IMG/VR virus record: IMGVR_UViG_2913167280_000009 | Span: 1 to 28,277 of that record | Source: a virus | Taxonomy: Duplodnaviria > Heunggongvirae > Uroviricota > Caudoviricetes | Strand: one strand, 5' to 3' | DNA length: 28,277 nucleotides | In this document: positions 1 through 28,277 of the stretch, piece by piece | Position numbering within the stretch: position 1 is the first letter of the stretch | How the letters are laid out: each line of letters begins with the position of its first letter | The notes under the pieces: model-generated | Databases searched by the model: none | What the model was told of the DNA's origin: nothing | Seen by the model: only the letters and a program-made list of their open reading frames with translations | Made by a program: the position numbers and the translations under genes

Positions 1-993
1 TTAACTCAATAACCAGACCAATATCACGATGATGGCGGTCAGCAATATCCACAGGCTGGGGCGCATGGCCATTTCTTGCATCGTGTTAATGAATGGCGTA
101 AAGGGATTGAGCAACGGTTGAATATCTCGCGGTTCAATCCCATTCACCCGCCGTTGATAAAGCTGGTTGAGGATATCCTCGGCCTGTGCGGAAGTCAGGG
201 CTGAATGCTGAGAAAGGCCATATTTTTTCTCAACATAGCTCGATAATACTGTCAACTCGCTGGCATCCAGTGGCTGTTTTAGCGCCATCTGAAGCGACTC
301 CAGTGTCGGTGTATTTTGCTGACTTAACACCTGGCGTGCCTGCAACCAGGTAACCAGGTGGGTAAACATTTTGGCCGGGATCAACTCTCCATTTTTTACC
401 CCAGAAAGTTCCAGCATAGATTGCCAAATCTGTTTGCTGGGTTCTCCTGTTGCCGCCGCGAGTTTAGTCACCAGTTGCTTAAGCGTATTGTGTTCTGCCG
501 GTAGCAAAGGGCGATCGGTCGCCTGGCGCTGTTGCGGCTGCGGAATAACCATCTTCCCTTCCTGTAACAGCGTCAGGACGGTTTTTAATTGCTCCGGTGA
601 GAGTTGATTCAGCGGCGTCTGACCAAAGTTATGACGAATGTAATCTGTGACCGCCTGACGATTATTCCCCAGTCGTAAGTACTCGCTCAATTGCGCCAAA
701 AGCTGGCGGACAGAATGGCTTTCTTGCGCGGCCAGTAAACGTTGTGCAAGGTTTTGTTCTGCGGCGGGGAAATTGCGTGAAAGTAACGGTGAATCGCCCG
801 GCAGACCGATGTCGTGCTTTATACCAGCCCACAATTCCGCGCTCTGCTGTTGCGTCAGCGAAGTCACTTTGGTTATCAAACTTTCCAGCACTGTACGTTG
901 CAAGCTGGATAAAGGCTGATTGCCTGCGCCAGACGACAGTTTATCCCCCTGACCCGGTGGTTGCCCAGGAGGGGCGGAAATTGGTTGTATCAT
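1..993 (-). CDS. flk: Flk-like C-terminally anchored membrane protein (probable flagellar biosynthesis regulator Flk); likely host flank
   Basis: 330-aa ORF, Gln/Leu-rich, single C-terminal hydrophobic anchor (SLWILLTAIIVILVWLLS); length and architecture fit enterobacterial Flk. Recognition is from memory and unverified. Confidence 0.5.
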   Translation of the reverse strand: MIQPISAPPGQPPGQGDKLSSGAGNQPLSSLQRTVLESLITKVTSLTQQQSAELWAGIKHDIGLPGDSPLLSRNFPAAEQNLAQRLLAAQESHSVRQLLAQLSEYLRLGNNRQAVTDYIRHNFGQTPLNQLSPEQLKTVLTLLQEGKMVIPQPQQRQATDRPLLPAEHNTLKQLVTKLAAATGEPSKQIWQSMLELSGVKNGELIPAKMFTHLVTWLQARQVLSQQNTPTLESLQMALKQPLDASELTVLSSYVEKKYGLSQHSALTSAQAEDILNQLYQRRVNGIEPRDIQPLLNPFTPFINTMQEMAMRPSLWILLTAIIVILVWLLS

Positions 994-1198
994 TACGTAT
1001 CCTTATACCTGAAATCATCGCAAGTATGCCTGGCCGCGAGATTATGGCACACTTGTCCGGTTAACTCTCGTTCTCATACAGGTACCACAAACGTGAAAAT
1101 CCTTGTTGATGAAAAAAATAATGATTTAATTTATTGATATAAAAGGATTTGTATCATCGCGTGTCCACGCAGTGACCACATTTTCGAGAGGTAGAGTA

Positions 1199-1225
1199 AG
1201 CCCGCAACATTGCGGGCTTTGTCTT
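1199..1225. terminator. GC-rich hairpin (AGCCCGC-N6-GCGGGCT) followed by a T-rich tract on the + strand, at the 3' end of the methyltransferase gene
   Basis: Inverted repeat read directly; T-rich tail only on + strand, so its role for the - strand MTase gene is uncertain. Confidence 0.35.
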
Positions 1226-2015
1226 ATGGTTCGATCGCCGTTTTGAGCCGTTGTGTTGCTACATCAAAATAATGATCACTGGTTTCTATACCAATAAATT
1301 TGCGTCCTGCTTTCAGTGCTGCAATACCCGTTGTTCCTGACCCCATAAAAGGATCAAGGACTGTTCCGCCACTATTCGCAGTCCTGACCAGTTCTGCCAT
1401 AAGTTCTTCTGGTTTTCCGGTCGGATGCAGTTTCTTTGACGGGGTAACCGGGAACGTCATGCAGCCGTCGAACGGTCCCGAAGGCGATTTACCTAAATGG
1501 CCTTTGCTACCCCAGACGATGTATTCGCACTGATGCCGGAAATACCCGGTATGGGGTGTTCGTGACCCCCTCCCTTTGTTCCACGCAACGATTCCACGCC
1601 ATGTAAAGCCGCTGGCCTGAAACGCATCGGTTAAAGCTGGCAGTTGCCGCCAGTCAGTAAACACCAGGGCATAACCGCCCGGCCTGACTGCGCGGTATGC
1701 CTGTGCCATCCATAATTGTGTCCAGTAAGCCCACGAACGGGCATCCATGTTTTCACCCGCAAATCCATCAAAGCGGTGAAGGTTCTTGTCGTTCAGATAT
1801 TTTGCATGGCTGCCCTGGTTGGTGCGTCCCGCCTTGTGTGTTGCCCCTGAACTGTAAGGCGGATCAGTGATTAAGGCATCAATGCTTTCTGGCTCAATCA
1901 GCGGCAATATTTCCAGTGCATTCCCACAGCAGAGCGTGGCATTGTCAGTCTGGTAAATCTTAGTGTATTCCGGGGTATGGGCTGTTTTGTGCTGGATTGC
2001 GATCCCCACGGTCAT
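1224..2015 (-). CDS. DNA amino-methyltransferase (N6-adenine or N4-cytosine), beta-class motif order
   Basis: 263 aa; DPPY catalytic motif near the N-terminus (ITDPPYSSG) and SAM-binding FxGxG motif near the C-terminus (LDPFMGSGTTGIAA). Confidence 0.85.
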   Translation of the reverse strand: MTVGIAIQHKTAHTPEYTKIYQTDNATLCCGNALEILPLIEPESIDALITDPPYSSGATHKAGRTNQGSHAKYLNDKNLHRFDGFAGENMDARSWAYWTQLWMAQAYRAVRPGGYALVFTDWRQLPALTDAFQASGFTWRGIVAWNKGRGSRTPHTGYFRHQCEYIVWGSKGHLGKSPSGPFDGCMTFPVTPSKKLHPTGKPEELMAELVRTANSGGTVLDPFMGSGTTGIAALKAGRKFIGIETSDHYFDVATQRLKTAIEP

Positions 2016-2166
2016 TGCTCCTCATGTGTGTGGGGTGCTCGATGGCTCTCGTTATCTGGTTAAGGGTTTTGCAACGCGGACATTTTATTTCAATGTGGTG
2101 AAATGAGGCGCGGGCAAGTAATTTATAGCAATTTTTGCATCGTATATTTTGCATCATCTGCGGCAC
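1960..2166 (-). CDS. com: Com-like zinc-finger protein (homologue of phage Mu translational activator Com); true start probably at 2154 (MQNIRCKNC)
   Basis: Translation IRCKNCYKLL...HIEIKCPRCK matches Mu Com (IRCKNCNKLL...HIEIRCPRCK); two CxxC pairs; 3' end overlaps the MTase start by 56 nt. Confidence 0.7.
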   Translation of the reverse strand: MPQMMQNIRCKNCYKLLARASFHHIEIKCPRCKTLNQITRAIEHPTHMRSNDRGDRNPAQNSPYPGIH

Positions 2167-2194
2167 CTCTTGTGTGGTTACTGCTGCCGATATG

Positions 2195-2214
2195 ATAACA
2201 AATTGATTTGTTAT
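2195..2214. promoter_or_regulatory. Near-perfect 20-bp palindrome ATAACAAAT-TG-ATTTGTTAT about 30-40 bp upstream of com; candidate operator
   Basis: Read directly; 9-bp perfect arms with a 2-bp asymmetric centre, placed where the com-MTase promoter must lie. Confidence 0.4.
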
Positions 2215-2231
2215 GCCTATTGCTTACGGGT

Positions 2232-2255
2232 GGTGCCCTCATTTGTGAGGGTGCC
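2232..2255. other. Stable stem-loop (GGTGCCCTCA / TGAGGGTGCC, two G-U wobbles, loop TTTG)
   Basis: Inverted repeat read directly; lies in the hok 3' region / com upstream region. Confidence 0.35.
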
Positions 2256-2263
2256 AAAAAGAA

Positions 2264-2289
2264 AACCCGCAGTATTTACGCTGCGGGTT
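2264..2289. terminator. Bidirectional rho-independent terminator (AACCCGCAG-loop-CTGCGGGTT) flanked by A-run and T-run; terminates the hok transcript on the - strand
   Basis: Perfect 9-bp stem, 8-nt loop, T-rich tracts on both strands. Confidence 0.6.
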
Positions 2290-2345
2290 TTCTTGTTTGT
2301 GTCCATGGGATAGGGTGCCACTTCGGCCAGCCTTAGCAACCGATT

Positions 2346-2367
2346 GACGGGGGATTGCTCCCCCGTC
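2346..2367. other. GC-rich hairpin (GACGGGGG-ATTGCT-CCCCCGTC) 10 nt downstream of the hok stop codon
   Basis: Perfect 8-bp stem read directly; no U-tract, so more likely an mRNA structural/stability element than a terminator. Confidence 0.4.
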
Positions 2368-2376
2368 GCGGTTTCC

Positions 2377-2517
2377 TTACTGCTTACACTGTAAGAACGC
2401 CGCAAACTCCGCTCCCCAGAAGCTCATCCGTATTTCACACAGCGAACCGTGCAGCATCCAGATGATAAGGGTTGCCGTCACGCAGAACGTGATGGCCATC
2501 AGCGATTTTTGCGACAT
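2377..2517 (-). CDS. Hok/Gef-family type I toxin (small membrane toxin); not in the supplied ORF track because it is under 60 aa
   Basis: Hand translation of the - strand gives MSQKSLMAITFCVTATLIIWMLHGSLCEIRMSFWGAEFAAFLQCKQ (46 aa): N-terminal TM helix, conserved SLCEIR and E-AAFL-CK motifs of the Hok family; RBS AGGAG 8 nt upstream of ATG. Confidence 0.7.
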   Translation of the reverse strand: MSQKSLMAITFCVTATLIIWMLHGSLCEIRMSFWGAEFAAFLQCKQ

Positions 2518-2709
2518 AGCACTTGCTCCTTTGTTGGAGAGGCGCTAACCTGTCACTTGCGAAGGTTATGTGGTTAGTGCCCCGAGTTGAACATAAAAGT
2601 TTAACCGGGGCCTTTCCACATCTGGCCTTCGGGTATTCCCTCCAGCCATCAGCCGAAAGGCACCCGCGCGTAATCTATCGCTTTTTTGTTACTCCGGCAA
2701 TTCAGCCTG

Positions 2710-2970
2710 TTAATTCTGAGGTAAGGGCAAACTCATCTGGTTGTTTCCCCTGTGTGAAGCTGGTAGCTCATTCCACGGGATGCCCTCTGAAGAGTGAACG
2801 CAGGGGGCGTGTTTCGATGTGAATTTATGGAAAGCCTCCAGTGTTGAGAAGCATACGCCGCATTCCAGGTTGTTACACTGGTAATATTTTTTCCGTACGG
2901 TATCTGAATCATTTTCCGAACGACTGGTGCGGATACGGGCAGATGCGCCACAAAGCGGACAACGGAACAT
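2710..2970 (-). CDS. ogr: Ogr/Delta-family zinc-finger late gene transcription activator
   Basis: N-terminus MFRCPLCGASARIRTSR...YYQCNNLECGVCF matches P2 Ogr (MFHCPLCQHAAHARTSR...YHQCQNVNCSATF), Cys4 finger; immediately downstream of D as in P2. Stop position (86 aa vs 72 in P2) less certain. Confidence 0.8.
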   Translation of the reverse strand: MFRCPLCGASARIRTSRSENDSDTVRKKYYQCNNLECGVCFSTLEAFHKFTSKHAPCVHSSEGIPWNELPASHRGNNQMSLPLPQN

Positions 2971-3012
2971 AGCGACCTCCCTTAACGTGGTGCTGCCGCT
3001 ATTCTAAGTTGC

Positions 3013-4113
3013 TCACTCTGTTTCTGCTATCCATTCCGGGATTTTTGCTTCAAGCTCAAGCTGAGTGGTAAAGCCGCTGTTGTCAATGGTGTGCTCGGCT
3101 TTTGCAATAATCCAGTCCTGATTATCAATCTCGCTTTTAAAGCCTGTTACCGTGCCATGCATTTCGGGATAGAGTTCTGCTCGTCCACGTGCCAGCGTGA
3201 TGGAAAATGATGCGGCTCCACGTTGTAGCTGCTGCCACTTTGCCGCCGCTGCGCGTCTTGCTGCCTGCTCGTTCTGATAAGTCTTGCGTAACACAAACAC
3301 GTTGCCTTCCGCGCCTTCCATATAGTCGCCTTCCCGGCTGCTGCTTTTCTCCTTTTTCGGTTTGCGGCGTTTCACGCTGACTTTTTTCTTTTTCCCGTAA
3401 TTAAGATCAAGCCAGTAGGCGCGTACACCCGTATACGCCTCGCGGTCAGCAATGCGAAACTGATGGCGATCGCCGCTGCTGCGTGTGATGGCAAACGATG
3501 GCAATGGTTTTCCCTGCGCGTTCACGCCACCACCTGGCATGATGAATAACAGATTACCGCTTTTTACCGTGGTGATTGCGCCCAGCATTTCCGCCATGCG
3601 TGTAAGGAAGGACATGTCGCTTTCTTCGGTCTGGTCTGCGTGGTCGATTTCGATATCCATCAGCATTTCGCTGATTTGCGGTTTCAGGCCGTATCGGTGA
3701 GCAATTGCAGACACCACGCGTTCAACGGTCACATCATGCCAGGATACTTCGCGCTTGACGTTAAATTCATCCCGAAAATCTGCGCTTCTGGCTGAAATGG
3801 TCAGTCTGTCTGGCGGTCCTTCATGAGCAATTTCATCAACAATGTAAGTGCCTTTTTCAGTCAGCGGTTCCCCTTTCCAGCCAATGAGAACCGTCAGGCG
3901 AGCGCCCCGTGGCGGCAACTGCAACTGACCATCAGCATCATCCAGCGTGATGGTGAGCTGGTCTGCCTCAAATCCCCGGTTGTCGGTCAGTGACAGGCTC
4001 ATCAGGCGTTCTGCCACACCGGACAGCGTTTTCCCCTCCGCGAGAATATCAAAATCAGGCATCTTCACGGGGTCAGTACTCTGGTTGAACAGTTGCATGG
4101 TGGTGTTAATCAT
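3013..4113 (-). CDS. D: Tail protein D (late control gene D family)
   Basis: About 366 aa from the Met at 4113, which has GGAGG 6 nt upstream; the ORF track extends to 4245. Family assignment is by recognition of gpD-like sequence and by the D-ogr adjacency, not by a search. Confidence 0.8.
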   Translation of the reverse strand: MINTTMQLFNQSTDPVKMPDFDILAEGKTLSGVAERLMSLSLTDNRGFEADQLTITLDDADGQLQLPPRGARLTVLIGWKGEPLTEKGTYIVDEIAHEGPPDRLTISARSADFRDEFNVKREVSWHDVTVERVVSAIAHRYGLKPQISEMLMDIEIDHADQTEESDMSFLTRMAEMLGAITTVKSGNLLFIMPGGGVNAQGKPLPSFAITRSSGDRHQFRIADREAYTGVRAYWLDLNYGKKKKVSVKRRKPKKEKSSSREGDYMEGAEGNVFVLRKTYQNEQAARRAAAAKWQQLQRGAASFSITLARGRAELYPEMHGTVTGFKSEIDNQDWIIAKAEHTIDNSGFTTQLELEAKIPEWIAETE

Positions 4114-4270
4114 CGGCTTCCTCCCTGTGCAGCATGGTCGCATGTGTGTGCGGGCGGGGTTACTGCTTTTTGTTGTCGCCGGGCGGCAAGAACGGCGCAG
4201 GGATGAGATTACGCGCGTGGTGGGTGATGATTGTTGCCGAATCATTTAACGGATACAAGGGGCTGGAACT

Positions 4271-5455
4271 ATGAGTGAAACTCGCTTTCATGGCGCCCGC
4301 GTTACGGAAAGTACCGACCTGGTAACAGCAATTAACGACGTTGATTCCAGCGTTATCGGTATCGTGGCAACGGCGGACGATGCGGACGCGAAGCTGTTCC
4401 CGCTGAACAAGCCCGCATTAGTGACCCGCGTCAATGACGTGCTGGGAAAATGCGGGACAACGGGGACGCTTTACCGTGCGCTAAAACCCATTGCAGACCA
4501 GGTGAGCACAAAAGTGATTGTGGTTCGCGTGGCTGAACACAAAGAAGAAGACGGAAAAACACAGGATCAACTGGTTATCGGTGGTTCTGAATCCGACGGC
4601 AGCTATACGGGGATGTATGCGCTGCTTGTTGCAGAGCAGGATGAAAGCATTGGGTACCGTCCGCGTATTCTGGCCGCGCCGGGCCTGGATACGGAGGCGG
4701 TGACCAAATCCCTGTGCGTGATTGCAGGTAAACTGCGCGCGTTTGTATATGCCTCATGTCACGGCTGCAACACGATGGCTGAAGCCATTGCGTACCGTGA
4801 AAAATTCAACGAACGCGAGCTGATGCTCCTGTGGCCGGACTTCATCGCTTACAACCCGAAAAGTGGCGAGAATGAGGTTTTCCCCGCGCCTGCCTACGCG
4901 TGCGGCCTTCGTGCGTACATTGACCATGAGCAGGGCTGGCACAAATCGCTGTCCAACGTTCCGGTCAAAAATGTGCTGGGGATGTCCAGGCATGTGTTCT
5001 GGTCGTTGCAGGCCGAAGACAGCGATGCCAACAGCCTCAACAACAAAGAAATCACAACCATCATTCGCCGCAACGGGTTCCGCTTCTGGGGTAACCGTAC
5101 GCCGGAAACGAACGCCTACATTTTTGAGGTGTATACCCGAACCGCACAGGTGCTGGCTGACACGGTTGCGGAAGCGCAGTTTGAAACCATCGACAGTCCA
5201 CTGACGCCTGCGAACGTGAAGGATGTTATCAGCGCTATGAGGGCAAAACTTGATTCGCTGGTTACTGCCGGGAAACTGATTGGCGCATCGTGCTGGTATG
5301 ACATCGTGGATAACAGCACCACAGAATTGCGACAGGGGCGCGTGCGTATTCGCTATAAATATACGCCCGTTCCTCCGCTGGAAGATATGGAGCTTTACCA
5401 GGCGTTCACTGATGAGTTCTTTGGTCCTGCATTTGCAGTGCTTGGAGGTGCTTAA
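4271..5455 (+). CDS. FI: Contractile tail sheath protein FI
   Basis: 394 aa; long colinear matches to P2 FI (FPLNKP, RPRILAAPGLDT, KLRAF, RELM..WPDF, EQGWHKSLSNV, RRNGFRFWGNRT, YTRTAQV, YTPVPPLE). Confidence 0.95.
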   Translation: MSETRFHGARVTESTDLVTAINDVDSSVIGIVATADDADAKLFPLNKPALVTRVNDVLGKCGTTGTLYRALKPIADQVSTKVIVVRVAEHKEEDGKTQDQLVIGGSESDGSYTGMYALLVAEQDESIGYRPRILAAPGLDTEAVTKSLCVIAGKLRAFVYASCHGCNTMAEAIAYREKFNERELMLLWPDFIAYNPKSGENEVFPAPAYACGLRAYIDHEQGWHKSLSNVPVKNVLGMSRHVFWSLQAEDSDANSLNNKEITTIIRRNGFRFWGNRTPETNAYIFEVYTRTAQVLADTVAEAQFETIDSPLTPANVKDVISAMRAKLDSLVTAGKLIGASCWYDIVDNSTTELRQGRVRIRYKYTPVPPLEDMELYQAFTDEFFGPAFAVLGGA

Positions 5456-5967
5456 TGGCCGTACCAAAACATCTTCGTTTTTTTACGCTGTTTGTGGATG
5501 GTGAAAATGAAGTGGGTAAGGTGACGTCTGTCACCCCGCCTAAACTGACGCGTAAAACCGACAGCTATCGTGGTGGTGGCATGATGGGGGCGGTGAGTAT
5601 CGACCTCGGTCTGGACGATTCCGCGCTTGATGCGAGTTTTGTCATGGGTGGCGCCGTTCGTGCGCTGTTCCTTAAATATGGCGGAACAATGGACGGCACG
5701 CTGCTGCGTTTTGCGGGTGAATACTACACCGATGCAGAAAGCGACCTGTATGAAATCGAGATGCGCGGGCGTGTGACGGAAATTGATATGGGGGAGGCCA
5801 AACAGGGCGAAGCCACGTCACACACTTACGCTGTCAAAAACACCTACTACAAGCTGAGTATTAACGATCGTCCGGTGTGGGAAATTGACCTGGTGAACCA
5901 CATCTACCGGAAGGATGGCAAGGACATTGTACCCGACCGCATCCGCTCCGCGCTCGGGCTCGGCTGA
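5455..5967 (+). CDS. FII: Tail tube protein FII
   Basis: 170 aa, start overlaps FI stop (TAATG); size and position as P2 FII. Confidence 0.9.
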   Translation: MAVPKHLRFFTLFVDGENEVGKVTSVTPPKLTRKTDSYRGGGMMGAVSIDLGLDDSALDASFVMGGAVRALFLKYGGTMDGTLLRFAGEYYTDAESDLYEIEMRGRVTEIDMGEAKQGEATSHTYAVKNTYYKLSINDRPVWEIDLVNHIYRKDGKDIVPDRIRSALGLG

Positions 5968-6021
5968 TAAGTAATATGCAGGCGGCGCAGTGCGTCGCCT
6001 CTGACTGAAAGGAGTTTTCTG

Positions 6022-6390
6022 ATGAAAGAGACGAAAAATACCAATACTGAAAACGCTGTGGTGGTTGCTGATACTGCGAAAGAAACCAGCGAGCGCGGCG
6101 TAAAACTTACCCAGCCAATTGAGCGAGGCGACGAAAAAATCACGTATGTGGAGATCACCGGGGCTATTGAGCAGGCTGGATCCCTGCGTGGTCTGTCGCT
6201 GTCTGATGTGCTGAATCTGAAAGCGGAATCCATGTTTACGCTGTTGTCACGCGTGACATCACCGCGACTGGATGAAGTGACGATCAAAAAAATGGCATCC
6301 TGTGACTTTATTCAGTTATGTGTGGTTGCCGTAAATTTTTTGAGCGGTGCGGACTCTGGCGGGAAGAACGAACAGGCGACGGAAGCCTGA
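6022..6390 (+). CDS. E: Tail assembly chaperone E (zero-frame product)
   Basis: 122 aa acidic protein between tube and tape measure genes; strong RBS AAGGAG. Confidence 0.85.
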   Translation: MKETKNTNTENAVVVADTAKETSERGVKLTQPIERGDEKITYVEITGAIEQAGSLRGLSLSDVLNLKAESMFTLLSRVTSPRLDEVTIKKMASCDFIQLCVVAVNFLSGADSGGKNEQATEA

Positions 6391-6554
6391 TCACGGTTGT
6401 GTGCTTTGAGCACATAGAAGACTTTGTGGCAGATATTGCCGTTATTTTTAACTGGTCGCCCGCCGAAATCTTCATGATGACGCCCGGCGAAGTGGTTAGC
6501 TGGCGTGAGCGGGCGGCACTTCGCAGTGGGAATGCAGACGATGAAGACTCTTGA
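6022..6554 (+). CDS. Tail assembly chaperone E+E' (frameshift fusion product)
   Basis: E frame to the slippery site at 6336-6342, then -1 frame (ORF 6318..6554) to stop at 6554; equivalent to P2 E/E' and lambda G/GT. Confidence 0.7.
6336..6342 (+). other. Programmed -1 ribosomal frameshift slippery heptamer T TTT TTG
   Basis: In the E frame the codons are AAT TTT TTG (N-F-L); the -1 frame continues open to 6554 and reads SPAEIFMMTPGEVVSWRERAALRSG, the conserved E' extension. Confidence 0.75.
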
Positions 6555-9342
6555 CATTCGGGTCGCCTTCAGTGCTGTTGACAGGCTGACCCGGCCAGCC
6601 GAAAACGCCCGCCGCCTGATGGGACAGTTTGGTGACTCCATCCAGCGAACGCAGGGGGCGATCAAAAATCTCGAGCGTCAGGCGCGTTCATTTGAGCGCG
6701 CCCGCGATGCTGTCAGTAAAGCGGATGCTGGCATCGTGAAAGCACGACGCCAGCTTAACGCCCTTCATCAGTTACAACGCACGGGTACTGTGCTCAGCGA
6801 AAAACAACAAAGGCTGATGCAGCAGTTAAGCACCCGGCTTGAACGCCTGAATGAATCGCGCACGCGGGAAATTCAGAAAATGCGGGAGCTTGGCGGAGAG
6901 CTTAAACGCCACGGTATTTCCCTGACAGGCAGCGATAACACCATCCAGCAGGCCATCAGACGCACCGAACAGTACAACAACCAGCTTGAACGCGAACGAC
7001 AGGCGCTTGCGCGTGTAACGCGGGCGCGTGAGCGGTATTCACGCGCGCAGGAAACTGCGGGAAAACTGAAAACAGGTGGTGCGCTGGCAACTGGTGCGGC
7101 AGCGGCTGGCGGCTATGCTGCCGGGCGTTTTTTGCAGCCCGCTATCGGATTCGGGAAAGAGATGTCCCGTGTGCAGGCGCTGACGCGAATTGACCAGAAC
7201 AGCCCGCAGTTTAAGGCGCTGCGTGAGCAGGCGCTAAAGCTCGGCTCTGAAACGCAGTTTACTGCGAGTGATGCCGCCAGTGGGCAGGCATTTCTTGCTA
7301 TGGCTGGCTTCACACCAGAAGCCATTCAGGCTGCGCTTCCCGGCGTGCTGAGCATGGCAACGGCTGGCGGTATGGACCTTGGCGAGACGGCGGATATTGG
7401 CTCAAATATCCTGACGCAGTTCGGCCTCTCTGCTGACCAGATGGACCGGGTCGGCGACACACTTACTGCGGCGTTTACCCGTACTAACACCGACCTTCGC
7501 GCGCTGGGCGAAACCATGAAATATGCAGGTCCGGTGGCGGGTAAGCTGGGAATATCGCTGGAGCAGGCCGCAGCGATGGCGGGCGTGCTGGCGAATATGG
7601 GTATCAGAGGGAGTGATGCCGGGACGGCAATGCGTGCCAGCCTTGCTCGTCTGGCATCACCGCCAAAGGCGGCAGCAGAGGCGCTGAAAGAGCTTGGTGT
7701 GGCTGTCTCTGATGCGAACGGCAAAATGCGCCCGATGGAGGATGTGCTGGCCGACCTTTATAAAGCCACCCGCAAATACGGGGAAGTTGACCGGGTATCG
7801 TTCTTTAAGGACATAGCCGGAGAAGAGGCCTTCACGTCATTTATGGCCCTCGTTGATGCGGCAGGTGACGGTTCTCTGCCCAAACTGAGAAAAGAACTTG
7901 AAGGCGCACGCGGTGAGGCTGAACGCACGGCAAAGGTTATGGCCAATAACCTTGATGGCGACCTGAAATCACTCGGCAGTGCATGGGAGGGGCTGCGTAT
8001 CCGCATTGCGGATCTGATTGACGGTCCGCTGCGCTCTGTCACGCAGTGGCTCACTCGGGTGGTCTCAAAGGTGACGGAGCTGGCGCAGGCCCATCCGGCA
8101 CTGACGCGCCAGCTACTGATTGCAGGCGGTGCGCTGCTGGCAATGACTGCAACGGTTGGCTCGTTGTCACTGGCTCTTGGGGTGCTTGCTGGCCCGCTGG
8201 CAAAACTGCGTCTTGGTTTTTCCCTCCTGACCGGATCAATGAATGCTGTCAGGGTCCTGCCAGCGCTGTGGGGAATGGTGGCGGGTTCCGTCTCTTTACT
8301 GGGAGGCGCTATCGGGGCGTTGTTCAGCCCGGTCGGTCTTATCGTAGCTGCGCTTGCCGGAGCTGCCGTTCTCATCTGGAAATACTGGGACCCAATCAGG
8401 GCATTTTTTGCCGGGGTGTTCAGCGGGATTATGGAGCGGCTGGCCCCGTTACGCGAAACCTTTGAACGGTTTGGCCCTGTTTTCGAACTGGTTCGTGATG
8501 GCGTGATTCAGGTCTTTAACTGGTTTACATCGCTGCTGTCACCGATGGAATCCAGCAAGGAAACGCTGGATAAATGCACCAGTGCTGGCGAGGTGTTCGG
8601 CAACGTTCTTGGCGGTGCGTTACAGCTTGTCCTGACGCCTGCAAAAATGCTGCTGGATACGCTGGCATGGATACTGGAAAAACTTGGCGTCCTTCCAGAT
8701 GAAGCGGAAAGGGCGAGAAAGAAAATCGAAGACGCGCAGCGTGCGGCCATTCTTCAGGACAAGGTTGCTTTGCTTCAGGGGGACCTGGCAAAAATCAATC
8801 CACCGAAGTCTGCGGAAACAGGGACCGGAGGCGATAAGCCTAAAGACAACAAGCCGCTCACGGACAACAACACTGGCACGCTGCGCAGGCTCAGCAAAAT
8901 TGCAGATAACACAGGCAGGCTGGTTGATGAGACGAAAAAGCGTATCGGCCCCGGTGATATTGTCTTTAAGAACCTGCCCCGTGCGCTTGCTGTTCGTGGG
9001 GAGTGGCAGGAGCGGAAGATTGCGCAGGTCAGTAGGCCTGCTTCCGCAATCAACATCACACCCGTGGTCCCGGCTCCGTTATCTCCGGTGTTGCCCCCTG
9101 TTGTTGCAGCAAGCTCCCGTCCGGTCGTGGAGGCCGCACGTGCGCCAGTTGCGCCCGTTTCCGCATCTTCCCGCAGCCGGGAGGCTGCGACCCCCGGATT
9201 TGGTGGTGAAATTCATGTCCATCTGCATAACGTTGTTACGCAGAATCCCCGCGAACTGGCGAAACTGGTCGGCGAAATGGTCAGGGCAGAACTGGAGCGG
9301 CGTACCCGTGCCGGGCGTGGCAGCTTTTATGATAAAGAGTAA
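6532..9342 (+). CDS. T: Tail tape measure protein T
   Basis: About 936 aa, helical N-terminal half, Gly/Ala-rich hydrophobic central segments, directly after E/E' and before U. Start ambiguous (GTG 6505, ATG 6532 or ATG 6541). Confidence 0.9.
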   Translation: MQTMKTLDIRVAFSAVDRLTRPAENARRLMGQFGDSIQRTQGAIKNLERQARSFERARDAVSKADAGIVKARRQLNALHQLQRTGTVLSEKQQRLMQQLSTRLERLNESRTREIQKMRELGGELKRHGISLTGSDNTIQQAIRRTEQYNNQLERERQALARVTRARERYSRAQETAGKLKTGGALATGAAAAGGYAAGRFLQPAIGFGKEMSRVQALTRIDQNSPQFKALREQALKLGSETQFTASDAASGQAFLAMAGFTPEAIQAALPGVLSMATAGGMDLGETADIGSNILTQFGLSADQMDRVGDTLTAAFTRTNTDLRALGETMKYAGPVAGKLGISLEQAAAMAGVLANMGIRGSDAGTAMRASLARLASPPKAAAEALKELGVAVSDANGKMRPMEDVLADLYKATRKYGEVDRVSFFKDIAGEEAFTSFMALVDAAGDGSLPKLRKELEGARGEAERTAKVMANNLDGDLKSLGSAWEGLRIRIADLIDGPLRSVTQWLTRVVSKVTELAQAHPALTRQLLIAGGALLAMTATVGSLSLALGVLAGPLAKLRLGFSLLTGSMNAVRVLPALWGMVAGSVSLLGGAIGALFSPVGLIVAALAGAAVLIWKYWDPIRAFFAGVFSGIMERLAPLRETFERFGPVFELVRDGVIQVFNWFTSLLSPMESSKETLDKCTSAGEVFGNVLGGALQLVLTPAKMLLDTLAWILEKLGVLPDEAERARKKIEDAQRAAILQDKVALLQGDLAKINPPKSAETGTGGDKPKDNKPLTDNNTGTLRRLSKIADNTGRLVDETKKRIGPGDIVFKNLPRALAVRGEWQERKIAQVSRPASAINITPVVPAPLSPVLPPVVAASSRPVVEAARAPVAPVSASSRSREAATPGFGGEIHVHLHNVVTQNPRELAKLVGEMVRAELERRTRAGRGSFYDKE

Positions 9343-9353
9343 GGAGTCGTGCC

Positions 9354-9842
9354 ATGATGATGATCTACGGCATGTTTGTTTTTGAATTGCGCACATTGCC
9401 GCATCAGCAGTTACAGCAAAACAAAAGCTGGCGACATGTGAAAAACGAGCGCGTTAACCGTTCAGCAAGCTGGCAGTATATCGGTGCAGGTGATGATCGC
9501 ATCGTTCTTTCTGGCGTGCTTTATCCTGAGATTACAGGCGGCGAAGTGTCGCTGTCGCTGCTGACCACGCAGGCGTATGCGGGACGCCCGTGGCCTCTGA
9601 TTGATGGCGTCGGGCAGATTTACGGCATGTATGTTCTGACCGAAACGAGCACGACCCGCTCTGAACTGGATCGCTACGGGAAAGCGAAAAAGATAGAGTT
9701 TTCCCTGACCCTTGAACGCTGTGATGAGGATTTGCGGGAACGCCTGCAATCCTCATCGTTCAGCGATATGCTGTCAGGCTTCAAAGATAAGGTGACATCA
9801 TCCCTTAACAGCGCGACCAGTTCGATTAAAGGGCTGTTCTGA
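9354..9842 (+). CDS. U: Tail protein U
   Basis: 162 aa starting MMMIYGMFVFELRTLPHQQLQ, typical gpU N-terminus; immediately after T. Confidence 0.85.
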   Translation: MMMIYGMFVFELRTLPHQQLQQNKSWRHVKNERVNRSASWQYIGAGDDRIVLSGVLYPEITGGEVSLSLLTTQAYAGRPWPLIDGVGQIYGMYVLTETSTTRSELDRYGKAKKIEFSLTLERCDEDLRERLQSSSFSDMLSGFKDKVTSSLNSATSSIKGLF

Positions 9843-9864
9843 GCTGCTCTGATTTAACGAAAAA

Positions 9865-9888
9865 ACCGCTAATAAATATATTGGCGGT
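9865..9888. terminator. Bidirectional rho-independent terminator between convergent U (+) and G/Tfa (-)
   Basis: ACCGCTAATA-AATA-TATTGGCGGT hairpin flanked by AAAAA upstream and TTTT downstream. Confidence 0.6.
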
Positions 9889-9912
9889 TTTGCTCCTTAA
9901 ATCACCTTACTT

Positions 9913-10488
9913 TTACACTAATTCTGGCCACTCTATATCAGGGGCATTTTCTGGCTGAACGCGGTTAAGTAATACCCGATATTTTTTCCATTTTGTCAGA
10001 CTTAATTTCTCTTCTTCTGTAGCCATATCCAAATCGACAGCATCCTGCAGAGTGGCAATAATTTCACCTGCATATGCAATCTGCTCTTTCTTCCGGGACT
10101 CTGCTGCCCTGACAAGCGCATCACGTTCTGCGCTCTCATCGTCCACCCACGCATTCCCGTTCCATTTCTGATAGTTGCCGGTCGGGGAAATTGTTGTTAC
10201 ATCAGATGGTAATGCGCCAAGTTCAGAAATATAAATGGCTGCTCCTGTTTTTGTTTCATAGACAGTCTTTCCGCGATGGTCTTCCATCAGTTCCCATTTC
10301 ATTTCATCTGCATTGAAAACGGCGGCAAAACCCGCTGGAATATCAGGAGGCGCAATATCTGTGCTGTTTGCAGGCAGACCTGTATGCGGTGGAATATATG
10401 CGTCACCTTCTCCAATAAATTCATTTGTACCATCGAGATAATTAAATACGCGAATGGTTTGTGCTTCAGCACTCATTCTGAAAGTCAT
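9913..10488 (-). CDS. Tail fibre assembly protein (Tfa; P2 gpG / lambda Tfa family)
   Basis: [34 protein letters not shown] is nearly identical to lambda Tfa; C-terminal [19 protein letters not shown] motif; ATG at 10488 with GAGG RBS (track start 10494 is an upstream GTG). Confidence 0.9.
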
Positions 10489-10512
10489 TTTCACCTCTAA
10501 TCAGAGAAAGAA

Positions 10513-11382
10513 TTATTGTTTATGTGGGGTATGGGAATGAGCACCAATGGTGATATTCCTTCCGTGGCTGTGTGCGCCAATGGCAATATTACCTACGGAT
10601 TTTACCGGATTAATCTGATGCATATGTGCCCCCGGGCGAGAACGATTATTAGTCAGCACGTCATCAACCTGATGTTCAGGATTAATGCATACCTGCCCTG
10701 ACCGTAAGCAATACGTCCGATAATCTCCGAGTCCAATATATTTAATATCCGCATAACGACAGGCAGGAGTACCCGGGCAGTATGCGCATGTATTAAATAC
10801 TTCTAACTGGCGGGAGTGTGCGTATTCCCAGTTAATTGCTTCTGTTTTTTTACTAAAGTTATCCCATGCCTGCTTCATCTGCCGGGCAACACTTTCAAAC
10901 GGCACCTGACCACATCCGGCCCCCATTGCAGGGAATACCACCGTCTTTATTTTCCTGTCTGTCGTTGCATTTTTATTGTGCTGAAAGATGGCAAGTAAAG
11001 CAGCCCACGTGGCGTTATATACAGCGTCTGTTCCGTCAATGGTCAGCGGAACGCGCATTGTTGGCGCATGTACCAGCCAGGGATGGTTGTTATCCCCCGT
11101 TTCAATAACAAATGCAGTGCCTACAGGCTGCTCACCAAGATATTCACGAAGAATATGATTCTGAACACGTGTCTGTAACTGAGTACCAAAGAATGCAGTA
11201 ATGGCAGCGTCAACGCCGCCATCCATTAGCCCGAAACTGTTTGCCGCACTGACCATGCAGTCAAATTCCGGGATTGCTTCAAATGGTTTTTCTACAACAT
11301 CCACATTATCTGCATTTGCGAATACCCGCTTAAATGCTTCAGCCATTTCAGGTACTGGTGCTGAAAGAATTAAATTAATCAT
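10513..11382 (-). CDS. Macrodomain (ADP-ribose binding/processing fold) protein with Cys-rich linker and His-rich fibre-tip-like C-terminus; function unknown
   Basis: 289 aa. N-terminal ~180 aa carry macrodomain signatures: [21 protein letters not shown] (compare VNAAN..GGGVDGAI), [14 protein letters not shown] (compare FPAISTGVYG). C-terminus has GAHxH repeats. Start ATG overlaps the H stop (ATGA). Confidence 0.7.
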
Positions 11383-13832
11383 GCAAGCCTCACAATATAG
11401 TTATATGCAATGTTTTTTACGGTGTTTTCCGCATTACCAGTAGCGTTAACCGTGATGGTATGTCCGTGCGCACCCAATGCCACAGTGTGTGCATGGGCAC
11501 CAATGCCAACCGTGTGATTATGCTGACCAATATCAACAGTATGGGCGTGCGCTCCGGCAGAGCTTGACACCTGGTTGGTTCCTGATACCTGTACGCGTTG
11601 TTTACCACCAACAGAGTCACCACCATAGCGACCACCGACAGTGTGCGTATGTGCTCCCGTATTGTTTGTCGTTTTTGTACCGTGGTTAAACGTGCTTACC
11701 GTTTTTGTCCCGTAATCAAATGAGCTGGTCGTTTTAGTACCGAGGTCAGTATTTGATGCGCTGGCACTGTGGGTGTGCGACTTGATGCCATCCTGTTCCT
11801 GAGACAATACGGCGCGACCACTGGCAGGTTTACCCTTAATTGTCCAGCCACGCATATCAGGAATAACCCCGGACGGATAGGCAACCGCAAGTTTAGGGTA
11901 AGAGCCTTTATCAAAACTTTGCCCCTGCATAATGGCATAGCCTGTAGGTACTGAATCAGAAGGCCACGGAATTGGAGACCCCACAGGGTAAAGCTCTGTC
12001 GGAGGATGTGCCGATGTGTAAAGCTGATCCCAATCCTCTTCAAAACCATAGCCGTCTCTTGATGAACGGTAGAACAGGCCTCCATTTCTGTAATGCGCCT
12101 TCATCTGCAAGGTGCGGCAACTTCCGACTCCGGTATAGAAGTTAACCAGAATATAGCTGTCGCCAGAGCGGGTGACATTGTAAGCGCCTGATTCAGCATT
12201 CCAGGGAACGCCCCCATCAGCATCGGCATACGTACCCGTTGCTCTTCTGGCAAAAGCAGCAACATGCGCAGCGGTTAAAGTAATATCTTTGGAACCATCA
12301 AACTCAACCCCAGAAACCCGTCTGGGCGTTTGCAGCTTTGTAGCTGTCGATGCGTTACCGTTCAGACTTGCGGACAGTTTGGTTCCAACAGTCAGTTCAC
12401 CAGTTGCGTTATCAACAGCAAACGCTCTCAATGCATTATGTTCGCCATAAACATCACCTTTGTTGGTAAGCAGCAGGTAAGTTTTAGCGCCGTCATTTCT
12501 CCATAACGCACCGTATTCCCCGCCTATCATTCGAATCTGATTGCCGCCGCGCGCTACAATTTCGTCTGTTGCGAACAGTTTTTTACACGACAAATTGTCG
12601 TTAACGATTAACGAATGGGACTCATAAAAACCGCGCCCACTTTTAAAATCAAGGATAACGTCAGCCGCGACACATTCTGTCGCCGGATTTATTGCTCCAA
12701 ACTTATAGGTCGTATCATTGACAACGAGATCTGCGGCCGGAACGGATATTGACAGACCATCTTCGATAAACGCAAAAACAGGGAAAGCAGCGCCATCAAC
12801 ATAGAACACAGAGCGCAAATCATCGCCCTTATTACTCATCATTATTGAGTGAATGGCTCGTTCATTGTTTTGATATTGCCAGAACATTCCATAGGCATAA
12901 CGCCCCCTGTCAGTCCAGCCGCCAGGCATAACGAATCCATTAAACTCACAGTTATTTAGTGGATCGTTCGCAGTTCGTGTTGCGGTAGTAATAATTACTC
13001 TTGATGCCAGCTCGCTTACTGAGCCAGCAGAGCGCATAACAACAACAGGGTAATATTTCCCCGGTGTTGCACCTGCCGGAGCATTAACGCGCACATAACG
13101 CATGCCATGCTTAGCAGCAAAGTCGGTTTTGCTGACCGCATTAATGTTGTTCAGGAAAGCGCCCTTATCTGGAATATCGTTACCGTTCTGGTCTTTCTGC
13201 AGACGTTTCTCAGCATTGTCATAGGCTGATTTTACTGCCTTTGGCGTTGCTGCCAGTGACTCGGAGGTGCTGTTGGTCGCACTGCTTAACTGAGTAAAGC
13301 CTTTTGCGGTCAGCGAGGCATCCGGGTGACGTCGTGACTGTTCATGCTCTTTTAGTTTGTTATCCACGTAATCCACCGTGGCCATCACCATGGTGTTATC
13401 CACGGTAAGCGCCACGGTGGCAGTGCTGGATACAGTCAGGATGGTGCGAAATGTTTGCGCACGCCCTGACCCTTCGGCAACGGCTGGCTTGTAACTTTCG
13501 GCAGTATTGCCCACCGCGATTAAATCACCGTGCTCATCAAACACACCAATTTCCCGGATCCAGAATCCGCCCGTTTCTGGAGGAATAACCAGCTCCGCAA
13601 TAATGCGGTTCTGATGTGTTTCGTCCTGGGTGACACGATTAACGGTATGTCGCCACACCTCATGCACGAGACGGGTCTGCTTACTGTCTGGCGTGGGTAA
13701 AGTACCACCGCCGTCGCCCACGGCCATATGAGTCAGGCGGACAGGCTTACCATCTGGCGCGGCTGCCTGAGCTAATTTTTTTGCACCCGTATCGGTGATA
13801 ACGGTTTTAAATTTTCGTGTTGTGGTACTCAT
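11379..13832 (-). CDS. H: Tail fibre protein H
   Basis: 817 aa; N-terminal ~220 aa match P2 H ([67 protein letters not shown]); C-terminal tip with HxH repeats. Confidence 0.9.
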
Positions 13833-13834
13833 GC

Positions 13835-14365
13835 TTAATCGCCTGGATAAATGGTAATAACTTCACCGTCATAAGTTGCCGCCGCTGCGAAAATATCCCC
13901 CGGGATTTCCTGAATGATATTCAGCCCTGTCATGTGGCGGCTGACCGGGCGGGCATCAGCAATCAACCGCTCCATTTCCAGATACATTTCCTCCGTCACA
14001 CCGCTGTCCAGCGTGCCGACTTCAACGGTAAATGTTCCCGGCTCTCCGCCGAACTCCCACCACTCAGACACGCGAATGAGGTATCCCAGCGGCTCAATGG
14101 CCCGGCGCAGTGCGCTGATGGTCCCTTTGTGTCGGTGTATCAGCCATGCATCACGAATAACCTGTCGCTTTGTCCCTTCCGGCCAGTTGCGATCCCAGCG
14201 GTCAACGGAAAATGCCCAGGCGAGATAAGGCAGCAGATGCACCGGGCAGGTGTCCGGTGACCACAGCGTGTTGAGGTCTACCGGAATGTCTGTAATGCGC
14301 GTTCCGACGGCTTCGGCACAACGCATGAAACTGCTGGCTGATGGCGGTAACAGTGAATTACTCAT
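13835..14365 (-). CDS. I: Baseplate/tail protein I
   Basis: Matches P2 gpI ([25 protein letters not shown]); start chosen at the internal Met (MSNSLLP). Confidence 0.85.
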
Positions 14366-15254
14366 TGCGCCCACCTTCGCTGATGGTGAATGACTCACAG
14401 CGCGCCGCCTGTATGTCGCTGATGGCCAGATTCTGGGTGGGTTCGATTATCTCCACGCGTTGCACGCCGTGCACATGAAGTGCGGCAGCAATGGCGGACA
14501 ACGCCACGTCCTGACCGATAAGCCCCTGTTCAGCCAGCCACTTCCTGAATGACGATTCCGCCGCGGCCAGAATAGGTTCGGATTCCGGGCCGGGGTAAAA
14601 GTACAGTTTTGCATTCAGCCGCCATGTCACGATTCTGGCGCTCTGTACGGTCAGGCGGTCGGCCACCGGGCGGGTGTCCTCCGCGTTCAGAGCAGTGCGA
14701 ACGGTATTGAGCAATGCCTCCGTTGCTGTGCCGTCGCCTTCAGTGGACAGGATGGAGACCGTCACGTTGGCCGGAGACGGGCTGATAGCCCGCGCATCAC
14801 GCACCAGACCGCTGGCACTGCGGGCAAAATACTCGTATGCACCTGACGGGCCAGCAACGCTCAGCCCGTCATACGCCCGCTGCGCCCGCAGTCTCAGCGA
14901 GGTGTCGCTTTCCATCACTGCGTCGGTGGTATCCGTTGCCGGAGTGATAACCAGGCGCTTTGTGTTCATATTACCCGCGAGGTTGTCCAGGTCTGTCCCG
15001 GCGCTGTGGCTTAACATGCAGGCGCGTGCGCCCTCGTTGACCCGCTGGCGTAACAGCATTTCACGAAATGCTGTTGTCTGGGCGATAACGTTCAGGGGTT
15101 CCGATTCCAGCTCCAGCGCTGCGGAGACGGCGGCGCGCTGTTCGGCCGGATAAGCCGCAATCATCATGGCCTTTGTGTCAGCCAGAATTGCCTCAAAGTC
15201 AGGCTCCGCGATGATGGCGGGTTCCGGTAACTGTGAAAGGTCAACGGCGGGCAT
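14358..15254 (-). CDS. J: Baseplate assembly protein J
   Basis: 298 aa, position between W and I and size as P2 gpJ. Confidence 0.85.
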   Translation of the reverse strand: MPAVDLSQLPEPAIIAEPDFEAILADTKAMMIAAYPAEQRAAVSAALELESEPLNVIAQTTAFREMLLRQRVNEGARACMLSHSAGTDLDNLAGNMNTKRLVITPATDTTDAVMESDTSLRLRAQRAYDGLSVAGPSGAYEYFARSASGLVRDARAISPSPANVTVSILSTEGDGTATEALLNTVRTALNAEDTRPVADRLTVQSARIVTWRLNAKLYFYPGPESEPILAAAESSFRKWLAEQGLIGQDVALSAIAAALHVHGVQRVEIIEPTQNLAISDIQAARCESFTISEGGRNE

Positions 15255-15257
15255 GAT

Positions 15258-15608
15258 TTACTCCCTCAGCGTGATGGTTAATTCAACATTCTGCATGGTC
15301 TGAATGACAGTACCCGATAGTGTCACCCCGGCGCGCCCCCCCGCCTTCCAGACAACATCAATGGCATTCAGGGCAATGCGTGGCTCCCATCGTGTCAGTG
15401 CAATCACAGCAGCGCTCATGCATTGCAGACGCGTGGTGTTATTCATGGGTTCGTCAATCAAATCAGGGACAAGACTGCCATATTCCCGTCGCATAACCCG
15501 GCTTGCCAGCGGAGTGGTCAGGATGTCCCTGACTGACTGTTTCAGGTGCTCCATATCGTTCAGGTTTCCCGTCCCGTCCGGGTTCATTCCTGTGTAGCGG
15601 GTTGTCAC
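15258..15608 (-). CDS. W: Baseplate protein W (gp25-like)
   Basis: 116 aa; size and position between V and J. Confidence 0.85.
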   Translation of the reverse strand: MTTRYTGMNPDGTGNLNDMEHLKQSVRDILTTPLASRVMRREYGSLVPDLIDEPMNNTTRLQCMSAAVIALTRWEPRIALNAIDVVWKAGGRAGVTLSGTVIQTMQNVELTITLRE

Positions 15609-16186
15609 TGCGGGCCTCCTGTCGAATCGCTGCCACCTTTAACGCCACCGTGTTTATGCGTATGCACAGTGATGCCGTTTGAGGTGAAATTGCCGCCGCT
15701 GTGCGTGATATTGCCGCTCATCTTTCCCCCTTTTGTGACGTCAATCTCGGCTGTTTTCAGAAGGTTTGTGCACTCCACGACGGGCGTGTCCAGTTTCACG
15801 CTGACGGATGCCTGCAGGGTGGCCGTTTTCATGCCGCTGGCGCCCAGTGCGCCTGCGTCCGCGTCGTAGCGGAACAACGCGCCATCCGGCGCGCTGACCA
15901 CGATTTCTTTCAGGCTTTTTCCGGGGGCCGGAATGTCATCGCTCCACAGGCTGCCAATTATCATGGCTGTTTCCGGGTTGCCGCCGATGCAGGCAATTGC
16001 CACCTGTTCGCCCACTGATGGCGGCAGCCACACATTGAAGGCTCCCGCGCGCGTGGTGTTCCAGCGCAACCAGCCTGTTTCCAGTCCGCCGCTGAGGACC
16101 CGCACGCACCAGGATTTCTCATCAACTTCAGAGATGATCCCGGTGCGGATGATATTGCTCAGCAGTCTCATAAGTTCTGCGTTCAC
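15605..16186 (-). CDS. V: Baseplate spike/assembly protein V
   Basis: 193 aa; Gly-rich C-terminus, position upstream of W. Confidence 0.85.
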   Translation of the reverse strand: MNAELMRLLSNIIRTGIISEVDEKSWCVRVLSGGLETGWLRWNTTRAGAFNVWLPPSVGEQVAIACIGGNPETAMIIGSLWSDDIPAPGKSLKEIVVSAPDGALFRYDADAGALGASGMKTATLQASVSVKLDTPVVECTNLLKTAEIDVTKGGKMSGNITHSGGNFTSNGITVHTHKHGGVKGGSDSTGGPQ

Positions 16187-16818
16187 TGTACTGCCTCCGC
16201 AATCCGGCCCAGCACCGTGTTATAAATCAGGCGCTCATCCGCCTGACTGATACCCAGCAGCTCACGTACCGGGTAATCGGTGAAAGTACCCGGCGCAACC
16301 TGATCGCGTTCACCGAACTGATGAACGCGTGCAATACGTGCGGCCACGCCGCTGTAACCCACTGTCACACCGGAGGCATCCGCGCGGGCTTTCAGGTAAC
16401 GGGCGGTGCGCAGCTTTATGAACATGGGGACGTGCTTTGTGCTGTCCTGGTTGATACGCCGGGTGCGTATTTCCAGAAAACGGTCGATGTCATCCCGGTA
16501 AAACGTGCGGATATTGTTTTTATCCTCATCCCACCCGGTAATGGTTCGCCCGTATTTCCCTGTGTCGTGATGCCAGTTTTTCAGCGTGCGTGTTTCGTTA
16601 TTCCAGATAAAGCGAATGCGCTCCTGTATCCGGGTTACGCGGCGTCTGCGTGGTGTCCATGCGGTCCCGTCCGGTGCTTTCTGTGACCGGATGCGCGCCT
16701 GCTGGGCGCGGCGTAAATCTTGTGCCAGCCTTCTGGCGATGTTATTGATGGCCTGCTGATTCAGGCTGTCGCGGATAGCCCCGAAGGTTTCATCCGCGCG
16801 GGTGAATGCCTTATCCAT
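16183..16818 (-). CDS. S: Virion morphogenesis / tail completion protein S
   Basis: Position between R and V; longer than P2 S (211 vs ~150 aa), start may be internal. Confidence 0.7.
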   Translation of the reverse strand: MDKAFTRADETFGAIRDSLNQQAINNIARRLAQDLRRAQQARIRSQKAPDGTAWTPRRRRVTRIQERIRFIWNNETRTLKNWHHDTGKYGRTITGWDEDKNNIRTFYRDDIDRFLEIRTRRINQDSTKHVPMFIKLRTARYLKARADASGVTVGYSGVAARIARVHQFGERDQVAPGTFTDYPVRELLGISQADERLIYNTVLGRIAEAVQ

Positions 16819-17278
16819 CGCTTTCGCCCCACGTCACATCCTGGAATACATGTGACCAGTCGCCTTCGGAAGATGGCAGGCGGGGTTTTGGCTCCGGCAG
16901 GTGTTCTGCCCGCGGTGTGCCCTGACTGCTGCGCGTGACGCGAACGCGCTCCCGCAGGGGCAGTGTAAACAGGATGTCGGCGCTGTCATCGTCATTAATA
17001 ACGGCAGAAAATTTGATGTCCTGATTACGCTCAGGGTTGAGCAACAACTGTGGCTGATTCTCCGACAACCACGCCAGCAGCGGCAGCGTCAGGTCGTCAA
17101 GCTCCCCGGCGTAATCCATGACAAACATCACCATCTGATAGCGGTAAGCAAACGAGGGAGTTTCTCCGGTCGTTTCAATGTTGCCGCTCTCCACGAAAAT
17201 GGTGAATTTCTCCGGGTTGGCGTGACACCATCGACATGAACGGGTCATGGCTTCACGCAGGGAATCAGTTTTCAGCAT
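16811..17278 (-). CDS. R: Tail completion protein R
   Basis: 155 aa, same size and position as P2 gpR. Confidence 0.8.
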   Translation of the reverse strand: MLKTDSLREAMTRSCRWCHANPEKFTIFVESGNIETTGETPSFAYRYQMVMFVMDYAGELDDLTLPLLAWLSENQPQLLLNPERNQDIKFSAVINDDDSADILFTLPLRERVRVTRSSQGTPRAEHLPEPKPRLPSSEGDWSHVFQDVTWGESDG

Positions 17279-17600
17279 GGCTGTTGTCCTCGTTGTTCAG
17301 TCGTTGCAGTCTGCGCTGCTCCAGTAATTCAATGGCCCGTTTATCCGCGTTACAGGTTTCCAGTGCATCCAGAAGGCGGTCTCCCCATATACCGAGGTTT
17401 CCCCAGGTGGGAGTATCAGGGAAGGGGGGAGGCGTTACCGGTATGGTCAGCGTCTGCGGTATAAGCCGGGCCGACTGCGCTGGCAGTGGCGTGTTCTGCG
17501 TGCCTGCGCAACCTGTCAGTAAAACGAGCGTCAGGCAAAGCGTGGGCGCATGCGTCTTTTGCAATATCGTTGCGTAGTTGTTCACGTCTGGCCTCTCCAT
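17265..17600 (-). CDS. lysC: LysC (Rz1-like outer-membrane lipoprotein spanin), embedded in the +1 frame of lysB
   Basis: Lipobox LLTGC after a hydrophobic stretch, Pro-rich mature region; overlaps lysB 3' end and R start. Start codon uncertain. Confidence 0.6.
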   Translation of the reverse strand: MERPDVNNYATILQKTHAPTLCLTLVLLTGCAGTQNTPLPAQSARLIPQTLTIPVTPPPFPDTPTWGNLGIWGDRLLDALETCNADKRAIELLEQRRLQRLNNEDNSHAEN

Positions 17601-17823
17601 CCTGATTGCGTTGCTGATTTTCCGCGCGGAGTTGTGCCAGCACCTGCTGCAGATCCTGTACCCCGGCGCTGATGATATTCAGGGTGTCGACGGTACTTTT
17701 CAGGGTGCTGGCCTGCGCTTCGTTTCTGGCGTTCTCCCGGCCCAGCGACCACGACAGACGCATGGATGTTCCCCATGCGGCAATCAGAAGGAAAGCGACA
17801 CCCAGCGTGGGCCAGAGCTTCAT
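17416..17823 (-). CDS. lysB: LysB (Rz-like inner-membrane spanin)
   Basis: Start at MKLWPTLGVAFLLIAAWG (N-terminal TM helix) then charged coiled-coil-like region; track ORF extends further upstream to 17967. Confidence 0.7.
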   Translation of the reverse strand: MKLWPTLGVAFLLIAAWGTSMRLSWSLGRENARNEAQASTLKSTVDTLNIISAGVQDLQQVLAQLRAENQQRNQDGEARREQLRNDIAKDACAHALPDARFTDRLRRHAEHATASAVGPAYTADADHTGNASPLP

Positions 17824-18212
17824 GCCGGATAGGCTCCGTGTGGTAACTGAAAATGCGGTCCGTCTTTCAGGGTCTTCCAGTCGCCGCCCCATTCCACCGG
17901 AATATTCAGTTCCCGGCTGGCCTGTCTGAATGCTGCTGCGATTTTTTCGTACAGCGGCCATTCCCATGACACCTGGCTGCCGATATAAGCTACAACATCC
18001 ACGGCATGCCCCGTAAGGTGGCGGCTGTTCATGGTCTGGCTCTTACCCGTGGCCACAAGTTGCTTCTGGCGGTAACGGCTGCGCAATCCTTCGGTGATAC
18101 CAAAATCCACTTCCGAGATTTCCAGTGCCCGTCGGGTCACTTTCACCAGATCAGGATTTACACCCTGCAAATTCTTTTCGCTCCGGCTGCTGAATTTAAA
18201 TGTGTTGCTCAT
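17820..18212 (-). CDS. Endolysin, peptidase M15 family (L-alanyl-D-glutamate or D-Ala-D-Ala peptidase type)
   Basis: 130 aa; zinc-binding motif SRHLTGHAVDV (H-x6-D) and downstream His; sits at the lysis-cassette position of P2 K but is not lysozyme-like. Confidence 0.8.
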   Translation of the reverse strand: MSNTFKFSSRSEKNLQGVNPDLVKVTRRALEISEVDFGITEGLRSRYRQKQLVATGKSQTMNSRHLTGHAVDVVAYIGSQVSWEWPLYEKIAAAFRQASRELNIPVEWGGDWKTLKDGPHFQLPHGAYPA

Positions 18213-18532
18213 TCGTCCTTCTCCTTCACCCTGCGATTAAAGGCCGCAATAACCTTGTCGCGTGCTTTCTCTGCACCCATAAAACCGATTGATGCGCCGA
18301 TAAACGTCACGGCATCTTCAGGAAACCCGAAGAAGCGCAACGACCCGGCCACGGCCATGGCAAGAACGCCGCACGCCAGCGATCCCGTTACGGTCTGAAC
18401 CAGTGTTCGTCCGTCATAAAGACTCATCAGCGCGGAAATGCTGACCGCCGCGCCTACTGCATACACCGTTGGCAGGTGGTCAAAGAGCCACGCAATAACC
18501 TGCTCTGTGATCCCTGTTTGAATGGTGCTCAC
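18209..18532 (-). CDS. Holin (putative)
   Basis: About 108 aa from GTG at 18532 (RBS GGGGGAG); two to three hydrophobic helices and a charged C-terminus (KARDKVIAAFNRRVKEKDE); position between X and endolysin. Confidence 0.65.
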   Translation of the reverse strand: MSTIQTGITEQVIAWLFDHLPTVYAVGAAVSISALMSLYDGRTLVQTVTGSLACGVLAMAVAGSLRFFGFPEDAVTFIGASIGFMGAEKARDKVIAAFNRRVKEKDE

Positions 18533-18534
18533 CG

Positions 18535-18741
18535 CTACTCCCCCCACAACTGAATCATTTCTCGTTTCTTCTTCTCCGGCTCCGGCATCTCCACTTCCTG
18601 CCCGGCGTTCAGAAATACCTGCTGACAGAGTCCTGGGTTGGCATCCAGCACCTTTTCGGTGACGCCCTGCGTCGTGCCGTAGTACCGGAAACAGAGCGAA
18701 TCCACGGTGTCGCCTGCCAGTGCTTTCACTTTCATCAGCAC
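18535..18741 (-). CDS. X: Tail protein X (LysM-like)
   Basis: 68 aa; MLMKVKALAGDTVDSLCFRYYGTTQGVTEKVLDANPGL matches P2 gpX (ALQGDTLDAICVRYYGRTEGVVETVLAANPGL). Confidence 0.85.
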   Translation of the reverse strand: MLMKVKALAGDTVDSLCFRYYGTTQGVTEKVLDANPGLCQQVFLNAGQEVEMPEPEKKKREMIQLWGE

Positions 18742-19229
18742 AGCTCCGCAAACATTCGTGGCCTTCCCAGAATGTCAGAGATGGCCCAGCTCACATCGCG
18801 CCACAGGTCCGCAGCCTGTGCGTCCAGTGCATCTGCCCGGCGCTCGCCCTTATCCGTTGTGTCCGCATCGCGGTAACGCTCCAGAATCAGGGCACGGGTG
18901 GCGGTATAAACCGCATTGCGCCAGTGCCAGAGATTGACGCTTTCTCCGTTAATTAATGGCGCCGGGACATCGGCCAGTGTTTCATGTCCGGCTGCCTGCT
19001 GTTCCTGCTGCCACGCTTCCAGCTCACGGGTAACGTGGGCCACCGCCCCGGTGGCGGTATGCAGCAGGCGGGAGGTGGTCACGCGGCCCGGCAGTCGTAC
19101 CGCCAGACGCAGCTCACGCAGCACAATATCCGGCCAGAATGCCCCCGCAGAAATACGGGTATCGCCATCATCGGTATCAGTGATGTCATCCTCTGCGGGG
19201 CGGGTTTCGGTTCTGGCAACCATACTCAT
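18735..19229 (-). CDS. L: Head completion/stabilisation protein L
   Basis: Position between terminase small subunit and X; start at MSMVAR with AGGAG RBS 8 nt upstream. Confidence 0.8.
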   Translation of the reverse strand: MSMVARTETRPAEDDITDTDDGDTRISAGAFWPDIVLRELRLAVRLPGRVTTSRLLHTATGAVAHVTRELEAWQQEQQAAGHETLADVPAPLINGESVNLWHWRNAVYTATRALILERYRDADTTDKGERRADALDAQAADLWRDVSWAISDILGRPRMFAELC

Positions 19230-19330
19230 GGGGTTCACTCCTGAAAAAATCGGGCGGTGGGTGCGTGGTGTAAACGGCCACGGAGTCAAACCGGAACACC
19301 GCGCACGCCGCCCGCTGACGGGGTCAGTCG

Positions 19331-20128
19331 TTAACCGCGCTTCGCCTTCTGCGTCGCGGTGGTTTTTCGTGTTGCAGGCTTCCGCGTTGTCTTTTTACTT
19401 TTGCTGCTTTTGTCCTGCGCCTGCTGTGCGCTGGCAACTGGTGCGGCTGCGGAATCGGCTTTTTTCAGGGCGCGGGAAAGGGTTGCAATCTCGCGTTTCA
19501 CACCTGCGTTCGGGTTCAGGTGCATCGCTTCGCGCAGCAGCTTCAGTGATAAGGCCATGTTGTCTGCATCGGTCAGACCACGACGGGCAAAGGCGCACGC
19601 CTTGCATAATTTGGCGCGCACTTCGTCCGGCATGTCCTGGTCGGTGACAATCTCCCGGAGGGTGTCCAGTGGTTCGATAAAGGCGGACAAATCCGCGTCG
19701 GCATCCGTCCCGGCCTGCGTCAGTACCGGATTGCAGATTTCTTCGGTCAGAACCGTGGCAGCAGTACGGCCAAAGTTATCCGGCATGATGAGGTTGTGAC
19801 GGACCACATACGCACCAATACGCAGCGCCAGCGGAAGATCGCCGCAGTCAATCGCCCACACCATCAGCGTGGCAATCACTTCATCCTGCTGCCCGCCGTC
19901 AGCCTCCAGCGTTCCCTCAATCCAGCCGGAAAAATCCGGCAACAACTCTTTTTTGATGGCGGCTTTCGCGCTTCTGGCCTGTACGCCCTTAAGCCGGGCC
20001 TGTGCCAGACGCAGACGATACAGCACCTCTTCATGCGCGGTACGCGCAGCGTGGTCCACGCCTTCATTCGCCCGGCCCGCGCGCTGTGCCATCACGTTCT
20101 GCCAGTGTTGCTGTGCAGGAGTAATCAT
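19331..20128 (-). CDS. M: Terminase small (endonuclease) subunit M
   Basis: 265 aa with basic Lys/Thr-rich C-terminal tail; downstream of capsid gene as in P2. Confidence 0.85.
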   Translation of the reverse strand: MITPAQQHWQNVMAQRAGRANEGVDHAARTAHEEVLYRLRLAQARLKGVQARSAKAAIKKELLPDFSGWIEGTLEADGGQQDEVIATLMVWAIDCGDLPLALRIGAYVVRHNLIMPDNFGRTAATVLTEEICNPVLTQAGTDADADLSAFIEPLDTLREIVTDQDMPDEVRAKLCKACAFARRGLTDADNMALSLKLLREAMHLNPNAGVKREIATLSRALKKADSAAAPVASAQQAQDKSSKSKKTTRKPATRKTTATQKAKRG

Positions 20129-20173
20129 TTTTTCTCTCCGTTACAGGCGGGCATGATGCCCGCCGTGAGTTGA

Positions 20174-21226
20174 TTATCTGTCGGCGAACTTCAGGCCAGT
20201 GACCATCGCGCACTTGCCATAGTCTTCAACGACATAAGCGTCATTGATGGACTGGTAGGTGGCGATGCGGTTGTATTCCGGTTCGTCTTTCATCAGACGA
20301 CGCATTGAACCTTTCTGCCAGTAAATCGACAGGTTGTTGAACGAGGTGATCAGCATCGTTGAATCCGGGAAGAACGGCGCAAGGAACACGCCCAGCCCGC
20401 CAATGGTGCGCGATGACAGAATGAGCTGCCCGGCGAGTAATTCCGCATTGGGATTCTGGCCGCTGATGCTGTTCAGCACGGGCAGACGCAGCGAGTTAAA
20501 CAGGTTGCGCCCCATAATCACCACGAGGTCGTCAGCTTCCTTGTGCCATTCATCCAGCAGGGATGAGCGCGCGTCCTGTACCAGTGCATCAGCGTTCGCA
20601 TACTTACCCGCGTGCGCCACGGTGTTGTCCATGTTACGGGAGGTCAGCGTCACGTCATTCATAACGCGTTCGCTGGCGTCGGTTCTGATGTGCTCCAGCC
20701 ACCCCACGTTAACGTCCTGAAGCAACTTGTTGGTGCTGAAGTTGGACTCATCCGCGTGAGACGTGCCGTTGAAACCGATCATGATGCGGTCAAGCGCCAC
20801 CTGTCGGGCAATCTGTGCGCTGATGCGGGACTGAAAATCGCTGTGTGCCGACCAGGCATCAAGCTGCGGATACGAAATAAACGTGTCGTAGTTCACCTGT
20901 TCGCACTGGTATTTGCGGTTTTTCAGATCAACCACGTTATTCGGGTTACGGCGTTTTGTTCCGTCATAACTGGTATTCGTGCGCGCAATCGGTCCTGTGG
21001 TATCCAGGAGGATTTTTTCGCCCTTCTGGTCGGTCACGCCGATCACGTTAATTCTTTTTGTAAATTCGGTGCTTTCCTTTGAGGCGTTTTCAAAACGCTG
21101 CTGTACCGAGGGTTCCACGGTAAATCGCGATACCAGTGCGGAAACCGGGATATTGTTAAGCGACGCCTGCTGCGCCATATAGCAACCCAGCTTGTTGCGG
21201 GTAATATCTGACATCACCAGATTCAT
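20174..21226 (-). CDS. N: Major capsid protein N
   Basis: 350 aa, size and position as P2 gpN (357 aa). Confidence 0.95.
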   Translation of the reverse strand: MNLVMSDITRNKLGCYMAQQASLNNIPVSALVSRFTVEPSVQQRFENASKESTEFTKRINVIGVTDQKGEKILLDTTGPIARTNTSYDGTKRRNPNNVVDLKNRKYQCEQVNYDTFISYPQLDAWSAHSDFQSRISAQIARQVALDRIMIGFNGTSHADESNFSTNKLLQDVNVGWLEHIRTDASERVMNDVTLTSRNMDNTVAHAGKYANADALVQDARSSLLDEWHKEADDLVVIMGRNLFNSLRLPVLNSISGQNPNAELLAGQLILSSRTIGGLGVFLAPFFPDSTMLITSFNNLSIYWQKGSMRRLMKDEPEYNRIATYQSINDAYVVEDYGKCAMVTGLKFADR

Positions 21227-21249
21227 AAAAAATTTGCTCCTTTGTCTTA

Positions 21250-22086
21250 TCAGAAGTCAGCCAGCTGGTCGGAGGCTGCGCCTGTTGCGGTGAACCGGTT
21301 CTGCGGATCGCCGTCCTGCGTGCGCAGTTTTTCCTTCAGTTCTGCCAGCTCTGTGGTCAGTAAAGTGATTTTCTGGCTGTCCTGCTGATGGCGGGTTTCC
21401 AGCACATTAAAACGGTCGATAATGTCGGCCTGTGACGTTGCGACACCTTCCACCGCTTCCTGAATACGGGAGAAACTGGCGTCATCCGCTTTGCGGCCAC
21501 GGCCAATAATCCCCATAACGCGGTTAAACCACTGGGTGCCTTCCTCCTGACGTTGTTCGGTGAGTTCGATAAGTTCTGACTCCATAGCGGCGGTAAACAT
21601 CGCCACGTCTCCCTGCTGACAGTTGAATGTCATCAGTTGCATACGTTGTTGTGCCGCAAAGGCCAGACGTTCCGTGCCCAGGCTGGCGGGGGTGTCGGTC
21701 ATTGCCAGCCCGCGCAGGTAAGGGCCTCCCGTGATGGTTGACTGTGGTTCCAGCTCAATACTGGAGTAAATTTTTTTACCATCGTTAAGCAGGGACATCA
21801 TGCGAGCGGTCGGCTCAATTTCGGCATACAGTGCCGTGCGACCTGCCAGCGGGCCATCGGTTATGTCTTCGGTGCTCAACCCCACAACATCGCCCATAGC
21901 GGAAAACTCGCTACCGGGGAGTGGTGACAGGATGTGCTCAATATTCACACGTGCACCATAAACGGACGGGTTATAACTGGTGGCGGCAGCTTTCAGCATG
22001 TCGCCGTTGATTTCGCGCCCGTCTGCCGTTACACCGGAGACAGCCACGCGAAACTTTTTGCGGGTTGTTGATTTTTCATTAGCCAT
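21250..22086 (-). CDS. O: Capsid scaffolding protein O
   Basis: Position divergent from P and upstream of N; start chosen at MANEKSTTRKKF (track ORF extends to 22119). Confidence 0.85.
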   Translation of the reverse strand: MANEKSTTRKKFRVAVSGVTADGREINGDMLKAAATSYNPSVYGARVNIEHILSPLPGSEFSAMGDVVGLSTEDITDGPLAGRTALYAEIEPTARMMSLLNDGKKIYSSIELEPQSTITGGPYLRGLAMTDTPASLGTERLAFAAQQRMQLMTFNCQQGDVAMFTAAMESELIELTEQRQEEGTQWFNRVMGIIGRGRKADDASFSRIQEAVEGVATSQADIIDRFNVLETRHQQDSQKITLLTTELAELKEKLRTQDGDPQNRFTATGAASDQLADF

Positions 22087-22240
22087 AGTTTTTGCCCCTC
22101 TGACTGGTCCTTCAGTCATGATGGCAAAGCGTAACAGGCTGATACAAAGGGCTTTTGTTGTAAGAAAACAGTCAGAACAGGGGGTTAAGGAGAACGGTTT
22201 CGCGCGCGGGTAATCTTCCTGTAATTACTCAGGGGGAGCA

Positions 22241-23992
22241 ATGATTCAGGACGCTTTTGTGCGCCAGCGTGCGCGACAACTTTACTGGCAGGGTTATCCG
22301 CCCGCAGAAATATCACGTCTGATGGGAATAAACCCGAACACGATTTATGCGTGGAAAAAACGCGACCAGTGGGATGAAACGCCACCCGTGCAGCGTGTCA
22401 CGCAGTCCATCGATGCGCGCCTCATCCAGCTCACTGAAAAACAGAATAAAACAGGTGGTGACTTCAAGGAAATAGACCTGCTGACCCGGCAGCTTAAAAA
22501 ACTGCATGATGGCCAGCCGGATGCGACGGCCACAGGAAAGAAAGGCCGGGCGAAAAAACTCAAAAATCATTTCACGCCGGAACAGATTGCCGCACTGCGG
22601 GAAAAAATCATCAGCAGGCTGGAGTGGCATCAGCGGGGCTGGTTTGACTCCCTGACCCTTTGCAGGGAAGCCGGGATACGTAACAGGATGATCCTGAAAT
22701 CCCGACAGATTGGGGCGACCTGGTATTTTGCACAGGAAGCTCTGCTGATGGCGCTGCGTGACGATGTGGCGCAACCTTACCAGCGTAACCAGATTTTTTT
22801 GTCTGCGTCGCGTCGTCAGGCGTTCCAGTTTAAAAGCATTATTCAGAAGGCCGCGGCTGAAGTTGATGTGGAGCTGAAAGGGGGCGATAAAATCATCCTC
22901 TCCAACGGCGCAGAGCTGCATTTTCTCGGCACTTCTGCTGCGTCGGCACAGTCCTATACGGGCAATTTTTATTTTGATGAATTTTTCTGGGTCAGTCGCT
23001 TTGCTGAACTGCGCAAGGTAGCTGGCGCTATGGCAACCCTCAGCGGACTGCGGCGCACCTACTTCTCCACGCCATCCACCGAAACGCACGAGGCATACGC
23101 CTACTGGAACGGCGACCGCTGGAACGAGAAAAAGGCCTCGCATAAACGCCAGCGTTTTTCTGTGGACTGGAAAACGCTGCATAACGGGCTTATCTGCCCT
23201 GACCGGACGTGGCGGCAAATTGTCACGCTGGAAGATGTGGTTAATCACGGCTGGAAACACACCGATATTGACGAAATCCGTGATGAAAACACCGAAGACG
23301 AGTTCCTCAATCTCTATATGTGTGAGTTTGTTCGCGAAGGGGAATCGGCATTTAACCTGAATATCCTGATTGGCTGCGGTGTTGACGGATACGACGACTG
23401 GAAAGACTGGAAACCTTTTGCTCCCCGCCCGATGGGGAATCGTCCGGTATGGATTGGGTATGACGCAAACGGCAGCAGTGGCAACGGCGACAGCGGCGCT
23501 GTGTCCGTGGTGGTTCCTCCGGCTGTTCCTGGTGGCCGTTTTCGAACGGTGGAGACGCGACGCGTTCAGGGGCTGGAGTTTGAAGAACAGGCCAGAGTCA
23601 TTGAAGAGTTCACGTGTCGCTACAACGTGGAACACATCGGCATTGATGTGACGGGCGGGAACGGGGAGGCTGTTTATCAGATAGTGAAGCGGTTTTTCCC
23701 TGCTGCTATTCCGTACACCTTCACGCTGTCATCCAAACGGTCGCTGGTACTGAAAATGCTGCAAATAATGCGTGCCGGACGGTGGGAATATGATCGTGCC
23801 GAACGCGAGCTGGTCGCGGCCTTTAACGCCGTGCGTAAGGTGAAAACACCGGGCGGCTTTATCACTTACGAAACGGACCGCGCGAGGGGGATCAGCCACG
23901 GCGACCTTGCGTGGGCAACCATGCTTGCTGTCATTAACGAACCGATTGGCGGCGAAGGAGAAAACGAGCGTTTCACGGTTATGGAGTTCTGA
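22241..23992 (+). CDS. P: Terminase large (ATPase) subunit P
   Basis: 583 aa; size, divergent position from O and adjacency to portal as P2 gpP. Confidence 0.95.
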   Translation: MIQDAFVRQRARQLYWQGYPPAEISRLMGINPNTIYAWKKRDQWDETPPVQRVTQSIDARLIQLTEKQNKTGGDFKEIDLLTRQLKKLHDGQPDATATGKKGRAKKLKNHFTPEQIAALREKIISRLEWHQRGWFDSLTLCREAGIRNRMILKSRQIGATWYFAQEALLMALRDDVAQPYQRNQIFLSASRRQAFQFKSIIQKAAAEVDVELKGGDKIILSNGAELHFLGTSAASAQSYTGNFYFDEFFWVSRFAELRKVAGAMATLSGLRRTYFSTPSTETHEAYAYWNGDRWNEKKASHKRQRFSVDWKTLHNGLICPDRTWRQIVTLEDVVNHGWKHTDIDEIRDENTEDEFLNLYMCEFVREGESAFNLNILIGCGVDGYDDWKDWKPFAPRPMGNRPVWIGYDANGSSGNGDSGAVSVVVPPAVPGGRFRTVETRRVQGLEFEEQARVIEEFTCRYNVEHIGIDVTGGNGEAVYQIVKRFFPAAIPYTFTLSSKRSLVLKMLQIMRAGRWEYDRAERELVAAFNAVRKVKTPGGFITYETDRARGISHGDLAWATMLAVINEPIGGEGENERFTVMEF

Positions 23993-25038
23993 TGAGCAGA
24001 AAAAATAAAAAAGTGCGCATGAGTTCACGCATTGATCTCTCTGATGCGCTCAGGAAAGAATCGTCGCTCAGCGCGTTCACATTTGACGGCCCTTACCGCC
24101 TGACCGGGCATGACCTGCTGGATAATATGTACTGTGCTGATAACGGGCGGTGGTATGAAACCCCGGTGGACTGGTACGGTCTGGCAAGAGCTGCCCGGCA
24201 AACGTCCTGGCATCAGTCTGCGCTTTACTTTAAGCGCAATGTATTGCTCGGTTGCTATATTCCGCACCCGCTGCTTTCCCGGCAGGATTTCTCGGCGCTG
24301 GCGCTGGACTGGTTTGTGTTCGGTAACGCATTCCTTGAGCTTCGAAGCAATATGCTCGGCGAACCGCTTAAATTACGGCACGCCCTGGCGAAATACATGC
24401 GACGCGGAAGCGATCTTGAATCATGGTGGTATGTGCAGGATGGTAAGGACGCGTTTCAGTTTCGCCCTGGCAAAGTGTGCCACCTGATGAATCCTGACAT
24501 TAACCAGGAAATCTACGGCATGCCGGAATATCTCGGCGCATTACTCTCGGCCAGCCTGTCTCATTCGGCGGACATGTTCAGAAAACTGTATTACGACAAC
24601 GGATCCCACGCCGGGTGCATCATCTACATCGGTGCAGCGCAGGTAAACCGCGAAAGCATGGACTCCCTGAAAGAAACGCTACAGGGTGCACGTGGTGGTG
24701 GTGCGTTTAAAAACGTGCTCATTCATGCGCCCAACGGGGGCAAAGAGGGGGTGCAAATTTTGCCGTTCCAGCAGATCACCGCAAAGGATGAGTTCATGAA
24801 TGTTAAGGCGGCATCCCGTGATGATGTGCTGGCTGCGCACCGCGTTCCGCCGCAATTGATGGGGGCGATGCCGGGTGAAAAAAGTGCGTTTGGTGATGTG
24901 GAGAAGGCCGCGCGGGTTTACGCAATTAACGAGCTGATGCCTGTCATGGAGGCCATGAAGCACATCAATGACTGGCTTGGCGAAGAGGTGATCCGCTTTA
25001 ATCCTTACGCACTGCTGGACACCCAGCCCACATCCTGA
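23992..25038 (+). CDS. Q: Portal (capsid vertex) protein Q
   Basis: 348 aa; size and position immediately after P as P2 gpQ. Confidence 0.95.
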   Translation: MSRKNKKVRMSSRIDLSDALRKESSLSAFTFDGPYRLTGHDLLDNMYCADNGRWYETPVDWYGLARAARQTSWHQSALYFKRNVLLGCYIPHPLLSRQDFSALALDWFVFGNAFLELRSNMLGEPLKLRHALAKYMRRGSDLESWWYVQDGKDAFQFRPGKVCHLMNPDINQEIYGMPEYLGALLSASLSHSADMFRKLYYDNGSHAGCIIYIGAAQVNRESMDSLKETLQGARGGGAFKNVLIHAPNGGKEGVQILPFQQITAKDEFMNVKAASRDDVLAAHRVPPQLMGAMPGEKSAFGDVEKAARVYAINELMPVMEAMKHINDWLGEEVIRFNPYALLDTQPTS

Positions 25039-25061
25039 CGCGCTTCGCTTGTCTGCTGCTT

Positions 25062-25088
25062 CGCCGGGGCATAAAAAATTTATGCCCC
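25062..25088. terminator. Hairpin (GGGGCATAAA...TTTATGCCCC) between convergent Q (+) and the downstream - strand ORF
   Basis: Perfect 10-bp arms around an AT-rich centre; located between two convergent stop codons. Confidence 0.5.
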
Positions 25089-25104
25089 GACTCTTCAGCT
25101 CTGC

Positions 25105-25809
25105 TTAACGAAGTGCTGATGGCGCTCGCTTTTTCAGGTGATTAGCGATGTGCTTTTTCATGTGCATAACAACATCGCCCCAGGCTTCTTCGCTGGGTTT
25201 ATTGATAAATACGCGAACAGAAATATCGTCTTCCACCCGGACTCTCAGAGACACCCGTTCCGCATCTACTGAATATAATTCAAGTGCAATAACCACGCTT
25301 ACCGGGTAGCTGCTGTCAGATGACTTAACCCAGGTTCGCACGGCCATGCGGAAAATATTGTCTGGTGCAGATGCGATATTGTGGACTGAAAGAGGCCTAA
25401 AATCCGCCGCTGTCTTACATGGCAAGCCTGTCTCCACGTAGCGGTGCAGGTCGCCATCATCGTCTTTCCAGTACATGGATGGAAGCCCCAGCCATTCTTC
25501 ATAGAAATCAATCAGCCTTGCTGCTTCATCCCGCAAAATTTGAGCTGCCTCAGCGCGTTTTTCTTCAGCTTCACGATTGATCTGGCATAAATCATTAAAG
25601 TGGCTCATGACATTATCCTCTTTTGAGTTGATGCCTGCCGCTATTCTGACTTTGCCCGGGTTCTCCTGCAAGCTGGTTATTCCTTCAGATAATTTCACAA
25701 CATCTCCAACCTTGTAGCCATCATCGCCGGGCGGGTGCTTACGCAACCCCGCAACTCTGACGACATATTCTCGCTGCCTCAGTGCGATTTTGACGGCCTT
25801 ACCTTTCAC
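25105..25809 (-). CDS. Hypothetical protein (accessory cargo); alternative start at 25608 (MSHF, RBS GAGGA) would give 167 aa
   Basis: Open frame of 234 aa from GTG at 25809; no family recognised; lower GC than the structural genes. Confidence 0.5.
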   Translation of the reverse strand: MKGKAVKIALRQREYVVRVAGLRKHPPGDDGYKVGDVVKLSEGITSLQENPGKVRIAAGINSKEDNVMSHFNDLCQINREAEEKRAEAAQILRDEAARLIDFYEEWLGLPSMYWKDDDGDLHRYVETGLPCKTAADFRPLSVHNIASAPDNIFRMAVRTWVKSSDSSYPVSVVIALELYSVDAERVSLRVRVEDDISVRVFINKPSEEAWGDVVMHMKKHIANHLKKRAPSALR

Positions 25810-25839
25810 CCCATCAAATCAGAATCCCTCACGTATTTT

Positions 25840-26089
25840 TCACGCTCAGCGTGAGAAATATGGCCATTCTGTTGTGTCGCTGCGACATCGTTCAGGGAAT
25901 GCTATTTACCCCCTGAAACGCGGGCTGTTCCCCCGTCACCTGCGCGCAGAAAAAACGCGTTTTTTTGTGCACGCACGGATCCTTGACGGATCCAGCTGCC
26001 ACGCGGGCCGGAAGGGCAAAAAGTCGTTCAAAAAAATTGTGCAAATTTGTGCACTATTGTGCAGCAGGGCGATGCGCGATTATCGCCCT
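25840..26089. promoter_or_regulatory. Operator-rich intergenic region: palindromes TCACGCT-C-AGCGTGA (25840-25854), TGTCGC-T-GCGACA (25875-25887), AAAAAACGCGTTTTTT (25950-25965), paired GGATCC sites (25977-25993), three TTGTGCA repeats at exact 10-bp period (26037-26063), inverted repeat AGGGCGAT-N8-ATCGCCCT (26066-26089)
   Basis: All read directly from the sequence; lies between the stop of the 179-aa ORF and the start of the 234-aa ORF. Confidence 0.5.
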
Positions 26090-26103
26090 GGTTTGAGAGG
26101 AAA

Positions 26104-26643
26104 TTAGGTGTTCTTTTTACCTTCTGTCAGTGGGCATAACCATCCACTATTTACATCACTTAGCTGATGCGTTCTTTCCTCGTGCTTCTCCTGCCACAAT
26201 GCTTTTCCGCCAGCCTTTATGATGGCTCTTTCAACATCCCGCTCGTATCGCAAGGGCTGAAATACGTTATTAATGAAATATTCGCTTATGTCCGAAAGCA
26301 ATACTGCAAAATTATTGGTTTGTTGCGCCGTTCGGCTATGCAGCAAAGCGGCATACTTTAATGCGTCCTGTGCTTTCTGGAATTTAAGTGCATGGTCAGT
26401 TGCGATTTTTTCCAGTTCAGCGATGCGCTTTTTTGCTGTTTCCAGTTCATCCAGCAGTGCCAGCATGTCTTCCGGTCCAGCCAGAAGTCTGAAGGTGTTG
26501 ATCGCGTCAATATCCACACCGCAATCTTTAAGTTCCTGTTCGCTTAACAAATCATCATCAACTGGCAATATTAACAGGCGTTCCATTGCCGGAATTGCCC
26601 GTTCTGCTGCCATTTGTAGTGCCTGATAGTCAATCTTGCTCAC
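26104..26643 (-). CDS. Hypothetical protein (acidic, helical); co-transcribed with upstream ORF
   Basis: 179 aa; start overlaps the stop of the preceding ORF (ATGA coupling); no family recognised with confidence. Confidence 0.5.
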   Translation of the reverse strand: MSKIDYQALQMAAERAIPAMERLLILPVDDDLLSEQELKDCGVDIDAINTFRLLAGPEDMLALLDELETAKKRIAELEKIATDHALKFQKAQDALKYAALLHSRTAQQTNNFAVLLSDISEYFINNVFQPLRYERDVERAIIKAGGKALWQEKHEERTHQLSDVNSGWLCPLTEGKKNT

Positions 26644-27164
26644 TGGTTGTCTCCTTTGTGTTGCGCCAGCTCTTCCTGCGCCTGCATCATGCGATTGACC
26701 TGAACGCGTGTGCGTCGAACGGCAAAATTAAATTGAAACATGAGCCGGAACATTTCTGAGGCTTCCGTGTGAGCATCGCGGAGAGGTGACAGGCGGTACA
26801 GTTCTGCCTCCGTAGCTTGTTGAATCAATGACAGATCAAATTGAAGTGCGGGTCTGGTACATTTTGCACGTCTGGCAGCAAGCTCCGGCATCAGTTTCTT
26901 AACGAAGGTGTTTTGCACCGCTTTGTTGAGTTGTGTCTGCATCCAAATCGCAAATTTCAGCGAACGCATAAGTTTGATAGCCTCGGGCAGCGGCAGATAG
27001 ATCATGCTGGTAGATTTGGGTGGTTGGTGAATCATCTTCACGGATACGCGATTTCGCAGCGTTCGGAAAATCGTGTTCCCAACAACAGCTTCTACGGATA
27101 CAGGACAGGGAGCCAGACCAGCCCGCAGTGCTTCTTTCATTAGCATGTATTCGTATTTTTTCAT
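26640..27164 (-). CDS. Hypothetical protein; third gene of the parM-parR operon
   Basis: 174 aa; RBS GAGGAA 6-7 nt upstream of ATG; only 60 bp downstream of parR with no convincing terminator between. Confidence 0.5.
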   Translation of the reverse strand: MKKYEYMLMKEALRAGLAPCPVSVEAVVGNTIFRTLRNRVSVKMIHQPPKSTSMIYLPLPEAIKLMRSLKFAIWMQTQLNKAVQNTFVKKLMPELAARRAKCTRPALQFDLSLIQQATEAELYRLSPLRDAHTEASEMFRLMFQFNFAVRRTRVQVNRMMQAQEELAQHKGDNQ

Positions 27165-27224
27165 CGTGTTTTCCTCGTGCGGGGCGACAGTGCACCCCGA
27201 TAAAATTAAAAGCCGTCAAATTCG

Positions 27225-27536
27225 TCATTCAGGAAATAATGCCCGGATATTCCCTGCTATCTGACTGGTTATCTGTGCGGTTGATACTGGCTGTGACGCG
27301 GGGGATTCTGTCCTGGTTTGTGTCACTGATAACGCTTCATCATCAGCCCATGCAGCCAGTCGGTAAGCCTCTGCCGGATTCATCTTCAGAAGTGCCAGCC
27401 CGGCCAGAAAAGCCACGCGCTGGCCGCTTTTGCGGGCTTCTGGTGTAAGGCTGTCCAGCCAGGCGCATGCTTCGCCTTCGTTCTTGACGGCGGCTGGCTT
27501 CAGATAGAAACTTATTCTTCTGGTTAATGTCGCCAT
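27225..27536 (-). CDS. parR: ParR/StbB-like partition adaptor (centromere-binding)
   Basis: 103 aa; RISFYLKPAAV...AWLDSLTPEARKSGQRVAFLAGLAL aligns with R1 ParR (TIAFKLNPDVN...DTLDSIPQGERSRLNRAALTAGLAL); directly downstream of the parM homologue. Confidence 0.75.
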   Translation of the reverse strand: MATLTRRISFYLKPAAVKNEGEACAWLDSLTPEARKSGQRVAFLAGLALLKMNPAEAYRLAAWADDEALSVTQTRTESPASQPVSTAQITSQIAGNIRALFPE

Positions 27537-27542
27537 GGAGGG

Positions 27543-28277
27543 TTACTCCTTATCCATAGCGTACAGACCGTTAACCAGAGCAAACTGTGGCACCCCGTCT
27601 GTGATGAAATTCGCATTGACTCCATAGACTTCACGGACTGCGGGTGCCACAATCTCCGCTCCTCCACCGACAACCAGCACCCGCCCGTAACCCGAAAAGC
27701 CCGCGAGTGCGCGGATCACGCGTTGTTTCAGTGTCTCCTCCTTTTCACGAATAACCGCCATCAGGCTGTTGTAATGCGCGTCATTGTGAATGTGCTGGCG
27801 TAGCCAGGCTTCATCGTGACGGTGCTCAATAATGGTATTGGCGATGTGGTGACTGGTACGCATACCGTTAGTGGCCATCACCGACAGCACGGCATCAGCC
27901 ATCAGGGAAACGCCTACGTGTGGATCGCAAAACACCTGGCTGATGCCTGCCAGTTGCCCCTGAACCTTTGCCACATCCAGCGTGGTTCCGCCCAAATCCA
28001 CAATCAGCAGGGATTCAAACGGACTCATGTCAGCCAGTGCCTTAAAGCCAGCCGGAATGGATTCAGGCATAACCCGCACGTTACGGATAGTGAATGCCTC
28101 ACCGTTCTGGCACTCCACCGGGCGCATGACGTTCGCTTTTTTGCGGTTGATGTTGGCCATGTCCGGCTGTGCGTTTGTGTCGAAATATTCGCTCAGTGGC
28201 AGGGTGACAACCACATCCACTTCCTGTGGTGTGATGCCTGATTTGACCAGTGCGTGGTGAATGGCAATGACATTCAC
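27543..28277 (-). CDS. parM: ParM/StbA actin-like partition ATPase, N-terminally truncated by the window edge
   Basis: Colinear matches to R1 ParM: IAIHHAL, ITPQEVD, RKKAN, VMPESIPAGF, SLLIVDLGGTTLDVA, GVSL, FSGYGRVLVVGGGAE, LVNGLY. Confidence 0.85.
   Translation of the reverse strand: MNVIAIHHALVKSGITPQEVDVVVTLPLSEYFDTNAQPDMANINRKKANVMRPVECQNGEAFTIRNVRVMPESIPAGFKALADMSPFESLLIVDLGGTTLDVAKVQGQLAGISQVFCDPHVGVSLMADAVLSVMATNGMRTSHHIANTIIEHRHDEAWLRQHIHNDAHYNSLMAVIREKEETLKQRVIRALAGFSGYGRVLVVGGGAEIVAPAVREVYGVNANFITDGVPQFALVNGLYAMDKE

Follow-up and report, generated by a model that had tools for sequence, protein, structure and literature searches.

A probable Mu com-mom-type switch with a beta-class DNA methyltransferase as cargo in a P88-like prophage

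Is the DNA methyltransferase (MTase) at the end of this prophage controlled by a Com-like protein whose gene overlaps its start, in the manner of the com-mom operon of phage Mu? The window (the whole stretch of DNA that was analyzed, 28,277 nt) raises this question because a sequence-only reading had described a small open reading frame (ORF) as a Com homolog overlapping an orphan DPPY amino-MTase by 56 nt, and had proposed Com-type translational control of the enzyme. The source element is a P88-like (Xuanwuvirus) prophage of the P2 family; phage Chuche matches it at 94% identity across 93% of 24 kb. Both genes are on the minus strand and their operon consists of com followed by the MTase gene:

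1960..2157, minus strand: com, encoding a 65-aa Mu-type Com zinc-ribbon protein, from ATG 2157
1224..2009, minus strand: gene of an orphan beta-class DNA amino-MTase, 261 aa from GUG 2009
1198..1219, minus strand: GC-rich hairpin, 4 nt past the MTase stop, at the prophage/host junction before flk

Upstream of com are a hok/gef toxin gene, ogr, gene D and the tail sheath gene. The MTase gene is flanked by com and the host gene flk (1..993, minus strand; NCBIfam, 3e-145), with no restriction enzyme gene adjoining, in agreement with its description as an orphan. Phage P88 itself does not contain the com-MTase stretch, and the module is thus accessory, occupying the end of the prophage. It is present in 150 of 5426 complete E. 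coli genomes (about 3%), where PGAP annotates the copies as 'Com family DNA-binding transcriptional regulator' and 'DNA-methyltransferase'; the copy in Chuche (PP925824) is annotated as 'gpCom control of modification' and 'DNA methyltransferase'. The hairpin at 1198..1219 is the probable end of the operon before flk. Its function as a terminator of the com-MTase operon is uncertain, because on the minus (operon) strand ACUCUACC, which contains no U tract, comes after the stem, and the stem is terminator-like on the plus strand only, where a T-rich tail follows.

The longest form of the small ORF, 2166..1960, has a GTG start and a translation that reads MMQNIRCKNCYKLLARASFHHIEIKCPRCK... The ATG at 2157 is the likelier start of com than GTG 2166: it is positioned 8 nt past a ribosome-binding site (RBS), AGAGG (2170..2166), and in relatives PGAP uses the equivalent start and calls a 65-aa Com. 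A formal search matched the protein to Pfam PF10122 Zn_ribbon_Com (E 1.5e-11; 44 bits against a gathering cut-off of 22.9) and to PHROG 13819 'gpCom control of modification' (1.7e-17), which bears out its assignment as a Com homolog; the NCBIfam models gave no match. The protein shares 56% identity with Mu Com over residues 2-50. Its cysteines C7, C10, C26 and C29 (codons within 2139..2071) align with the zinc ligands of Mu Com and do not vary across eight diverse Coms (alignment A1), in which the C-terminal tail is variable and poorly conserved. The overlap of com with the MTase gene is 56 nt, as originally described, when counted from ATG 2015, and 50 nt when counted from GUG 2009.

The annotated MTase ORF, 2015..1224 (263 aa from ATG 2015), matched Pfam PF01555 N6_N4_Mtase with an E value of 8e-33. 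The DPPY motif is encoded at 1865..1854 (residues 51-54) and the FxGxG motif, here FMGSG, at 1349..1335 (residues 223-227). The enzyme is thus the DPPY amino-MTase it had been taken for, and since motif IV (DPPY) is N-terminal to motif I (FxGxG), it has the motif order of the beta class. The closest solved relatives in the PDB are M1.HpyAVI (5hek, 3e-20) and CcrM, with MboIIA also among the matches; N4-cytosine enzymes match more weakly (1.5e-12). Based on the DPPY motif and on adenine enzymes being the closest solved relatives, the MTase probably modifies N6-adenine. About 60 loci encode MTases that are 44-56% identical to the prophage enzyme and have no com, which means that enzymes of this family can do without Com. 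The alignments of these com-less MTases begin at residues 20-31 of the prophage MTase, which indicates that its N-terminal extension belongs to the cassette fusion.

Three features of the mRNA are located where the two genes meet:

2034..2050, minus strand: predicted Com RNA-binding site, GAGAGCC-AUC-GAGCACC, with the core CC-AUC-GAG at 2045..2038
2004..2035, minus strand: predicted translation-inhibition hairpin, CCCCAC (2035..2030) pairing with GUGGGG (2009..2004) around a 20-nt loop
2018..2023, minus strand: Shine-Dalgarno (SD) sequence GAGGAG of the MTase gene, within the hairpin loop

The sequence-only reading had suggested RNA folding as a check for a hairpin that occludes the RBS. A hairpin was indeed found, and it is the minimum free energy (MFE) structure in both 76-nt and 226-nt contexts, but it pairs the start codons and leaves the SD unpaired in the 20-nt loop. 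The probability of being unpaired was 0.01 for GUG 2009, 0.05 for AUG 2015 and 0.97 for the SD, with ATG 2015 predicted to pair in an inner CAU/AUG mini-stem. The isolated hairpin has a folding energy of -12.5 kcal/mol, compared with -9.5 for the translation-inhibition structure (TIS) of Mu. Taken alone the hairpin does not stand out statistically (z of -1.7 for 76 nt and of -0.3 for 131 nt); it is comparison that carries the argument. Its arms are within two overlapping reading frames, encoding EHPT in Com and MG in the MTase, and this double coding load could contribute to their conservation. The hairpin was also considered as a terminator or attenuator, which was rejected since GUGGGG is not followed by a U tract. 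No slippery site or other support was found for a frameshift fusion of Com and the MTase, which was likewise considered.

The spacing of GAGGAG is 8 nt to GUG 2009 and 2 nt to ATG 2015. In locus L069, whose MTase is 72% identical, the corresponding sequence reads AAGGAGUUUUAAUCGUGGGG; it contains no AUG, and an in-frame UAA is positioned five codons upstream of the GUG, which leaves GUG as the sole possible start in L069. Based on L069 and on the GAGGAG spacing, the conserved MTase start is probably GUG 2009, as in Mu, and not ATG 2015, and the com overlap would then be 50 nt.

Directly upstream of this hairpin, the mRNA from 2051 to 2032 reads C-GAGAGCC-AUC-GAGCACC-CC. SELEX performed with the Com of Haemophilus sputorum, rather than with a Com of this prophage, yielded GAG(N)2CC, for the most part as a bipartite motif, NGAGNNCC(N)2-3GAGNNCCNN (Nowacka et al. 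2019, PMC6483171). Positions 2050..2034 match the bipartite motif perfectly (GAGNNCC-N3-GAGNNCC); this is the single match in the 28-kb window, against 0.04 expected, and it is placed between the zinc-finger coding part of com and the start-codon hairpin. The Com binding core is described as CC(N)2-3GAG in a 6-nt loop with a C-G closing pair, and the native Mu Com target as GAAUGCCUGCGAGCAUCCC (PMC6483171). The site in the prophage is predicted to be able to fold in the Mu register, with C2045-G2038 as the closing pair and a 6-nt loop, CAUCGA, although its predicted stem has 2-3 pairs with an A-A mismatch, in comparison to 4 pairs in Mu. In Mu, Com binds a short hairpin directly 5' of the TIS, which holds the GUG of mom in its stem (PMC6483171). 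Here the putative Com site abuts the start-codon hairpin and shares two bases with its 5' arm, and prophage and Mu are near-identical at the RNA level (GCCAUCGAGCACCCCAC versus GCCUGCGAGCAUCCCAC). Among 39 close relatives of the module, which correspond to 17 unique sequences, the 17-nt motif changes only between AUC and AUU and between CA and CC. Both changes are at N positions of the SELEX motif, and the CA/CC change replaces His by Pro in Com, which is non-conservative. The restriction of changes to N positions, together with the tolerated His-to-Pro replacement, argues for a constraint at the RNA level and not at the protein level.

To place these features in a wider context, we examined com loci across IMG/VR. 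A word-indexed protein search with Com returned 13 close matches only, and the diversity was taken from two scans of IMG/VR. The pattern scan (motif plus CCCCAC) gave 119 matching stretches, and 80 loci were examined, 32 of which are inside genuine Com ORFs; the other 48 were dropped, 47 for having no Com-like ORF and one (L179) as spurious. The Com alignment scan gave at least 528 relatives, of which the best 80 were kept. In 73 of the 75 com loci examined, com directly precedes a same-strand DNA-modification gene and overlaps it. This cargo belongs to four unrelated families: beta-class MTases (PF01555, 25 loci), Mom (PF25680, 22), Dam-like MTases (PF02086, 19) and C5-MTases (PF00145, 7).

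In the enterobacterial lineages, every cargo (Mom, C5-MTase and beta-MTase) begins with GUG-GGG inside the 3' arm of the hairpin. The arms are conserved across these three cargos while the loops have 11, 14 or 20 nt, and an SD-like purine run is present in the loop in every cargo class with the CCCCAC/GUGGGG-type hairpin. At stem pair 6, 15 unique types have C-G and the two Mu types have U-A; no type has a mismatch there, and each change is synonymous in its reading frame. Covariation of the stem is weak: the arms are near-invariant, and the one compensatory pair probably reflects a single event. In more distant com lineages, with Dam-like cargos or beta cargos of the Burkholderia/Ralstonia type, the hairpin has a different sequence; it pairs the SD or stops at the AUG, and its loop often contains the Com-site hairpin. 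The core motif was detected in all 45 unique post-zinc-finger com tails from protein-selected loci (shuffle mean 7.6, maximum 16) and the bipartite motif in 33 of the 45 (shuffle mean 0.01), counts that are not independent, as these tails are related in sequence. Furthermore, two Mu-like prophages, one with Mom (L251) and one with a C5-MTase (L262), share 92% identity through com and up to ~14 nt beyond the GUG; their cargo genes are unrelated, and similarity resumes after the cargo. By this alignment, the cargo has been cleanly exchanged, with the hairpin as the boundary. Taken as a comparison of sequences, the survey shows that com, the putative RNA site and the predicted inhibitory hairpin travel together as a cassette before at least four unrelated modification enzymes.

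Com-type control of the MTase, as had been proposed, is well supported at the level of sequence, because all of the sequence hallmarks of the Mu Com-dependent switch, namely Com family membership, the RNA motif and the adjoining hairpin with the cargo start in its stem, are present, are conserved in relatives and are common to genuine com-mom operons. A Mu com-mom-type switch, with the MTase as its cargo and located in a P88-like prophage, is in our judgment the best explanation of the locus and a likely one. The two genes would form a late-function operon, with com and the overlapping MTase gene on one mRNA. As long as the mRNA is free, the hairpin would keep the MTase start closed, at GUG 2009 as well as at AUG 2015, and little enzyme would be made. 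Com produced from the same mRNA may bind GAGAGCC-AUC-GAGCACC (2050..2034), and binding would shift the RNA such that the start codon becomes available. As the hairpin closes the MTase start, we propose that the MTase is made only once Com has accumulated in lytic growth. The enzyme may then methylate progeny phage DNA against host restriction, and the lysogen would be spared a potentially harmful enzyme; this anti-restriction timing role is suggested by analogy.

The main rival to this reading is translational coupling in cis, in which ribosomes translating com melt the hairpin and binding of Com to RNA is not required. Since com runs 50-56 nt past the MTase start, such ribosomes must unwind 2035..2004. 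In addition, when the Com site was forced to be single-stranded in silico, the local MFE changed from -15.7 to -9.1 kcal/mol and the hairpin stayed closed, so that this constraint alone did not open it. On the other hand, coupling alone would not require the Com motif, which is kept here and in all of the unique com tails described above; the distance to the com stop varies by cargo class (overlaps of 32, 47 and 50 nt), and the activator model of Mu rests on Com binding a hairpin next to the TIS (PMC6483171). Unwinding by ribosomes in cis is a reasonable contributor, but coupling as the only mechanism appears unlikely.

It is less likely still that overlapping coding constraints or shared ancestry gave rise to the RNA features as a side effect, with the MTase translated constitutively each time the operon is transcribed and its control purely transcriptional. 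The conserved EHPT and MG encoded by the arms and the weak z-scores of the hairpin agree with this explanation, and a promoter-like site with a palindrome, together with GATC clusters in the relatives (both described below), suggests transcriptional control. However, conservation does not extend to the remainder of the Com tail, and the His-to-Pro replacement is tolerated where GAGNNCC is kept. Synonymous third positions co-vary across both frames, and distant lineages keep a hairpin that sequesters the start or the SD in unrelated sequences.

One promoter-like site was recognized upstream of com:

2192..2219, minus strand: promoter-like site for the com-MTase operon, TAGGCA, 16-nt spacer, TG-n-TATCAT

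It is the sole sigma-70-like match in 1100..3050, a count of 1 versus 2.1 expected in shuffles, which is not significant alone. Relatives conserve the extended -10 (2200..2192) and the leader that follows it; within the spacer is a 20-nt near-palindrome, ATAACAAATCAATTTGTTAT (2214..2195). A P2 Ogr-type TGT-N12-ACA element was not seen by eye in 2160..2260, and no late-activator (Mor/C-type) site was identified. A role of Com as a DNA-binding transcriptional regulator acting on this palindrome, which the PGAP name and the palindrome itself would suggest, is very improbable, given that the characterized member of the family binds RNA (PMC6483171), that the palindrome stems from a 31-bp deletion and in that form is absent in 20 of 23 relatives, and that no evidence of Com binding DNA was found.

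The same deletion distinguishes the window copy from most of its relatives. Three GATC sites are present upstream of com in 20 of 23 IMG/VR relatives, in loci L001 and L002, in Chuche, in E. coli GF66.2 and in Mu. In most relatives (the 20 IMG/VR loci, Chuche and E. coli GF66.2), three GATCGAT repeats are directly upstream of TGTTATCAT, a layout much like that of the Mu mom promoter. In Mu, the three GATC sites upstream of the promoter provide OxyR/Dam control. The 31-bp deletion, shared by the window copy with loci L226 and L227, collapses the GATCGAT repeats; in the window copy the remaining repeat is mutated to AATCAA, and the 174 nt upstream of com contain no GATC. If the GATC cluster gives Dam-dependent control as in Mu, the window copy has lost that layer, and since it has no GATC cluster, its transcriptional timing may differ from that of the relatives.

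Based on these observations, the Mu Com/mom switch would be extended to a P2-family prophage carried by the E. coli genomes counted above. The Com site with its hairpin may serve as a useful marker for phage genes with products that are probably harmful to the host, and it flags the prophage MTase as a candidate broad anti-restriction enzyme. A more speculative idea, which we regard as rather doubtful, is that com, site and hairpin constitute a portable 'safety switch' fused at GUG-GGG to dangerous modification enzymes, and that the MTase is a low-specificity, host-toxic hyper-methylase in the manner of Mom, Hia5 or M.EcoGII. If this were true, the MTase would represent a further independent family of broad anti-restriction methylases, and the GATC-less variant may leak in the lysogen and alter the host methylome. 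The presence of an MTase in place of mom is not new, as it has been published (PMC3299994, PMC3091744) and the module is annotated in GenBank. The added value of the present analysis is modest and consists of the exact match to the SELEX motif, the probable GUG start, the predicted hairpin as a cassette boundary across four cargo families, and the loss of GATC sites. The locus is a well-supported further example that leaves the current understanding of Com unchanged and adds no new principle.

The closest known systems include Chuche and the ~150 complete E. coli genomes, in which the module is 92-95% identical; those copies have the three GATC sites upstream of com, whereas the window copy has the 31-bp deletion. 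M.EcoGII is a non-specific beta-class enzyme of 349 aa from another (lambdoid) E. coli prophage and is unexpressed in the lysogen (PMC5778455). A link between the two enzymes was not supported: the MTase studied here has 261-263 aa and comes from a different prophage, and in a tblastn search with it against phages, Chuche was the only Escherichia match of at least 60% identity.

FluMu Hin1523, Pnm1 Nma1821, Hia5 and ORF47/48 of Pseudomonas phage B3 combine com with a Dam-like adenine MTase that replaces mom (PMC3299994). They resemble the present locus in having a Com homolog directly upstream of a DNA MTase at the mom position. Their enzymes, however, are alpha-class D12/Dam-like proteins (PF02086) and experimentally non-specific, whereas the prophage MTase is a beta-class enzyme (PF01555) in a non-Mu phage. 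Com-type regulation and an anti-restriction role have been proposed for those MTases, which are silent in lysogens (PMC3299994), and beyond this proposal we found no report of Com-dependent control of any MTase in the literature.

Burkholderia P2-like phage KS5, annotated in 2010, encodes a Com translational regulator (gp21) that overlaps an N-4/N-6 DNA methylase (gp20; PMC3091744), and KS5-like pairs of com and methylase are also found in Ralstonia and Burkholderia phages. KS5 thus shares with the window a P2-family phage and a com overlapping a PF01555-type methylase, but identity is only ~35% for Com and ~40% for the MTase, and its pair is flanked by tail genes, not located at the end of the prophage. 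Its hairpin, as judged from the similar lineages L294, L303 and L305, differs in sequence and would pair the SD.

In contrast to Mu, a transposable phage with the acetamido-transferase Mom as cargo, the host phage here is P2-like, of the P88/Xuanwuvirus type, and the cargo is a beta-class SAM methyltransferase. The hairpin loop has 20 nt compared with 11 nt in Mu, the Com-site stem is predicted to be weaker, and the GATC cluster found upstream in Mu is missing from the window copy. The likeness to Mu com-mom is nonetheless extensive. The two Coms are 56% identical and share the same CxxC-x15-CxxC ribbon, com overlaps the start of the cargo by 50 nt from the GUG in both, and the Com site is immediately followed by a CCCAC/GUGGG-type hairpin that holds the GUG in its 3' arm and the SD in its loop, with a DNA-modifying enzyme as the cargo in both systems.

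A nearly identical com gene can stand in front of different cargo genes, i.e., the genes that follow it. This was observed in two Mu-like prophages from IMG/VR (see also L004): the gene after com encodes Mom in L251 but a C5-cytosine methyltransferase in L262. Similarity between the two at the DNA level stops 14 nt past the GUG start and returns beyond the cargo gene, a precise replacement of the cargo gene.

A nested arrangement of RNA structures was noted in IMG/VR loci representing distant com lineages (L294, L303, L305, L280, and L297). The larger hairpin, the predicted translation-inhibition structure at the cargo start, pairs the Shine-Dalgarno sequence and holds in its loop the Com-site hairpin, the predicted Com RNA-binding element (for example, GCAC-CAGCGA-GUGC). 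The two elements in these lineages are nested, not side by side.

Independent nonsense mutations in the MTase gene were detected in two of 23 close relatives, L230 and L248 (codon 65, CAG to TAG; codon 96, TGG to TAG/TGA), with com intact in both. Possible explanations are that the enzyme is costly or that these prophages are undergoing ordinary decay.

The features of the window considered here are as follows:
993..1224: prophage/host junction, directly adjoining flk
2195..2214, minus strand: 20-nt near-palindrome, a remnant in the promoter spacer (window compared with L001, L002, and L228)
2259..2294: strong, bidirectional terminator-like hairpin of 15 pairs, after the hok gene
2377..2517, minus strand: Hok/Gef-family type I toxin gene between ogr and com (PF01848, 2.6e-6)
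3013..4245, minus strand: gene D ORF, mechanically called

Insertion beside flk was also found in E. coli GF66.2 (L002). The mechanically called gene D ORF comprises 410 aa in the window, in contrast to 369 aa annotated in Escherichia phage Chuche; the additional residues at its N terminus (MIRQQSSPTTRV...) are probably untranslated.

Relatives (L001, L002, and L228 were compared) carry three GATCGAT repeats, i.e., three Dam sites within ~45 bp, directly upstream of the com -10 element. The window, L226, and L227 have a 31-bp deletion at the repeat region, and zero GATC remain at the com promoter region of the window.

The hok stretch also occurs in P88 and in numerous Stx phages, with which com-MTase is not shared. 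Unlike in P2, D and ogr are divergent from the tail sheath operon in the window. The GATC trio of the com-MTase relatives resembles the trio upstream of the mom promoter in Mu.

Follow-up and report, generated by a model that had tools for sequence, protein, structure and literature searches.

Does the short open reading frame beside the late-activator gene ogr in a P2-like prophage encode a toxin of the Hok family, and does it belong to a complete hok/sok-type module when the mok frame of the textbook architecture is missing? The locus lies in a stretch of viral DNA of 28,277 nucleotides (here called the window), in which an initial annotation had pointed to a 46-aa Hok/Gef-family toxin gene. 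The reading favored here, with a probability of about 0.88, is that positions ~2254–2700 of the window constitute a complete hok/sok-type type I toxin–antitoxin module, a cargo unit that a P88-like (Xuanwuvirus, P2-like) prophage carries with ogr on one side and a com/methylase pair on the other. The features of the proposed module and of its upstream neighbor are collected in Table 1.

Table 1. Features of the proposed hok/sok-type module and its upstream neighbor, in window coordinates and in the order of the hok mRNA
Feature	Position	Strand	Description
ogr/Delta-like zinc-finger late activator	2710..2970	(-)	PF04606, 53.5 bits; upstream neighbor, outside the module
Promoter-like site, hok mRNA	2672..2700	(-)	-35 TTGCCG (2700-2695), 17-nt spacer, -10 TAGATT (2677-2672); read from sequence
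hok mRNA leader	2504..2665	(-)	Rfam RF01794 'sok' match, model positions 1-157 of 157
5' element (tac-like) GGGUGCCUUUCGGCU	2651..2665	(-)	two alternative partners
Local alternative partner of the 5' element, GGAAAGGCCCC	2607..2617	(-)	-23.9 kcal/mol; would correspond to the metastable or 'activated' fold of the R1 paradigm
Leader hairpin (sokT-like)	2579..2611	(-)	complementary to the hairpin of the Sok-like RNA
Predicted Sok-like RNA, ~60 nt	~2558..2617	(+)	placed from the promoter-like site; free 5' tail of ~10 nt, then hairpin
Antisense promoter-like site	2523..2551	(+)	-35 TTGCTC (2523-2528), 17-nt spacer, -10 TAACCT (2546-2551)
CUCUCC, putative anti-SD	2536..2541	(-)	predicted small hairpin with the SD (MFE and centroid structures); sequence conserved
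Shine-Dalgarno (SD) AGGAG	2526..2530	(-)	8 nt 5' of the hok ATG; nearly invariant in homologue alignments
hok-like toxin ORF	2377..2517	(-)	46 codons and stop; N-terminal TM helix; LCE and E..AAF motifs
GC-rich stem-loop	2345..2368	(-)	10-bp stem, 9 nt after the hok stop codon
3' element (fbi-like) GGCCGAAG-U-GGCACCC	2313..2328	(-)	15-bp pairing with the 5' element
Intrinsic terminator of the hok mRNA	2254..2294	(-)	stem CCCGCAG...CUGCGGG, then UUUUCUUUUU; homology between loci ends here

The toxin gene and its family

The open reading frame runs from 2517 to 2377 on the minus strand, intact from its ATG to a TAA at 2379–2377, and translates as MSQKSLMAITFCVTATLIIWMLHGSLCEIRMSFWGAEFAAFLQCKQ; its extent is exactly that given in the initial annotation, which had also noted the AGGAG ribosome-binding site. 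Residues 4–24 of the peptide are hydrophobic, with Kyte–Doolittle means of up to 1.85 in 19-residue windows, in agreement with the N-terminal transmembrane helix that had been proposed. The proposed Hok signatures hold as well: SLCEIR and E-FAAFL-C align with the L-C-E and E..A.F columns of Hok R1, HokC and HokD. Overall identity to these three proteins is 27–33%, and the alignment shows residues M1, C12, T14, L26, C27, E28 and E37 unchanged throughout. The same seven positions have been found in a recent survey to be more than 80% conserved across 1264 Hok peptides.

Profile searches place the peptide in the Hok/Gef family. The Pfam profile HOK_GEF (PF01848), whose alignment the initial annotation had suggested as a check, matches residues 7–44 at profile positions 5–42 of 42, with a significant score of 27.4 bits (E 2.6e-6) against a curated gathering cut-off of 22 bits. 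PHROG 251, 'MokW-like host killing', matches with an E value of 2.9e-21. The NCBIfam models score far lower relative to their cut-offs, at 32 bits (E 9e-8) against 89 for the HokA equivalog NF007290 and 20.3 bits (E 4e-4) against 73 for the Hok subfamily NF007279; the peptide is thus to be placed within the Hok/Gef family and not as an orthologue of the K-12 proteins. More narrowly, it is a member of 'cluster 72' (Escalera-Maurer et al., bioRxiv 10.1101/2025.08.07.668861) and of PHROG 251, separate from HokA. None of the defense-system protein models of PADLOC-DB 2.0 matches it.

The coding frame is conserved. An uninterrupted open frame of 46–47 codons occupies the hok position in all 39 distinct homologous DNA sequences, and codon differences between the homologues and the window comprise 109 synonymous and 79 non-synonymous changes. 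PGAP calls the homologues 'Hok/Gef family protein', the type that the initial annotation had assigned, and under this name they are found at NCBI in Escherichia, Shigella, Salmonella and Citrobacter. The exact 46-aa protein is itself on record there, as 'Hok/Gef family protein [Escherichia albertii]' and 'MULTISPECIES [Escherichia]', so that the description of the gene as unannotated is right for the open-reading-frame track then at hand and wrong for public records. A chance open frame in intergenic DNA with a spurious resemblance to Hok, which the shortness of the peptide, its level of identity to Hok R1, HokC and HokD and its scores under the NCBIfam cut-offs might suggest, is excluded by the Pfam score above the gathering threshold and the PHROG match, by the independent match of the leader to a hok-leader RNA model, by the conservation of the frame in 39 distinct sequences and by the PGAP annotation of the exact protein. 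Judged by its sequence, the 46-codon gene is a real one and specifies a Hok-type membrane toxin.

Leader, antisense RNA and pairing of the mRNA ends

The conserved unit is larger than the coding sequence. Homology between loci starts near 2687–2700 and stops near 2256 whatever the flanking DNA, and the ~430-bp unit, with its non-coding elements, is conserved at 82–95%. The unit of ~2254–2700 therefore moves as one. At its upstream edge, the promoter-like site for the hok mRNA begins 10 nt past the ogr stop codon, and its -10 hexamer reads TAGATT or TAGAAT also in copies with unrelated upstream flanks. A consensus scan for promoters and terminators over 2150–2800 reported neither this site nor the antisense one, each of which matches 8 of 12 consensus positions; both promoter-like sites therefore rest on conservation and spacing.

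Downstream of the promoter-like site, a conserved 5' end, GCGGGUGCC, begins at 2667 and is followed by a leader of 150 nt. On the hok strand, the leader matches the Rfam family RF01794 ('sok') with 43.3 bits and an E value of 3.9e-8, short of the family's gathering score of 59; in the Rfam search of the window, no match reaches the gathering score of any family. The RF01794 consensus is written in the sense of the hok mRNA and ends ...AAGGCAAGG...AUG, so the element matched is the hok leader, within which the complement of Sok lies. The 5' GCGGGUGCUUGAGGC of this consensus is common to the hokW and hokC loci, as quoted in two papers.

The 3' region of the mRNA holds two hairpins, for which the initial annotation had given 2346–2367 and 2264–2289; folding returns them with slightly longer stems, at 2345–2368 and 2259–2294. 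In the first stem, two pairs stay paired after changes on both sides, from GC to AU in five sequences and from AU to CG and AU to GC in one each. The second has a 15-bp stem, with a U run after it on the minus strand, and is the hairpin of the predicted intrinsic terminator. The consensus scan called a terminator on the plus strand only; the hairpin reads as a terminator in that direction too. Weak Rfam matches at 2188–2314 (Thr_leader, BSnc120, miRNAs and others) were set aside as look-alikes of this hairpin.

A Sok-like RNA had been expected from the plus strand around 2518–2620, and conservation and folding lend weight to that placement, with the predicted promoter hexamers, start and hairpin falling within the interval (Table 1). 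The antisense -35 hexamer, TTGCTC, overlaps the hok SD. Among 31 sequences, the hok-strand complements of the two antisense promoter motifs, GGAGCAAG and AGGTTAGCGCC, show little or no variation. The predicted antisense RNA folds at -31.9 kcal/mol (z -6.5), and its hairpin is kept in 16 of 17 sequence variants despite changes in the sequence of the inner stem. The RNA would be fully complementary to leader nucleotides ~51–110, with the binding region ending at least 28 nt upstream of the hok SD; it has no clear U run, and its 3' end is uncertain.

Folding of the full-length hok RNA (2666 to 2256, ~410 nt) gives -191.5 kcal/mol, with a z score of -8.3 against shuffled controls. The structure is closed, in the MFE and the centroid alike, by a 15-bp helix that joins 2651–2665 with 2313–2328, and the SD is paired with the CUCUCC upstream of it. 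Of 31 distinct homologues, 30 can form this end-to-end helix, with energies of -23 to -31 kcal/mol, and the helix is kept in the divergent copies of Salmonella diarizonae and Citrobacter braakii, in which both strands have changed. The GGCACCC of the 3' element is invariant save for a single C-to-T change in one sequence, which is compatible with G-U pairing. Across the homologues, 93% of the helix cells are paired in register, as opposed to 31–57% when the 3' side is slid by one to three columns. A covariation count for this helix found one pair changed on both sides and a score no higher than that of shuffled alignments. The homologues are too close to one another for covariation to prove the helix, which is instead supported by its conservation.

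A hallmark of the hok mRNA switch is a 5' end with two mutually exclusive partners. Applied to the 31 homologues, RNAalifold did not return the end-to-end helix and instead paired the 5' end locally with GGAAAGGCCCC; by analogy with the hok paradigm, this local pairing can be interpreted as the alternative fold that the paradigm leads one to expect. In silico truncation of the mRNA from its 3' end did not unmask the SD, the unpaired probability of which is 0.44 before and after. A refolding model, in which the 5' end moves to its local partner, CUCGGGGCACUAACC is freed to pair with GGUUAGCGCCUC and the SD opens, is unsupported, as the truncated folds are unchanged.

Two observations concern individual copies. 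In one homologue (L016), the 5' element has changed and the 3' element has not, with a pairing energy of -7.5 kcal/mol, and in several viral contigs the homology stops before the 3' element. From their sequences, these look like recombinant or truncated copies.

Plasmid R1 offers a scheme by which such elements could act together. On that analogy, the full-length mRNA would be stable and would be kept inert by its end-to-end pairing and by the SD/anti-SD hairpin (PMC4147584). Slow trimming of the 3' end would remove the 3' partner, upon which the 5' end would take its local one. A short-lived antisense RNA would bind the leader, and the duplex would be cleaved by RNase III. Should antisense synthesis stop, through loss of the prophage, shut-off of host transcription by an infecting phage or induction of the prophage, the remaining mRNA would be translated, and the peptide would insert in the inner membrane, where the membrane potential would collapse.

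The mok frame and the control of hok translation

In plasmid R1, translation of hok absolutely requires translation of the overlapping mok frame, and Sok acts on mok (PMC4147584). The initial annotation had noticed no mok-like frame at this locus, and frame inspection of the window and of 31 homologues agrees. In the window, a stop closes the hok frame 10 codons upstream, and the interval contains no start codon; this stop, the TAG within GGTTAGCGCC, is invariant in the subfamily. The annotated mokC of hokC is an in-frame extension from 57 nt upstream, a position that the invariant TAG closes here. Of the two alternative frames of the window, one contains only a GTG open reading frame of 7 codons that is not conserved, and the other runs open for 79 codons (2674 to 2435) with no ATG, GTG or TTG. 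In this last frame, 16 of the 31 homologues have a long ATG open reading frame of 61–93 codons that starts at -130 or -103, and the remaining homologues have stops at -43 to -7; leader lengths among close relatives differ by non-multiples of three. These longer frames were rejected as a conserved mok on account of their variable start, the stops in other copies and the frame-shifting indels of the hairpin. PGAP annotates nothing between ogr and hok. Frame inspection thus finds no canonical mok in the window and no conservation of one across the subfamily. This is the sole departure from the textbook architecture and is mildly unusual.

With no conserved mok frame, an antisense block of hok translation would not operate here through the mok-coupled step. 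It may tentatively be suggested, at odds well short of even, that the cluster-72 modules of P2-like and Stx phages represent a mok-independent variant of hok/sok, in which hok is translated from its own SD and the Sok-like RNA represses by a route other than the block of a leader frame. Such repression would proceed, for instance, by RNase III-dependent decay or, as in tisB/IstR-1, by occlusion of a ribosome standby site. In addition, read-through from the late D–ogr operon might tie expression of the toxin to the lytic cycle.

The lack of mok also admits a different account, in which the module would be a relic that goes untranslated: the frame is intact, the ribosome never reaches hok without mok, and the locus has no effect in the cell. 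This would fit the mok requirement known from R1, the want of any canonical-start open reading frame overlapping the hok start in the window and the in-frame TAG that shuts the position held by mokC in hokC. It would also fit the failure of in silico truncation to open the SD, and the toxicity tests of the cluster are compatible with it, because these used a supplied SD and not the native leader (bioRxiv 10.1101/2025.08.07.668861). A silent locus is, however, expected to decay, whereas the frame is open in every distinct copy with synonymous changes in excess, the ORF has its own well-spaced AGGAG, and the ~430-bp unit, non-coding parts included, is intact in functional phages (P88 and Chuche) as well as in over 1000 E. 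coli genomes. A relic is accordingly quite improbable, and a working hok/sok-type module remains the preferred reading.

Genomic setting, role and known relatives

Over roughly 2255–26400, the window shares ~94% identity with phages Chuche, P88 and P884B11 and, by this similarity, is a P88-like prophage (Xuanwuvirus, Peduoviridae). In Chuche, the order of genes is tail gene D, an ogr-like regulator, a 'MokW-like host killing protein', gpCom, a DNA methyltransferase and the integrase. The 521 bases around the open reading frame match 1571 of 5426 complete E. coli genomes, with query coverage of at least 80% in 1013 of them, and among the matches listed every one carries the annotation 'Hok/Gef family protein | ogr/Delta-like zinc finger'; some 20–25% of complete E. 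coli genomes carry a member of the subfamily. At 82.6% identity and at a different site, the hok unit also occurs in many Stx2a phages. A scan of species-representative genomes returned seven loci only. Those of them titled Planococcaceae, Vagococcus and Xanthomonas consist of enterobacterial sequence at 70–93% identity, two of them on short contigs, and are suspected to result from contamination or mislabeling.

Possible roles for the module are retention of the prophage, exclusion of other phages or help in lysis. The initial annotation had thought of addiction or abortive infection. An alternative that differs on role and not on identity holds that the module works as a hok/sok-type system, with help in lysis and phage release at induction as its main task. 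Its precedent is hokW-sokW, the only phage-borne relative with a studied role, which raised the release of phage Sp5 ~2-fold, and whose toxin appeared after mitomycin C in a RecA-dependent manner (PMC8621323). That the module follows immediately on the late genes D and ogr points the same way, as does the presence of the hok unit in Stx2a phages. The scan of 2150–2800 found no terminator between the ogr stop codon and the hok promoter, so that late read-through could occur. Conversely, HokW belongs to a different Hok subclass (51 aa, ~28% identical), and the hok/sok system of R1 has been reported to reduce plating of T4, a role of the opposite kind (cited in PMC8621323). Lysis help as the main role is therefore a possibility to keep in mind, though a rather doubtful one. 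The identification of the locus as a hok/sok-type module is the same under either view of its role.

The gene and its position beside ogr have already been recorded, and so has the toxicity of the cluster. The value of the present description is mainly one of annotation: a toxin gene of fewer than 60 codons and its predicted antisense RNA belong in the feature table of the prophage, and anyone who clones or deletes the ogr–com region should expect a killer gene there. The regulatory question, that is, how antisense control and translation are coupled without a conserved mok, concerns the whole catalogued subfamily and not the window alone.

Among known systems, the hok/mok/sok locus of R1 and hokA–E of K-12 are alike in their Hok/Gef peptides with a transmembrane helix and an L-C-E ... 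E.AAF core, in an mRNA of ~400 nt with a long structured leader and paired 5' and 3' ends, and in a cis-antisense RNA of ~60 nt (predicted here) that targets the leader ~40–100 nt upstream of the toxin start. The 5' GCGGGUGC motif of the window is common to the hokC and hokW loci. The R1 and K-12 peptides differ in length, with 50–52 aa as opposed to 46 aa here, and in sequence, as noted above. The locus in the window thus has the end pairing of hok/sok and probably its leader and antisense layout, and departs from it in having no mok and in scoring below the classical Rfam and NCBIfam cut-offs.

A second relative, hokW-sokW of the Stx2 prophage Sp5, is likewise a phage-borne hok/sok-type module and has been shown experimentally to be a toxin–antitoxin system of type I with an inner-membrane toxin (Takada et al., 2021; PMC8621323). 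It is from this system that PHROG and RefSeq take the name 'MokW-like'. The label notwithstanding, the gene in the window was rejected as hokW, since HokW is a 51-aa HokD-type peptide (MKQQKAM...) of another cluster, ~28% identical by comparison with the HokD type. In addition, hokW resides in a lambdoid phage, whereas the hok gene of the window resides in a P2-like one.

The nearest relatives are gp52 of phage P88 (YP_009113095.1), which is of the same family and sits in the same place, with ogr on one side and the com/methylase pair or the end of the prophage on the other, and the peptides of cluster 72, which are 93–98% identical to that of the window. Cluster 72 is highly abundant and has its members in Escherichia, Salmonella and Citrobacter. 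Of 45 Hok homologues that have been expressed in E. coli, two, 72_1621 and 72_1589, belong to it; the text names three of the 45 as non-toxic, and neither of these two is among them, so that both are toxic by exclusion (bioRxiv 10.1101/2025.08.07.668861). The preprint covered the coding sequence only and does not describe the leader, antisense RNA or mok of cluster 72. Its representative 72_1621 is identical to the window peptide at 44 of 46 residues (M7T, T16I), and the copy in the window is a minor allele of cluster 72, the same in all matters of substance.

Divergent and possibly misplaced copies of the hok module

Among the homologous loci collected by sequence search, some copies of the hok module look recombinant or truncated (L016, L012, L034, L083, L087, L088 and L090). 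In L016 (IMGVR_UViG_2778261222_000004, 1049-1408), the 5' element (tac-like), which in the hok mRNA is predicted to pair end to end with the 3' element (fbi-like), is altered (GCGGACACC) and the 3' GGCACCC is as before; thus, the end-to-end helix is lost, its value in this copy being -7.5 kcal/mol. In several viral contigs, homology ends ~20 nt ahead of the 3' element. Loci with 70-93% identity to the enterobacterial module (L004, L005 and L008, on genome contigs) come from assemblies titled Planococcaceae MAG, Vagococcus sp. and Xanthomonas pisi, and these loci are suspected to reflect contamination or mislabelling. Two of these loci lie on short contigs, of 4.2 kb for Planococcaceae and 0.9 kb for Xanthomonas; the Vagococcus contig measures 226 kb.

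Leader frame and downstream hairpin

The stop-free stretch through the hok leader (see table) contains no ATG, GTG or TTG start codon in its frame, and the same relative frame is an ATG ORF of 61-93 codons in 16 of the 31 homologues. Leader composition probably gives rise to this frame incidentally; less likely, it encodes a non-canonical leader peptide. On the other side of the gene, the small hairpin with the second GGCACCC is partly conserved among homologues that retain the flank past the terminator.

Features near the hok module and at the ends of the window
Feature	Position	Strand	Remarks
330-aa ORF	1-993	-	Sub-threshold GemA match only
N6/N4 DNA methyltransferase	1224-2015	-	PF01555, 115 bits
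Mu Com-like zinc-ribbon ORF	1960-2166	-	PF10122, 44 bits
Second GGCACCC in small hairpin CCCUCA-CAAA-UGAGGG	2232-2255	-	Directly beyond hok terminator
79-codon stop-free stretch	2435-2674	-	Spans hok leader, overlaps hok codons 1-27
Ead/Ea22-like ORF	26104-26643		Adjoins partition pair
Plasmid_stab_B	27225-27536	-	One half of plasmid-type partition pair
ParM/StbA	27543-28277	-	Other half; continues beyond window edge

Neighboring genes and related phages

The Com-like ORF overlaps the start of the methyltransferase gene, whose top PADLOC match is 'Type II methyltransferase' (E 3.6e-63), and no restriction enzyme was found near the two genes. The arrangement resembles that of an orphan methylase under Com control, which probably serves in anti-restriction; in the related phage Chuche, the equivalent genes are annotated 'gpCom control of modification' and 'DNA methyltransferase'. 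Positions 1-1095 have no homology to Chuche, in which the integrase is situated past the methylase, and seem to hold variable cargo where the prophage ends. This region is partly matched by phage 500465-2, the features under the match including 'Flk' and 'TagO', and its 330-aa ORF scores 26 bits for GemA against a threshold of 27. At the opposite end, a plasmid-type partition pair is situated within the prophage; because it is annotated likewise in P88, Chuche, P884B11 and Shae_phiSM, phages of the P88-like type regularly carry it.

Follow-up and report, generated by a model that had tools for sequence, protein, structure and literature searches.

The inverted sheath-to-U tail block of a P88-like prophage is an inherited gene order of P2-like phages, probably with one activator dyad between two divergent promoters

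The stretch of DNA analysed here (28,277 nucleotides, hereafter the window) most probably belongs to a P88-like prophage (Xuanwuvirus-type, Peduoviridae) residing beside the host gene flk, and the opposite orientation of its tail genes FI–U is the normal gene order, inherited within a large clade of Enterobacterales P2-like phages from one old inversion and served by an activator dyad shared between divergent promoters. We assign to this reading as a whole a probability of approximately 0.8. The flip of FI–U as such is an old trait, common to a large group of known and viable P2-like phages, P88 and SEN4 among them, and ordinary for the lineage. Phages arranged in this way do function: P88 can be induced and is lytic, and PhiSM shows spontaneous activity (PMC5285337; PMC6456863).

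All homologues of a P2-type contractile tail module (FI, FII, the E/E′ chaperones, T, U and D) are present in the window, as registered by Pfam, PHROG and tblastn with P2 proteins (33–51% identity). The plus strand carries the tail sheath gene FI (4271–5455; Pfam sheath domains, 45% identity to P2 FI), the tail tube gene FII (5455–5967; Pfam Phage_tube, E = 1.8e-45), E (6022–6390; PHROG tail protein, 33% identity to P2 E), the tape measure gene T (~6505–9342; Pfam PhageMin_Tail), which probably starts at ATG 6541, and the tail protein gene U (9354–9842; Pfam Phage_P2_GpU, E = 5.7e-39). Within E there is a slippery heptamer of P2 type, T_TTT_TTG (6337–6343), and the overlapping −1 frame is open to 6554, which points to a programmed −1 frameshift giving E together with its predicted extension E′ (plus strand, to ~6554; ORF 6318–6554). 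On the minus strand D (3013–4113; Pfam Phage_GPD) codes for a baseplate hub/spike-complex protein of 366 aa, 51% identical to D of P2 and 98% to that of P88; its start at 4113 is preceded by GGAGG. D is followed on its own strand by an ogr-like late activator gene (2710–2970, 86 aa, 42% identity to P2 Ogr) with a zinc finger CX2C-X24-CX4C (Pfam Ogr_Delta, E = 2.3e-14), i.e. the phage-encoded activator expected of an Ogr/Delta-dependent late promoter system. Another frame considered for ogr, 2733–2951, gave no Pfam match.

According to the P2 annotation, G, FI, FII, E, T, U, D and ogr of this phage are all located on one strand. The window departs from the canonical succession G-FI-FII-E-T-U-D-ogr, since its FI–U are opposite to both G and D. 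Gene identities and strands thus bear out the first-pass annotation, which had placed FI-FII-E/E′-T-U on the plus strand (4271–9842), inverted relative to P2, with D and ogr on the minus strand and divergent from FI across a gap of 157 bp (4114–4270). Its suggestion that D is uncoupled from the F operon also holds, D being separated from FI–U by orientation. At the opposite end of the block U converges with a G-like tail-fibre assembly gene (9913–10494, minus strand; Pfam Caudo_TAP), the last one in the long leftward late operon. A bidirectional terminator had been proposed between them at 9865–9888, and folding confirmed an intrinsic hairpin at 9862–9891, bordered at one end by a run of A and at the opposite end by a run of U (−16.5 kcal/mol for the plus and −22.9 kcal/mol for the minus strand; z = −4.6 and −6.5 versus shuffles). 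A simple terminator scan missed it because of the long loop, and folding was used instead. Transcription of FI–U would end at this hairpin, and the long O…G operon would end there from the other side. Homology to relatives stops just past it, and what lies beyond the U terminator is a cargo site prone to swaps.

The same gene order was found in P88, Citrobacter phage Shae_phiSM (PhiSM), Salmonella phage SEN4 and prophages of complete E. coli chromosomes, as well as in 80 of 80 IMG/VR loci. All genome loci whose D reaches 60% identity to that of the window were inverted and came from ~20 genera of Enterobacterales. Among the fetched loci 133 were inverted and 24 canonical; inversion was registered in every locus above the 60% level (133/133), while all loci with a P2-type D (~50% identity to the window D) were canonical, as were the outgroups Ralstonia RSA1 and Mannheimia 587AP1. 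The first-pass annotation implied that the arrangement was noteworthy for this genome, and conceded that a lineage-wide order in relatives would speak against that; such an order was looked for and found, so that this claim has to be abandoned. The one-strand order describes P2 and Peduovirus, not all Peduoviridae. A keyword check of the P88, PhiSM, SEN4/5 and Serratia PP4 papers revealed no mention of the inversion.

The gap between D and FI, with ends set by start-codon and SD calling, is conserved in size within the clade (mostly 145–164 bp). In the window it contains a predicted Ogr-type activator dyad, TGTCGCCGGGCGGCAAGA (4173–4190, centre 4181/4182), with one mismatch to TGT-N12-ACA: its right half-site is AGA instead of ACA, the same as in P88, and it lies where it should with respect to FI and to the −10-like hexamers that flank it. 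The consensus of P2 late promoters and their dependence on Ogr are described in PMC3931495. Exact TGT-N12-ACA occurs in the window four times versus 6.7 expected, and none of these matches is at a late promoter. The extended motif TTGTTGT-N13-GAAC surrounding the dyad (4170–4193) has only one other copy in the window, in the divergent O/P gap (22155–22178), which is the counterpart of the shared PP/PO activator site of P2; 0.02 occurrences are expected, for a pattern derived post hoc from these two sites. Exact TGT-N12-ACA was detected in 49 of 123 unique D–FI gaps as compared to 2.7% of shuffles, and with at most one mismatch at the homologous position in 110 of 116, though the gap sequences are related and part of this conservation reflects ancestry. 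The centre of such dyads lies 80–88 nt from the FI ATG (83 nt for P2 PF), a tightness partly built in by picking dyads within 68–95 nt of FI, and mostly 68–69 nt from the D ATG.

Candidate −10 elements are located 44–49 nt from the dyad centre on either side: GATGAT (4226–4231, plus strand) for a PF-like promoter with a predicted start at ~4238 and GACCAT (4134–4139, minus strand) for the putative D promoter with a predicted start at ~4126, which would leave D a leader of ~13 nt, SD included. In 33 dereplicated sequences the hexamer xAxxAT is seen at this distance on both sides, with A45, A48 and T49 present in 31, 32 and 31 of them on the FI side and in 30, 23 and 24 on the D side, where the whole half is in register with the dyad (ACAAC, a G+C-rich tract and then xAxxAT). 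Mapped promoters in the P2 annotation have matching spacing (−10 at 44–50, starts at +55 to +58). One can assume that an Ogr-type site is a dyad able to act from about −55 either way, like that of the P2 PP/PO pair, and that the single central site 4173–4190 drives the FI–U operon rightward from ~4238 and the D–ogr transcript leftward from ~4126. The promoter on the FI side resembles the original PF, its activator site keeping nearly the P2 distance to FI, and with PF carried along with the block only the promoter of D needs to be new. The “new divergent promoter pair” postulated earlier therefore survives by half: two divergent late promoters are predicted, but novelty is required from one of them. 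Judging from these motifs, PF probably travelled with the block, and D acquired a promoter served by the same activator site. It is somewhat better than an even bet that the inversion succeeded just because the PF site is a two-way dyad, so that the flip of PF together with FI–U brought D near that Ogr site and at once gave rise to a fifth late promoter (PD) in the manner of PP/PO.

An unlikely but still serious alternative accepts the lineage-wide order and supposes that the promoter of D is unrelated to the shared dyad, being for instance a constitutive sigma-70 one, or that the dyad serves FI only. The D-side −10 of the window (GACCAT) is indeed weak, the leader implied by the shared dyad would be very short, and in a few loci only 47–55 nt separate the dyad from the D start as called, too little for a site acting from −55 and a misfit to the shared-dyad model unless the start calls are wrong. 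A simple sigma-70 scan of the D–FI gap found no promoter either, but P2 late promoters likewise score poorly as sigma-70 sites, and PV of P2 starts at the V start codon. The constrained length of the gap and the D-side xAxxAT, which appears at 44–49 nt in 24–30 of the 33 dereplicated sequences in register with the dyad, argue for the shared activator site.

As for the origin of the shared order, the most economical history would be one old inversion of a segment comprising the PF promoter and FI…U in an ancestor with P2 order. The succession would then read H-G in the late direction, U-T-E′/E-FII-FI against it and D-ogr again along it, while the PF activator site, having moved with the inverted block, would now face D. 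A single old event fits the clean separation of inverted from canonical loci, which in distance clustering and nearest-neighbour tests group apart for D, FI and U alike with no nearest-neighbour exceptions. Inverted repeats were searched for at the two block junctions and none were found; no trace of the recombination event is left there. The same data bear on modular replacement, by which a tail module already divergent in its layout would have been acquired from another lineage with no in-place inversion. Modules do reassort, as exemplified by J of two inverted loci (L129 and L130), which is closest to J of canonical ones; the site past the U terminator is prone to swaps, and tail-gene rearrangements occur in other P2-like phages (the T gene of Mannheimia; Smp131). 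However, head, baseplate, FI–U and D have all diverged from P2 to an even degree (33–62% aa identity), FI–U and D no more than head and baseplate genes, and for this reason the idea that the FI–U block is a foreign module was rejected. Moreover, D, lying outside of the block, and FI and U, lying inside, give the same clean split, and the PF site keeps P2 spacing. Replacement is therefore improbable, and the old in-place inversion is preferred.

Other explanations fare much worse. Misassembly had been admitted earlier as possible, with a mis-join at 4114–4270 and/or 9843–9912, and it is true that the exact joint of this U terminator with this G allele is absent from the fetched loci; but the relatives keep U and its terminator to ~9891, followed by a variable fibre region and G on the opposite strand, one-piece alignments pass through the D–FI junction in complete phage genomes and run as flk-D-gap-FI-U in complete E. 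coli chromosomes, and 29 independent loci matching 4000–4400 near full length (89–99% identity) span the junction, which refutes an artefact at 4114–4270 and leaves this explanation with a negligible chance overall. A programmed reversible segment of Gin/Hin/Cin type, switching the orientation of tail genes, is brought to mind by the DNA invertase that adjoins U in P88 and Shae_phiSM beside their invertible tail-fibre cassette, but is hardly credible: the window lacks an invertase gene in the stretch from U to G, the block is not flanked by inverted repeats, a single orientation is observed among 133 loci, and flipping back would put the D start by the 3′ end of U and strip D of its predicted promoter. 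A recent inversion limited to this strain or prophage, to which the difference from P2 might point, is refuted by the survey (133 loci with D identity down to 60%, many genera and at least two ICTV genera) and can be practically dismissed.

If the proposed history is true, the layout would define a clade that makes up a large part of Peduoviridae and would be a clean natural case of a promoter captured through inversion, with D–ogr turned into a separate, self-reinforcing late transcript. The geometry of the D–FI gap yields a specific prediction on late control: one Ogr site, two promoters. For annotators the consequence is that this order should be flagged neither as rearranged nor as misassembled, there being nothing unusual in this genome. 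Orientation of FI–U relative to D may serve as a simple marker, which in the surveyed loci splits the large P88/SEN4-type clade from P2/186-type phages.

Among known phages the window is closest to P88 and Shae_phiSM (Xuanwuvirus), to which it is 90–94% identical at the nucleotide level and collinear over 2605–9842. P88 aligns with its tail region in one piece over 7.2 kb (92% identity), and P88 proteins match its head, baseplate and par genes at 91–99%; this identity and collinearity, along with the inverted FI–U and divergent D, mark the window as P88-like by sequence. The order ogr-D/FI-FII-E-E′-T-U, the gap of 157 bp and the dyad motif are common to all three. Between U and G, however, P88 and Shae_phiSM carry the DNA invertase and an alternative fibre cassette, whereas the window has only a 70-bp terminator spacer; it also has a different fibre tip, a macro-domain gene and another G allele. 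SEN4/SEN5 (Senquatrovirus) share with it the inverted layout and the H-macro-G tail-fibre end, and have exact TGT-N12-ACA in the D–FI gap, 81 nt from FI, though their D is just 63% identical to the window D and they belong to a different genus. The F operon of P2 (FI FII E E′ T U D, transcribed from PF) is homologous in all seven genes (33–51% aa identity) and has in common with the window the frameshift site, the activator-to-FI distance and ogr after D; but in P2 every gene runs in the direction of G, the start of D overlapping the stop of U, whereas here FI–U are reversed and D is set apart together with ogr. Finally, the D/FI gap resembles PP/PO of P2 in having one central dyad ~56 nt from each predicted start and −10-like hexamers 44–49 nt out, and the O/P gap of the window bears the same motif as its D/FI gap; the PP/PO sites of P2 were mapped experimentally, while those between D and FI are predicted from sequence only.

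The prophage is P2-like and adjoins the host gene flk (1–993, − strand), and each of its virion, tail and ogr-like genes listed here has a homologue in P2 with amino-acid identity of 33–62%. Virion genes Q and P occupy positions 22241–25038 of the + strand, the series O N M L X ... R S V W J I H, a macro-domain gene and G runs along the − strand from 22119 down to 9913, FI, FII, E/E', T and U are on the + strand (4271–9842), and D (3013–4113) together with the ogr-like gene, located 42 bp downstream of D, is again on the − strand. The annotation of P2 puts all of V W J I H G, FI FII E E' T U D and ogr on a single strand, and the start of D overlaps the stop of U. In the window FI–U is on one strand and G and D are both on the other, an inversion of the block by comparison with P2, as the first-pass annotation had proposed. 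Its divergence of D from FI across an intergenic region of 157 bp was reproduced by measurement, and D and ogr are indeed on the − strand, although the frame of ogr had to be corrected to 2710–2970. E contains a P2-type slippery T_TTT_TTG (6337–6343), and the −1 reading frame stays open up to 6554.

The 70-bp spacer separating U from G contains a hairpin (9862–9891) bordered by runs of A and U. Its folding is far more stable than that of shuffled controls, with z = −4.6 and −6.5 for the two strands, and it looks like a two-way intrinsic terminator. The bidirectional terminator assumed earlier is therefore retained, with limits a few bases wider. Homology to relatives ends directly past the hairpin (~9891), and the U terminator–G spacer (9843–9912; equivalent in compared loci L001, L002 and L004) is a hot spot for cargo: a DNA invertase with an alternative fibre cassette in P88 and Shae_phiSM, a transferase gene in E. 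coli Z1323HEC0067 and no cargo in the window.

The inverted order is not peculiar to this genome, being found by whole-locus comparison in P88, Shae_phiSM, SEN4 and E. coli chromosomes. Positions 2605–9842 align in a single piece, with 90–94% identity, to Escherichia phages Chuche, P88, PhiR44_2 and 520873, Xuanwuvirus P884B11 and Citrobacter phage Shae_phiSM (PhiSM). According to its RefSeq annotation, P88 has H, G, the invertible fibre cassette and the invertase, after which the series from U, T, E' and E to FII and FI is on the opposite strand and D back on the first; Shae_phiSM repeats this order. Salmonella phage SEN4 belongs to a different genus (Senquatrovirus) and its D is only 63% identical to that of the window, but it also has H, macro, G, reversed U-T-E'-E-FII-FI and D. 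The macro-domain protein gene (10513–11382, − strand; Pfam Macro, PHROG 2613), which separates tail fibre gene H from assembly gene G, has the same position in SEN4/SEN5 and a similar one in Gifsy-1.

In complete E. coli chromosomes the same prophage, with the same gene order, sits at the same site beside flk. The window flk is only ~80–83% identical to that of E. coli, so that the host is probably another enterobacterial species. At the flk-adjacent prophage end (1224–2166), a Com-like zinc-ribbon ORF (1960–2166, −) overlaps the start of an N6/N4 DNA methyltransferase gene (1224–2015, −) in a layout resembling Mu com/mom; the pair is also present in E. coli relatives, where a Hok/Gef gene separates it from ogr. 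In the early region, ParM-like and Plasmid_stab_B (ParR-like) partition genes (27225–28277, −), likewise present in P88 and PhiSM, hint at an option of plasmid-like maintenance.

Spread of the inversion was estimated using D as an anchor for 80 loci from IMG/VR and 80 from one-genome-per-species bacterial contigs, on which FI, FII, T, U, D, ogr, I, J, V and N were placed by tblastn. All loci with D at least 60% identical to that of the window had U−, T−, FII− and FI− upstream of D+ and ogr+; their hosts were Salmonella, Citrobacter, Enterobacter, Klebsiella, Kosakonia, Trabulsiella, Serratia, Edwardsiella, Pantoea, Erwinia, Pectobacterium, Brenneria, Symbiopectobacterium, Izhakiella, Hafnia, Rouxiella, Dryocola, Yersinia, Providencia, Morganella, Xenorhabdus and Photorhabdus. 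All loci with P2-type D (~48–54% identical) were canonical, giving 133 inverted versus 24 canonical loci. When D, FI and U were clustered by distance, all inverted loci fell into one cluster and all canonical ones elsewhere, with no nearest-neighbour exceptions. For J, which is outside the block, there were two: loci L129 and L130 (Pectobacterium, Yersinia) combine the inverted tail module with J nearest to that of canonical loci (23–30% distance), which indicates recombination between baseplate and tail modules, ordinary mosaicism at this joint. Locus L085 (NZ_JBQPOM010000071.1), labelled as Gram-positive Vagococcus sp. WN89Y, carries this enterobacterial prophage with D 98% identical and is probably contamination or a mislabelled assembly. 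Distant Peduoviridae, Ralstonia phage RSA1 and Mannheimia phage 587AP1, are canonical for FI-FII-E-U-D, so canonical order is likely ancestral. In 587AP1 (737–3649) T stands upstream of V, apart from FI-FII-E-U-D, which is a further tail-gene rearrangement within the family. These results are most simply explained by a single old inversion that a large clade of phages of Enterobacterales has inherited.

For an event so old, reinsertion of the block is indistinguishable from inversion in place. It is unlikely that a foreign tail module was acquired, since the modules have diverged evenly from P2: identity is 33–46% for FI–U, 51% for D, 35–47% for head and 44–62% for baseplate genes, so that FI–U and D are no more diverged than the others. 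A programmed invertible segment is excluded, as a search for inverted repeats flanking FI–U found none, there is no invertase here and 133 loci show one orientation. The survey excludes both misassembly and a recent inversion specific to the strain; some complete E. coli chromosomes align with the window without a break from flk to the end of U, so that misassembly at the D–FI junction is ruled out. The inversion is real and correctly described, yet it is lineage-wide, the condition that the first-pass annotation had itself set for refutation, and represents the usual architecture of an already known phage group. Keyword search within papers on P88 (PMC5285337), PhiSM (PMC6456863), SEN4/5 (PMC5261728) and a related Serratia prophage PP4 (PMC9826266) gave no mention of it. 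Two of these papers show it to be functional, P88 being inducible and lytic (PMC5285337) and PhiSM spontaneously active (PMC6456863).

The late promoters of P2, four in number, depend on Ogr and have the dyad TGT-N12-ACA near −55; divergent PP and PO use one common site (P2 annotation; PMC3931495). TTGTTGT-N13-GAAC occurs twice in the window, in the D/FI (4170–4193) and O/P (22155–22178) gaps, against 0.02 expected, which is only suggestive because the pattern was derived from these two sites. Comparison of gaps across the clade is independent of them. Exact TGT-N12-ACA was present in 49 of 123 unique D–FI gaps versus 2.7% of shuffles. With start-codon calling, gaps were mostly 145–164 bp and 110/116 unique ones had the dyad with at most one mismatch, for which the calculated chance rate within the same 28-nt range (68–95 nt from FI) is ~13% of gaps. 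The dyad centre is 80–88 nt from the FI ATG (83 nt for P2 PF) and most often 68–69 nt from the D ATG; in a few loci it is too near the called D start for the promoter model. The right half-site of the window dyad (4173–4190) is AGA, which also counts against the model.

When 33 dereplicated gaps were anchored on the dyad centre, a −10-like hexamer xAxxAT appeared at positions 44–49 on both sides (A45, A48 and T49 in 31, 32 and 31 gaps towards FI; 30, 23 and 24 towards D). Candidates in the window are GATGAT (4226–4231) towards FI and GACCAT (4139–4134), a poor −10, towards D. An alternating G/C tract CGCGCGCG, 31–39 nt from the dyad centre and immediately upstream of the hexamer, is conserved in the D-directed half of many loci and degraded to GCACACAC in the window (~4140–4160); similar GCGCGCG is found on the FI side (4210–4216) and the P side of the O/P gap (22200–22209). 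The longest-ORF start of O (ATG, 22119) falls within the predicted −10 (CATCAT, 22123–22118) of the O-directed late promoter, and the true start is probably 22086, in agreement with the shorter P88 annotation.

Based on this layout we infer that the divergent promoter pair at 4114–4270, initially considered new, would consist of PF, which travelled with the FI–U block, and a promoter of D, which faces the back of PF and may use the same dyad, like PP and PO of P2. A single Ogr-type dyad serving two divergent late promoters is one useful, testable prediction. Mapped P2 promoters have the same layout as the clade gaps: GAAACT (PO) and TAGCCT (PP) at 44–49 with start +56, and GAAAAT (PF) at 45–50 with starts +57 to +59. 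The predicted D leader of only ~13 nt is a further weakness of the model, though for PV of P2 the start coincides with the V start codon. ogr would be co-transcribed with D here, as happens in P2 by read-through from PF. For another P2-like phage, Smp131, rearrangement of tail operons with re-assignment of late promoters has been described.

Follow-up and report, generated by a model that had tools for sequence, protein, structure and literature searches.

A Macro2-type macrodomain gene translationally coupled to the tail fibre gene of a P2-like prophage

A macrodomain gene is inserted between the tail fibre gene (H) and the gene for the fibre assembly chaperone (Tfa) in the 28,277-nucleotide stretch of Caudoviricetes DNA analysed here (IMG/VR record IMGVR_UViG_2913167280_000009, hereafter the window), and its translation is coupled to that of H through an ATGA overlap. 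We propose, at a probability of about one in two, that it is a functional but optional third gene of an exchanged "fibre tip + Tfa" cassette, one that is passed on horizontally and sets host range, and that its product is an enzyme acting late and in the cytoplasm on an ADP-ribose (ADPR) derivative, probably in counter-defence.

Results

The gene and its junctions

The macro ORF lies at 10513..11382 and encodes 289 amino acids, as the initial annotation had it, and is on the minus strand. Upstream is a tail fibre gene of the P2 H / lambda Stf type (11379..13832, minus strand, 817 aa) with matches to Pfam Phage_tail_fib (5e-55), Phage_fiber_2, Gp34_trimer, Collar and gp37_C, and the distal part of its product carries GxHxH repeats. 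The fibre protein ends in NYIVRLA, and its TGA stop (11381-11379) shares bases with the macro ATG (11382-11380) in a four-nucleotide junction at 11379..11382 (minus strand); the macro gene is translationally coupled to the fibre gene, and the ATGA overlap described earlier can be read directly in the sequence. The macro stop codon, TAA at 10515-10513, is followed by a 24-nt spacer (10489..10512, minus strand) that contains the Tfa ribosome-binding site GAGGTG (10497-10492). The distance from the macro gene to this site is 15 nt, not the 18 nt first reported, and the Tfa ATG at 10488 is reached after 24 nt. The next gene (9913..10488, minus strand, 191 aa) is a genuine chaperone gene of the Tfa / P2 G type, as expected (Caudo_TAP, 8e-39; phrog_105), whose product is 94% identical to the Tfa of STYP1 and 66% identical to that of lambda. 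Expression of a fibre-macro fusion by frameshifting was considered and rejected: there is no slippery sequence at the AGG CTT GCA TGA junction, and no fused proteins occur among the homologues. In the wider family, macrodomains are found fused to WD40, RRM, DSP/rhodanese and Hpt domains.

A macrodomain of the Macro2 type

Residues 1-195 (10798..11382, minus strand) form the macrodomain that had been predicted for the N-terminal ~180 amino acids, and both the profile search and the structure prediction bear this out. Pfam Macro (PF01661) matches residues 44-169 along its full profile (1-118) with 69.9 bits against a cut-off of 22 (E=2.3e-19). The AF2 model, built on an 82-sequence alignment, shows a three-layer alpha/beta/alpha macro fold that begins at residue 2, with pLDDT of at least 95 over residues 1-200; a shallow 20-sequence alignment gave poor loops and a pLDDT of 61.7. 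The pocket motifs are D41, N48-x6-G55-G56-V57-D58, H105-A-P-T-M-R-V-P112 and G154-A-G-C-G158, of which D41, N48 with G55-G56-V57-D58, and G154-A-G-C-G158 are invariant in alignment A1 and mostly at least 90% conserved in alignment A2. Across 82 sequences, down to 31% identity, residues N48, D54, G56, D58, G88, P107, T108, M109 and G158 are at least 90% conserved. G158 occupies the loop-2 position, where we presume from MacroD-type enzymes that an aromatic residue would pack on the distal ribose; if this is right, the glycine would leave room at the 1'' position.

All 81 copies of the gene, from 80 IMG/VR relatives and the window, are intact, and the whole ORF is under purifying selection, with dN/dS of 0.15 in the macrodomain, 0.24 in a cysteine-rich module and 0.36 in a histidine-rich tail, the least constrained of the three regions. 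Given this integrity and the value of 0.15 over the macrodomain, its assignment is far beyond chance.

The domain is of the Macro2 type (YMR087W-like Appr-1''-pase), not DarG/TARG1-like or MacroD-like. By sequence and by structure its closest characterised relative is yeast YMR087W (Ymx7, PDB 1NJR), an ADP-ribose-1''-monophosphatase and the only Macro2-type macrodomain that has been studied. The family profile matches 1NJR at E=1.8e-17, and the two have the motifs VSxxNSxG..GGxD, PT..P and PG..TG.G.VP in common. Pfam Macro_2 (PF14519) scores 22.2 bits on the window protein, below its cut-off of 27; many close relatives carry a precomputed PF14519 hit. A DarG-like identity was rejected, since the protein scores 12.4 bits with NCBIfam antitoxin_DarG, whose cut-off is 250, and 14.7 bits over 39 residues with the PADLOC DarG model; likewise, the predicted structure is not nearer to DarG than to other macro classes. 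The yeast protein is only ~21% identical to the phage protein and is a cellular protein tied to tRNA-splicing by-products; the phage protein, whose activity is putative, differs from it in having a Cys4/His tail and in lacking a Tpt1 or 2H partner gene nearby.

The Macro2 clade has been described as processing Appr-1''-p, and its one studied member, YMR087W, is reported to lack de-MARylating activity (PMC6397177). This report narrows the plausible substrates, and of the roles first put forward it makes reversal of ADP-ribosylation less favoured than the processing of a soluble, 1''-substituted ADP-ribose.

The Cys4 module and the histidine-rich tail

Two C-terminal features are new with respect to the initial annotation, namely a conserved Cys4 module and a fibre-like GxHxH tail. 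The module (residues 196-240; 10663..10797, minus strand) reads AYCP-x4-C-x16-C-x6-C followed by H-Q-x-D-D; in alignment A1, C202, C225 and C232 are invariant and C208 is at least 90% conserved. AF2 predicts a beta-hairpin at 211-225 (pLDDT 62-82). From its sequence the module looks like a zinc-knuckle or zinc-ribbon and may bind metal, and by profile search it is confined to the enterobacterial subfamily.

The tail (residues 241-289 and stop; 10513..10662, minus strand) is variable and contains three GAHxH motifs (GAHMH, GAHSH and GAHSH), the GxHxH repeat of the HxH metal-binding shaft of fibres. It is similar to the HxH region of the fibre (BLASTP, E=4e-5) and weakly matches phrog_295 "tail fiber" (E=0.003). 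The first GxHxH is kept across the family (G251 invariant, H253 at least 90% conserved) and the repeat number varies; pLDDT in the AF2 monomer is below 50. The tail spans only ~50 residues, and the macro protein has no fibre N-terminal virion-attachment domain or long trimeric shaft. Two other origins of the C-terminal region were examined and rejected. When the final 168 nt were compared by blastn with the fibre gene and with 80 upstream fibre regions, only the macro genes themselves matched, which argues against a recent copy of fibre DNA. Similarly, when 5.8 billion proteins were searched with a profile built on residues 197-289, only same-family fragments came up, rather than a portable "fibre-docking" domain borne by other enzymes.

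An optional gene in a fibre cassette

In STYP1, a sequenced phage recorded as a Peduovirus, the 882-nt macro segment is precisely absent. The C-terminal 207 amino acids of the window fibre are 89% identical to those of the STYP1 fibre. In P24A7b, for which the Tfa but not the fibre tip was compared, a 92% identical Tfa gene likewise follows the fibre gene directly and the macro gene is absent. Both phages agree with the earlier statement that G normally follows H directly. Since STYP1 combines a fibre tip and a Tfa this similar with absence of the gene, the macro gene is, as judged from these genomes, dispensable for fibre assembly, and its description as accessory stands.

The precise 882-nt indel is the presence/absence polymorphism expected of a moron. 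The other mark of a moron, a promoter and terminator of its own, was not found: the start codon lies inside the overlap with the fibre stop, and in a scan of 9700-12200 candidate promoters and terminators did not exceed chance (counts at or below the shuffle mean), with none of note separating fibre from macro or macro from Tfa. As no such site separates the three genes, the late co-expression with virion genes that was predicted at the outset is the natural reading of the sequence. The whole fibre-macro-Tfa cassette is lower in GC than the phage backbone. A macro homologue is present in 49 phage records, as against 612 with a Tfa homologue; lambda and STYP1 are among those without it.

Distribution and relatives

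In 80 of 80 related IMG/VR loci examined, the macro gene stands between the fibre and Tfa genes, each time with the same 4-nt overlap. Of 5426 complete E. coli genomes, 250 show this order. It was also already annotated in Gifsy-1, where STM2588.1n "contains pfam01661 Macro", in Salmonella phages SEN4 and SEN5 ("macro domain-containing protein") and in Escherichia phage Chuche, and the family is PHROG 2613, with thousands of NCBI proteins named either "macro domain-containing protein" or "phage tail protein". The supposition that no macrodomain had been described at this position thus does not hold. Literature searches (STM2588; SEN4/5; macro with tail fibre or anti-defence; YMR087W) did not find a functional study of the gene. 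STM2588.1n, gp19 of SEN4/SEN5 and CDS0053 of Chuche are members of this family (67-90% identity). They share its three-part build and, in lambdoid as well as P2-like phages, the order fibre-ATGA-macro-Tfa; only the His-rich tail, in its length and sequence, and the spacing to Tfa (-28 to +30 nt) set them apart. Family members occur in Salmonella and E. coli prophages, in some cases beside the virulence cargo cdtABC or gogB/pagK. A frameshifted macro copy flanked by fibre-gene fragments was found on a 97-kb E. coli plasmid. As this plasmid has genes for a phage tail, a holin and lysis, it is probably a P1-like phage-plasmid.

Among more distant relatives, an association with fibre or Tfa genes is recurrent and not general. 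Relatives adjoin such genes in unrelated phages (a Devosia prophage, loci L105/L110/L114 and L097, and Mae-JY35), and in independent lineages the gene immediately upstream encodes either a Collar-domain fibre or a Tfa-like protein; in Mae-JY35 the relative is inside the structural module. Phmmer and HMM searches of 75 distant IMG/VR loci found a Collar-like gene at 1e-16 or better in two, with two near-duplicate loci at ~1e-4, and a Tfa-like gene in five, and many relatives sit among non-structural genes of jumbo phages. The 139 neighbour genes on 30 non-jumbo phage contigs include Tpt1/KptA (3), Thg1 (3), 2H RNA ligase-like (2), Acb1 (2) and Metallophos (2). Tpt1 yields Appr>p, which a 2H enzyme converts to Appr-1''-p, the substrate then taken by the macrodomain, and the Tpt1, Thg1 and 2H neighbours of the distant relatives fit this route. 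Neither Tpt1/KptA nor a 2H partner is present in the window prophage.

Discussion

What might a macrodomain do between a fibre gene and its chaperone gene? We propose that the gene is transcribed with the late tail operon and that coupled translation would yield its product late and in fibre-like amounts, as a protein of three parts: the Macro2-type macrodomain, the Cys4 knuckle and the GxHxH tail. In the cytoplasm the pocket would bind a 1''-substituted ADP-ribose derivative and then hydrolyse or sequester it. The ligand may be ADP-ribose-1''-phosphate, some related metabolite or immune signal that derives from ADPR, or possibly an ADP-ribosyl adduct. The product of a host NAD+-consuming or ADP-ribosylating defence may in this way be removed while virions are assembled. 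The Cys4/His C-terminus probably binds metal, and may oligomerise the protein or tether it to the fibre-Tfa complex. To our knowledge late expression is unusual for a counter-defence gene, which counts against this proposal, as does the absence of a Tpt1 or 2H partner from the prophage. Furthermore, the fibre-like tail and the relatives beside fibre and Tfa genes hint at a physical or functional connection with the fibre, for which an enzyme that is simply soluble would not account.

The protein could, instead of working in the cytoplasm, belong to the virion, its Cys4/GxHxH region trimerising around metal like a fibre shaft, possibly with help from Tfa, or docking on the fibre tip. A macrodomain displayed on the particle could then bind or act on a ligand of the host, or be brought along into a new infection. 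The three GxHxH motifs with their weak similarity to the fibre HxH region, the recurrence of GxHxH in very divergent tails, the coupled fibre-macro-Tfa order in the window and 80 other loci, and the independent relatives next to Collar-domain fibre or Tfa-like genes or, in Mae-JY35, within a structural module, all speak for such an accessory. We nevertheless regard it as unlikely. An N-terminal attachment domain is absent, the macro fold starting at residue 2, and STYP1 lacks the gene although its fibre tip and Tfa are the same. Fusions of fibre and macro were not observed, the tail is under the weakest constraint of the three regions and has no DNA similarity to fibre repeats, and the "tail protein" label in jumbo phages sits among non-structural genes and looks propagated from other records. 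Every macrodomain ligand known to us is an intracellular ADP-ribose derivative. Another arrangement would make the fibre itself the trigger: TIR/Thoeris-type or other NAD+-using sensors would detect the folded fibre tip-Tfa complex. The macro protein would be synthesised alongside the fibre, its Cys4/GxHxH tail might anchor it there, and it would degrade or sequester the ADPR-based signal where this arises. Its gene would travel with the trigger in host-range swaps. If this were true, host-range cassettes would carry their own immune evasion between P2-like, lambdoid and P1-like phages. The strict linkage and translational coupling to the fibre gene, the low GC of the cassette, consistent with movement as a unit, and the invariant G158 at the presumed loop-2 position are in keeping with such an antidote. 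We consider it rather improbable, however, since the link is entirely circumstantial, the supporting preprint concerns unrelated N4-like Pseudomonas phages with a different kind of fibre, and fibre tips and Tfa proteins of this class mostly come without a macro gene, as in lambda, STYP1 and the majority of the 612 Tfa records.

A benefit to the lysogen, with the gene serving as an orphan antitoxin against ADP-ribosylating toxins or in superinfection immunity, would suit its wide occurrence in Salmonella and E. coli prophages, the nearby virulence cargo and its variable presence among otherwise similar cassettes. With a start codon embedded in the fibre stop, no upstream promoter-like site above chance, the failure of the DarG models, and copies in records deposited as phage genomes (Chuche, SEN4/5), we judge lysogenic conversion very unlikely. 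The position between fibre and chaperone genes could also suggest a factor for fibre assembly or maturation, or, with the frameshifted plasmid copy in mind, a decaying remnant or functionless passenger. Lambda Tfa, P2 G and Mu U occupy the same position right behind a fibre gene and are inherited together with the fibre tip, but the macro protein has no sequence or fold relationship to such chaperones, and HMM searches gave no family match to Caudo_TAP or Phage_tail_APC. The near-identical Tfa proteins that directly follow the fibre in STYP1 and P24A7b, together with the intact, constrained copies elsewhere, have already largely refuted these last readings, which we hold to be extremely improbable.

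Precedents exist for the probable counter-defence role in our preferred reading, that of a late cytoplasmic enzyme. A part in counter-defence is just beginning to be recognised for phage macrodomains, and those characterised so far are DarG-like: T4 AdfM (bioRxiv 10.1101/2025.11.20.689424), the DarG mimic of a Vibrio cholerae phage and a chimallivirus DarG2-like protein. Like the window protein these are accessory phage macrodomains, and they counter DarTG, which proves that a macrodomain from a phage can undo a defence based on ADP-ribose. In contrast to the window protein, they fall in the ALC1/TARG1/DarG-like clade and lie outside fibre cassettes. A homologue of AdfM/Tk.4 is distant by Foldseek, at E=8e-5 compared with 1e-19 for Macro2-type viral proteins, and no T4-like phage was among the tblastn matches. 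The Macro2 proteins of jumbo phages, rhizobiophages and giant viruses (for example, Noxifer gp265, PhiPA3 gp271, phiRSL1 ORF054, phiM7 and Mimivirus LCMiAC01) share its clade, with 32-41% identity and Foldseek E-values of 1e-14 to 1e-19, but stand alone at ~190 aa without the Cys4/His extension and are mostly found among early or metabolic genes, not in a fibre operon. For these proteins, breakdown of ADPR-derived signals or a part in NAD-dependent RNA repair has been suggested (PMC7824862).

The window family combines membership of the almost unstudied Macro2 clade with a unique extension of metal-binding type. Prophages of Salmonella and E. coli carry it very commonly, Gifsy-1 of the laboratory strain LT2 among them, and it always lies inside a host-range swap module. 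Natural pairs with and without the gene exist, the window prophage or Chuche on one side and STYP1 on the other. A known substrate would show what thousands of proteins now annotated "phage tail protein" or "macro domain" do, and would test whether immune-evasion cargo rides in host-range modules or whether a structural or fibre-associated part can be played by a macrodomain.

Gene order and fold of the macro protein

Where does the macro gene lie and what does it encode? The window, with its P2-family capsid, terminase, sheath, gpD, gpJ, gpI and gpU genes, is a P2-like prophage. The macro gene, a 289-aa ORF (10513..11382, minus strand), lies directly 3' of the 817-aa tail fibre gene (11379..13832, minus strand; Pfam Phage_tail_fib, Phage_fiber_2, Gp34_trimer, Collar and gp37_C domains), and the fibre stop and macro ATG overlap as ATGA. 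The macro stop is followed by 15 nt, GAGGTG and the ATG (10488, minus strand) of the gene for a 191-aa Caudo_TAP tail fibre assembly protein, Tfa. The initial annotation had described the ORF, the overlap and the succeeding Tfa gene correctly, but not the strand, and the distance it gave as 18 nt is 15 nt to GAGGTG. A scan of the cassette region detected no promoter- or terminator-like sites above chance between fibre, macro gene and Tfa. GC content is 0.42–0.50 in the distal half of the fibre gene, the macro gene and Tfa, versus 0.53–0.60 in the phage backbone. The fibre itself is a mosaic of a P2-like N-terminus (~94% identical to P88 and related P2-like phages), T4 gp34-type trimerisation, Collar and gp37_C domains and a lambda Stf-type tip; its middle part is ~85–88% identical to lambdoid phages.

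The macrodomain recognised earlier in the N-terminal ~180 residues is borne out: Pfam Macro matches residues 44–169 at 69.9 bits (cut-off 22; E=2.3e-19), and AlphaFold2, given an 82-sequence alignment, models residues 1–200 with pLDDT of at least 95. Pfam Macro_2 scores 22.2 bits, slightly below its cut-off, and the best match of the family profile is PDB 1NJR, which is YMR087W (E=1.8e-17; common motifs VSxxNSxG..GGxD, PT..P and PG..TG.G.VP). [quoted passage not shown] DarG family models fail on this protein, and a DarG-like identity was rejected. Within the close family, the pocket residues D41, N48, G55-G56-V57-D58 and G154-A-G-C-G158 show no variation; N48, D54, G56, D58, G88, P107-T108-M109 and G158 are kept in at least 90% of the 82 sequences, at identities down to 31%.

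The C-terminal third, left unmentioned in the initial annotation, has two parts. Residues 196–240 carry the conserved pattern AYCP-x4-C-x16-C-x6-C...HQxDD, in which C202, C225 and C232 are invariant in the family, and AlphaFold2 predicts a beta-hairpin for this Cys module (pLDDT 62–82). Residues 241–289 form a His-rich tail with three GAHxH motifs similar to the GxHxH repeats in the neighbouring fibre (BLASTP E=4e-5); the tail also weakly matches phrog_295, 'tail fiber'. The first GxHxH is kept family-wide (G251 invariant, H253 at least 90%), and later repeats differ in number and sequence. A profile of the C-terminal part searched against 5.8 billion proteins matched only fragments of the same family, and no DNA similarity was found between this part and the fibre repeats; the first result led us to reject a portable module and the second a recombination scar. 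Together they mark it as a lineage-specific addition.

An optional cargo of the fibre–Tfa cassette

The macro gene matches PHROG 2613 ('unknown function'; E=1e-135), and 2259 proteins match its product at E<=1e-5, mainly from Salmonella, E. coli, E. albertii and E. fergusonii and named 'macro domain-containing protein' or 'phage tail protein'. Escherichia phage Chuche has the same fibre–macro–Tfa order with the 4-nt overlap (macro identity 90%), as do the lambdoid Gifsy-1 (STM2588.1n, annotated 'contains pfam01661, Macro domain') and the Salmonella phages SEN4 and SEN5 (Peduoviridae). This gene order is therefore common and has been annotated before. The earlier claim of an undescribed position fails for the databases but holds, as far as we found, for the functional literature, in which we found no study of the arrangement. 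In IMG/VR, the macro ATG overlaps the upstream stop by 4 nt at all 80 loci, following an ORF that ends in ...NIA[FY]NYIVRLA; where complete, this ORF spans ~140 to 1177 aa, and the fibre N-termini therefore differ. At 79 of these loci a Tfa gene comes next, at a spacing of −28 to +30 nt, and encodes ~190 aa when complete; at the other one, L036, our basic ORF-calling step recovered no Tfa gene.

Cassettes lacking the macro gene also occur. The Tfa proteins of Salmonella phage STYP1 and Peduovirus P24A7b are 94% and 92% identical to that of the window, and in both phages Tfa directly follows the fibre gene. Over its final 207 residues the STYP1 fibre shares 89% identity with the window fibre, and DNA alignment shows that window positions 11371–10490 (882 nt, macro gene plus spacer) are precisely missing from STYP1, which reads GCATAATGACTTTC where the window reads GCATGATTAAT... 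The macro gene is thus optional cargo of the cassette and, judged from these alignments, is not needed for fibre building. All 81 copies examined are intact. Pooled across 56 distinct alleles, dN/dS rises from 0.15 in the macrodomain to 0.24 in the Cys module and 0.36 in the tail.

The gene occurs in 250 of 5426 complete E. coli genomes, among them lambdoid prophages beside cdtABC. On the E. coli 2009C-3133 chromosome (L005, 1653–9116), a lambdoid stf–macro–tfa cassette directly adjoins this cytolethal distending toxin operon, and in Gifsy-1 the cassette adjoins a pagK-like gene and gogB; it therefore borders a virulence-cargo zone. On the 97-kb E. coli plasmid pEC17CM13_2 (L004; NZ_CP190335.1, 2850–6249), which carries phage tail, holin and lysis genes and is probably a P1-like phage-plasmid, the macro gene carries a frameshift and the fibre gene is in fragments. 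The intact Tfa there adjoins an LPS N-acetylglucosaminyltransferase and a DapH/GlmU-like acetyltransferase, possibly surface-modifying cargo of the cassette region.

At one end of this prophage, beyond gpD and Ogr, a cargo region reaching about 2500 includes an N6/N4 DNA methyltransferase (1224–2015, minus strand; 8e-33). In genomes with an identical macro protein (loci L006, L008 and L009; 18860–20160), a Com-like zinc ribbon and a Hok/Gef-type toxin ORF precede the methyltransferase, a layout resembling Mu com-mom, although the methylase differs from that of Mu. At the far end, also on the minus strand, are an Ead/Ea22-like protein (26104–26643) and a ParM/StbA-type actin-like segregation protein that runs off the window (27543–28277; ParM_N 6e-67, StbA_N 5e-40). 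A 463-aa database protein (P0024, 8.4-kb Logan contig) that joins ParM domains to a macrodomain of this family is probably an assembly chimera.

The wider Macro2 family

The macrodomain by itself (residues 1–195) falls in a family with over 6000 free-standing members, ~190 aa long, spread over bacteria, phages and giant viruses. Their contexts are of two kinds: RNA-repair or nucleotide-signal genes, and tail-fibre modules. Among 139 neighbouring ORFs on 30 non-jumbo phage contigs, Pfam identifies Tpt1/KptA (3), Thg1 (3), 2H RNA-ligase-like (2), Acb1 (2) and Metallophos (2). Of these, the genes for Tpt1/KptA RNA 2'-phosphotransferase, Thg1 tRNA-His guanylyltransferase, 2H RNA-ligase-like and Acb1-like proteins recur within 3.5 kb of the macro homologue among the distant IMG/VR loci L098–L170, which suggests a compact phage RNA-repair or ADP-ribose-processing module. 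Such neighbours fit the known route in which Tpt1 yields Appr>p, a 2H enzyme converts it to Appr-1''-p and the macrodomain acts next. They also agree with what Iyer et al. proposed for jumbo phages (PMC7824862).

The 'tail protein' labels on the phiRSL1 and Noxifer homologues look propagated from other records, since small non-structural genes surround both. Tail-fibre contexts come back in unrelated lineages. In a Devosia prophage the homologue begins 8 nt after a Collar-domain protein gene, and in three environmental phage contigs (L105 759–1821, L110 4464–5588 and L114 4452–5555) it begins 6–10 nt after a Tfa-type gene (Phage_tail_APC, phrog_4912), the reverse of the enterobacterial order; the L114 pair lies just before an integrase. 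Homologues in L097, L098 and cyanophage Mae-JY35 lie within fibre or structural regions. Collar-like matches at 1e-16 or better occur at two of 75 distant loci (two further near-duplicates reach ~1e-4) and Tfa-like genes at five; this context is recurrent, not general. Where members of the wider family are fused to another domain, it is WD40, RRM, DSP/rhodanese or Hpt; no fusion to a fibre domain was seen.

Possible function of the macro protein

What might the macro protein do? Read most economically, the sequence evidence points to a late-expressed cytoplasmic Macro2-type enzyme that would be carried as cassette cargo against a NAD+/ADP-ribose-based host response, a proposal to which we give a probability of roughly 0.5. 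The protein would bind, and probably hydrolyse, 1''-substituted ADP-ribose, candidate ligands being Appr-1''-p or a related ADP-ribose-derived metabolite, signal or adduct. Its gene would travel as optional cargo of a host-range cassette, and blunting such a response would be its most plausible purpose. T4 AdfM is a phage macrodomain with a proven counter-defence role (bioRxiv 10.1101/2025.11.20.689424), and the DarG mimic of a Vibrio cholerae phage and a chimallivirus DarG2-like protein are further examples. These three belong to the DarG-like clade, outside which the Macro2-type protein falls, and the likeness is at most one of outline.

A cytoplasmic enzyme leaves unexplained both the conserved Cys4/GxHxH extension and the recurrent adjacency to fibre and Tfa. 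Both are addressed by a fibre- or virion-associated accessory protein, which we consider unlikely, and by a still less probable antidote tethered to a fibre–Tfa complex that is itself the immune trigger. The latter was prompted by a 2026 preprint on type II Thoeris, a defence in which a macrodomain reads the His-ADPR signal; the preprint shows that sensitivity to this system is determined by which alleles of the side tail fibre and its chaperone a phage carries. Whether as a cytoplasmic enzyme or otherwise, the macro gene encodes a phage accessory macrodomain from a clade that has hardly been studied; the protein has a unique extension, and its gene is strictly linked to a host-range cassette.

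Follow-up and report, generated by a model that had tools for sequence, protein, structure and literature searches.

In the 28,277-nt stretch of caudoviricete DNA analyzed here (the window), a 289-aa ORF lies between the tail fibre gene H and the tail fibre assembly gene tfa, and its product combines a macrodomain, a four-cysteine module and a C-terminal tail with three histidine-rich GAHxH units related to those of the fibre needle. We tentatively propose (probability of about 0.4) that this tail, which Tfa may fold, is a metal-stapled trimerisation stalk that carries an intact ADP-ribose-binding or -hydrolysing domain. The features on which the analysis relies are the following:

11379-13832, minus strand: tail fibre gene H, 817 aa (Pfam and PHROG tail fibre families)
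11382-11879, minus strand: H residues 652-817, collar, needle and head, homologue of the T4 gp37 receptor-binding tip (phmmer)
11460-11555, minus strand: four successive GxHxH units of the H return strand, residues 760-791 (motif positions and direct repeats)
11379-11382, minus strand: ATGA overlap between the TGA stop of H and the ATG of the macrodomain ORF (sequence)
10513-11382, minus strand: macrodomain ORF, 289 aa, between H and tfa (ORF)
10798-11382, minus strand: macrodomain, residues 1-195 (Pfam Macro, Foldseek, profile match)
10663-10797, minus strand: four-Cys module, residues 196-240 (Cys conservation; weak beta strands in AF2 models)
10516-10662, minus strand: C-terminal tail, residues 241-289, with three GAHxH units (BLASTP, shuffles, fibre HMM)
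10492-10497, minus strand: Shine-Dalgarno sequence GAGGTG of tfa, within the 24-nt spacer that follows the macrodomain stop (sequence)
9913-10488, minus strand: Tfa, tail fibre assembly chaperone of the lambda Tfa / P2 G type (Pfam Caudo_TAP)

The fibre H carries a complete gp37-type tip

The H protein consists of an N-terminal tail-collar region, fibre repeats, a gp34-type trimerisation domain and a gp37-type tip, with Pfam matches to PF12571, PF03406, PF21446, PF07484, PF12604 and PF03335. Its tip matches PDB 2XGF over the full length of 166 residues (phmmer, E 1.3e-51), so that the C-terminus of H shows the collar, HxH needle and head of a gp37-type fibre and the final sequence ...NIAFNYIVRLA. 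An initial annotation of this DNA had quoted two His-rich C-terminal peptides, both of which are indeed encoded by the minus strand of the window. However, it had ended H at ...HTITV, whereas the protein continues for 26 residues that, as in T4 gp37, make up the rest of the collar domain; it had also assigned the HxH repeats to the distal tip of such fibres, whereas in gp37 these units line the needle shaft instead of the distal head. The tip of H has six HxH units, compared to seven in T4 gp37, the needle of which holds seven Fe sites (PMC6957217). The first two units of H are KSHTH (residue 684) and GAHTH (residue 726); the later ones, GAHAH (760), GQHNH (769), GAHAH (778) and GAHGH (787), follow each other with a period of nine residues, and a family of direct repeats (D1) with a spacing of 27/54 nt underlies these return-strand units. 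Even on this genuine fibre segment, the Phage_fiber profile PF03335 scores just 21.3 bits for a cut-off of 20.

The macrodomain gene has a fixed place but is optional

The ATGA overlap implies that translation of the macrodomain ORF is coupled to that of H. The same overlap, with a fibre gene ending in ...VRLA, was found in all 80 related loci, and a Tfa gene follows the macrodomain gene in 83 loci out of 83. Lambdoid, P2-like and P1-like elements all show this layout, as do many enterobacterial prophages. In the window, the product of the gene directly downstream of the fibre cassette matches Caudo_TAP with an E-value of 8e-39 (133 bits, cut-off 22.1). No promoter-like or terminator-like site was detected on the coding (minus) strand within 10513-11382. 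A moron, i.e., an autonomous cargo gene, was rejected on the basis of the 4-nt overlap with H, of the 24-nt spacer before tfa and of the lack of consensus promoter and terminator.

The macrodomain gene is optional to the cassette, as the fibre tip and Tfa also occur without it. Among 80 gp37-type tips, Tfa comes directly next in 73 cases and the macrodomain gene in four, the three others having either no downstream ORF found or a contig end; no other gene was found in the slot between fibre and Tfa in this set. For example, the cassette of P24A7b is devoid of a macrodomain gene, has a TAATG junction and encodes a Tfa about 90% identical. The near identity of Tfa proteins with and without the macrodomain gene thus gives no sign of chaperone adaptation. 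The gene is carried by 128 of 5426 complete Escherichia coli genomes and is widespread in Salmonella.

Many members of the family are named "phage tail protein" in NCBI, while the corresponding PHROG family, phrog_2613, has no assigned function. The "tail protein" label was not retained for homologues from jumbo phages: their genes are located far from tail genes, so that these names probably result from annotation transfer. Our searches for literature on this gene (macrodomain plus tail fibre or fibre assembly) returned no paper, and no proteomic data were found.

A conserved macrodomain followed by a cysteine module

The N-terminal part of the ORF matches Pfam Macro (PF01661) over residues 44-169 with 69.9 bits (cut-off 22, E 2.3e-19), and its core retrieves 118 PDB macrodomains with Foldseek at E<=0.001. 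The top structural match is 1NJR, the yeast ADP-ribose-1''-monophosphatase Ymx7 (E 5e-9), and the best sequence match by profile is 2DX6. AF2 models this core with a pLDDT of 70-90. The ADP-ribose pocket has intact motifs, whose conservation with 43 stand-alone homologues is at least 90%. The domain belongs to the Ymx7/Poa1p-like kind and is closely related to stand-alone cellular macrodomains, which share about 50% identity with it and are about 200 aa long. It is under strong purifying selection (dN/dS 0.08-0.21). A marginal match to the PADLOC DarG model (E 0.0039) is restricted to residues 138-176; a DarG-type antitoxin or anti-DarT macrodomain was discarded, the full-length match to the DarG model being absent.

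The following module has the pattern AYC202-x5-C208 ... YC225-x6-C232, with HQVDD after it. Three of its cysteines (C202, C225 and C232) never vary in the family, and conservation of the fourth, C208, is at least 90%. It is presumed to be a zinc knuckle or ribbon; AF2 predicts weak beta strands at low confidence (pLDDT of about 40-55). An HMM search of 1.84 billion representatives did not find this module outside the family, the remaining matches being family fragments and spurious repeats. There is therefore no evidence that it is a general docking module, a role that we considered and set aside. P0124, a 76-aa stand-alone peptide with Cys and HxH motifs, turned out to be a truncated remnant carried by degraded prophage islands of Salmonella.

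The tail resembles the needle shaft of the fibre

All three GAHxH units are found within the last 44 residues of the macrodomain ORF: GAHMH at residue 251 (10618-10632), GAHSH at 269 (10564-10578) and GAHSH at 280 (10531-10545). They are separated by 18 and 11 residues, compared to nine in the fibre. At the protein level, the similarity announced by the initial annotation is far above that of shuffled sequences. The tail and the C-terminus of H share 15 identities over 38 positions (BLASTP, E 5e-6), and none of 200,000 shuffled tails has three GAHxH motifs. An HMM of the fibre return strand gives the tail 16.6 bits, compared to -1.7±2.8 for shuffles, none of which (0/200) reaches this score; in the family, 30 of 36 distinct tails beat all 200 shuffles. 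The HxH motifs of the tail therefore lie in a fibre-like sequence context. In contrast, PF03335 stays below threshold on the tail (13.4 bits for a cut-off of 20, E 0.09) and reaches 13-15 bits on other tails of the family.

The tail aligns to positions 19-39 of the fibre HMM, i.e., to the final pair of HxH units in the needle shaft. It copies neither the receptor-binding head nor the collar, and no homology to the collar-completing end ...NIAFNYIVRLA was detected at its end. The proposal that the macrodomain protein carries a fibre-like module is thus supported at the sequence level and across the family, but what was called fibre-tip-like corresponds to the shaft only. In monomeric AF2 models built with 25 and 56 homologues, the pLDDT of the tail is 26-31. 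It is therefore formally disordered (pLDDT <35), which had been named as grounds for refutation, but a monomer model is unsuited to an obligate metal-dependent trimer and is uninformative if the protein is one.

The resemblance does not extend to DNA. The units presented as related DNA repeats, GCRCCAATG at 10541, 10574 and 11497, are just I-G-A codons and their count alone is not significant, as 20 of 100 shuffles reach three. When any macrodomain tail was compared with any fibre 3' end (43 x 63 sequences), the longest match was 19 nt, and the resemblance was limited to I-G-A-H codons. The alignment of the two C-termini thus holds for proteins and fails for DNA; duplication or gene conversion between tail and fibre at the DNA level is excluded by this longest match, and these data indicate neither a recent duplication nor an exchange scar.

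The architecture is conserved but the tail evolves fast

A macrodomain, a four-Cys module and one to three HxH motifs make up the architecture of the whole family. At least one HxH is present in the tail of 156 of the 160 unique family proteins, the four others having none, and the third HxH is missing from the most populous E. coli cluster. Histidine accounts for 15% of the tail compared to 2.2% of the rest of the protein. The tail is retained in proteins whose macrodomains are only about 65% identical, including variants from Enterobacter, Erwinia and Izhakiella. It evolves fast, with a dN/dS of 0.90 in the clade of 300-aa E. coli proteins and of 0.29 and 0.39 in the two other clades analyzed. 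Identical macrodomain tails are paired with many different fibre head sequences. None of the 43 stand-alone macrodomain homologues has Cys or HxH motifs at its end, and no conserved gene partner was found near 55 stand-alone homologues.

Possible roles of the macrodomain protein

In all solved phage fibres and spikes, three chains each contribute an HxH motif to a single Fe (or Zn) site, which is octahedral and lies on the three-fold axis (PMC6116203). Such Fe sites include single-pass and C-terminal ones, as in P2 gpV and the R-pyocin fibre, and it has been suggested that they set the register of three nascent chains (PMC6116203; PMC6957217). Given this geometry, the tail is most likely a short metal-stapled trimerisation stalk, which would turn the macrodomain protein into a fibre-like homotrimer. 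In this reading, the 289-aa protein belongs as an optional accessory to a receptor-binding cassette of the gp37 type, which consists of the fibre tip, the macrodomain protein and Tfa and moves among lambdoid, P2-like and P1-like enterobacterial phages. The fixed place of its gene before tfa would then reflect a reliance on the chaperone that folds the HxH needle of the fibre. During late infection, at the time of fibre production, the macrodomains would act on an ADP-ribose derivative by binding or hydrolysing it; a counter-measure to ADP-ribose-based host immunity seems more probable than a step of fibre assembly.

We count for the stalk (i) the true gp37-homologous fibre tip, (ii) the above-shuffle similarity of the tail, (iii) the presence of HxH in 156 of 160 proteins, (iv) the strict synteny, (v) the tail dN/dS of 0.29 and 0.39, (vi) the lack of internal promoter and terminator and (vii) the conserved macrodomain motifs. 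We count against it the low pLDDT of the tail and of the Cys module, the fast evolution of the tail (0.90), the losses of HxH, the sub-threshold PF03335 score, the 18/11 spacing, the near-identical Tfa with and without the gene, the just marginal DarG match and the fact that no literature or proteomics was found.

A less probable explanation is that the gene encodes a counter-defence or metabolic enzyme that hitch-hikes in the most exchanged slot of the genome, its tail having little or no role related to the fibre. The tail would then either bind metal in a generic way or be what is left, in slow decay, of an ancient in-frame fusion with fibre His-box sequence. The optional nature of the gene, the strong purifying selection on the macrodomain itself, the tail dN/dS of 0.90 in one clade and the loss of HxH in several lineages agree with this. 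Furthermore, phage macrodomains are known as counter-defence enzymes: T4 AdfM acts against DarT2 (10.1101/2025.11.20.689424), and a chimallivirus DarG2-like protein is reported as another (PMC13309987). However, a neutral remnant should have disappeared at the divergence between lineages, whereas 156 of 160 proteins keep HxH motifs, with fibre-like I-G-A-H-x-H flanks, and the dN/dS of the tail is low in two clades. Moreover, the lack of own promoter and terminator and the exact ATGA overlap differ from typical morons, and the protein is not DarG-like.

It is somewhat more doubtful that the product is a virion protein that either forms a mini-fibre on the particle or docks onto the gp37-type fibre or its collar, the HxH tail serving as the anchor alone or together with the Cys module. 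When docked on the fibre, the macrodomain would be an extra adhesin or an enzyme acting at the cell surface, and gp38 adhesins do ride on gp37 in T2-type phages. The strict location of the gene between those of the fibre and its chaperone, its translational coupling to the former, the copy of the most conserved stretch of the fibre needle, a fast tail evolution reminiscent of receptor-binding regions and the NCBI name of many members all fit this proposal. Nevertheless, in solved fibres the six Fe ligands of each site all come from the three fibre chains, so that it is not obvious where a foreign HxH strand could be accommodated, and the tip of H is complete and T4-like by itself. The association of the same macrodomain tail with varied fibre heads means that it does not co-vary with receptor-binding loops. 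Known ligands of macrodomains are ADP-ribose derivatives found inside cells, the "tail protein" names seem to stem from transferred annotation, as for the jumbo-phage homologues, and proteomic evidence was not found.

Tail-fibre tips folded by a chaperone are sensed by type II Thoeris, whose His-ADPR signal is read by a macrodomain (bioRxiv 10.64898/2026.06.04.730250). An improbable but conceivable role would be that of a fibre-mimicking counter-immunity enzyme, in which the His-box-bearing macrodomain, produced in cis with the fibre and Tfa, is brought by Tfa or by the sensor to the source of the signal and hydrolyses or sequesters it. If true, a counter-defence enzyme would for the first time be directed to its target by structural mimicry of the immune trigger.

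Finally, the other hypothesis of the initial annotation, that the HxH-encoding DNA of the tail is a scar of receptor-binding cassette exchange left by local recombination between fibre His-box sequences, is largely refuted and very improbable. His boxes are established recombination sites in T-even fibres, as reportedly described by Tetart and colleagues in 1998, and the shuffling of fibre heads among cassettes that keep identical last HxH units, macrodomain gene and Tfa fits such recombination; but the DNA match does not exceed 19 nt, the tail is family-wide rather than local, is kept across lineages with diverged macrodomains (only about 65% identical) and is under purifying selection in two of the three clades, no ...NIAFNYIVRLA remnant follows it, and the gene occupies a precise, translationally coupled slot in 80 loci out of 80.

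Comparison with known systems and significance

Several known systems share traits with the proposed stalk-bearing enzyme. As in the T4 gp37 tip (2XGF), the tail has an I/V-G-x-H-x-H-T/G-V/I unit that aligns to the last two return-strand units, but it comprises only one to three units in a single pass, without return strand, collar or head, and it ends an enzyme domain. Short HxH motifs on a three-fold axis, sometimes near the C-terminus, are also known from the P2 gpV apex, phi92 gp138, the R1/R2 pyocin fibre shaft and T4 gp12 (PMC6116203); however, they sit within long beta-helical or shaft domains, whereas those of the macrodomain family come after a globular macrodomain and a Cys4 module. 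The Ymx7/Poa1p- and TTHA0132-type macrodomains, which are ADP-ribose-1''-phosphate phosphatases and ADP-ribose binders, resemble the phage protein by their fold (1NJR), sequence (2DX6) and pocket motifs. Unlike it, the cellular proteins stand alone, measure about 200 aa and have neither a Cys4 module nor an HxH tail, nor a conserved gene neighbourhood, and the activity of the phage protein is only predicted. T4 AdfM/Tk.4 and the chimallivirus DarG2-like protein are, similarly, phage macrodomains that plausibly remove or degrade an ADP-ribose-based immune product, but they are DarG/TARG1-like, are encoded outside the fibre operon and lack a fibre-like tail. As for gp38/Tfa accessory genes, they also lie directly after a gp37-type fibre gene and are co-expressed with it; nevertheless, they have no sequence relation with the macrodomain gene, which coexists with Tfa and is dispensable for the cassette.

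Undoing ADP-ribose-based immunity is an emerging function of phage macrodomains, and HxH iron sites typify the trimers of fibres and spikes. The family described here unites the two and fixes the combination within the host-range cassette that is the most mobile one in enterobacterial phages. Should the tail be a portable trimerisation tag that depends on a chaperone, it would illustrate how a phage can recruit a cellular enzyme into its fibre-assembly pathway and might provide a small engineering module. If the protein is fibre-borne or counters an immunity triggered by fibres, receptor-binding cassettes would be linked to ADP-ribose biology, a link that would matter when fibre cassettes are chosen or engineered for phage therapy.

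Organization of the Locus and of the Element

The window corresponds to the late region of a P2-like (Peduoviridae) element, in which three consecutive genes of the minus strand encode the tail fibre H, a macrodomain protein and the tail fibre assembly chaperone Tfa.

Genes of the fibre-macrodomain-tfa cassette
11379-13832, minus strand: H, tail fibre, 817 aa (Pfam: tail-collar N-terminus, fibre repeats, gp34-type trimerisation domain, collar domain and gp37_C)
10513-11382, minus strand: macrodomain ORF, 289 aa (Pfam Macro, E 2e-19; PHROGs phrog_2613)
9913-10488, minus strand: tfa, tail fibre assembly (Pfam Caudo_TAP)

H and the macrodomain ORF overlap by an ATGA shared between the stop codon of the former and the start codon of the latter, whose own stop is separated from the tfa start by a 24-nt spacer including a GAGGTG ribosome-binding site. 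Examination of the coding strand revealed no consensus promoter or terminator inside the macrodomain gene. The fibre, the Tfa chaperone and the macrodomain protein share one late transcript, and the sequence indicates that the macrodomain protein is translationally coupled to the fibre gene.

The block extending from sheath FI through the tape measure gene to gpU (4271-9842) is located on the plus strand and gpD (3013-4245), an ogr-like zinc-finger ORF (2710-2970) and the H/Tfa genes on the minus strand. Compared with the canonical P2 gene order, the FI-U block is thus inverted; in SEN5, tfa and gpU/tape measure are convergent, as in the window. The region 27225-28277, separated from the portal gene by a few genes, encodes ParM/StbA (truncated by the end of the window) and Plasmid_stab_B, which form a plasmid partition pair, and comparable portal-Ead/Ea22-ParM stretches are found on plasmids, among them a 34-kb plasmid of E. 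coli and a 27-kb plasmid of Shigella. Therefore, this element may be a phage-plasmid or derive from one. A related protein of 463 aa (P0024), found on a single 8.4-kb contig, carries a ParM/StbA N-terminus fused to the macrodomain protein; although probably a chimera created by assembly or gene calling, it echoes the ParM genes of the window. The left end (1-2015) carries cargo or regulatory genes atypical of P2: a GemA-like ORF (weak match just under the Pfam cut-off, 26 vs 27 bits) and an N6/N4 DNA methyltransferase gene.

Fibre Tip of H and His-Box Tail of the Macrodomain Protein

The receptor-binding tip of T4 gp37 (PDB 2XGF) has a direct homologue in residues 652-817 of H (E 1.3e-51), which comprise successively a collar, an outward strand, a small head, a return strand carrying four GxHxH units with a 9-residue period, and 26 collar-completing residues. 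At each HxH unit of T4 gp37, three chains together coordinate one iron located on the fibre axis (PMC6957217; PMC6116203). The H tip has six HxH units compared to seven in T4 gp37; around residues 684-726 (window 11660-11790), TFNHGTK aligns with T4 GGHTHSG and represents a lost unit. Because of this loss, the needle of H is predicted to hold six metal sites, not seven.

The initial annotation had pointed out His-rich repeats at the C-termini of both H and the macrodomain ORF, and the two peptides that it quoted were indeed found, the units of the macrodomain ORF being GAHMH (residue 251), GAHSH (269) and GAHSH (280). This C-terminal tail matches the C-terminus of H in protein comparison far better than by chance (BLASTP E 5e-6). 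Against a profile of 30 fibre return strands, it scored 16.6 bits compared to -1.7±2.8 for shuffled sequences (0/200), and shuffling the tail 200,000 times never produced three GAHxH units. The profile aligns it to the last two HxH units of the fibre needle, the collar-completing end of the fibre lying outside the alignment, and the Pfam model of the 14-residue fibre repeat gives a sub-threshold match. Two AF2 monomer models show a pLDDT of 26-31 for the tail, a monomer being uninformative on a putative obligate metal-dependent trimer. The DNA units presumed to be related proved to be merely I-G-A(-H) codons. Since the longest tail/fibre DNA match is only 19 nt (43 distinct tails against 63 fibre 3′ ends), recent duplication or gene conversion between them is ruled out.

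Origin and Diversity of the Family

The protein combines an intact macrodomain with a unique Cys4 module and a copy of the fibre His-box units. Stand-alone homologues of residues 1-195 (~200 aa, ~50% identity) are encoded by Chloroflexota, Cyanobacteria, Acidobacteriota, Bacteroidota and others (L011-L083; e.g., L062 from Acaryochloris marina), an identity unusually high for hosts so distant. All signature motifs are conserved at >=90% between the phage protein and these homologues; no C-terminal Cys or HxH was detected in the 43 examined, nor was a conserved gene neighbourhood found. Structural comparison gives the ADP-ribose-1''-monophosphatase Ymx7 of yeast (1NJR) as the best match, and the best PDB sequence match is TTHA0132; DarG gives a marginal, partial match. 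A search of 1.84 billion representative proteins revealed the Cys4 module in this family alone.

Public data contain >2000 relatives of the macrodomain ORF, the closest 120 originating from Escherichia, Salmonella, Citrobacter, Enterobacter and Erwinia. The architecture is the same in all full-length members: macrodomain (1-195), four-Cys module (AYC-x5-C ... YC-x6-C, then HQVDD) and variable GxHxH tail. Among 160 unique proteins, the tail has at least one HxH in 156 and two or three in 132, with a His content of 15% compared to 2.2% in the rest of the protein; some Salmonella tails retain the exact 9-residue period of the fibre (e.g., IYIGAHTHTIDTGAHNHTIQ). The ATGA overlap with a fibre gene ending in ...VRLA occurs in all 80 loci with enough upstream sequence, and tfa directly follows the macrodomain gene in 83/83 loci. 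The trio is present in the P2-like phages Chuche and SEN4/5, lambdoid prophage Gifsy-1, stfR-type prophages, P1-like plasmids and 128 of 5426 complete E. coli genomes.

Within clades, dN/dS is 0.08-0.21 for the macrodomain, 0.10-0.37 for the Cys4 module and 0.29, 0.39 and 0.90 (three clades) for the tail, which is the fastest-evolving part and has lost some HxH units. The tail is nevertheless under constraint in two of the three clades, and its HxH signature persists across lineages whose macrodomains are only ~65% identical.

Fibre heads between the HxH units vary widely while the macrodomain tail, the last two fibre HxH units and the Tfa type are constant (L090-L115 and other loci), which fits recombination break-points in the His boxes swapping only receptor-binding loops. 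On Salmonella chromosomes (L166-L168, 4001-4231), a 76-aa protein (P0124) retains the HxH tail and, of the Cys module, the second half alone; its gene neighbours Tfa fragments, pagK and sif-like genes and represents a decayed cassette remnant in a prophage island with virulence-associated genes. In the P1-like E. coli plasmid p1919D3-2 (L169, ~2650-6700), the macrodomain gene is frameshifted, the fibre gene is fragmented, and acetyltransferase-like and LPS N-acetylglucosaminyltransferase genes adjoin tfa.

The macrodomain gene is dispensable for the cassette. Peduovirus P24A7b encodes a tip of the same kind and a ~90% identical Tfa, but its fibre gene and tfa are directly joined (TAATG). Downstream of 80 gp37-type tips sampled from viral contigs, tfa follows directly in 73 cases and the macrodomain gene in four (no downstream ORF or contig end for three), no other inserted gene being found. 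Since fibre and Tfa occur without it, the macrodomain protein is dispensable for fibre assembly.

Discussion

In every solved case, HxH motifs form three-fold metal sites in trimers, including short single-pass or C-terminal ones, such as those of the P2 spike apex and R-pyocin fibre shaft, for which a role in bringing three nascent chains into register has been proposed (PMC6116203). Because of these precedents, the tail would most simply be a metal-stapled trimerisation stalk, and its invariable slot before tfa would reflect shared use of the Tfa chaperone. As the gene is optional and expressed late and its ligand pocket is conserved, the trimeric macrodomain would more likely act as a counter-measure to an ADP-ribose-based host response than in assembly or receptor binding. 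We assign a probability of about 0.4 to this reading of a Tfa-dependent stalk carrying an anti-response macrodomain. Our literature search yielded neither publications nor proteomic data for this gene.

That the macrodomain protein is a hitch-hiking enzyme with a tail of minor importance is doubtful: the optional gene and partial tail decay fit this view, but the persistence of the motif and exact operon embedding fit it poorly. Docking of the protein on the virion fibre, consistent with the gene position and fast-evolving tail, is unlikely, since three fibre chains already fill the needle metal sites, leaving no obvious place for a foreign HxH strand, and one and the same tail is found with many different fibre heads. 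Type II Thoeris can be triggered by fibre tips folded with their chaperones, and its signal, His-ADPR, is read by a macrodomain (bioRxiv 10.64898/2026.06.04.730250); in this light, the macrodomain protein could be a fibre-mimicking anti-signalling enzyme, although this seems improbable. Of the two initial interpretations, the fibre-like module holds at the sequence level and family-wide, whereas a scar of cassette exchange is highly improbable, being contradicted by the missing DNA similarity and family-wide conservation.

Overall, known parts (macrodomain, Cys4 module and fibre-type His-box tail) are newly combined in a conserved fibre-macrodomain-Tfa cassette, which provides a clean, testable lead.

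Follow-up and report, generated by a model that had tools for sequence, protein, structure and literature searches.

Cargo genes on both sides of a putative cos site in a P88-like prophage of Escherichia coli

A variable locus between the portal and partition genes

Do three small genes lying between the portal gene and a ParMR partition system form an antiviral island? The initial annotation of the DNA stretch analysed here (the window, 28,277 nucleotides) had proposed that they do, as a single defence or anti-defence island at the cos-proximal position that old and tin occupy in P2. The window represents a P88-like E. coli prophage (Xuanwuvirus, P2-family), whose backbone is ~94% identical to that of phages Chuche, P88 and P884B11. 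Mechanical ORF calling on the minus strand returned frames at 25105-25809, 26104-26643 and 26640-27164 (234, 179 and 174 aa), which, together with ParR and ParM identified by Pfam, bears out the placement of three ORFs between the portal gene and ParMR. The AT-richer composition ascribed to them was also recovered, with a GC content of 0.484 over 25105-27164 versus 0.540 for the portal gene and 0.541 for the terminase gene. The locus is bounded as follows.

23992-25038, plus strand: portal gene (gpQ homologue), an ORF that forms the conserved left boundary of the hotspot
27225-27536, minus strand: ParR-type partition protein (Pfam Plasmid_stab_B), the conserved right boundary of the variable segment
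27543-28277, minus strand: C-terminal 244 aa of ParM (Pfam ParM), the gene running off the window

All relatives have the portal homologue annotated as 'phage portal protein', and their gene order is gpA, ParM, ParR, variable genes and portal. The window itself ends inside parM, and gpA lies immediately upstream of this gene in every relative. The three ORFs are thus located between gpA and portal gpQ homologues, i.e. at the gpA-gpQ hotspot already catalogued in P2-like phages (Rousset et al. 2022, PMC9122126), so that the proposed old/tin-type position is correct. A partition system is found at this hotspot in about one-quarter of P2-like phages, and Table S5A of the same study contains a locus made of StbA, Plasmid_stab_B, zf-C4_ClpX, a hypothetical protein (WP_022631071), Ead_Ea22 (WP_022631072) and another hypothetical protein (PMC9122126). 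Since WP_022631071 and WP_022631072 are the ORF3 and ORF2 homologues of one relative (L001), close homologues of both have been listed previously. That the cargo is variable was equally well founded: the content of the hotspot differs among close prophages whose flanks are kept, with at least eight arrangements in ~14 loci. At the same slot, other genomes carry pseudogenised Ea22 copies and an IS element.

A conserved module as putative cos site

The gap between ORF1 and ORF2 had been viewed as a 290-bp operator-dense regulatory region. The repeats are real: one strand carries four copies of TGCACAA, of which three follow each other at an exact 10-bp spacing, and there are several palindromes. 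The gap, however, measures 495 bp (25609-26103), and the repeats belong to the conserved phage backbone instead of the cargo. The following elements were delineated.

25685-26063, no strand: conserved backbone module of 379 bp, putative cos region, defined from relatives and a genome survey
25919-26063, no strand: most conserved core of the module, common to phiT5282H, a different P2-like prophage and a satellite-like element
26037-26063, minus strand: three TGCACAA direct repeats with 10-bp phasing, candidate protein-binding sites of the putative cos (e.g. for terminase)
25965-25971, minus strand: fourth TGCACAA copy, outside the phased trio
25922-25940, minus strand: candidate cohesive-end 19-mer GGTGACGGGGGAACAGCCC, inside the most conserved block

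The module is 88-91% identical in all P88-like phage records and is found, whatever the cargo, in 1,116 of 5,426 complete E. coli genomes; of the 5,426, 31 carry the ORF1 allele and 29 the ORF3 allele. Its core reaches 95-99% identity in ~1,000 genomes, and Novemvirus phiT5282H and a different P2-like prophage both have it between the hotspot cargo and the portal gene. The core is also present in a satellite-like element of ~12.5 kb that encodes an integrase, a toprim primase, an Ogr/Delta-like protein and a P2-family capsid gene, without portal or terminase. Satellites are known to have the same cos as their helper, P4 and P2 being an example (Rousset 2022, PMC9122126). The most conserved block is identical at 28 of 29 positions between the window and the satellite-like locus. 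The P2 cosL 19-mer finds its best match in the 19-mer block in three related loci (15/19, 14/19 and 13/19 positions); in the window the block is the tied-best match, the 13/19 observed there being at chance level when taken alone. No significant alignment to the gap was obtained with the P2 cos region in BLAST, a literature search on the candidate cos sequences returned no papers, and the P88 and phiSM papers contain no cos data. The sole linear record of a relative, P884B11, breaks between positions 26018 and 26019, ~80 bp from the candidate 19-mer.

Because the module is kept whatever the cargo, is shared with a satellite-like element, contains the cosL match and occupies a P2-like position, its sequence most likely corresponds to the cos packaging site of a prophage group present in about one-fifth of complete E. 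coli genomes. A cos site at 25685-26063 would place ORF3 and ORF2 at the extreme right and ORF1 at the extreme left of the virion DNA. The supposed island would therefore consist of two unrelated cassettes at opposite ends of the packaged molecule. In agreement with such a split, ORF1 and ORF2/ORF3 occur independently of each other, and ORF1-family genes adjoin the portal gene next to unrelated right-hand cargo. The notion of one island thus has to be abandoned in favour of independent cassettes on opposite sides of the putative cos.

Three cargo genes in separate cassettes

All three ORFs are preceded by a canonical Shine-Dalgarno sequence and evolve as coding sequence (dN/dS < 1). On the portal side of the putative cos, the features are as follows.

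25105-25608, minus strand: ORF1 (167 aa), an allele of phrog_5091 (model pLDDT 84.5), with its ATG start at 25608 behind a GAGGA Shine-Dalgarno sequence
25101-25684, minus strand: ORF1 cassette, an insertion of ~584 bp relative to ORF1-less P88-like phages (intergenic alignment of ten loci)
25065-25089, no strand: perfect 11-bp inverted repeat CGGGGCATAAA/TTTATGCCCCG flanked by A/T runs, a bidirectional terminator for the portal gene and ORF1

The length of 234 aa initially given for ORF1 had to be corrected to 167 aa. Only residues 67-233 of the longer version are matched by phrog_5091, 167 aa is the length in 9 of 15 clusters of ORF1 homologues and in the RefSeq annotation, and the 66-codon extension is broken by a stop in one relative (L001) and by a frameshift in another (L005). 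The dN/dS of this extension is 0.3-1.75, mostly 0.6 or higher, and its first ~40 codons are DNA conserved in P88-like phages without ORF1. A 42-codon ORF annotated in P88 and P884B11 was rejected as a real gene.

The corrected ORF1 covers positions 1-163 of the 164 in the phrog_5091 profile (E = 3.2e-52) and its alignment with the 174-aa protein commonly found at the cos-portal slot, itself a match to the same profile (E = 1.4e-67), runs from end to end. It is a rare allele of a hyper-divergent family that is found only in P88-like phages, at the cos-portal slot, and was present in about half of a small unbiased sample. Alleles are 24-86% identical inside a ~94% identical backbone, and the motif YE..L.LPS..W...YV..G is kept even between those that are otherwise just 24% identical. 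The dN/dS of ORF1 is 0.09-0.21. Its product is soluble (pI 5.9) and modelled as a helix/antiparallel sheet/helix fold, for which Foldseek found no significant match in BFVD and PDB; tblastn against 50,697 phage records gave no match either. With this predicted non-enzymatic alpha/beta fold, ORF1 may act as a stoichiometric binder (inhibitor or adaptor). The inverted repeat at 25065-25089 is kept directly after the cos module in ORF1-less relatives and is thus part of the backbone; in an Rfam search of 24900-27600 (E up to 1), the sole match was a sub-threshold gyrA-leader on this portal/ORF1 terminator. ORF1 would consequently be a moron-type single-gene insert between the putative cos and the portal terminator. 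Some single genomes harbour three ORF1-bearing prophages of P88-like type.

On the partition side, the cargo comprises the following elements.

26640-27164, minus strand: ORF3 (174 aa), orphan, basic and predicted helical
26104-26643, minus strand: ORF2 (179 aa), Ead/Ea22-like, with a GTG start
26439-26658, minus strand: 5' part of ORF2 and last 19 nt of ORF3, delimited by DNA similarity (86-88%)
26065-26090, minus strand: 9-bp GC-rich hairpin just after the ORF2 stop, terminator of ORF3-ORF2 (z = -3.7), belonging to the cargo
26039-26054, minus strand: weaker hairpin with a T-run after the former, completing this terminator

The three genes had been described as devoid of any recognisable family, which is wrong for ORF2: it belongs to Pfam Ead_Ea22 (PF13935; residues 2-121, 76.9 bits for a gathering cut-off of 27). 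Its architecture consists of a conserved N-terminus, a coiled-coil region defined by alignment and a distinct C-terminal domain. The N-terminus and the coiled-coil segment align with lambda Ea22 (E = 1e-5), and the insert is variable among relatives. Searches with the C-terminal domain retrieved only four near-identical clusters; the domain was found solely in E. coli Ea22-like proteins and, within the examined loci, in P88-like phages. The protein is acidic (pI 5.1), with a dN/dS of 0.44-0.62. The segment 26439-26658 shares 86-88% DNA identity with ea22-like genes of lambdoid/Stx phages and of plasmids of ~90-100 kb, which is likely the trace of a recombination junction. Lambda Ea22 is an early, tetrameric, pro-lysogenic protein with a described three-part architecture (PMC10834534); a pro-lysogenic phenotype and tetramers are known in the family for Ea22 of lambda and Stx phages only. 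By analogy, ORF2 most likely works in the manner proposed for lambda Ea22, forming an oligomer whose binding to a host or phage protein would bias development or host physiology. This transfer of function is weak since the C-terminal domains are unrelated. Through its Ead/Ea22 membership, ORF2 nevertheless comes close to being a regulatory gene, an outcome that the initial annotation had set against its own proposal.

ORF3 is an orphan without detectable family. It encodes a basic protein (pI 10.2) that is predicted to be helical, and its dN/dS is 0.2-0.3 in divergent pairs. No match was obtained in Pfam, PHROGs, NCBIfam and PADLOC, nor in sequence and profile searches of the PDB. An exhaustive HMMER profile search retrieved three cluster representatives among 1.84 billion proteins, and hhalign against the Ea22 alignment was negative. 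The AlphaFold2 model (pLDDT 56) is unreliable and too poor for a fold search.

The translational coupling of ORF3 and ORF2 was correctly noticed as a 4-nt overlap, although it reads GTGA (with the GTG start of ORF2) and not ATGA. The two genes were also assigned to the same operon as parM-parR, and there is no terminator or promoter consensus between ParR and ORF3, such scans being weak. Besides, a sigma-70 scan gave no minus-strand match, so no promoter can be assigned to ORF1 or ORF3. ORF3 and ORF2 would be the last genes of a rightward early unit (gpA, parM, parR, then cargo) ending at the cargo-carried terminator; other cargos at the slot bring their own terminators. From this position at the end of an early unit, both proteins are probably made at phage replication, after infection or induction. 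In relatives, SSB and ClpX-zinc-finger genes lie beside the early-unit cargo. A 186-Tum-like SOS antirepressor was considered and discarded: LexA boxes are at chance level and none precedes any of the three genes; in 25,000-27,600 just two sites with 1 mismatch occur, both within the ORF2 and ORF3 coding sequences. ORF3 may be translated in step with ORF2 and yet be independent of it. An obligate pair is ruled out by at least six genomes in which an intact ORF3 (97% identical) sits beside a 24-codon Ea22 remnant, and by an Ea22-like gene with the same C-terminal domain that is found without ORF3.

Possible functions and likeness to known systems

Taken together, these observations lead us to favour, at roughly even chances, a cos-proximal accessory hotspot of a P88-like prophage holding three independent single-gene modules, which would be shuffled separately and not act as one system. 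The proposed defence or anti-defence signature did not emerge from PADLOC, Pfam, PDB or fold searches. PADLOC-DB 2.0 gave no match for ORF1, ORF2, ORF3 or ParR at E up to 1, Pfam and NCBIfam revealed no enzymatic or sensor domain in the three ORFs, and no ATPase or TOPRIM Pfam domain was present. No similarity to old, tin or orf91 was detected either, every Old/Tin pair giving a BLASTP E > 3. Still, one or more of the proteins could be made in the lysogen and block incoming phages like Tin and Old. The hotspot is shared with these two genes, and three of eight further systems from it tested by Rousset protected against phages (PMC9122126); neighbouring hotspot alleles carry YafO, TumE and AAA+/S8-peptidase cargo; the allelic divergence of the ORF1 family in its near-constant backbone fits an arms race, and ORF1 has the layout of a moron, being equipped with a Shine-Dalgarno sequence and a terminator of its own. 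Such superinfection exclusion appears unlikely in view of the empty PADLOC search, the lack of any nuclease, ATPase, sensor or membrane segment and of resemblance to old or tin, and the orientation of ORF3/ORF2 along the early replication operon with no promoter detected, whereas old and tin have a leftward promoter. Moreover, the only Ea22 family member tested (lambda Ea22) has a developmental, pro-lysogenic phenotype, and the coexistence of three ORF1-bearing prophages in some genomes makes exclusion of close relatives by ORF1 not obvious.

We consider equally improbable that these are anti-defence or host-takeover proteins neutralising host immune or repair proteins at infection or induction. 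All three are small, soluble and non-enzymatic, they diverge rapidly within a narrow taxonomic range, and ORF3/ORF2 would close an early unit that includes the SSB and ClpX-zinc-finger genes in relatives. Against this stand the absence of similarity to known anti-defence proteins in libraries that are not dedicated to anti-defence, and the rarity of known anti-defence genes in P2-like elements (28 of 1,511 in a 2026 survey). An addiction pair in which ORF3 is the toxin and ORF2 the antitoxin, in support of plasmid-like maintenance by ParMR, would account for the 4-nt coupling, the opposite charges (pI 10.2 versus 5.1), the adjoining partition system and the toxin-antitoxin cargo at the slot in relatives. 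It is very improbable given the survival of each gene without the other described above, and the lack of toxin or antitoxin domains in Pfam, NCBIfam and PADLOC. Least credible of all is that the ORFs are functionless remnants or fortuitous frames within junk DNA left by recombination: a narrow distribution, the lack of known domains and the decayed Ea22 copies and IS element at the slot are outweighed by dN/dS values of 0.09-0.3 for ORF1 and ORF3 over alleles down to 55% nucleotide identity, by the Shine-Dalgarno sequences of all three ORFs, by full-length conservation across divergent alleles and by the confident ORF1 model. More speculatively, and with a low probability, the phrog_5091 family could be a new single-gene specificity determinant (exclusion, anti-defence or anti-satellite), whose variable surface would track a fast-evolving partner, and separately ORF3 with the Ea22-like protein could be a new early counter-defence module.

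Returning to the independent modules that we favour, the present value of this work lies mostly in annotation: gene models are corrected, the region taken for regulatory probably corresponds to the cos site of a common E. coli prophage group, and the variable hotspot reaches both sides of this putative cos. If any of the three proteins proved to have anti-phage or anti-defence activity, the hotspot repertoire of the P2 family would gain a new small, domain-less effector, and an Ea22-like protein from outside the lambdoid phages would be given a function for the first time.

In comparison with known systems, ORF2 shares with lambda Ea22 (PF13935) its N-terminal motif, a LALLDE-type coiled-coil segment, a similar size and a location among early accessory genes. 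It differs by an unrelated C-terminal domain, with no PDB sequence match and no alignment beyond residue ~120, and by the residence of its gene in a P2-family phage beside parMR and the putative cos and not in an exo-xis region. Like the cos of P2, 186 and P4, the backbone module is conserved and non-coding, and separates the hotspot from the portal gene's 3' end; it includes a G-rich 19-mer resembling P2 cosL (13-15/19 positions in related loci and window) and is common to a satellite-like element, as cos is to P4 and P2. It departs from them by its phased TGCACAA repeats and, for P2, by the lack of overall sequence similarity to the cos region. Lysogenic-conversion 'moron' genes are found between cos and portal in P2-like phages, e.g. 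ctx of Pseudomonas phage phiCTX. ORF1 is comparable as a single gene inserted between the putative cos and the portal gene with its own ribosome-binding site and terminator, but has no toxin or signal-peptide features. Finally, the locus resembles the gpA-gpQ hotspot of P2 old/tin (PMC9122126) in lying between the replication endonuclease and portal genes next to the putative cos, in its varying gene content between otherwise near-identical prophages, and in its ParM/ParR, Ead_Ea22 and hypothetical genes, a combination already present in Table S5A. It differs in that none of its three genes resembles old, tin or any PADLOC model, in that ORF3/ORF2 point the same way as the early operon, old and tin being instead driven by an opposing promoter of their own, and in that variable DNA lies here on both sides of the putative cos, the stretch between it and the portal gene being a distinct slot for a single gene.

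Cargo genes in the gpA-gpQ hotspot

Over positions 1-25000 the window is ~94% identical to the Escherichia phages Chuche, P88 and P884B11 (Peduoviridae, genus Xuanwuvirus), and three minus-strand ORFs are present between its portal gene and ParR/ParM, as the initial annotation described:

Portal gene: 23992-25038, plus strand
ORF1: 25105-25608, minus strand, 167 aa, pI 5.9
ORF2: minus strand, 179 aa, pI 5.1, Ead_Ea22 family
ORF3: minus strand, 174 aa, pI 10.2, no membrane segment
ParR: 27225-27536, minus strand, Pfam Plasmid_stab_B
ParM: 27543-28277, minus strand, Pfam ParM

These ORFs are indeed AT-richer than the structural genes (GC 0.484; portal 0.540, terminase 0.541), and their description as accessory cargo in a genuine hotspot is confirmed, the location being the gpA-gpQ hotspot of P2-like phages (Rousset et al. 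2022, PMC9122126), where about a quarter of these phages carry a partition system. The gene order in relatives is gpA, ParM, ParR, variable genes and portal, with gpA immediately upstream of parM in every relative fetched. Not only is the hotspot already described, but close homologues of the window cargo are already catalogued: Table S5A of the same study reports loci with StbA, Plasmid_stab_B, zf-C4_ClpX, a hypothetical protein (WP_022631071), Ead_Ea22 (WP_022631072) and a further hypothetical protein. The two accessions are the homologues of ORF3 and ORF2, respectively, in one comparison locus (L001), and we found no record of either being tested. At another locus (L002, 5950-6060), the inverted repeat CGGGATT-N6-AATCCCGTAAA occurs twice, ~60 bp apart, between gpA and parM, spanning the gpA end and the parM leader. 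These repeats are candidates for the parC centromere and ParR operator of the phage partition system.

Gene model and family of ORF1

ORF1 was initially taken as 234 aa, a length that is corrected here to 167 aa. The match to phrog_5091 is confined to residues 67-233 of the longer frame, nine of 15 homologue clusters have 167 aa with a start at MSHF, the RefSeq annotation of the L001 homologue has the same length, and the ATG at 25608 lies behind a GAGGA Shine-Dalgarno. The 66-codon upstream extension is broken by a stop in L001 and by a frameshift in a second locus (L005), and its dN/dS (0.3-1.75, mostly at least 0.6) compares with 0.09-0.21 for ORF1 proper, which is under purifying selection. 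The spurious frame results from the in-frame fusion to ORF1, in the window, of a 42-codon ORF (25684-25809; 205-333 in locus L008 and 2605-2733 in locus L003). This short ORF, which the P88 and P884B11 annotations label a hypothetical protein, sits within the conserved cos-side module and is probably not a gene, being frameshifted or stopped early in some relatives with a dN/dS mostly of at least 0.6.

The predicted ORF1 structure is confident (pLDDT 84.5, pTM 0.80) and has an antiparallel sheet between a long helix at the N terminus and a second helix at the C terminus; Foldseek returned no significant match in the PDB or BFVD. Close relatives of ORF1 (53-86% identity) always directly adjoin the portal 3' end, with unrelated cargo across the putative cos. 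Of six P88-like loci sampled without bias, three have a 174-aa gene in the ORF1 slot. This gene, too, matches phrog_5091 (E = 1.4e-67), and its end-to-end alignment with ORF1 shows 24% identity, with YE..L.LPS..W...YV..G as an invariant motif. The ORF1 allele itself occurs in 31 of 5,426 genomes. ORF1 is thus a rare allele of a common, highly divergent family seen only in P88-like phages.

The central module as putative cos

The gap of "290 bp" assigned to an operator-dense regulatory region is in fact a non-coding stretch of 495 bp (25609-26103), and the regulatory reading is probably wrong, as the region is conserved backbone and most likely cos. All P88-like phage records, with or without ORF1, contain segment 25685-26063 at 88-91% identity, and it is present in 1,116 of 5,426 complete E. 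coli genomes, while its core (25919-26063) reaches 95-99% identity across ~1,000 genomes, above the flanking genes. A ten-locus alignment placed the junctions between cargo and backbone: every right-hand cargo has its own terminator, the backbone begins at the first TGCACAA (26063), and ORF1 is a ~584-bp insertion (25101-25684) just upstream of a shared bidirectional terminator (25065-25089). Five aligned loci all keep TGCACAA repeats (the window has four, all on one strand, with exact 10-bp spacing among three) and the block GCGCGCAGGTGACGGGGGAACAGCCCGCG, with only a few variable positions.

The core is also found between AAA+/S8-peptidase cargo and the portal gene of Enterobacter phage phiT5282H (genus Novemvirus), between cargo and portal in another, different P2-like prophage, and in a ~12.5-kb satellite-like element lying between gcd and hpt without portal or terminase. 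This last occurrence is the most telling: a satellite-like element having that one non-coding block in common with its presumptive helper would be expected of cos, as P4 shares cos with P2 (Rousset et al. 2022, PMC9122126). BLAST of the module against the P2 cos region gave no similarity. The 19-mer at 25940-25922 agrees with P2 cosL (GGCGAGGCGGGGAAAGCAC) at 13 of 19 positions, which is chance level for the window alone; the homologous 19-mer is the unique best P2 cosL match in three other loci (15/19, 14/19 and 13/19). A further reservation is that the linear record of P884B11 (LR595891.1) starts and ends within the module, between window positions 26018 and 26019 and ~80 bp from the P2-cos-like 19-mer, which reflects either mapped termini or an assembly break. 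Altogether, cos probably lies within 25685-26063, and we equate the module with it at moderate confidence. ORF1 and ORF2/ORF3 would therefore reside at opposite ends of the virion DNA and be neighbours only in the circular or integrated form.

Further conserved palindromes in the putative cos module (25834-25860 and 25950-25996: TATTTCTCACGCTGAGCGTGAAAAATA, AAAAAACGCGTTTTTT and a pair of GGATCC sites separated by 5 bp) may serve protein binding or bending. Some E. coli genomes (e.g. NZ_CP172185.1 of strain GF60 and NZ_CP135671.1 of strain TUM9803) hold as many as four module copies and as many as three near-identical copies of ORF1, suggesting polylysogeny by closely related P88-like prophages. 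As for the satellite-like element (loci L023/L024; NZ_AP042483.1, ~141.6-154.1 kb), it encodes two integrases, an HTH regulator, an Icd-like protein, a toprim primase, an Ogr/Delta-like zinc finger protein, a 423-aa P2-family major capsid protein and MazEF, and has the cos-like core at 80% identity. This content suggests a satellite with P88-like helpers, one that, unlike P4, encodes its own capsid protein.

ORF3, ORF2 and the possible roles of the cargo

ORF2 does belong to a recognised family, Pfam Ead_Ea22 (76.9 bits versus a cut-off of 27). Its overlap with ORF3 stands, but not as ATGA: the junction CAGTGAGC reads GTGA, with a GTG start. The 83-residue C-terminal domain of ORF2 was seen in Ea22-like proteins of E. 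coli and nowhere else; among the examined loci it is confined to P88-like phages. The first ~200 nt of ORF2 together with the last 19 nt of ORF3 (26439-26658) show 86-88% DNA identity to ea22-like genes of over 100 Stx/lambdoid phage records and also of ~90-100 kb non-mobilizable plasmids from E. coli and E. albertii. This segment appears to be a recombination junction common to unrelated phage families.

Searches of Pfam, PHROGs, NCBIfam, PADLOC and the PDB gave no match for ORF3. Homologues amount to eight clusters in a word-indexed search of 5.8 billion clusters and three among 1.84 billion representatives searched exhaustively with an HMMER profile; every one with readable context belongs to a P2-like prophage and sits in its gpA-gpQ region. 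Purifying selection (dN/dS 0.2-0.3 between alleles down to 56% nucleotide identity) marks ORF3 as a real gene; AlphaFold2 models it as helical, though unreliably (pLDDT 56). Since the gap between ParR and ORF3 lacks promoter or terminator consensus, and a stable hairpin (z = -3.7) and T-run follow ORF2, we infer with moderate confidence that ORF3/ORF2 form the end of the gpA-parMR transcript.

The cargo does not form the single island first proposed. In at least six genomes an intact ORF3 (97% identity) stands beside an Ea22 remnant of 24 codons, after which comes a YafO cassette; P884B11 has an Ea22-like gene with the ORF2-type C-terminal domain directly after ParR; one other genome has an Ea22-like gene in place of ORF3; and ORF1-family genes are freely combined with other cargo. 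This separate occurrence argues against an obligate two-gene system, and a toxin-antitoxin pair is accordingly very improbable. The cargo is best described as three single-gene modules, each swapped independently. Frameshifted or cut-down Ea22-like pseudogenes and an ISVsa5 insertion fill the same slot elsewhere (L025, L027 and L028), and cargo there decays as well as being swapped.

A 2026 survey confirmed that P2-like phages have their main defence hotspot at gpA-gpQ; known anti-defence genes occurred in only 28 of the 1,511 elements it covered. The suggestion that the window cargo serves defence or anti-defence is left without computational support, ORF1, ORF2 and ORF3 having no match in PADLOC or to P2 old, tin and orf91; a defence role is the less likely reading but still a serious rival, and so, to the same degree, is an anti-defence one. 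That the region is junk DNA deserves hardly any credence. Tentatively, ORF1 might be a stoichiometric binder expressed as a moron, ORF3 a nucleic-acid- or protein-binding partner dispensable for ORF2, and the Ea22-like ORF2 an oligomeric adaptor that could bind a host or phage protein in early development. Lambda Ea22 is made early, forms tetramers and promotes lysogeny, and it is not known to have a partner. ORF2 resembles it in the N-terminal motif and coiled-coil segment (E = 1e-5), whereas the C-terminal domain is not common to both.

What the first reader, a model, noticed from the sequence alone, without database searches (positions are those of the whole stretch)
27225..28277. ParM/ParR partition system inside a P2-like element, together with a Hok toxin at the other end
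ParMRC and hok/sok are the two classic stability loci of plasmid R1. Finding close homologues of ParM and ParR and a Hok-family toxin (2377-2517) on one P2-like element suggests either a phage-plasmid lifestyle or capture of plasmid stabilisation modules by a prophage. The parC centromere and parM N-terminus lie beyond the right window edge.
Basis: partly seen in the sequence, partly recalled or inferred. Interest (0 to 1): 0.7.

Follow-up and report, generated by a model that had tools for sequence, protein, structure and literature searches.

The report
Partition genes in an integrated P2-like prophage
The window holds intact plasmid-type ParM/ParR segregation genes and a Hok toxin inside a P88-like (P2-family) prophage integrated in the chromosome, an arrangement already annotated in about a quarter of finished E. 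coli genomes and already discussed in print, though its function has never been tested.

Summary
Window 27543-28277(-) encodes the last 244 of 319 residues of an actin-like ParM, 27225-27536(-) encodes a 103-aa ParR/StbB adaptor, and 2377-2517(-) encodes a Hok peptide with a sok-like leader.

The element is a P88-like (Xuanwuvirus, P2-family) prophage of Escherichia sp. E2593. It is integrated into the 5' end of pdxB, next to flk, with a 20-bp att repeat and a tyrosine integrase.

The parM-parR pair always follows the gpA replication gene in this phage genus. It occurs in 1,291 of 5,426 complete E. coli genomes, at 1,436 chromosomal places against 2 on plasmids. It is under strong purifying selection (parM dN/dS 0.06-0.09).

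There is no R1-style parC iteron array. The only repeat is a pair of conserved palindromes 73 bp apart just upstream of parM, which I treat as a candidate minimal centromere.

A stable phage-plasmid lifestyle is not supported for this copy. Capture of plasmid stability modules is supported, but the capture is ancient. The most likely role is moving excised or infecting circular phage DNA, as srpMRC does in SXT/R391 ICEs and AlpAC does in prophage CGP3.

Pfeifer et al. 2021 already flagged P88 for exactly this reason. The feature is known, and interest is low to moderate.

The parts
27543..28277 (-). parM, 3' part (codons 76-319 plus stop) of an actin-like segregation ATPase. The first 75 codons lie beyond the window edge.
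   Evidence: Pfam StbA_N and ParM C-terminal domain. Identical to the C-terminus of the 319-aa ParM of L016. The P88 orthologue hits R1 ParM structures at E 9e-93. The PESIPAG, DLGGTTLD and GGGAE motifs lie inside the window part. dN/dS is 0.06-0.09.
27225..27536 (-). parR (stbB-type), a 103-aa ribbon-helix-helix adaptor that starts 6 nt after the parM stop codon.
   Evidence: Pfam Plasmid_stab_B E 1.6e-24. phrog_2515 over its full length. In a 30-sequence alignment, residues 1-67 are largely conserved (35 of 67 columns invariant), residues 68-93 are hypervariable, and the C-terminal tail NI(R/Q)ALFPE is nearly invariant (N, I, F, P invariant). The N-domain is 34% identical to R1-type ParR.
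25105..27164 (-). Variable accessory region downstream of parR, on the same strand: orf174 (26640-27164), an Ead/Ea22-like gene (26104-26643) and a phrog_5091 ORF (25105-25809, real start probably internal).
   Evidence: Pfam and PHROGs. No PADLOC hit. On the coding strand there is no terminator-like site between parM and 26104, and one at 26054-26039. The gene content differs between relatives.
2377..2517 (-). hok-family toxin gene (46 aa).
   Evidence: Pfam HOK_GEF 27.4 bits, above the cut-off of 22. Annotated as Hok/Gef at the same position in relatives.
2504..2665 (-). hok mRNA leader / sok-antisense region.
   Evidence: Rfam RF01794 (sok), model positions 1-157 of 157, 43.3 bits (below the gathering score of 59), E 1.9e-8. 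No hit at gathering threshold.
2256..2290 (-). Terminator-like hairpin (CCCGCAG-loop-CTGCGGG followed by a T run) downstream of hok.
   Evidence: Read directly from the sequence.
1096..1115 (+). att core AAAATCCTTGTTGATGAAAA, marking the flk-side prophage boundary.
   Evidence: There is a single copy in the window. An identical copy sits at the pdxB 5' end beyond the integrase in L016. The junctions match the attP of the circular form L004.
1..993 (-). flk, a host chromosomal core gene flanking the prophage.
   Evidence: Matches 5,425 of 5,426 E. coli genomes and is annotated flk. This exact protein is named Flk of Escherichia sp. E2593.

Best explanation
The window shows the right-hand part of a P88-like (genus Xuanwuvirus, P2 family) temperate prophage of Escherichia sp. 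E2593. The prophage is site-specifically integrated into the 5' end of pdxB.

parM and parR are a functional type II (actin-type) DNA-segregation pair and a fixed core feature of this phage genus. They lie directly downstream of the gpA rolling-circle replication endonuclease, with no detectable promoter or terminator in between. They are therefore most likely transcribed with the early/replication operon, which is silent in the repressed prophage and switched on after infection or induction.

Proposed mechanism (inferred, not shown): ParR dimers bind two conserved palindromes (CGGGATT-N4-AATCCCG, 73 bp apart, the nearer one 36 nt upstream of parM). The ParR C-terminal tail recruits ParM. ParM filaments then push or position the extrachromosomal circular phage genomes. 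As a result, copies are distributed and retained in dividing cells before the cell lyses or the phage (re)integrates.

Hok/sok at the other end of the prophage adds killing of cells that lose the element.

The module is not evidence for a stable plasmid lifestyle.
For: Identity and integration:
- Gene order and about 92-98% DNA identity to P88 and relatives.
- flk and pdxB flanks, a 20-bp att repeat, and integrase, C and Cox genes.
- Chromosomal at 1,436 places against 2 on plasmids.

Functional integrity:
- ParM has all actin-fold nucleotide-binding motifs.
- parM dN/dS is 0.06-0.09 at dS up to 0.27, and parR dN/dS is 0.07-0.42.
- ParR has a conserved RHH domain and C-terminal tail with a hypervariable linker. 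The tail keeps the Asn-plus-hydrophobic pattern shared with R1-type, IncK/Z and D6 ParR.

Candidate centromere:
- The palindrome pair is found only upstream of parM: 4 strand-matches against 0.38 expected in P88.
- It sits at the same two positions in all 16 P88-type loci that retain this region and is absent from the D6 and plasmid loci.

Coupling to replication:
- The gpA-parM gap is 76 bp in P88 (32 bp by L016's own gene call), with no sigma-70 match and no sense-strand terminator.

A substrate exists:
- The O157 remnant Sp13 keeps int, gpA, parM and parR but has lost its head and lysis genes. Sp13 is reported to excise spontaneously, form circles, amplify about 30-fold with mitomycin C and induce its early genes (PMC2669165).
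- A complete 34.5-kb circular copy is deposited as a plasmid.

Precedents:
- srpMRC of SXT/R391 ICEs stabilises the excised form, and its centromere is only four 13-bp repeats bound in pairs (PMC4489591).
- AlpAC of prophage CGP3 (PMC4446434).
Against: - No experiment addresses ParMR in any P88-like phage.
- The leader lacks the iteron array typical of type II centromeres. It shows no 10.5-bp A-tract periodicity (437 of 2,000 shuffles reach its value, against 0 of 2,000 for R1-type parC) and no homology to R1 parC.
- The two palindromes also score as terminator-like hairpins on the antisense strand, so they may be RNA or terminator elements and not ParR sites.
- The ParR DNA-reading strand and the palindromes are both invariant, so no covariation test was possible.
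- Co-transcription with gpA is inferred from a negative consensus scan only.
- P2-type lytic growth is short, so it is unclear why segregation would matter during it.
Confidence: 0.55

Rival explanations
1. Replication or positioning helper, not a partition device. As with AlpC/AlpA of prophage CGP3, ParR tethers excised phage circles to ParM filaments, which move them to a favourable site (membrane or pole). This raises replication or packaging efficiency during lytic growth, and distribution to daughter cells is irrelevant.
For: The genes sit immediately after gpA and are probably co-expressed with it. CGP3 AlpAC mutants show about a 2-fold lower circle copy number (PMC4446434). A two-site tether would be enough for positioning, even without a full iteron scaffold.
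Against: ParM here is a bona fide R1-family protein (46.7% identity) whose known behaviour is bipolar pushing of paired centromeres (plus established knowledge of R1 ParMRC). E. coli already has MreB, unlike Corynebacterium. Retention in Sp13, which makes no virions of its own, argues for a role beyond lytic yield.
Confidence: 0.2
2. Facultative phage-plasmid. P88-like phages can lysogenise either by integration or as stably inherited low-copy plasmids, with ParMR plus Hok as the plasmid maintenance kit. 2021.
For: A partition pair plus a type I toxin-antitoxin is the classic low-copy plasmid kit. One complete circular 34.5-kb copy is deposited as a plasmid. P2-like phage KS14 is a proven plasmid prophage (PMC3091744). 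The conjecture is published for P88.
Against: This copy and nearly all others are integrated: 1,436 chromosomal places against 2 on plasmids. All long contigs carrying this exact ParR are chromosomal. Only 7 of 72,556 plasmid records hold this ParR. One of them is a linear IS-ridden fragment and four are 227 kb to 1.4 Mb in size. There is no theta-type initiator or copy-control locus, whereas KS14 uses RepB plus ParA. gpA is under lysogenic repression in the P2 paradigm (established knowledge). I could not check whether the strain with the circular copy also carries an integrated one.
Confidence: 0.12
3. Host- or competitor-directed function. The prophage expresses ParMR in lysogens to interfere with incoming plasmids or related phages (incompatibility or exclusion), or as an uncharacterised defence, in line with its position beside the P2 tin/old-type defence hotspot.
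For: The module lies next to the variable accessory region that holds defence genes in P2-type phages (position seen; hotspot concept from established knowledge). ParR occurs in at least two allele classes and mosaics, which could reflect diversifying pressure.
Against: There is no PADLOC match for ParM, ParR or the neighbours. The variable part of ParR is the linker, not the DNA-reading strand or the ParM-binding tail. The upstream palindromes are the same for both allele classes, so there is no sign of specificity divergence. No promoter was detected.
Confidence: 0.06
4. Inert passenger: a relic of an old recombination with a plasmid that no longer does anything.
For: The canonical parC array is missing and the element is integrated.
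Against: dN/dS is 0.06-0.09 for parM across dS up to 0.27. Motifs are intact. ParR shows a domain-specific conservation pattern. The pair is intact in 39 of 40 evenly sampled E. coli hits by annotation and is retained even in the degraded Sp13-type remnant.
Confidence: 0.03

Closest known systems
Escherichia phage P88 and other Xuanwuvirus (Peduoviridae) phages and prophages, including Citrobacter phage phiSM and O157 Sakai Sp13 / CP-933T
   Same: Same gene order: int-C-cox-...-gpA-parM-parR-variable region-portal ... ogr-hok-(com-MTase)-att. ParM is about 95-100% identical and ParR 93% identical to P88. The same two palindromes lie upstream of parM, and hok is at the same place.
   Different: The host is a cryptic-clade Escherichia (sp. 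E2593), not E. coli. The integration site is pdxB here, versus btuC-side, nfrA or leuZ-yecA in other members. The accessory genes after parR also differ.
ParMRC of plasmid R1 / IncFII (type II partition)
   Same: ParM has the same fold and motifs at 46.7% identity. ParR is an RHH adaptor encoded directly downstream, with a homologous N-domain and a similar C-terminal tail.
   Different: There are no 2 x 5 11-bp iterons, no embedded sigma-70 promoter and no helical A-tract phasing in the leader. The leader is at most 76 bp of intergenic DNA plus the 3' end of gpA, against roughly 150 bp or more in plasmids. The replicon is an integrated prophage, not a low-copy plasmid.
srpMRC (plus hipAB) of SXT/R391 integrative conjugative elements
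   Same: An actin-type partition pair carried by an element that normally sits in the chromosome. It acts on the transient excised circle, which replicates by a rolling-circle HUH enzyme, and it is combined with a toxin-antitoxin. Its small centromere is made of four short repeats bound as two pairs (PMC4489591).
   Different: SrpM/SrpR are only distantly related to R1 ParM/ParR, whereas the phage proteins are clear R1-family members. The element is an ICE, not a phage. Function is demonstrated for srpMRC and not for the phage module.
AlpC/AlpA/alpS of Corynebacterium glutamicum prophage CGP3
   Same: [quoted passage not shown] It is induced early on excision and is needed for full circle copy number (PMC4446434).
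   Different: Unrelated lineage of actin-like proteins, a Gram-positive host and a cryptic prophage. No sequence similarity was tested or expected.
Phage D6 (P1-like plasmid prophage) StbA/StbB and Burkholderia phage KS14 (P2-like plasmid prophage)
   Same: D6 carries the only other R1-type ParM found in the phage collection (48% identity), and its annotation cites 'P88 StbA'. KS14 shows that a P2-like phage can live as a plasmid.
   Different: D6 is a 91-kb true plasmid prophage with a 266-bp iteron-bearing leader. KS14 uses ParA plus RepB and has no tyrosine integrase. The window element has an integrase, att sites and no plasmid initiator.

Membership tests
Type II (ParMRC) partition locus | Actin-fold ATPase ParM with intact nucleotide-binding motifs | tested here: met
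   Pfam E 5.8e-67 and 4.9e-40. E 9e-93 to R1 ParM structures. The DDGSTNIK, PESIPAG, DLGGTTLD and GGGAE motifs are present.
Type II (ParMRC) partition locus | Small RHH centromere-binding adaptor ParR encoded directly downstream of parM, with a C-terminal ParM-binding tail | tested here: met
   Pfam Plasmid_stab_B E 1.6e-24. The intergenic gap is 6 nt. The N-domain and C-tail are conserved with a variable linker. The tail pattern is shared with R1-type ParR. Binding itself is inferred.
Type II (ParMRC) partition locus | parC: an array of direct-repeat iterons upstream of parM that embeds the promoter | tested here: not met
   The element's own leader (L016 8880-9034) has only two palindromic units. 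It shows no 10.5-bp periodicity (437/2000 shuffles reach its value, against 0/2000 for R1-type parC), no similarity to R1 parC and no sigma-70 match. Whether the palindrome pair acts as a minimal centromere is untested.
Type II (ParMRC) partition locus | Carried by, and stabilising, a low-copy extrachromosomal replicon | tested here: not met
   This copy is chromosomally integrated. Across genomes the module is at 1,436 chromosomal places against 2 plasmid places. Stabilising activity cannot be tested with these tools.
Phage-plasmid | Complete phage morphogenesis and lysis gene set | tested here: met
   P2-type head, tail, lysis and packaging genes fill the window and its relatives.
Phage-plasmid | Maintained extrachromosomally in lysogens, with no need for chromosomal integration | tested here: not met
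   Host genes lie on both sides (flk and pdxB), with a 20-bp att repeat and an integrase. The contig is 205 kb.
Phage-plasmid | Plasmid-type replication initiator with copy control | tested here: not met
   The early region in L016 contains only the P2-type Phage_GPA endonuclease and small DUF/HTH proteins.
[quoted passage not shown] | Hok/Gef-family membrane peptide | tested here: met
   Pfam PF01848 at 27.4 bits, above the cut-off of 22.
[quoted passage not shown] | Structured hok mRNA leader with antisense sok | tested here: inconclusive
   Rfam RF01794 full-length match at 43.3 bits, E 1.9e-8, but below the gathering score of 59. No promoter or mok analysis was done.
P88-like (Xuanwuvirus) prophage | Synteny and high nucleotide identity with P88 across early, partition and late regions | tested here: met
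   Portions are 92-98% identical, with the same order of int...gpA-parM-parR...portal...ogr-hok.

The most novel reading that the evidence does not exclude
P88-like phages, and even their degraded remnants such as Sp13, have an ICE-like heritable episomal phase. After spontaneous excision, the gpA-driven rolling-circle replicon is actively partitioned by ParMR, acting on an unusually small two-palindrome centromere at the 3' end of gpA. Hok/sok kills cells that lose the element. The element therefore survives excision in dividing, non-lysing cells and can reintegrate. This would make about a quarter of E. coli strains carriers of a chromosomal element with a working plasmid-type mitotic apparatus, and it would define a minimal type II centromere.
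Probability: 0.25. Interest if true: 0.6.

Novelty: already known. Interest (0 to 1): 0.3.

Why it matters
If the module is active, it explains how an integrating P2-family phage, present in roughly one in four sequenced E. coli, avoids being lost during the window when it is excised but the cell has not lysed. It would be a second case, after the SXT/R391 ICEs, of a chromosomal mobile element that uses an actin-type plasmid partition machine.

It would also provide a very compact natural centromere (two palindromes) for an R1-family ParM/ParR pair. As it stands, the feature is annotated in public records, has PHROG families and has been noted in the phage-plasmid literature. The value here is mainly in clarifying what it is not: it is not evidence for a plasmid lifestyle and it is not an R1-type parC.

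Tried and rejected
1. R1-type parC upstream of parM. I read the element's own leader in L016 and compared it with R1-type (L020), IncK/Z (L010) and D6 (L011) leaders. It has no iteron array, no A-tract phasing and no DNA homology.

2. Covariation between the ParR DNA-reading strand and the palindromes. This was impossible because both are invariant across the 30 ParR variants and 9 aligned leaders. The homologue search reached only the same enterobacterial prophage clade.

3. Defence-system hypothesis. PADLOC found nothing for ParM, ParR or the three downstream ORFs.

4. Rfam at gathering threshold found nothing in the window. Only the sensitive search recovered the sok-like leader.

5. Counting intact attP as a proxy for episomes. 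No finished E. coli genome has attP in one piece, but circular records cut at att would be split, so the test cannot exclude them.

6. The 'plasmid' records. NZ_CP049283.1 is a linear IS1-ridden prophage fragment. NZ_CP148288.1 is a genuine circular full-length copy, but I could not determine whether that strain also has an integrated copy.

7. RNA folding of the leader. Both strands fold better than shuffles (z -3.6 and -2.4), but this only reflects the two palindromes and does not discriminate between models.

8. The scan of one genome per species returned only three loci (E. albertii, Salmonella, and a 'Vagococcus' assembly that is probably contaminated), too few for a phylogenetic analysis.

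Full report
WHAT IS IN THE WINDOW

On the minus strand at the right edge there is an ORF that runs off the window (27543-28277, 244 codons). Six bases later comes a 103-codon ORF (27225-27536). The first matches the two Pfam domains of plasmid segregation protein ParM/StbA (E 4.9e-40 and 5.8e-67). The second matches Plasmid_stab_B, the StbB/ParR family (E 1.6e-24). PHROGs files both under phage 'partition protein' families (phrog_691 and phrog_2515). The 46-codon ORF at 2377-2517(-) passes the Pfam Hok/Gef threshold. It is preceded by a full-length but sub-threshold match to the Rfam sok/hok-leader model (43.3 bits, E 1.9e-8) and followed by a terminator-like hairpin.

WHAT THE ELEMENT IS

The ParMR region and its surroundings match Escherichia phage P88, other Xuanwuvirus (P2-family, Peduoviridae) phages and Citrobacter phage phiSM. 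All share the order int-C-cox-...-gpA(replication endonuclease)-parM-parR-variable genes-portal, with hok near the other end.

The window begins with flk, a host core gene found in 5,425 of 5,426 finished E. coli genomes. The exact Flk protein belongs to Escherichia sp. E2593, an unclassified Escherichia. An exact look-up of the window's ParR retrieved a 205-kb contig of that assembly (L016). L016 matches window 17237-28277 with zero mismatches and continues past the window edge through the rest of parM, gpA, the early genes, cox, C, a tyrosine integrase and then pdxB.

A 20-bp sequence, AAAATCCTTGTTGATGAAAA, is present once in the window (1096-1115, between flk and the prophage) and once at the 5' end of pdxB beyond the integrase. 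Both junctions line up with the attP of a circular copy of the same phage type. The element is therefore a classically integrated prophage in the pdxB 5' end. About 350 finished E. coli genomes carry the same integrase arm ending at that core, and 59 share the flk junction.

HOW COMMON AND HOW PLASMID-LIKE

With the ParMR DNA alone as query, 1,291 of 5,426 finished E. coli genomes have the module, at 1,436 chromosomal places against 2 on plasmids. Members use several integration sites: pdxB, the btuC side, nfrA and leuZ-yecA.

In a plasmid database of 72,556 records only seven encode this ParR. One is a linear IS1-ridden fragment, four are very large records, and one (NZ_CP148288.1, 34.5 kb, circular) is the whole phage genome including its integrase. 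The early region has no plasmid-type initiator, only the P2-type gpA rolling-circle endonuclease. The phage-plasmid reading is thus not supported for this copy and cannot be the usual state of the family.

The idea is not new. Pfeifer et al. [quoted passage not shown] The phage D6 annotation also cites 'P88 StbA'.

IS THE MODULE ALIVE?

Yes, by every sequence test available.
- P88 ParM aligns end to end with R1 ParM crystal-structure sequences (E 9e-93; 46.7% identity). The element's own ParM keeps the phosphate-1, connect, phosphate-2 and adenosine motifs.
- Phage ParMs are at least 96% identical (most >=98%) to one another in protein although their DNA differs by 7-8%. parM dN/dS is 0.06-0.09 at dS up to 0.27, and parR dN/dS is 0.07-0.42.
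- The nearest plasmid ParMs are only 52% identical or less, so the capture is ancient.
- ParR is much further from plasmid ParRs: 34% identity to R1-type ParR over the N-domain, 30% to D6 and 16-17% to IncK/Z.
- Its conservation pattern across 30 variants is what a working adaptor predicts. The ribbon-helix-helix domain (residues 1-67) is largely conserved (35 of 67 columns invariant), the linker (68-93) is hypervariable, and the C-terminal tail NI(R/Q)ALFPE is nearly invariant (N, I, F and P invariant). That tail shares an invariant Asn and hydrophobic positions with the tails of R1-type and other ParRs.
- At least two ParR allele classes and mosaics circulate with essentially the same ParM.

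THE CENTROMERE QUESTION

In P88 the gpA-parM gap is only 76 bp. L016's own gene call, which extends gpA to 9002, leaves 32 bp. The only repeat is a 42-nt unit present twice, 73 bp apart. The first copy lies inside the 3' end of gpA. Each copy contains the palindrome CGGGATT-N4-AATCCCG, and both are perfect in the window's own element.

The motif occurs nowhere else in P88 (4 strand-matches against 0.38 expected) or in the window. It is found at the same two positions in all 16 P88-type loci that retain this region, regardless of ParR allele. It is absent from the D6 and plasmid loci and also from L019, the Shigella prophage fragment.

It is not an R1-type parC. The R1-type leader shows two sets of A/C-rich 11-bp iterons around a TTGACA promoter and a strong 10.5-bp periodicity (0 of 2,000 shuffles reach it). 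The phage leader shows no periodicity (437 of 2,000), no alignment to R1 parC above shuffles, and no sigma-70 consensus.

The palindromes also score as terminator-like hairpins for antisense transcription, so their role is open. A small centromere is not without precedent. The experimentally validated srpC of SXT/R391 ICEs has just four 13-bp repeats bound as two pairs (PMC4489591).

MOST LIKELY MECHANISM

parM follows gpA without a detectable promoter or sense-strand terminator. parR is followed on the same strand by two accessory ORFs before the first terminator-like site. I therefore infer that parMR is expressed with the early/replication operon, that is, when the phage genome is extrachromosomal after infection or induction. 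ParR would bind the palindrome pair, recruit ParM through its tail, and ParM filaments would move the circles apart.

Published data show that the substrate exists. The O157 remnant Sp13 retains int, the epsilon-like derepressor, gpA, parM and parR but has lost its head and lysis genes. It excises spontaneously, is detectable as circles in untreated cells, is amplified about 30-fold by mitomycin C, and induces its early genes (PMC2669165).

The combination of an HUH rolling-circle replicase, an actin-type partition pair and a toxin-antitoxin in a normally integrated element parallels R391 (TraI/oriT, srpMRC, hipAB). The AlpAC system of prophage CGP3 offers the alternative reading that the filaments mainly boost replication. 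These steps are inferred; none has been shown for P88-like phages.

VERDICT

The feature is already annotated, catalogued and discussed, so it is filed as already known.

What remains open, and is modestly interesting, is why an integrating P2-family phage present in about 24% of finished E. coli genomes keeps an R1-family segregation pair under strong selection with only a two-palindrome candidate centromere.

Noticed in passing
window 1224-2166 (-): A Mu Com-type zinc-ribbon gene (1960-2166) overlaps the start of an N6/N4 DNA methyltransferase gene (1224-2015), right next to the att core. The arrangement resembles Mu com-mom but with a methyltransferase, and it is conserved at this prophage end in relatives.
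   Followed up: partly
window 1096-1115 and L016 1697-1716: The att core overlaps the first codons of pdxB. After integration the phage end supplies a new 5' end, and pdxB is called as 385 aa in L016, slightly longer than the 370-aa pdxB annotated beside the same prophage type in E. coli GF66.2 (L003). The original pdxB start is left beside flk.
   Followed up: partly
window 25105-27164 (-): The genes between parR and the portal gene differ from relative to relative: here orf174, Ead/Ea22-like and a phrog_5091 ORF, and elsewhere a ClpX-type zinc-finger protein, a YafO toxin, or DUF4760 plus a hypothetical. This is the position of tin/old in P2. None matched a known defence family.
   Followed up: partly
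ParR alignment A2; L005, L008, L018: ParR exists in at least two allele classes (about 53% identity), plus mosaics that join the N-part of one class to the C-part of the other (e.g. P0027, P0029). All are paired with near-identical ParM and identical upstream palindromes.
   Followed up: partly
L018 (E. coli O157 180-PT54, 2.28-2.31 Mb): The Sp13-type P2-like remnant has an IS3 element inserted right after parR and has lost all head, packaging, lysis and baseplate genes, yet int, gpA, parM and parR stay intact.
   Followed up: partly
L006 (NZ_JBQPOM010000071.1): A 226-kb contig labelled Vagococcus sp. carries a ParM 98% identical to that of E. coli phage P88. This is probably contamination or mislabelling of that assembly.
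   Followed up: no
L016 vs window 17237-28277: The public assembly of the same element differs from the window only by 9 small gaps and no substitutions. Its terminase and portal genes are called shorter there, which suggests homopolymer-type assembly errors in that record.
   Followed up: no
L004 (NZ_CP148288.1): The circular 34.5-kb 'plasmid' copy lacks listed genes for the sheath, tape measure, portal and gpD in the plasmid gene table. These may be pseudogenes or sequencing frameshifts. I could not check whether the strain's chromosome also holds the prophage.
   Followed up: no
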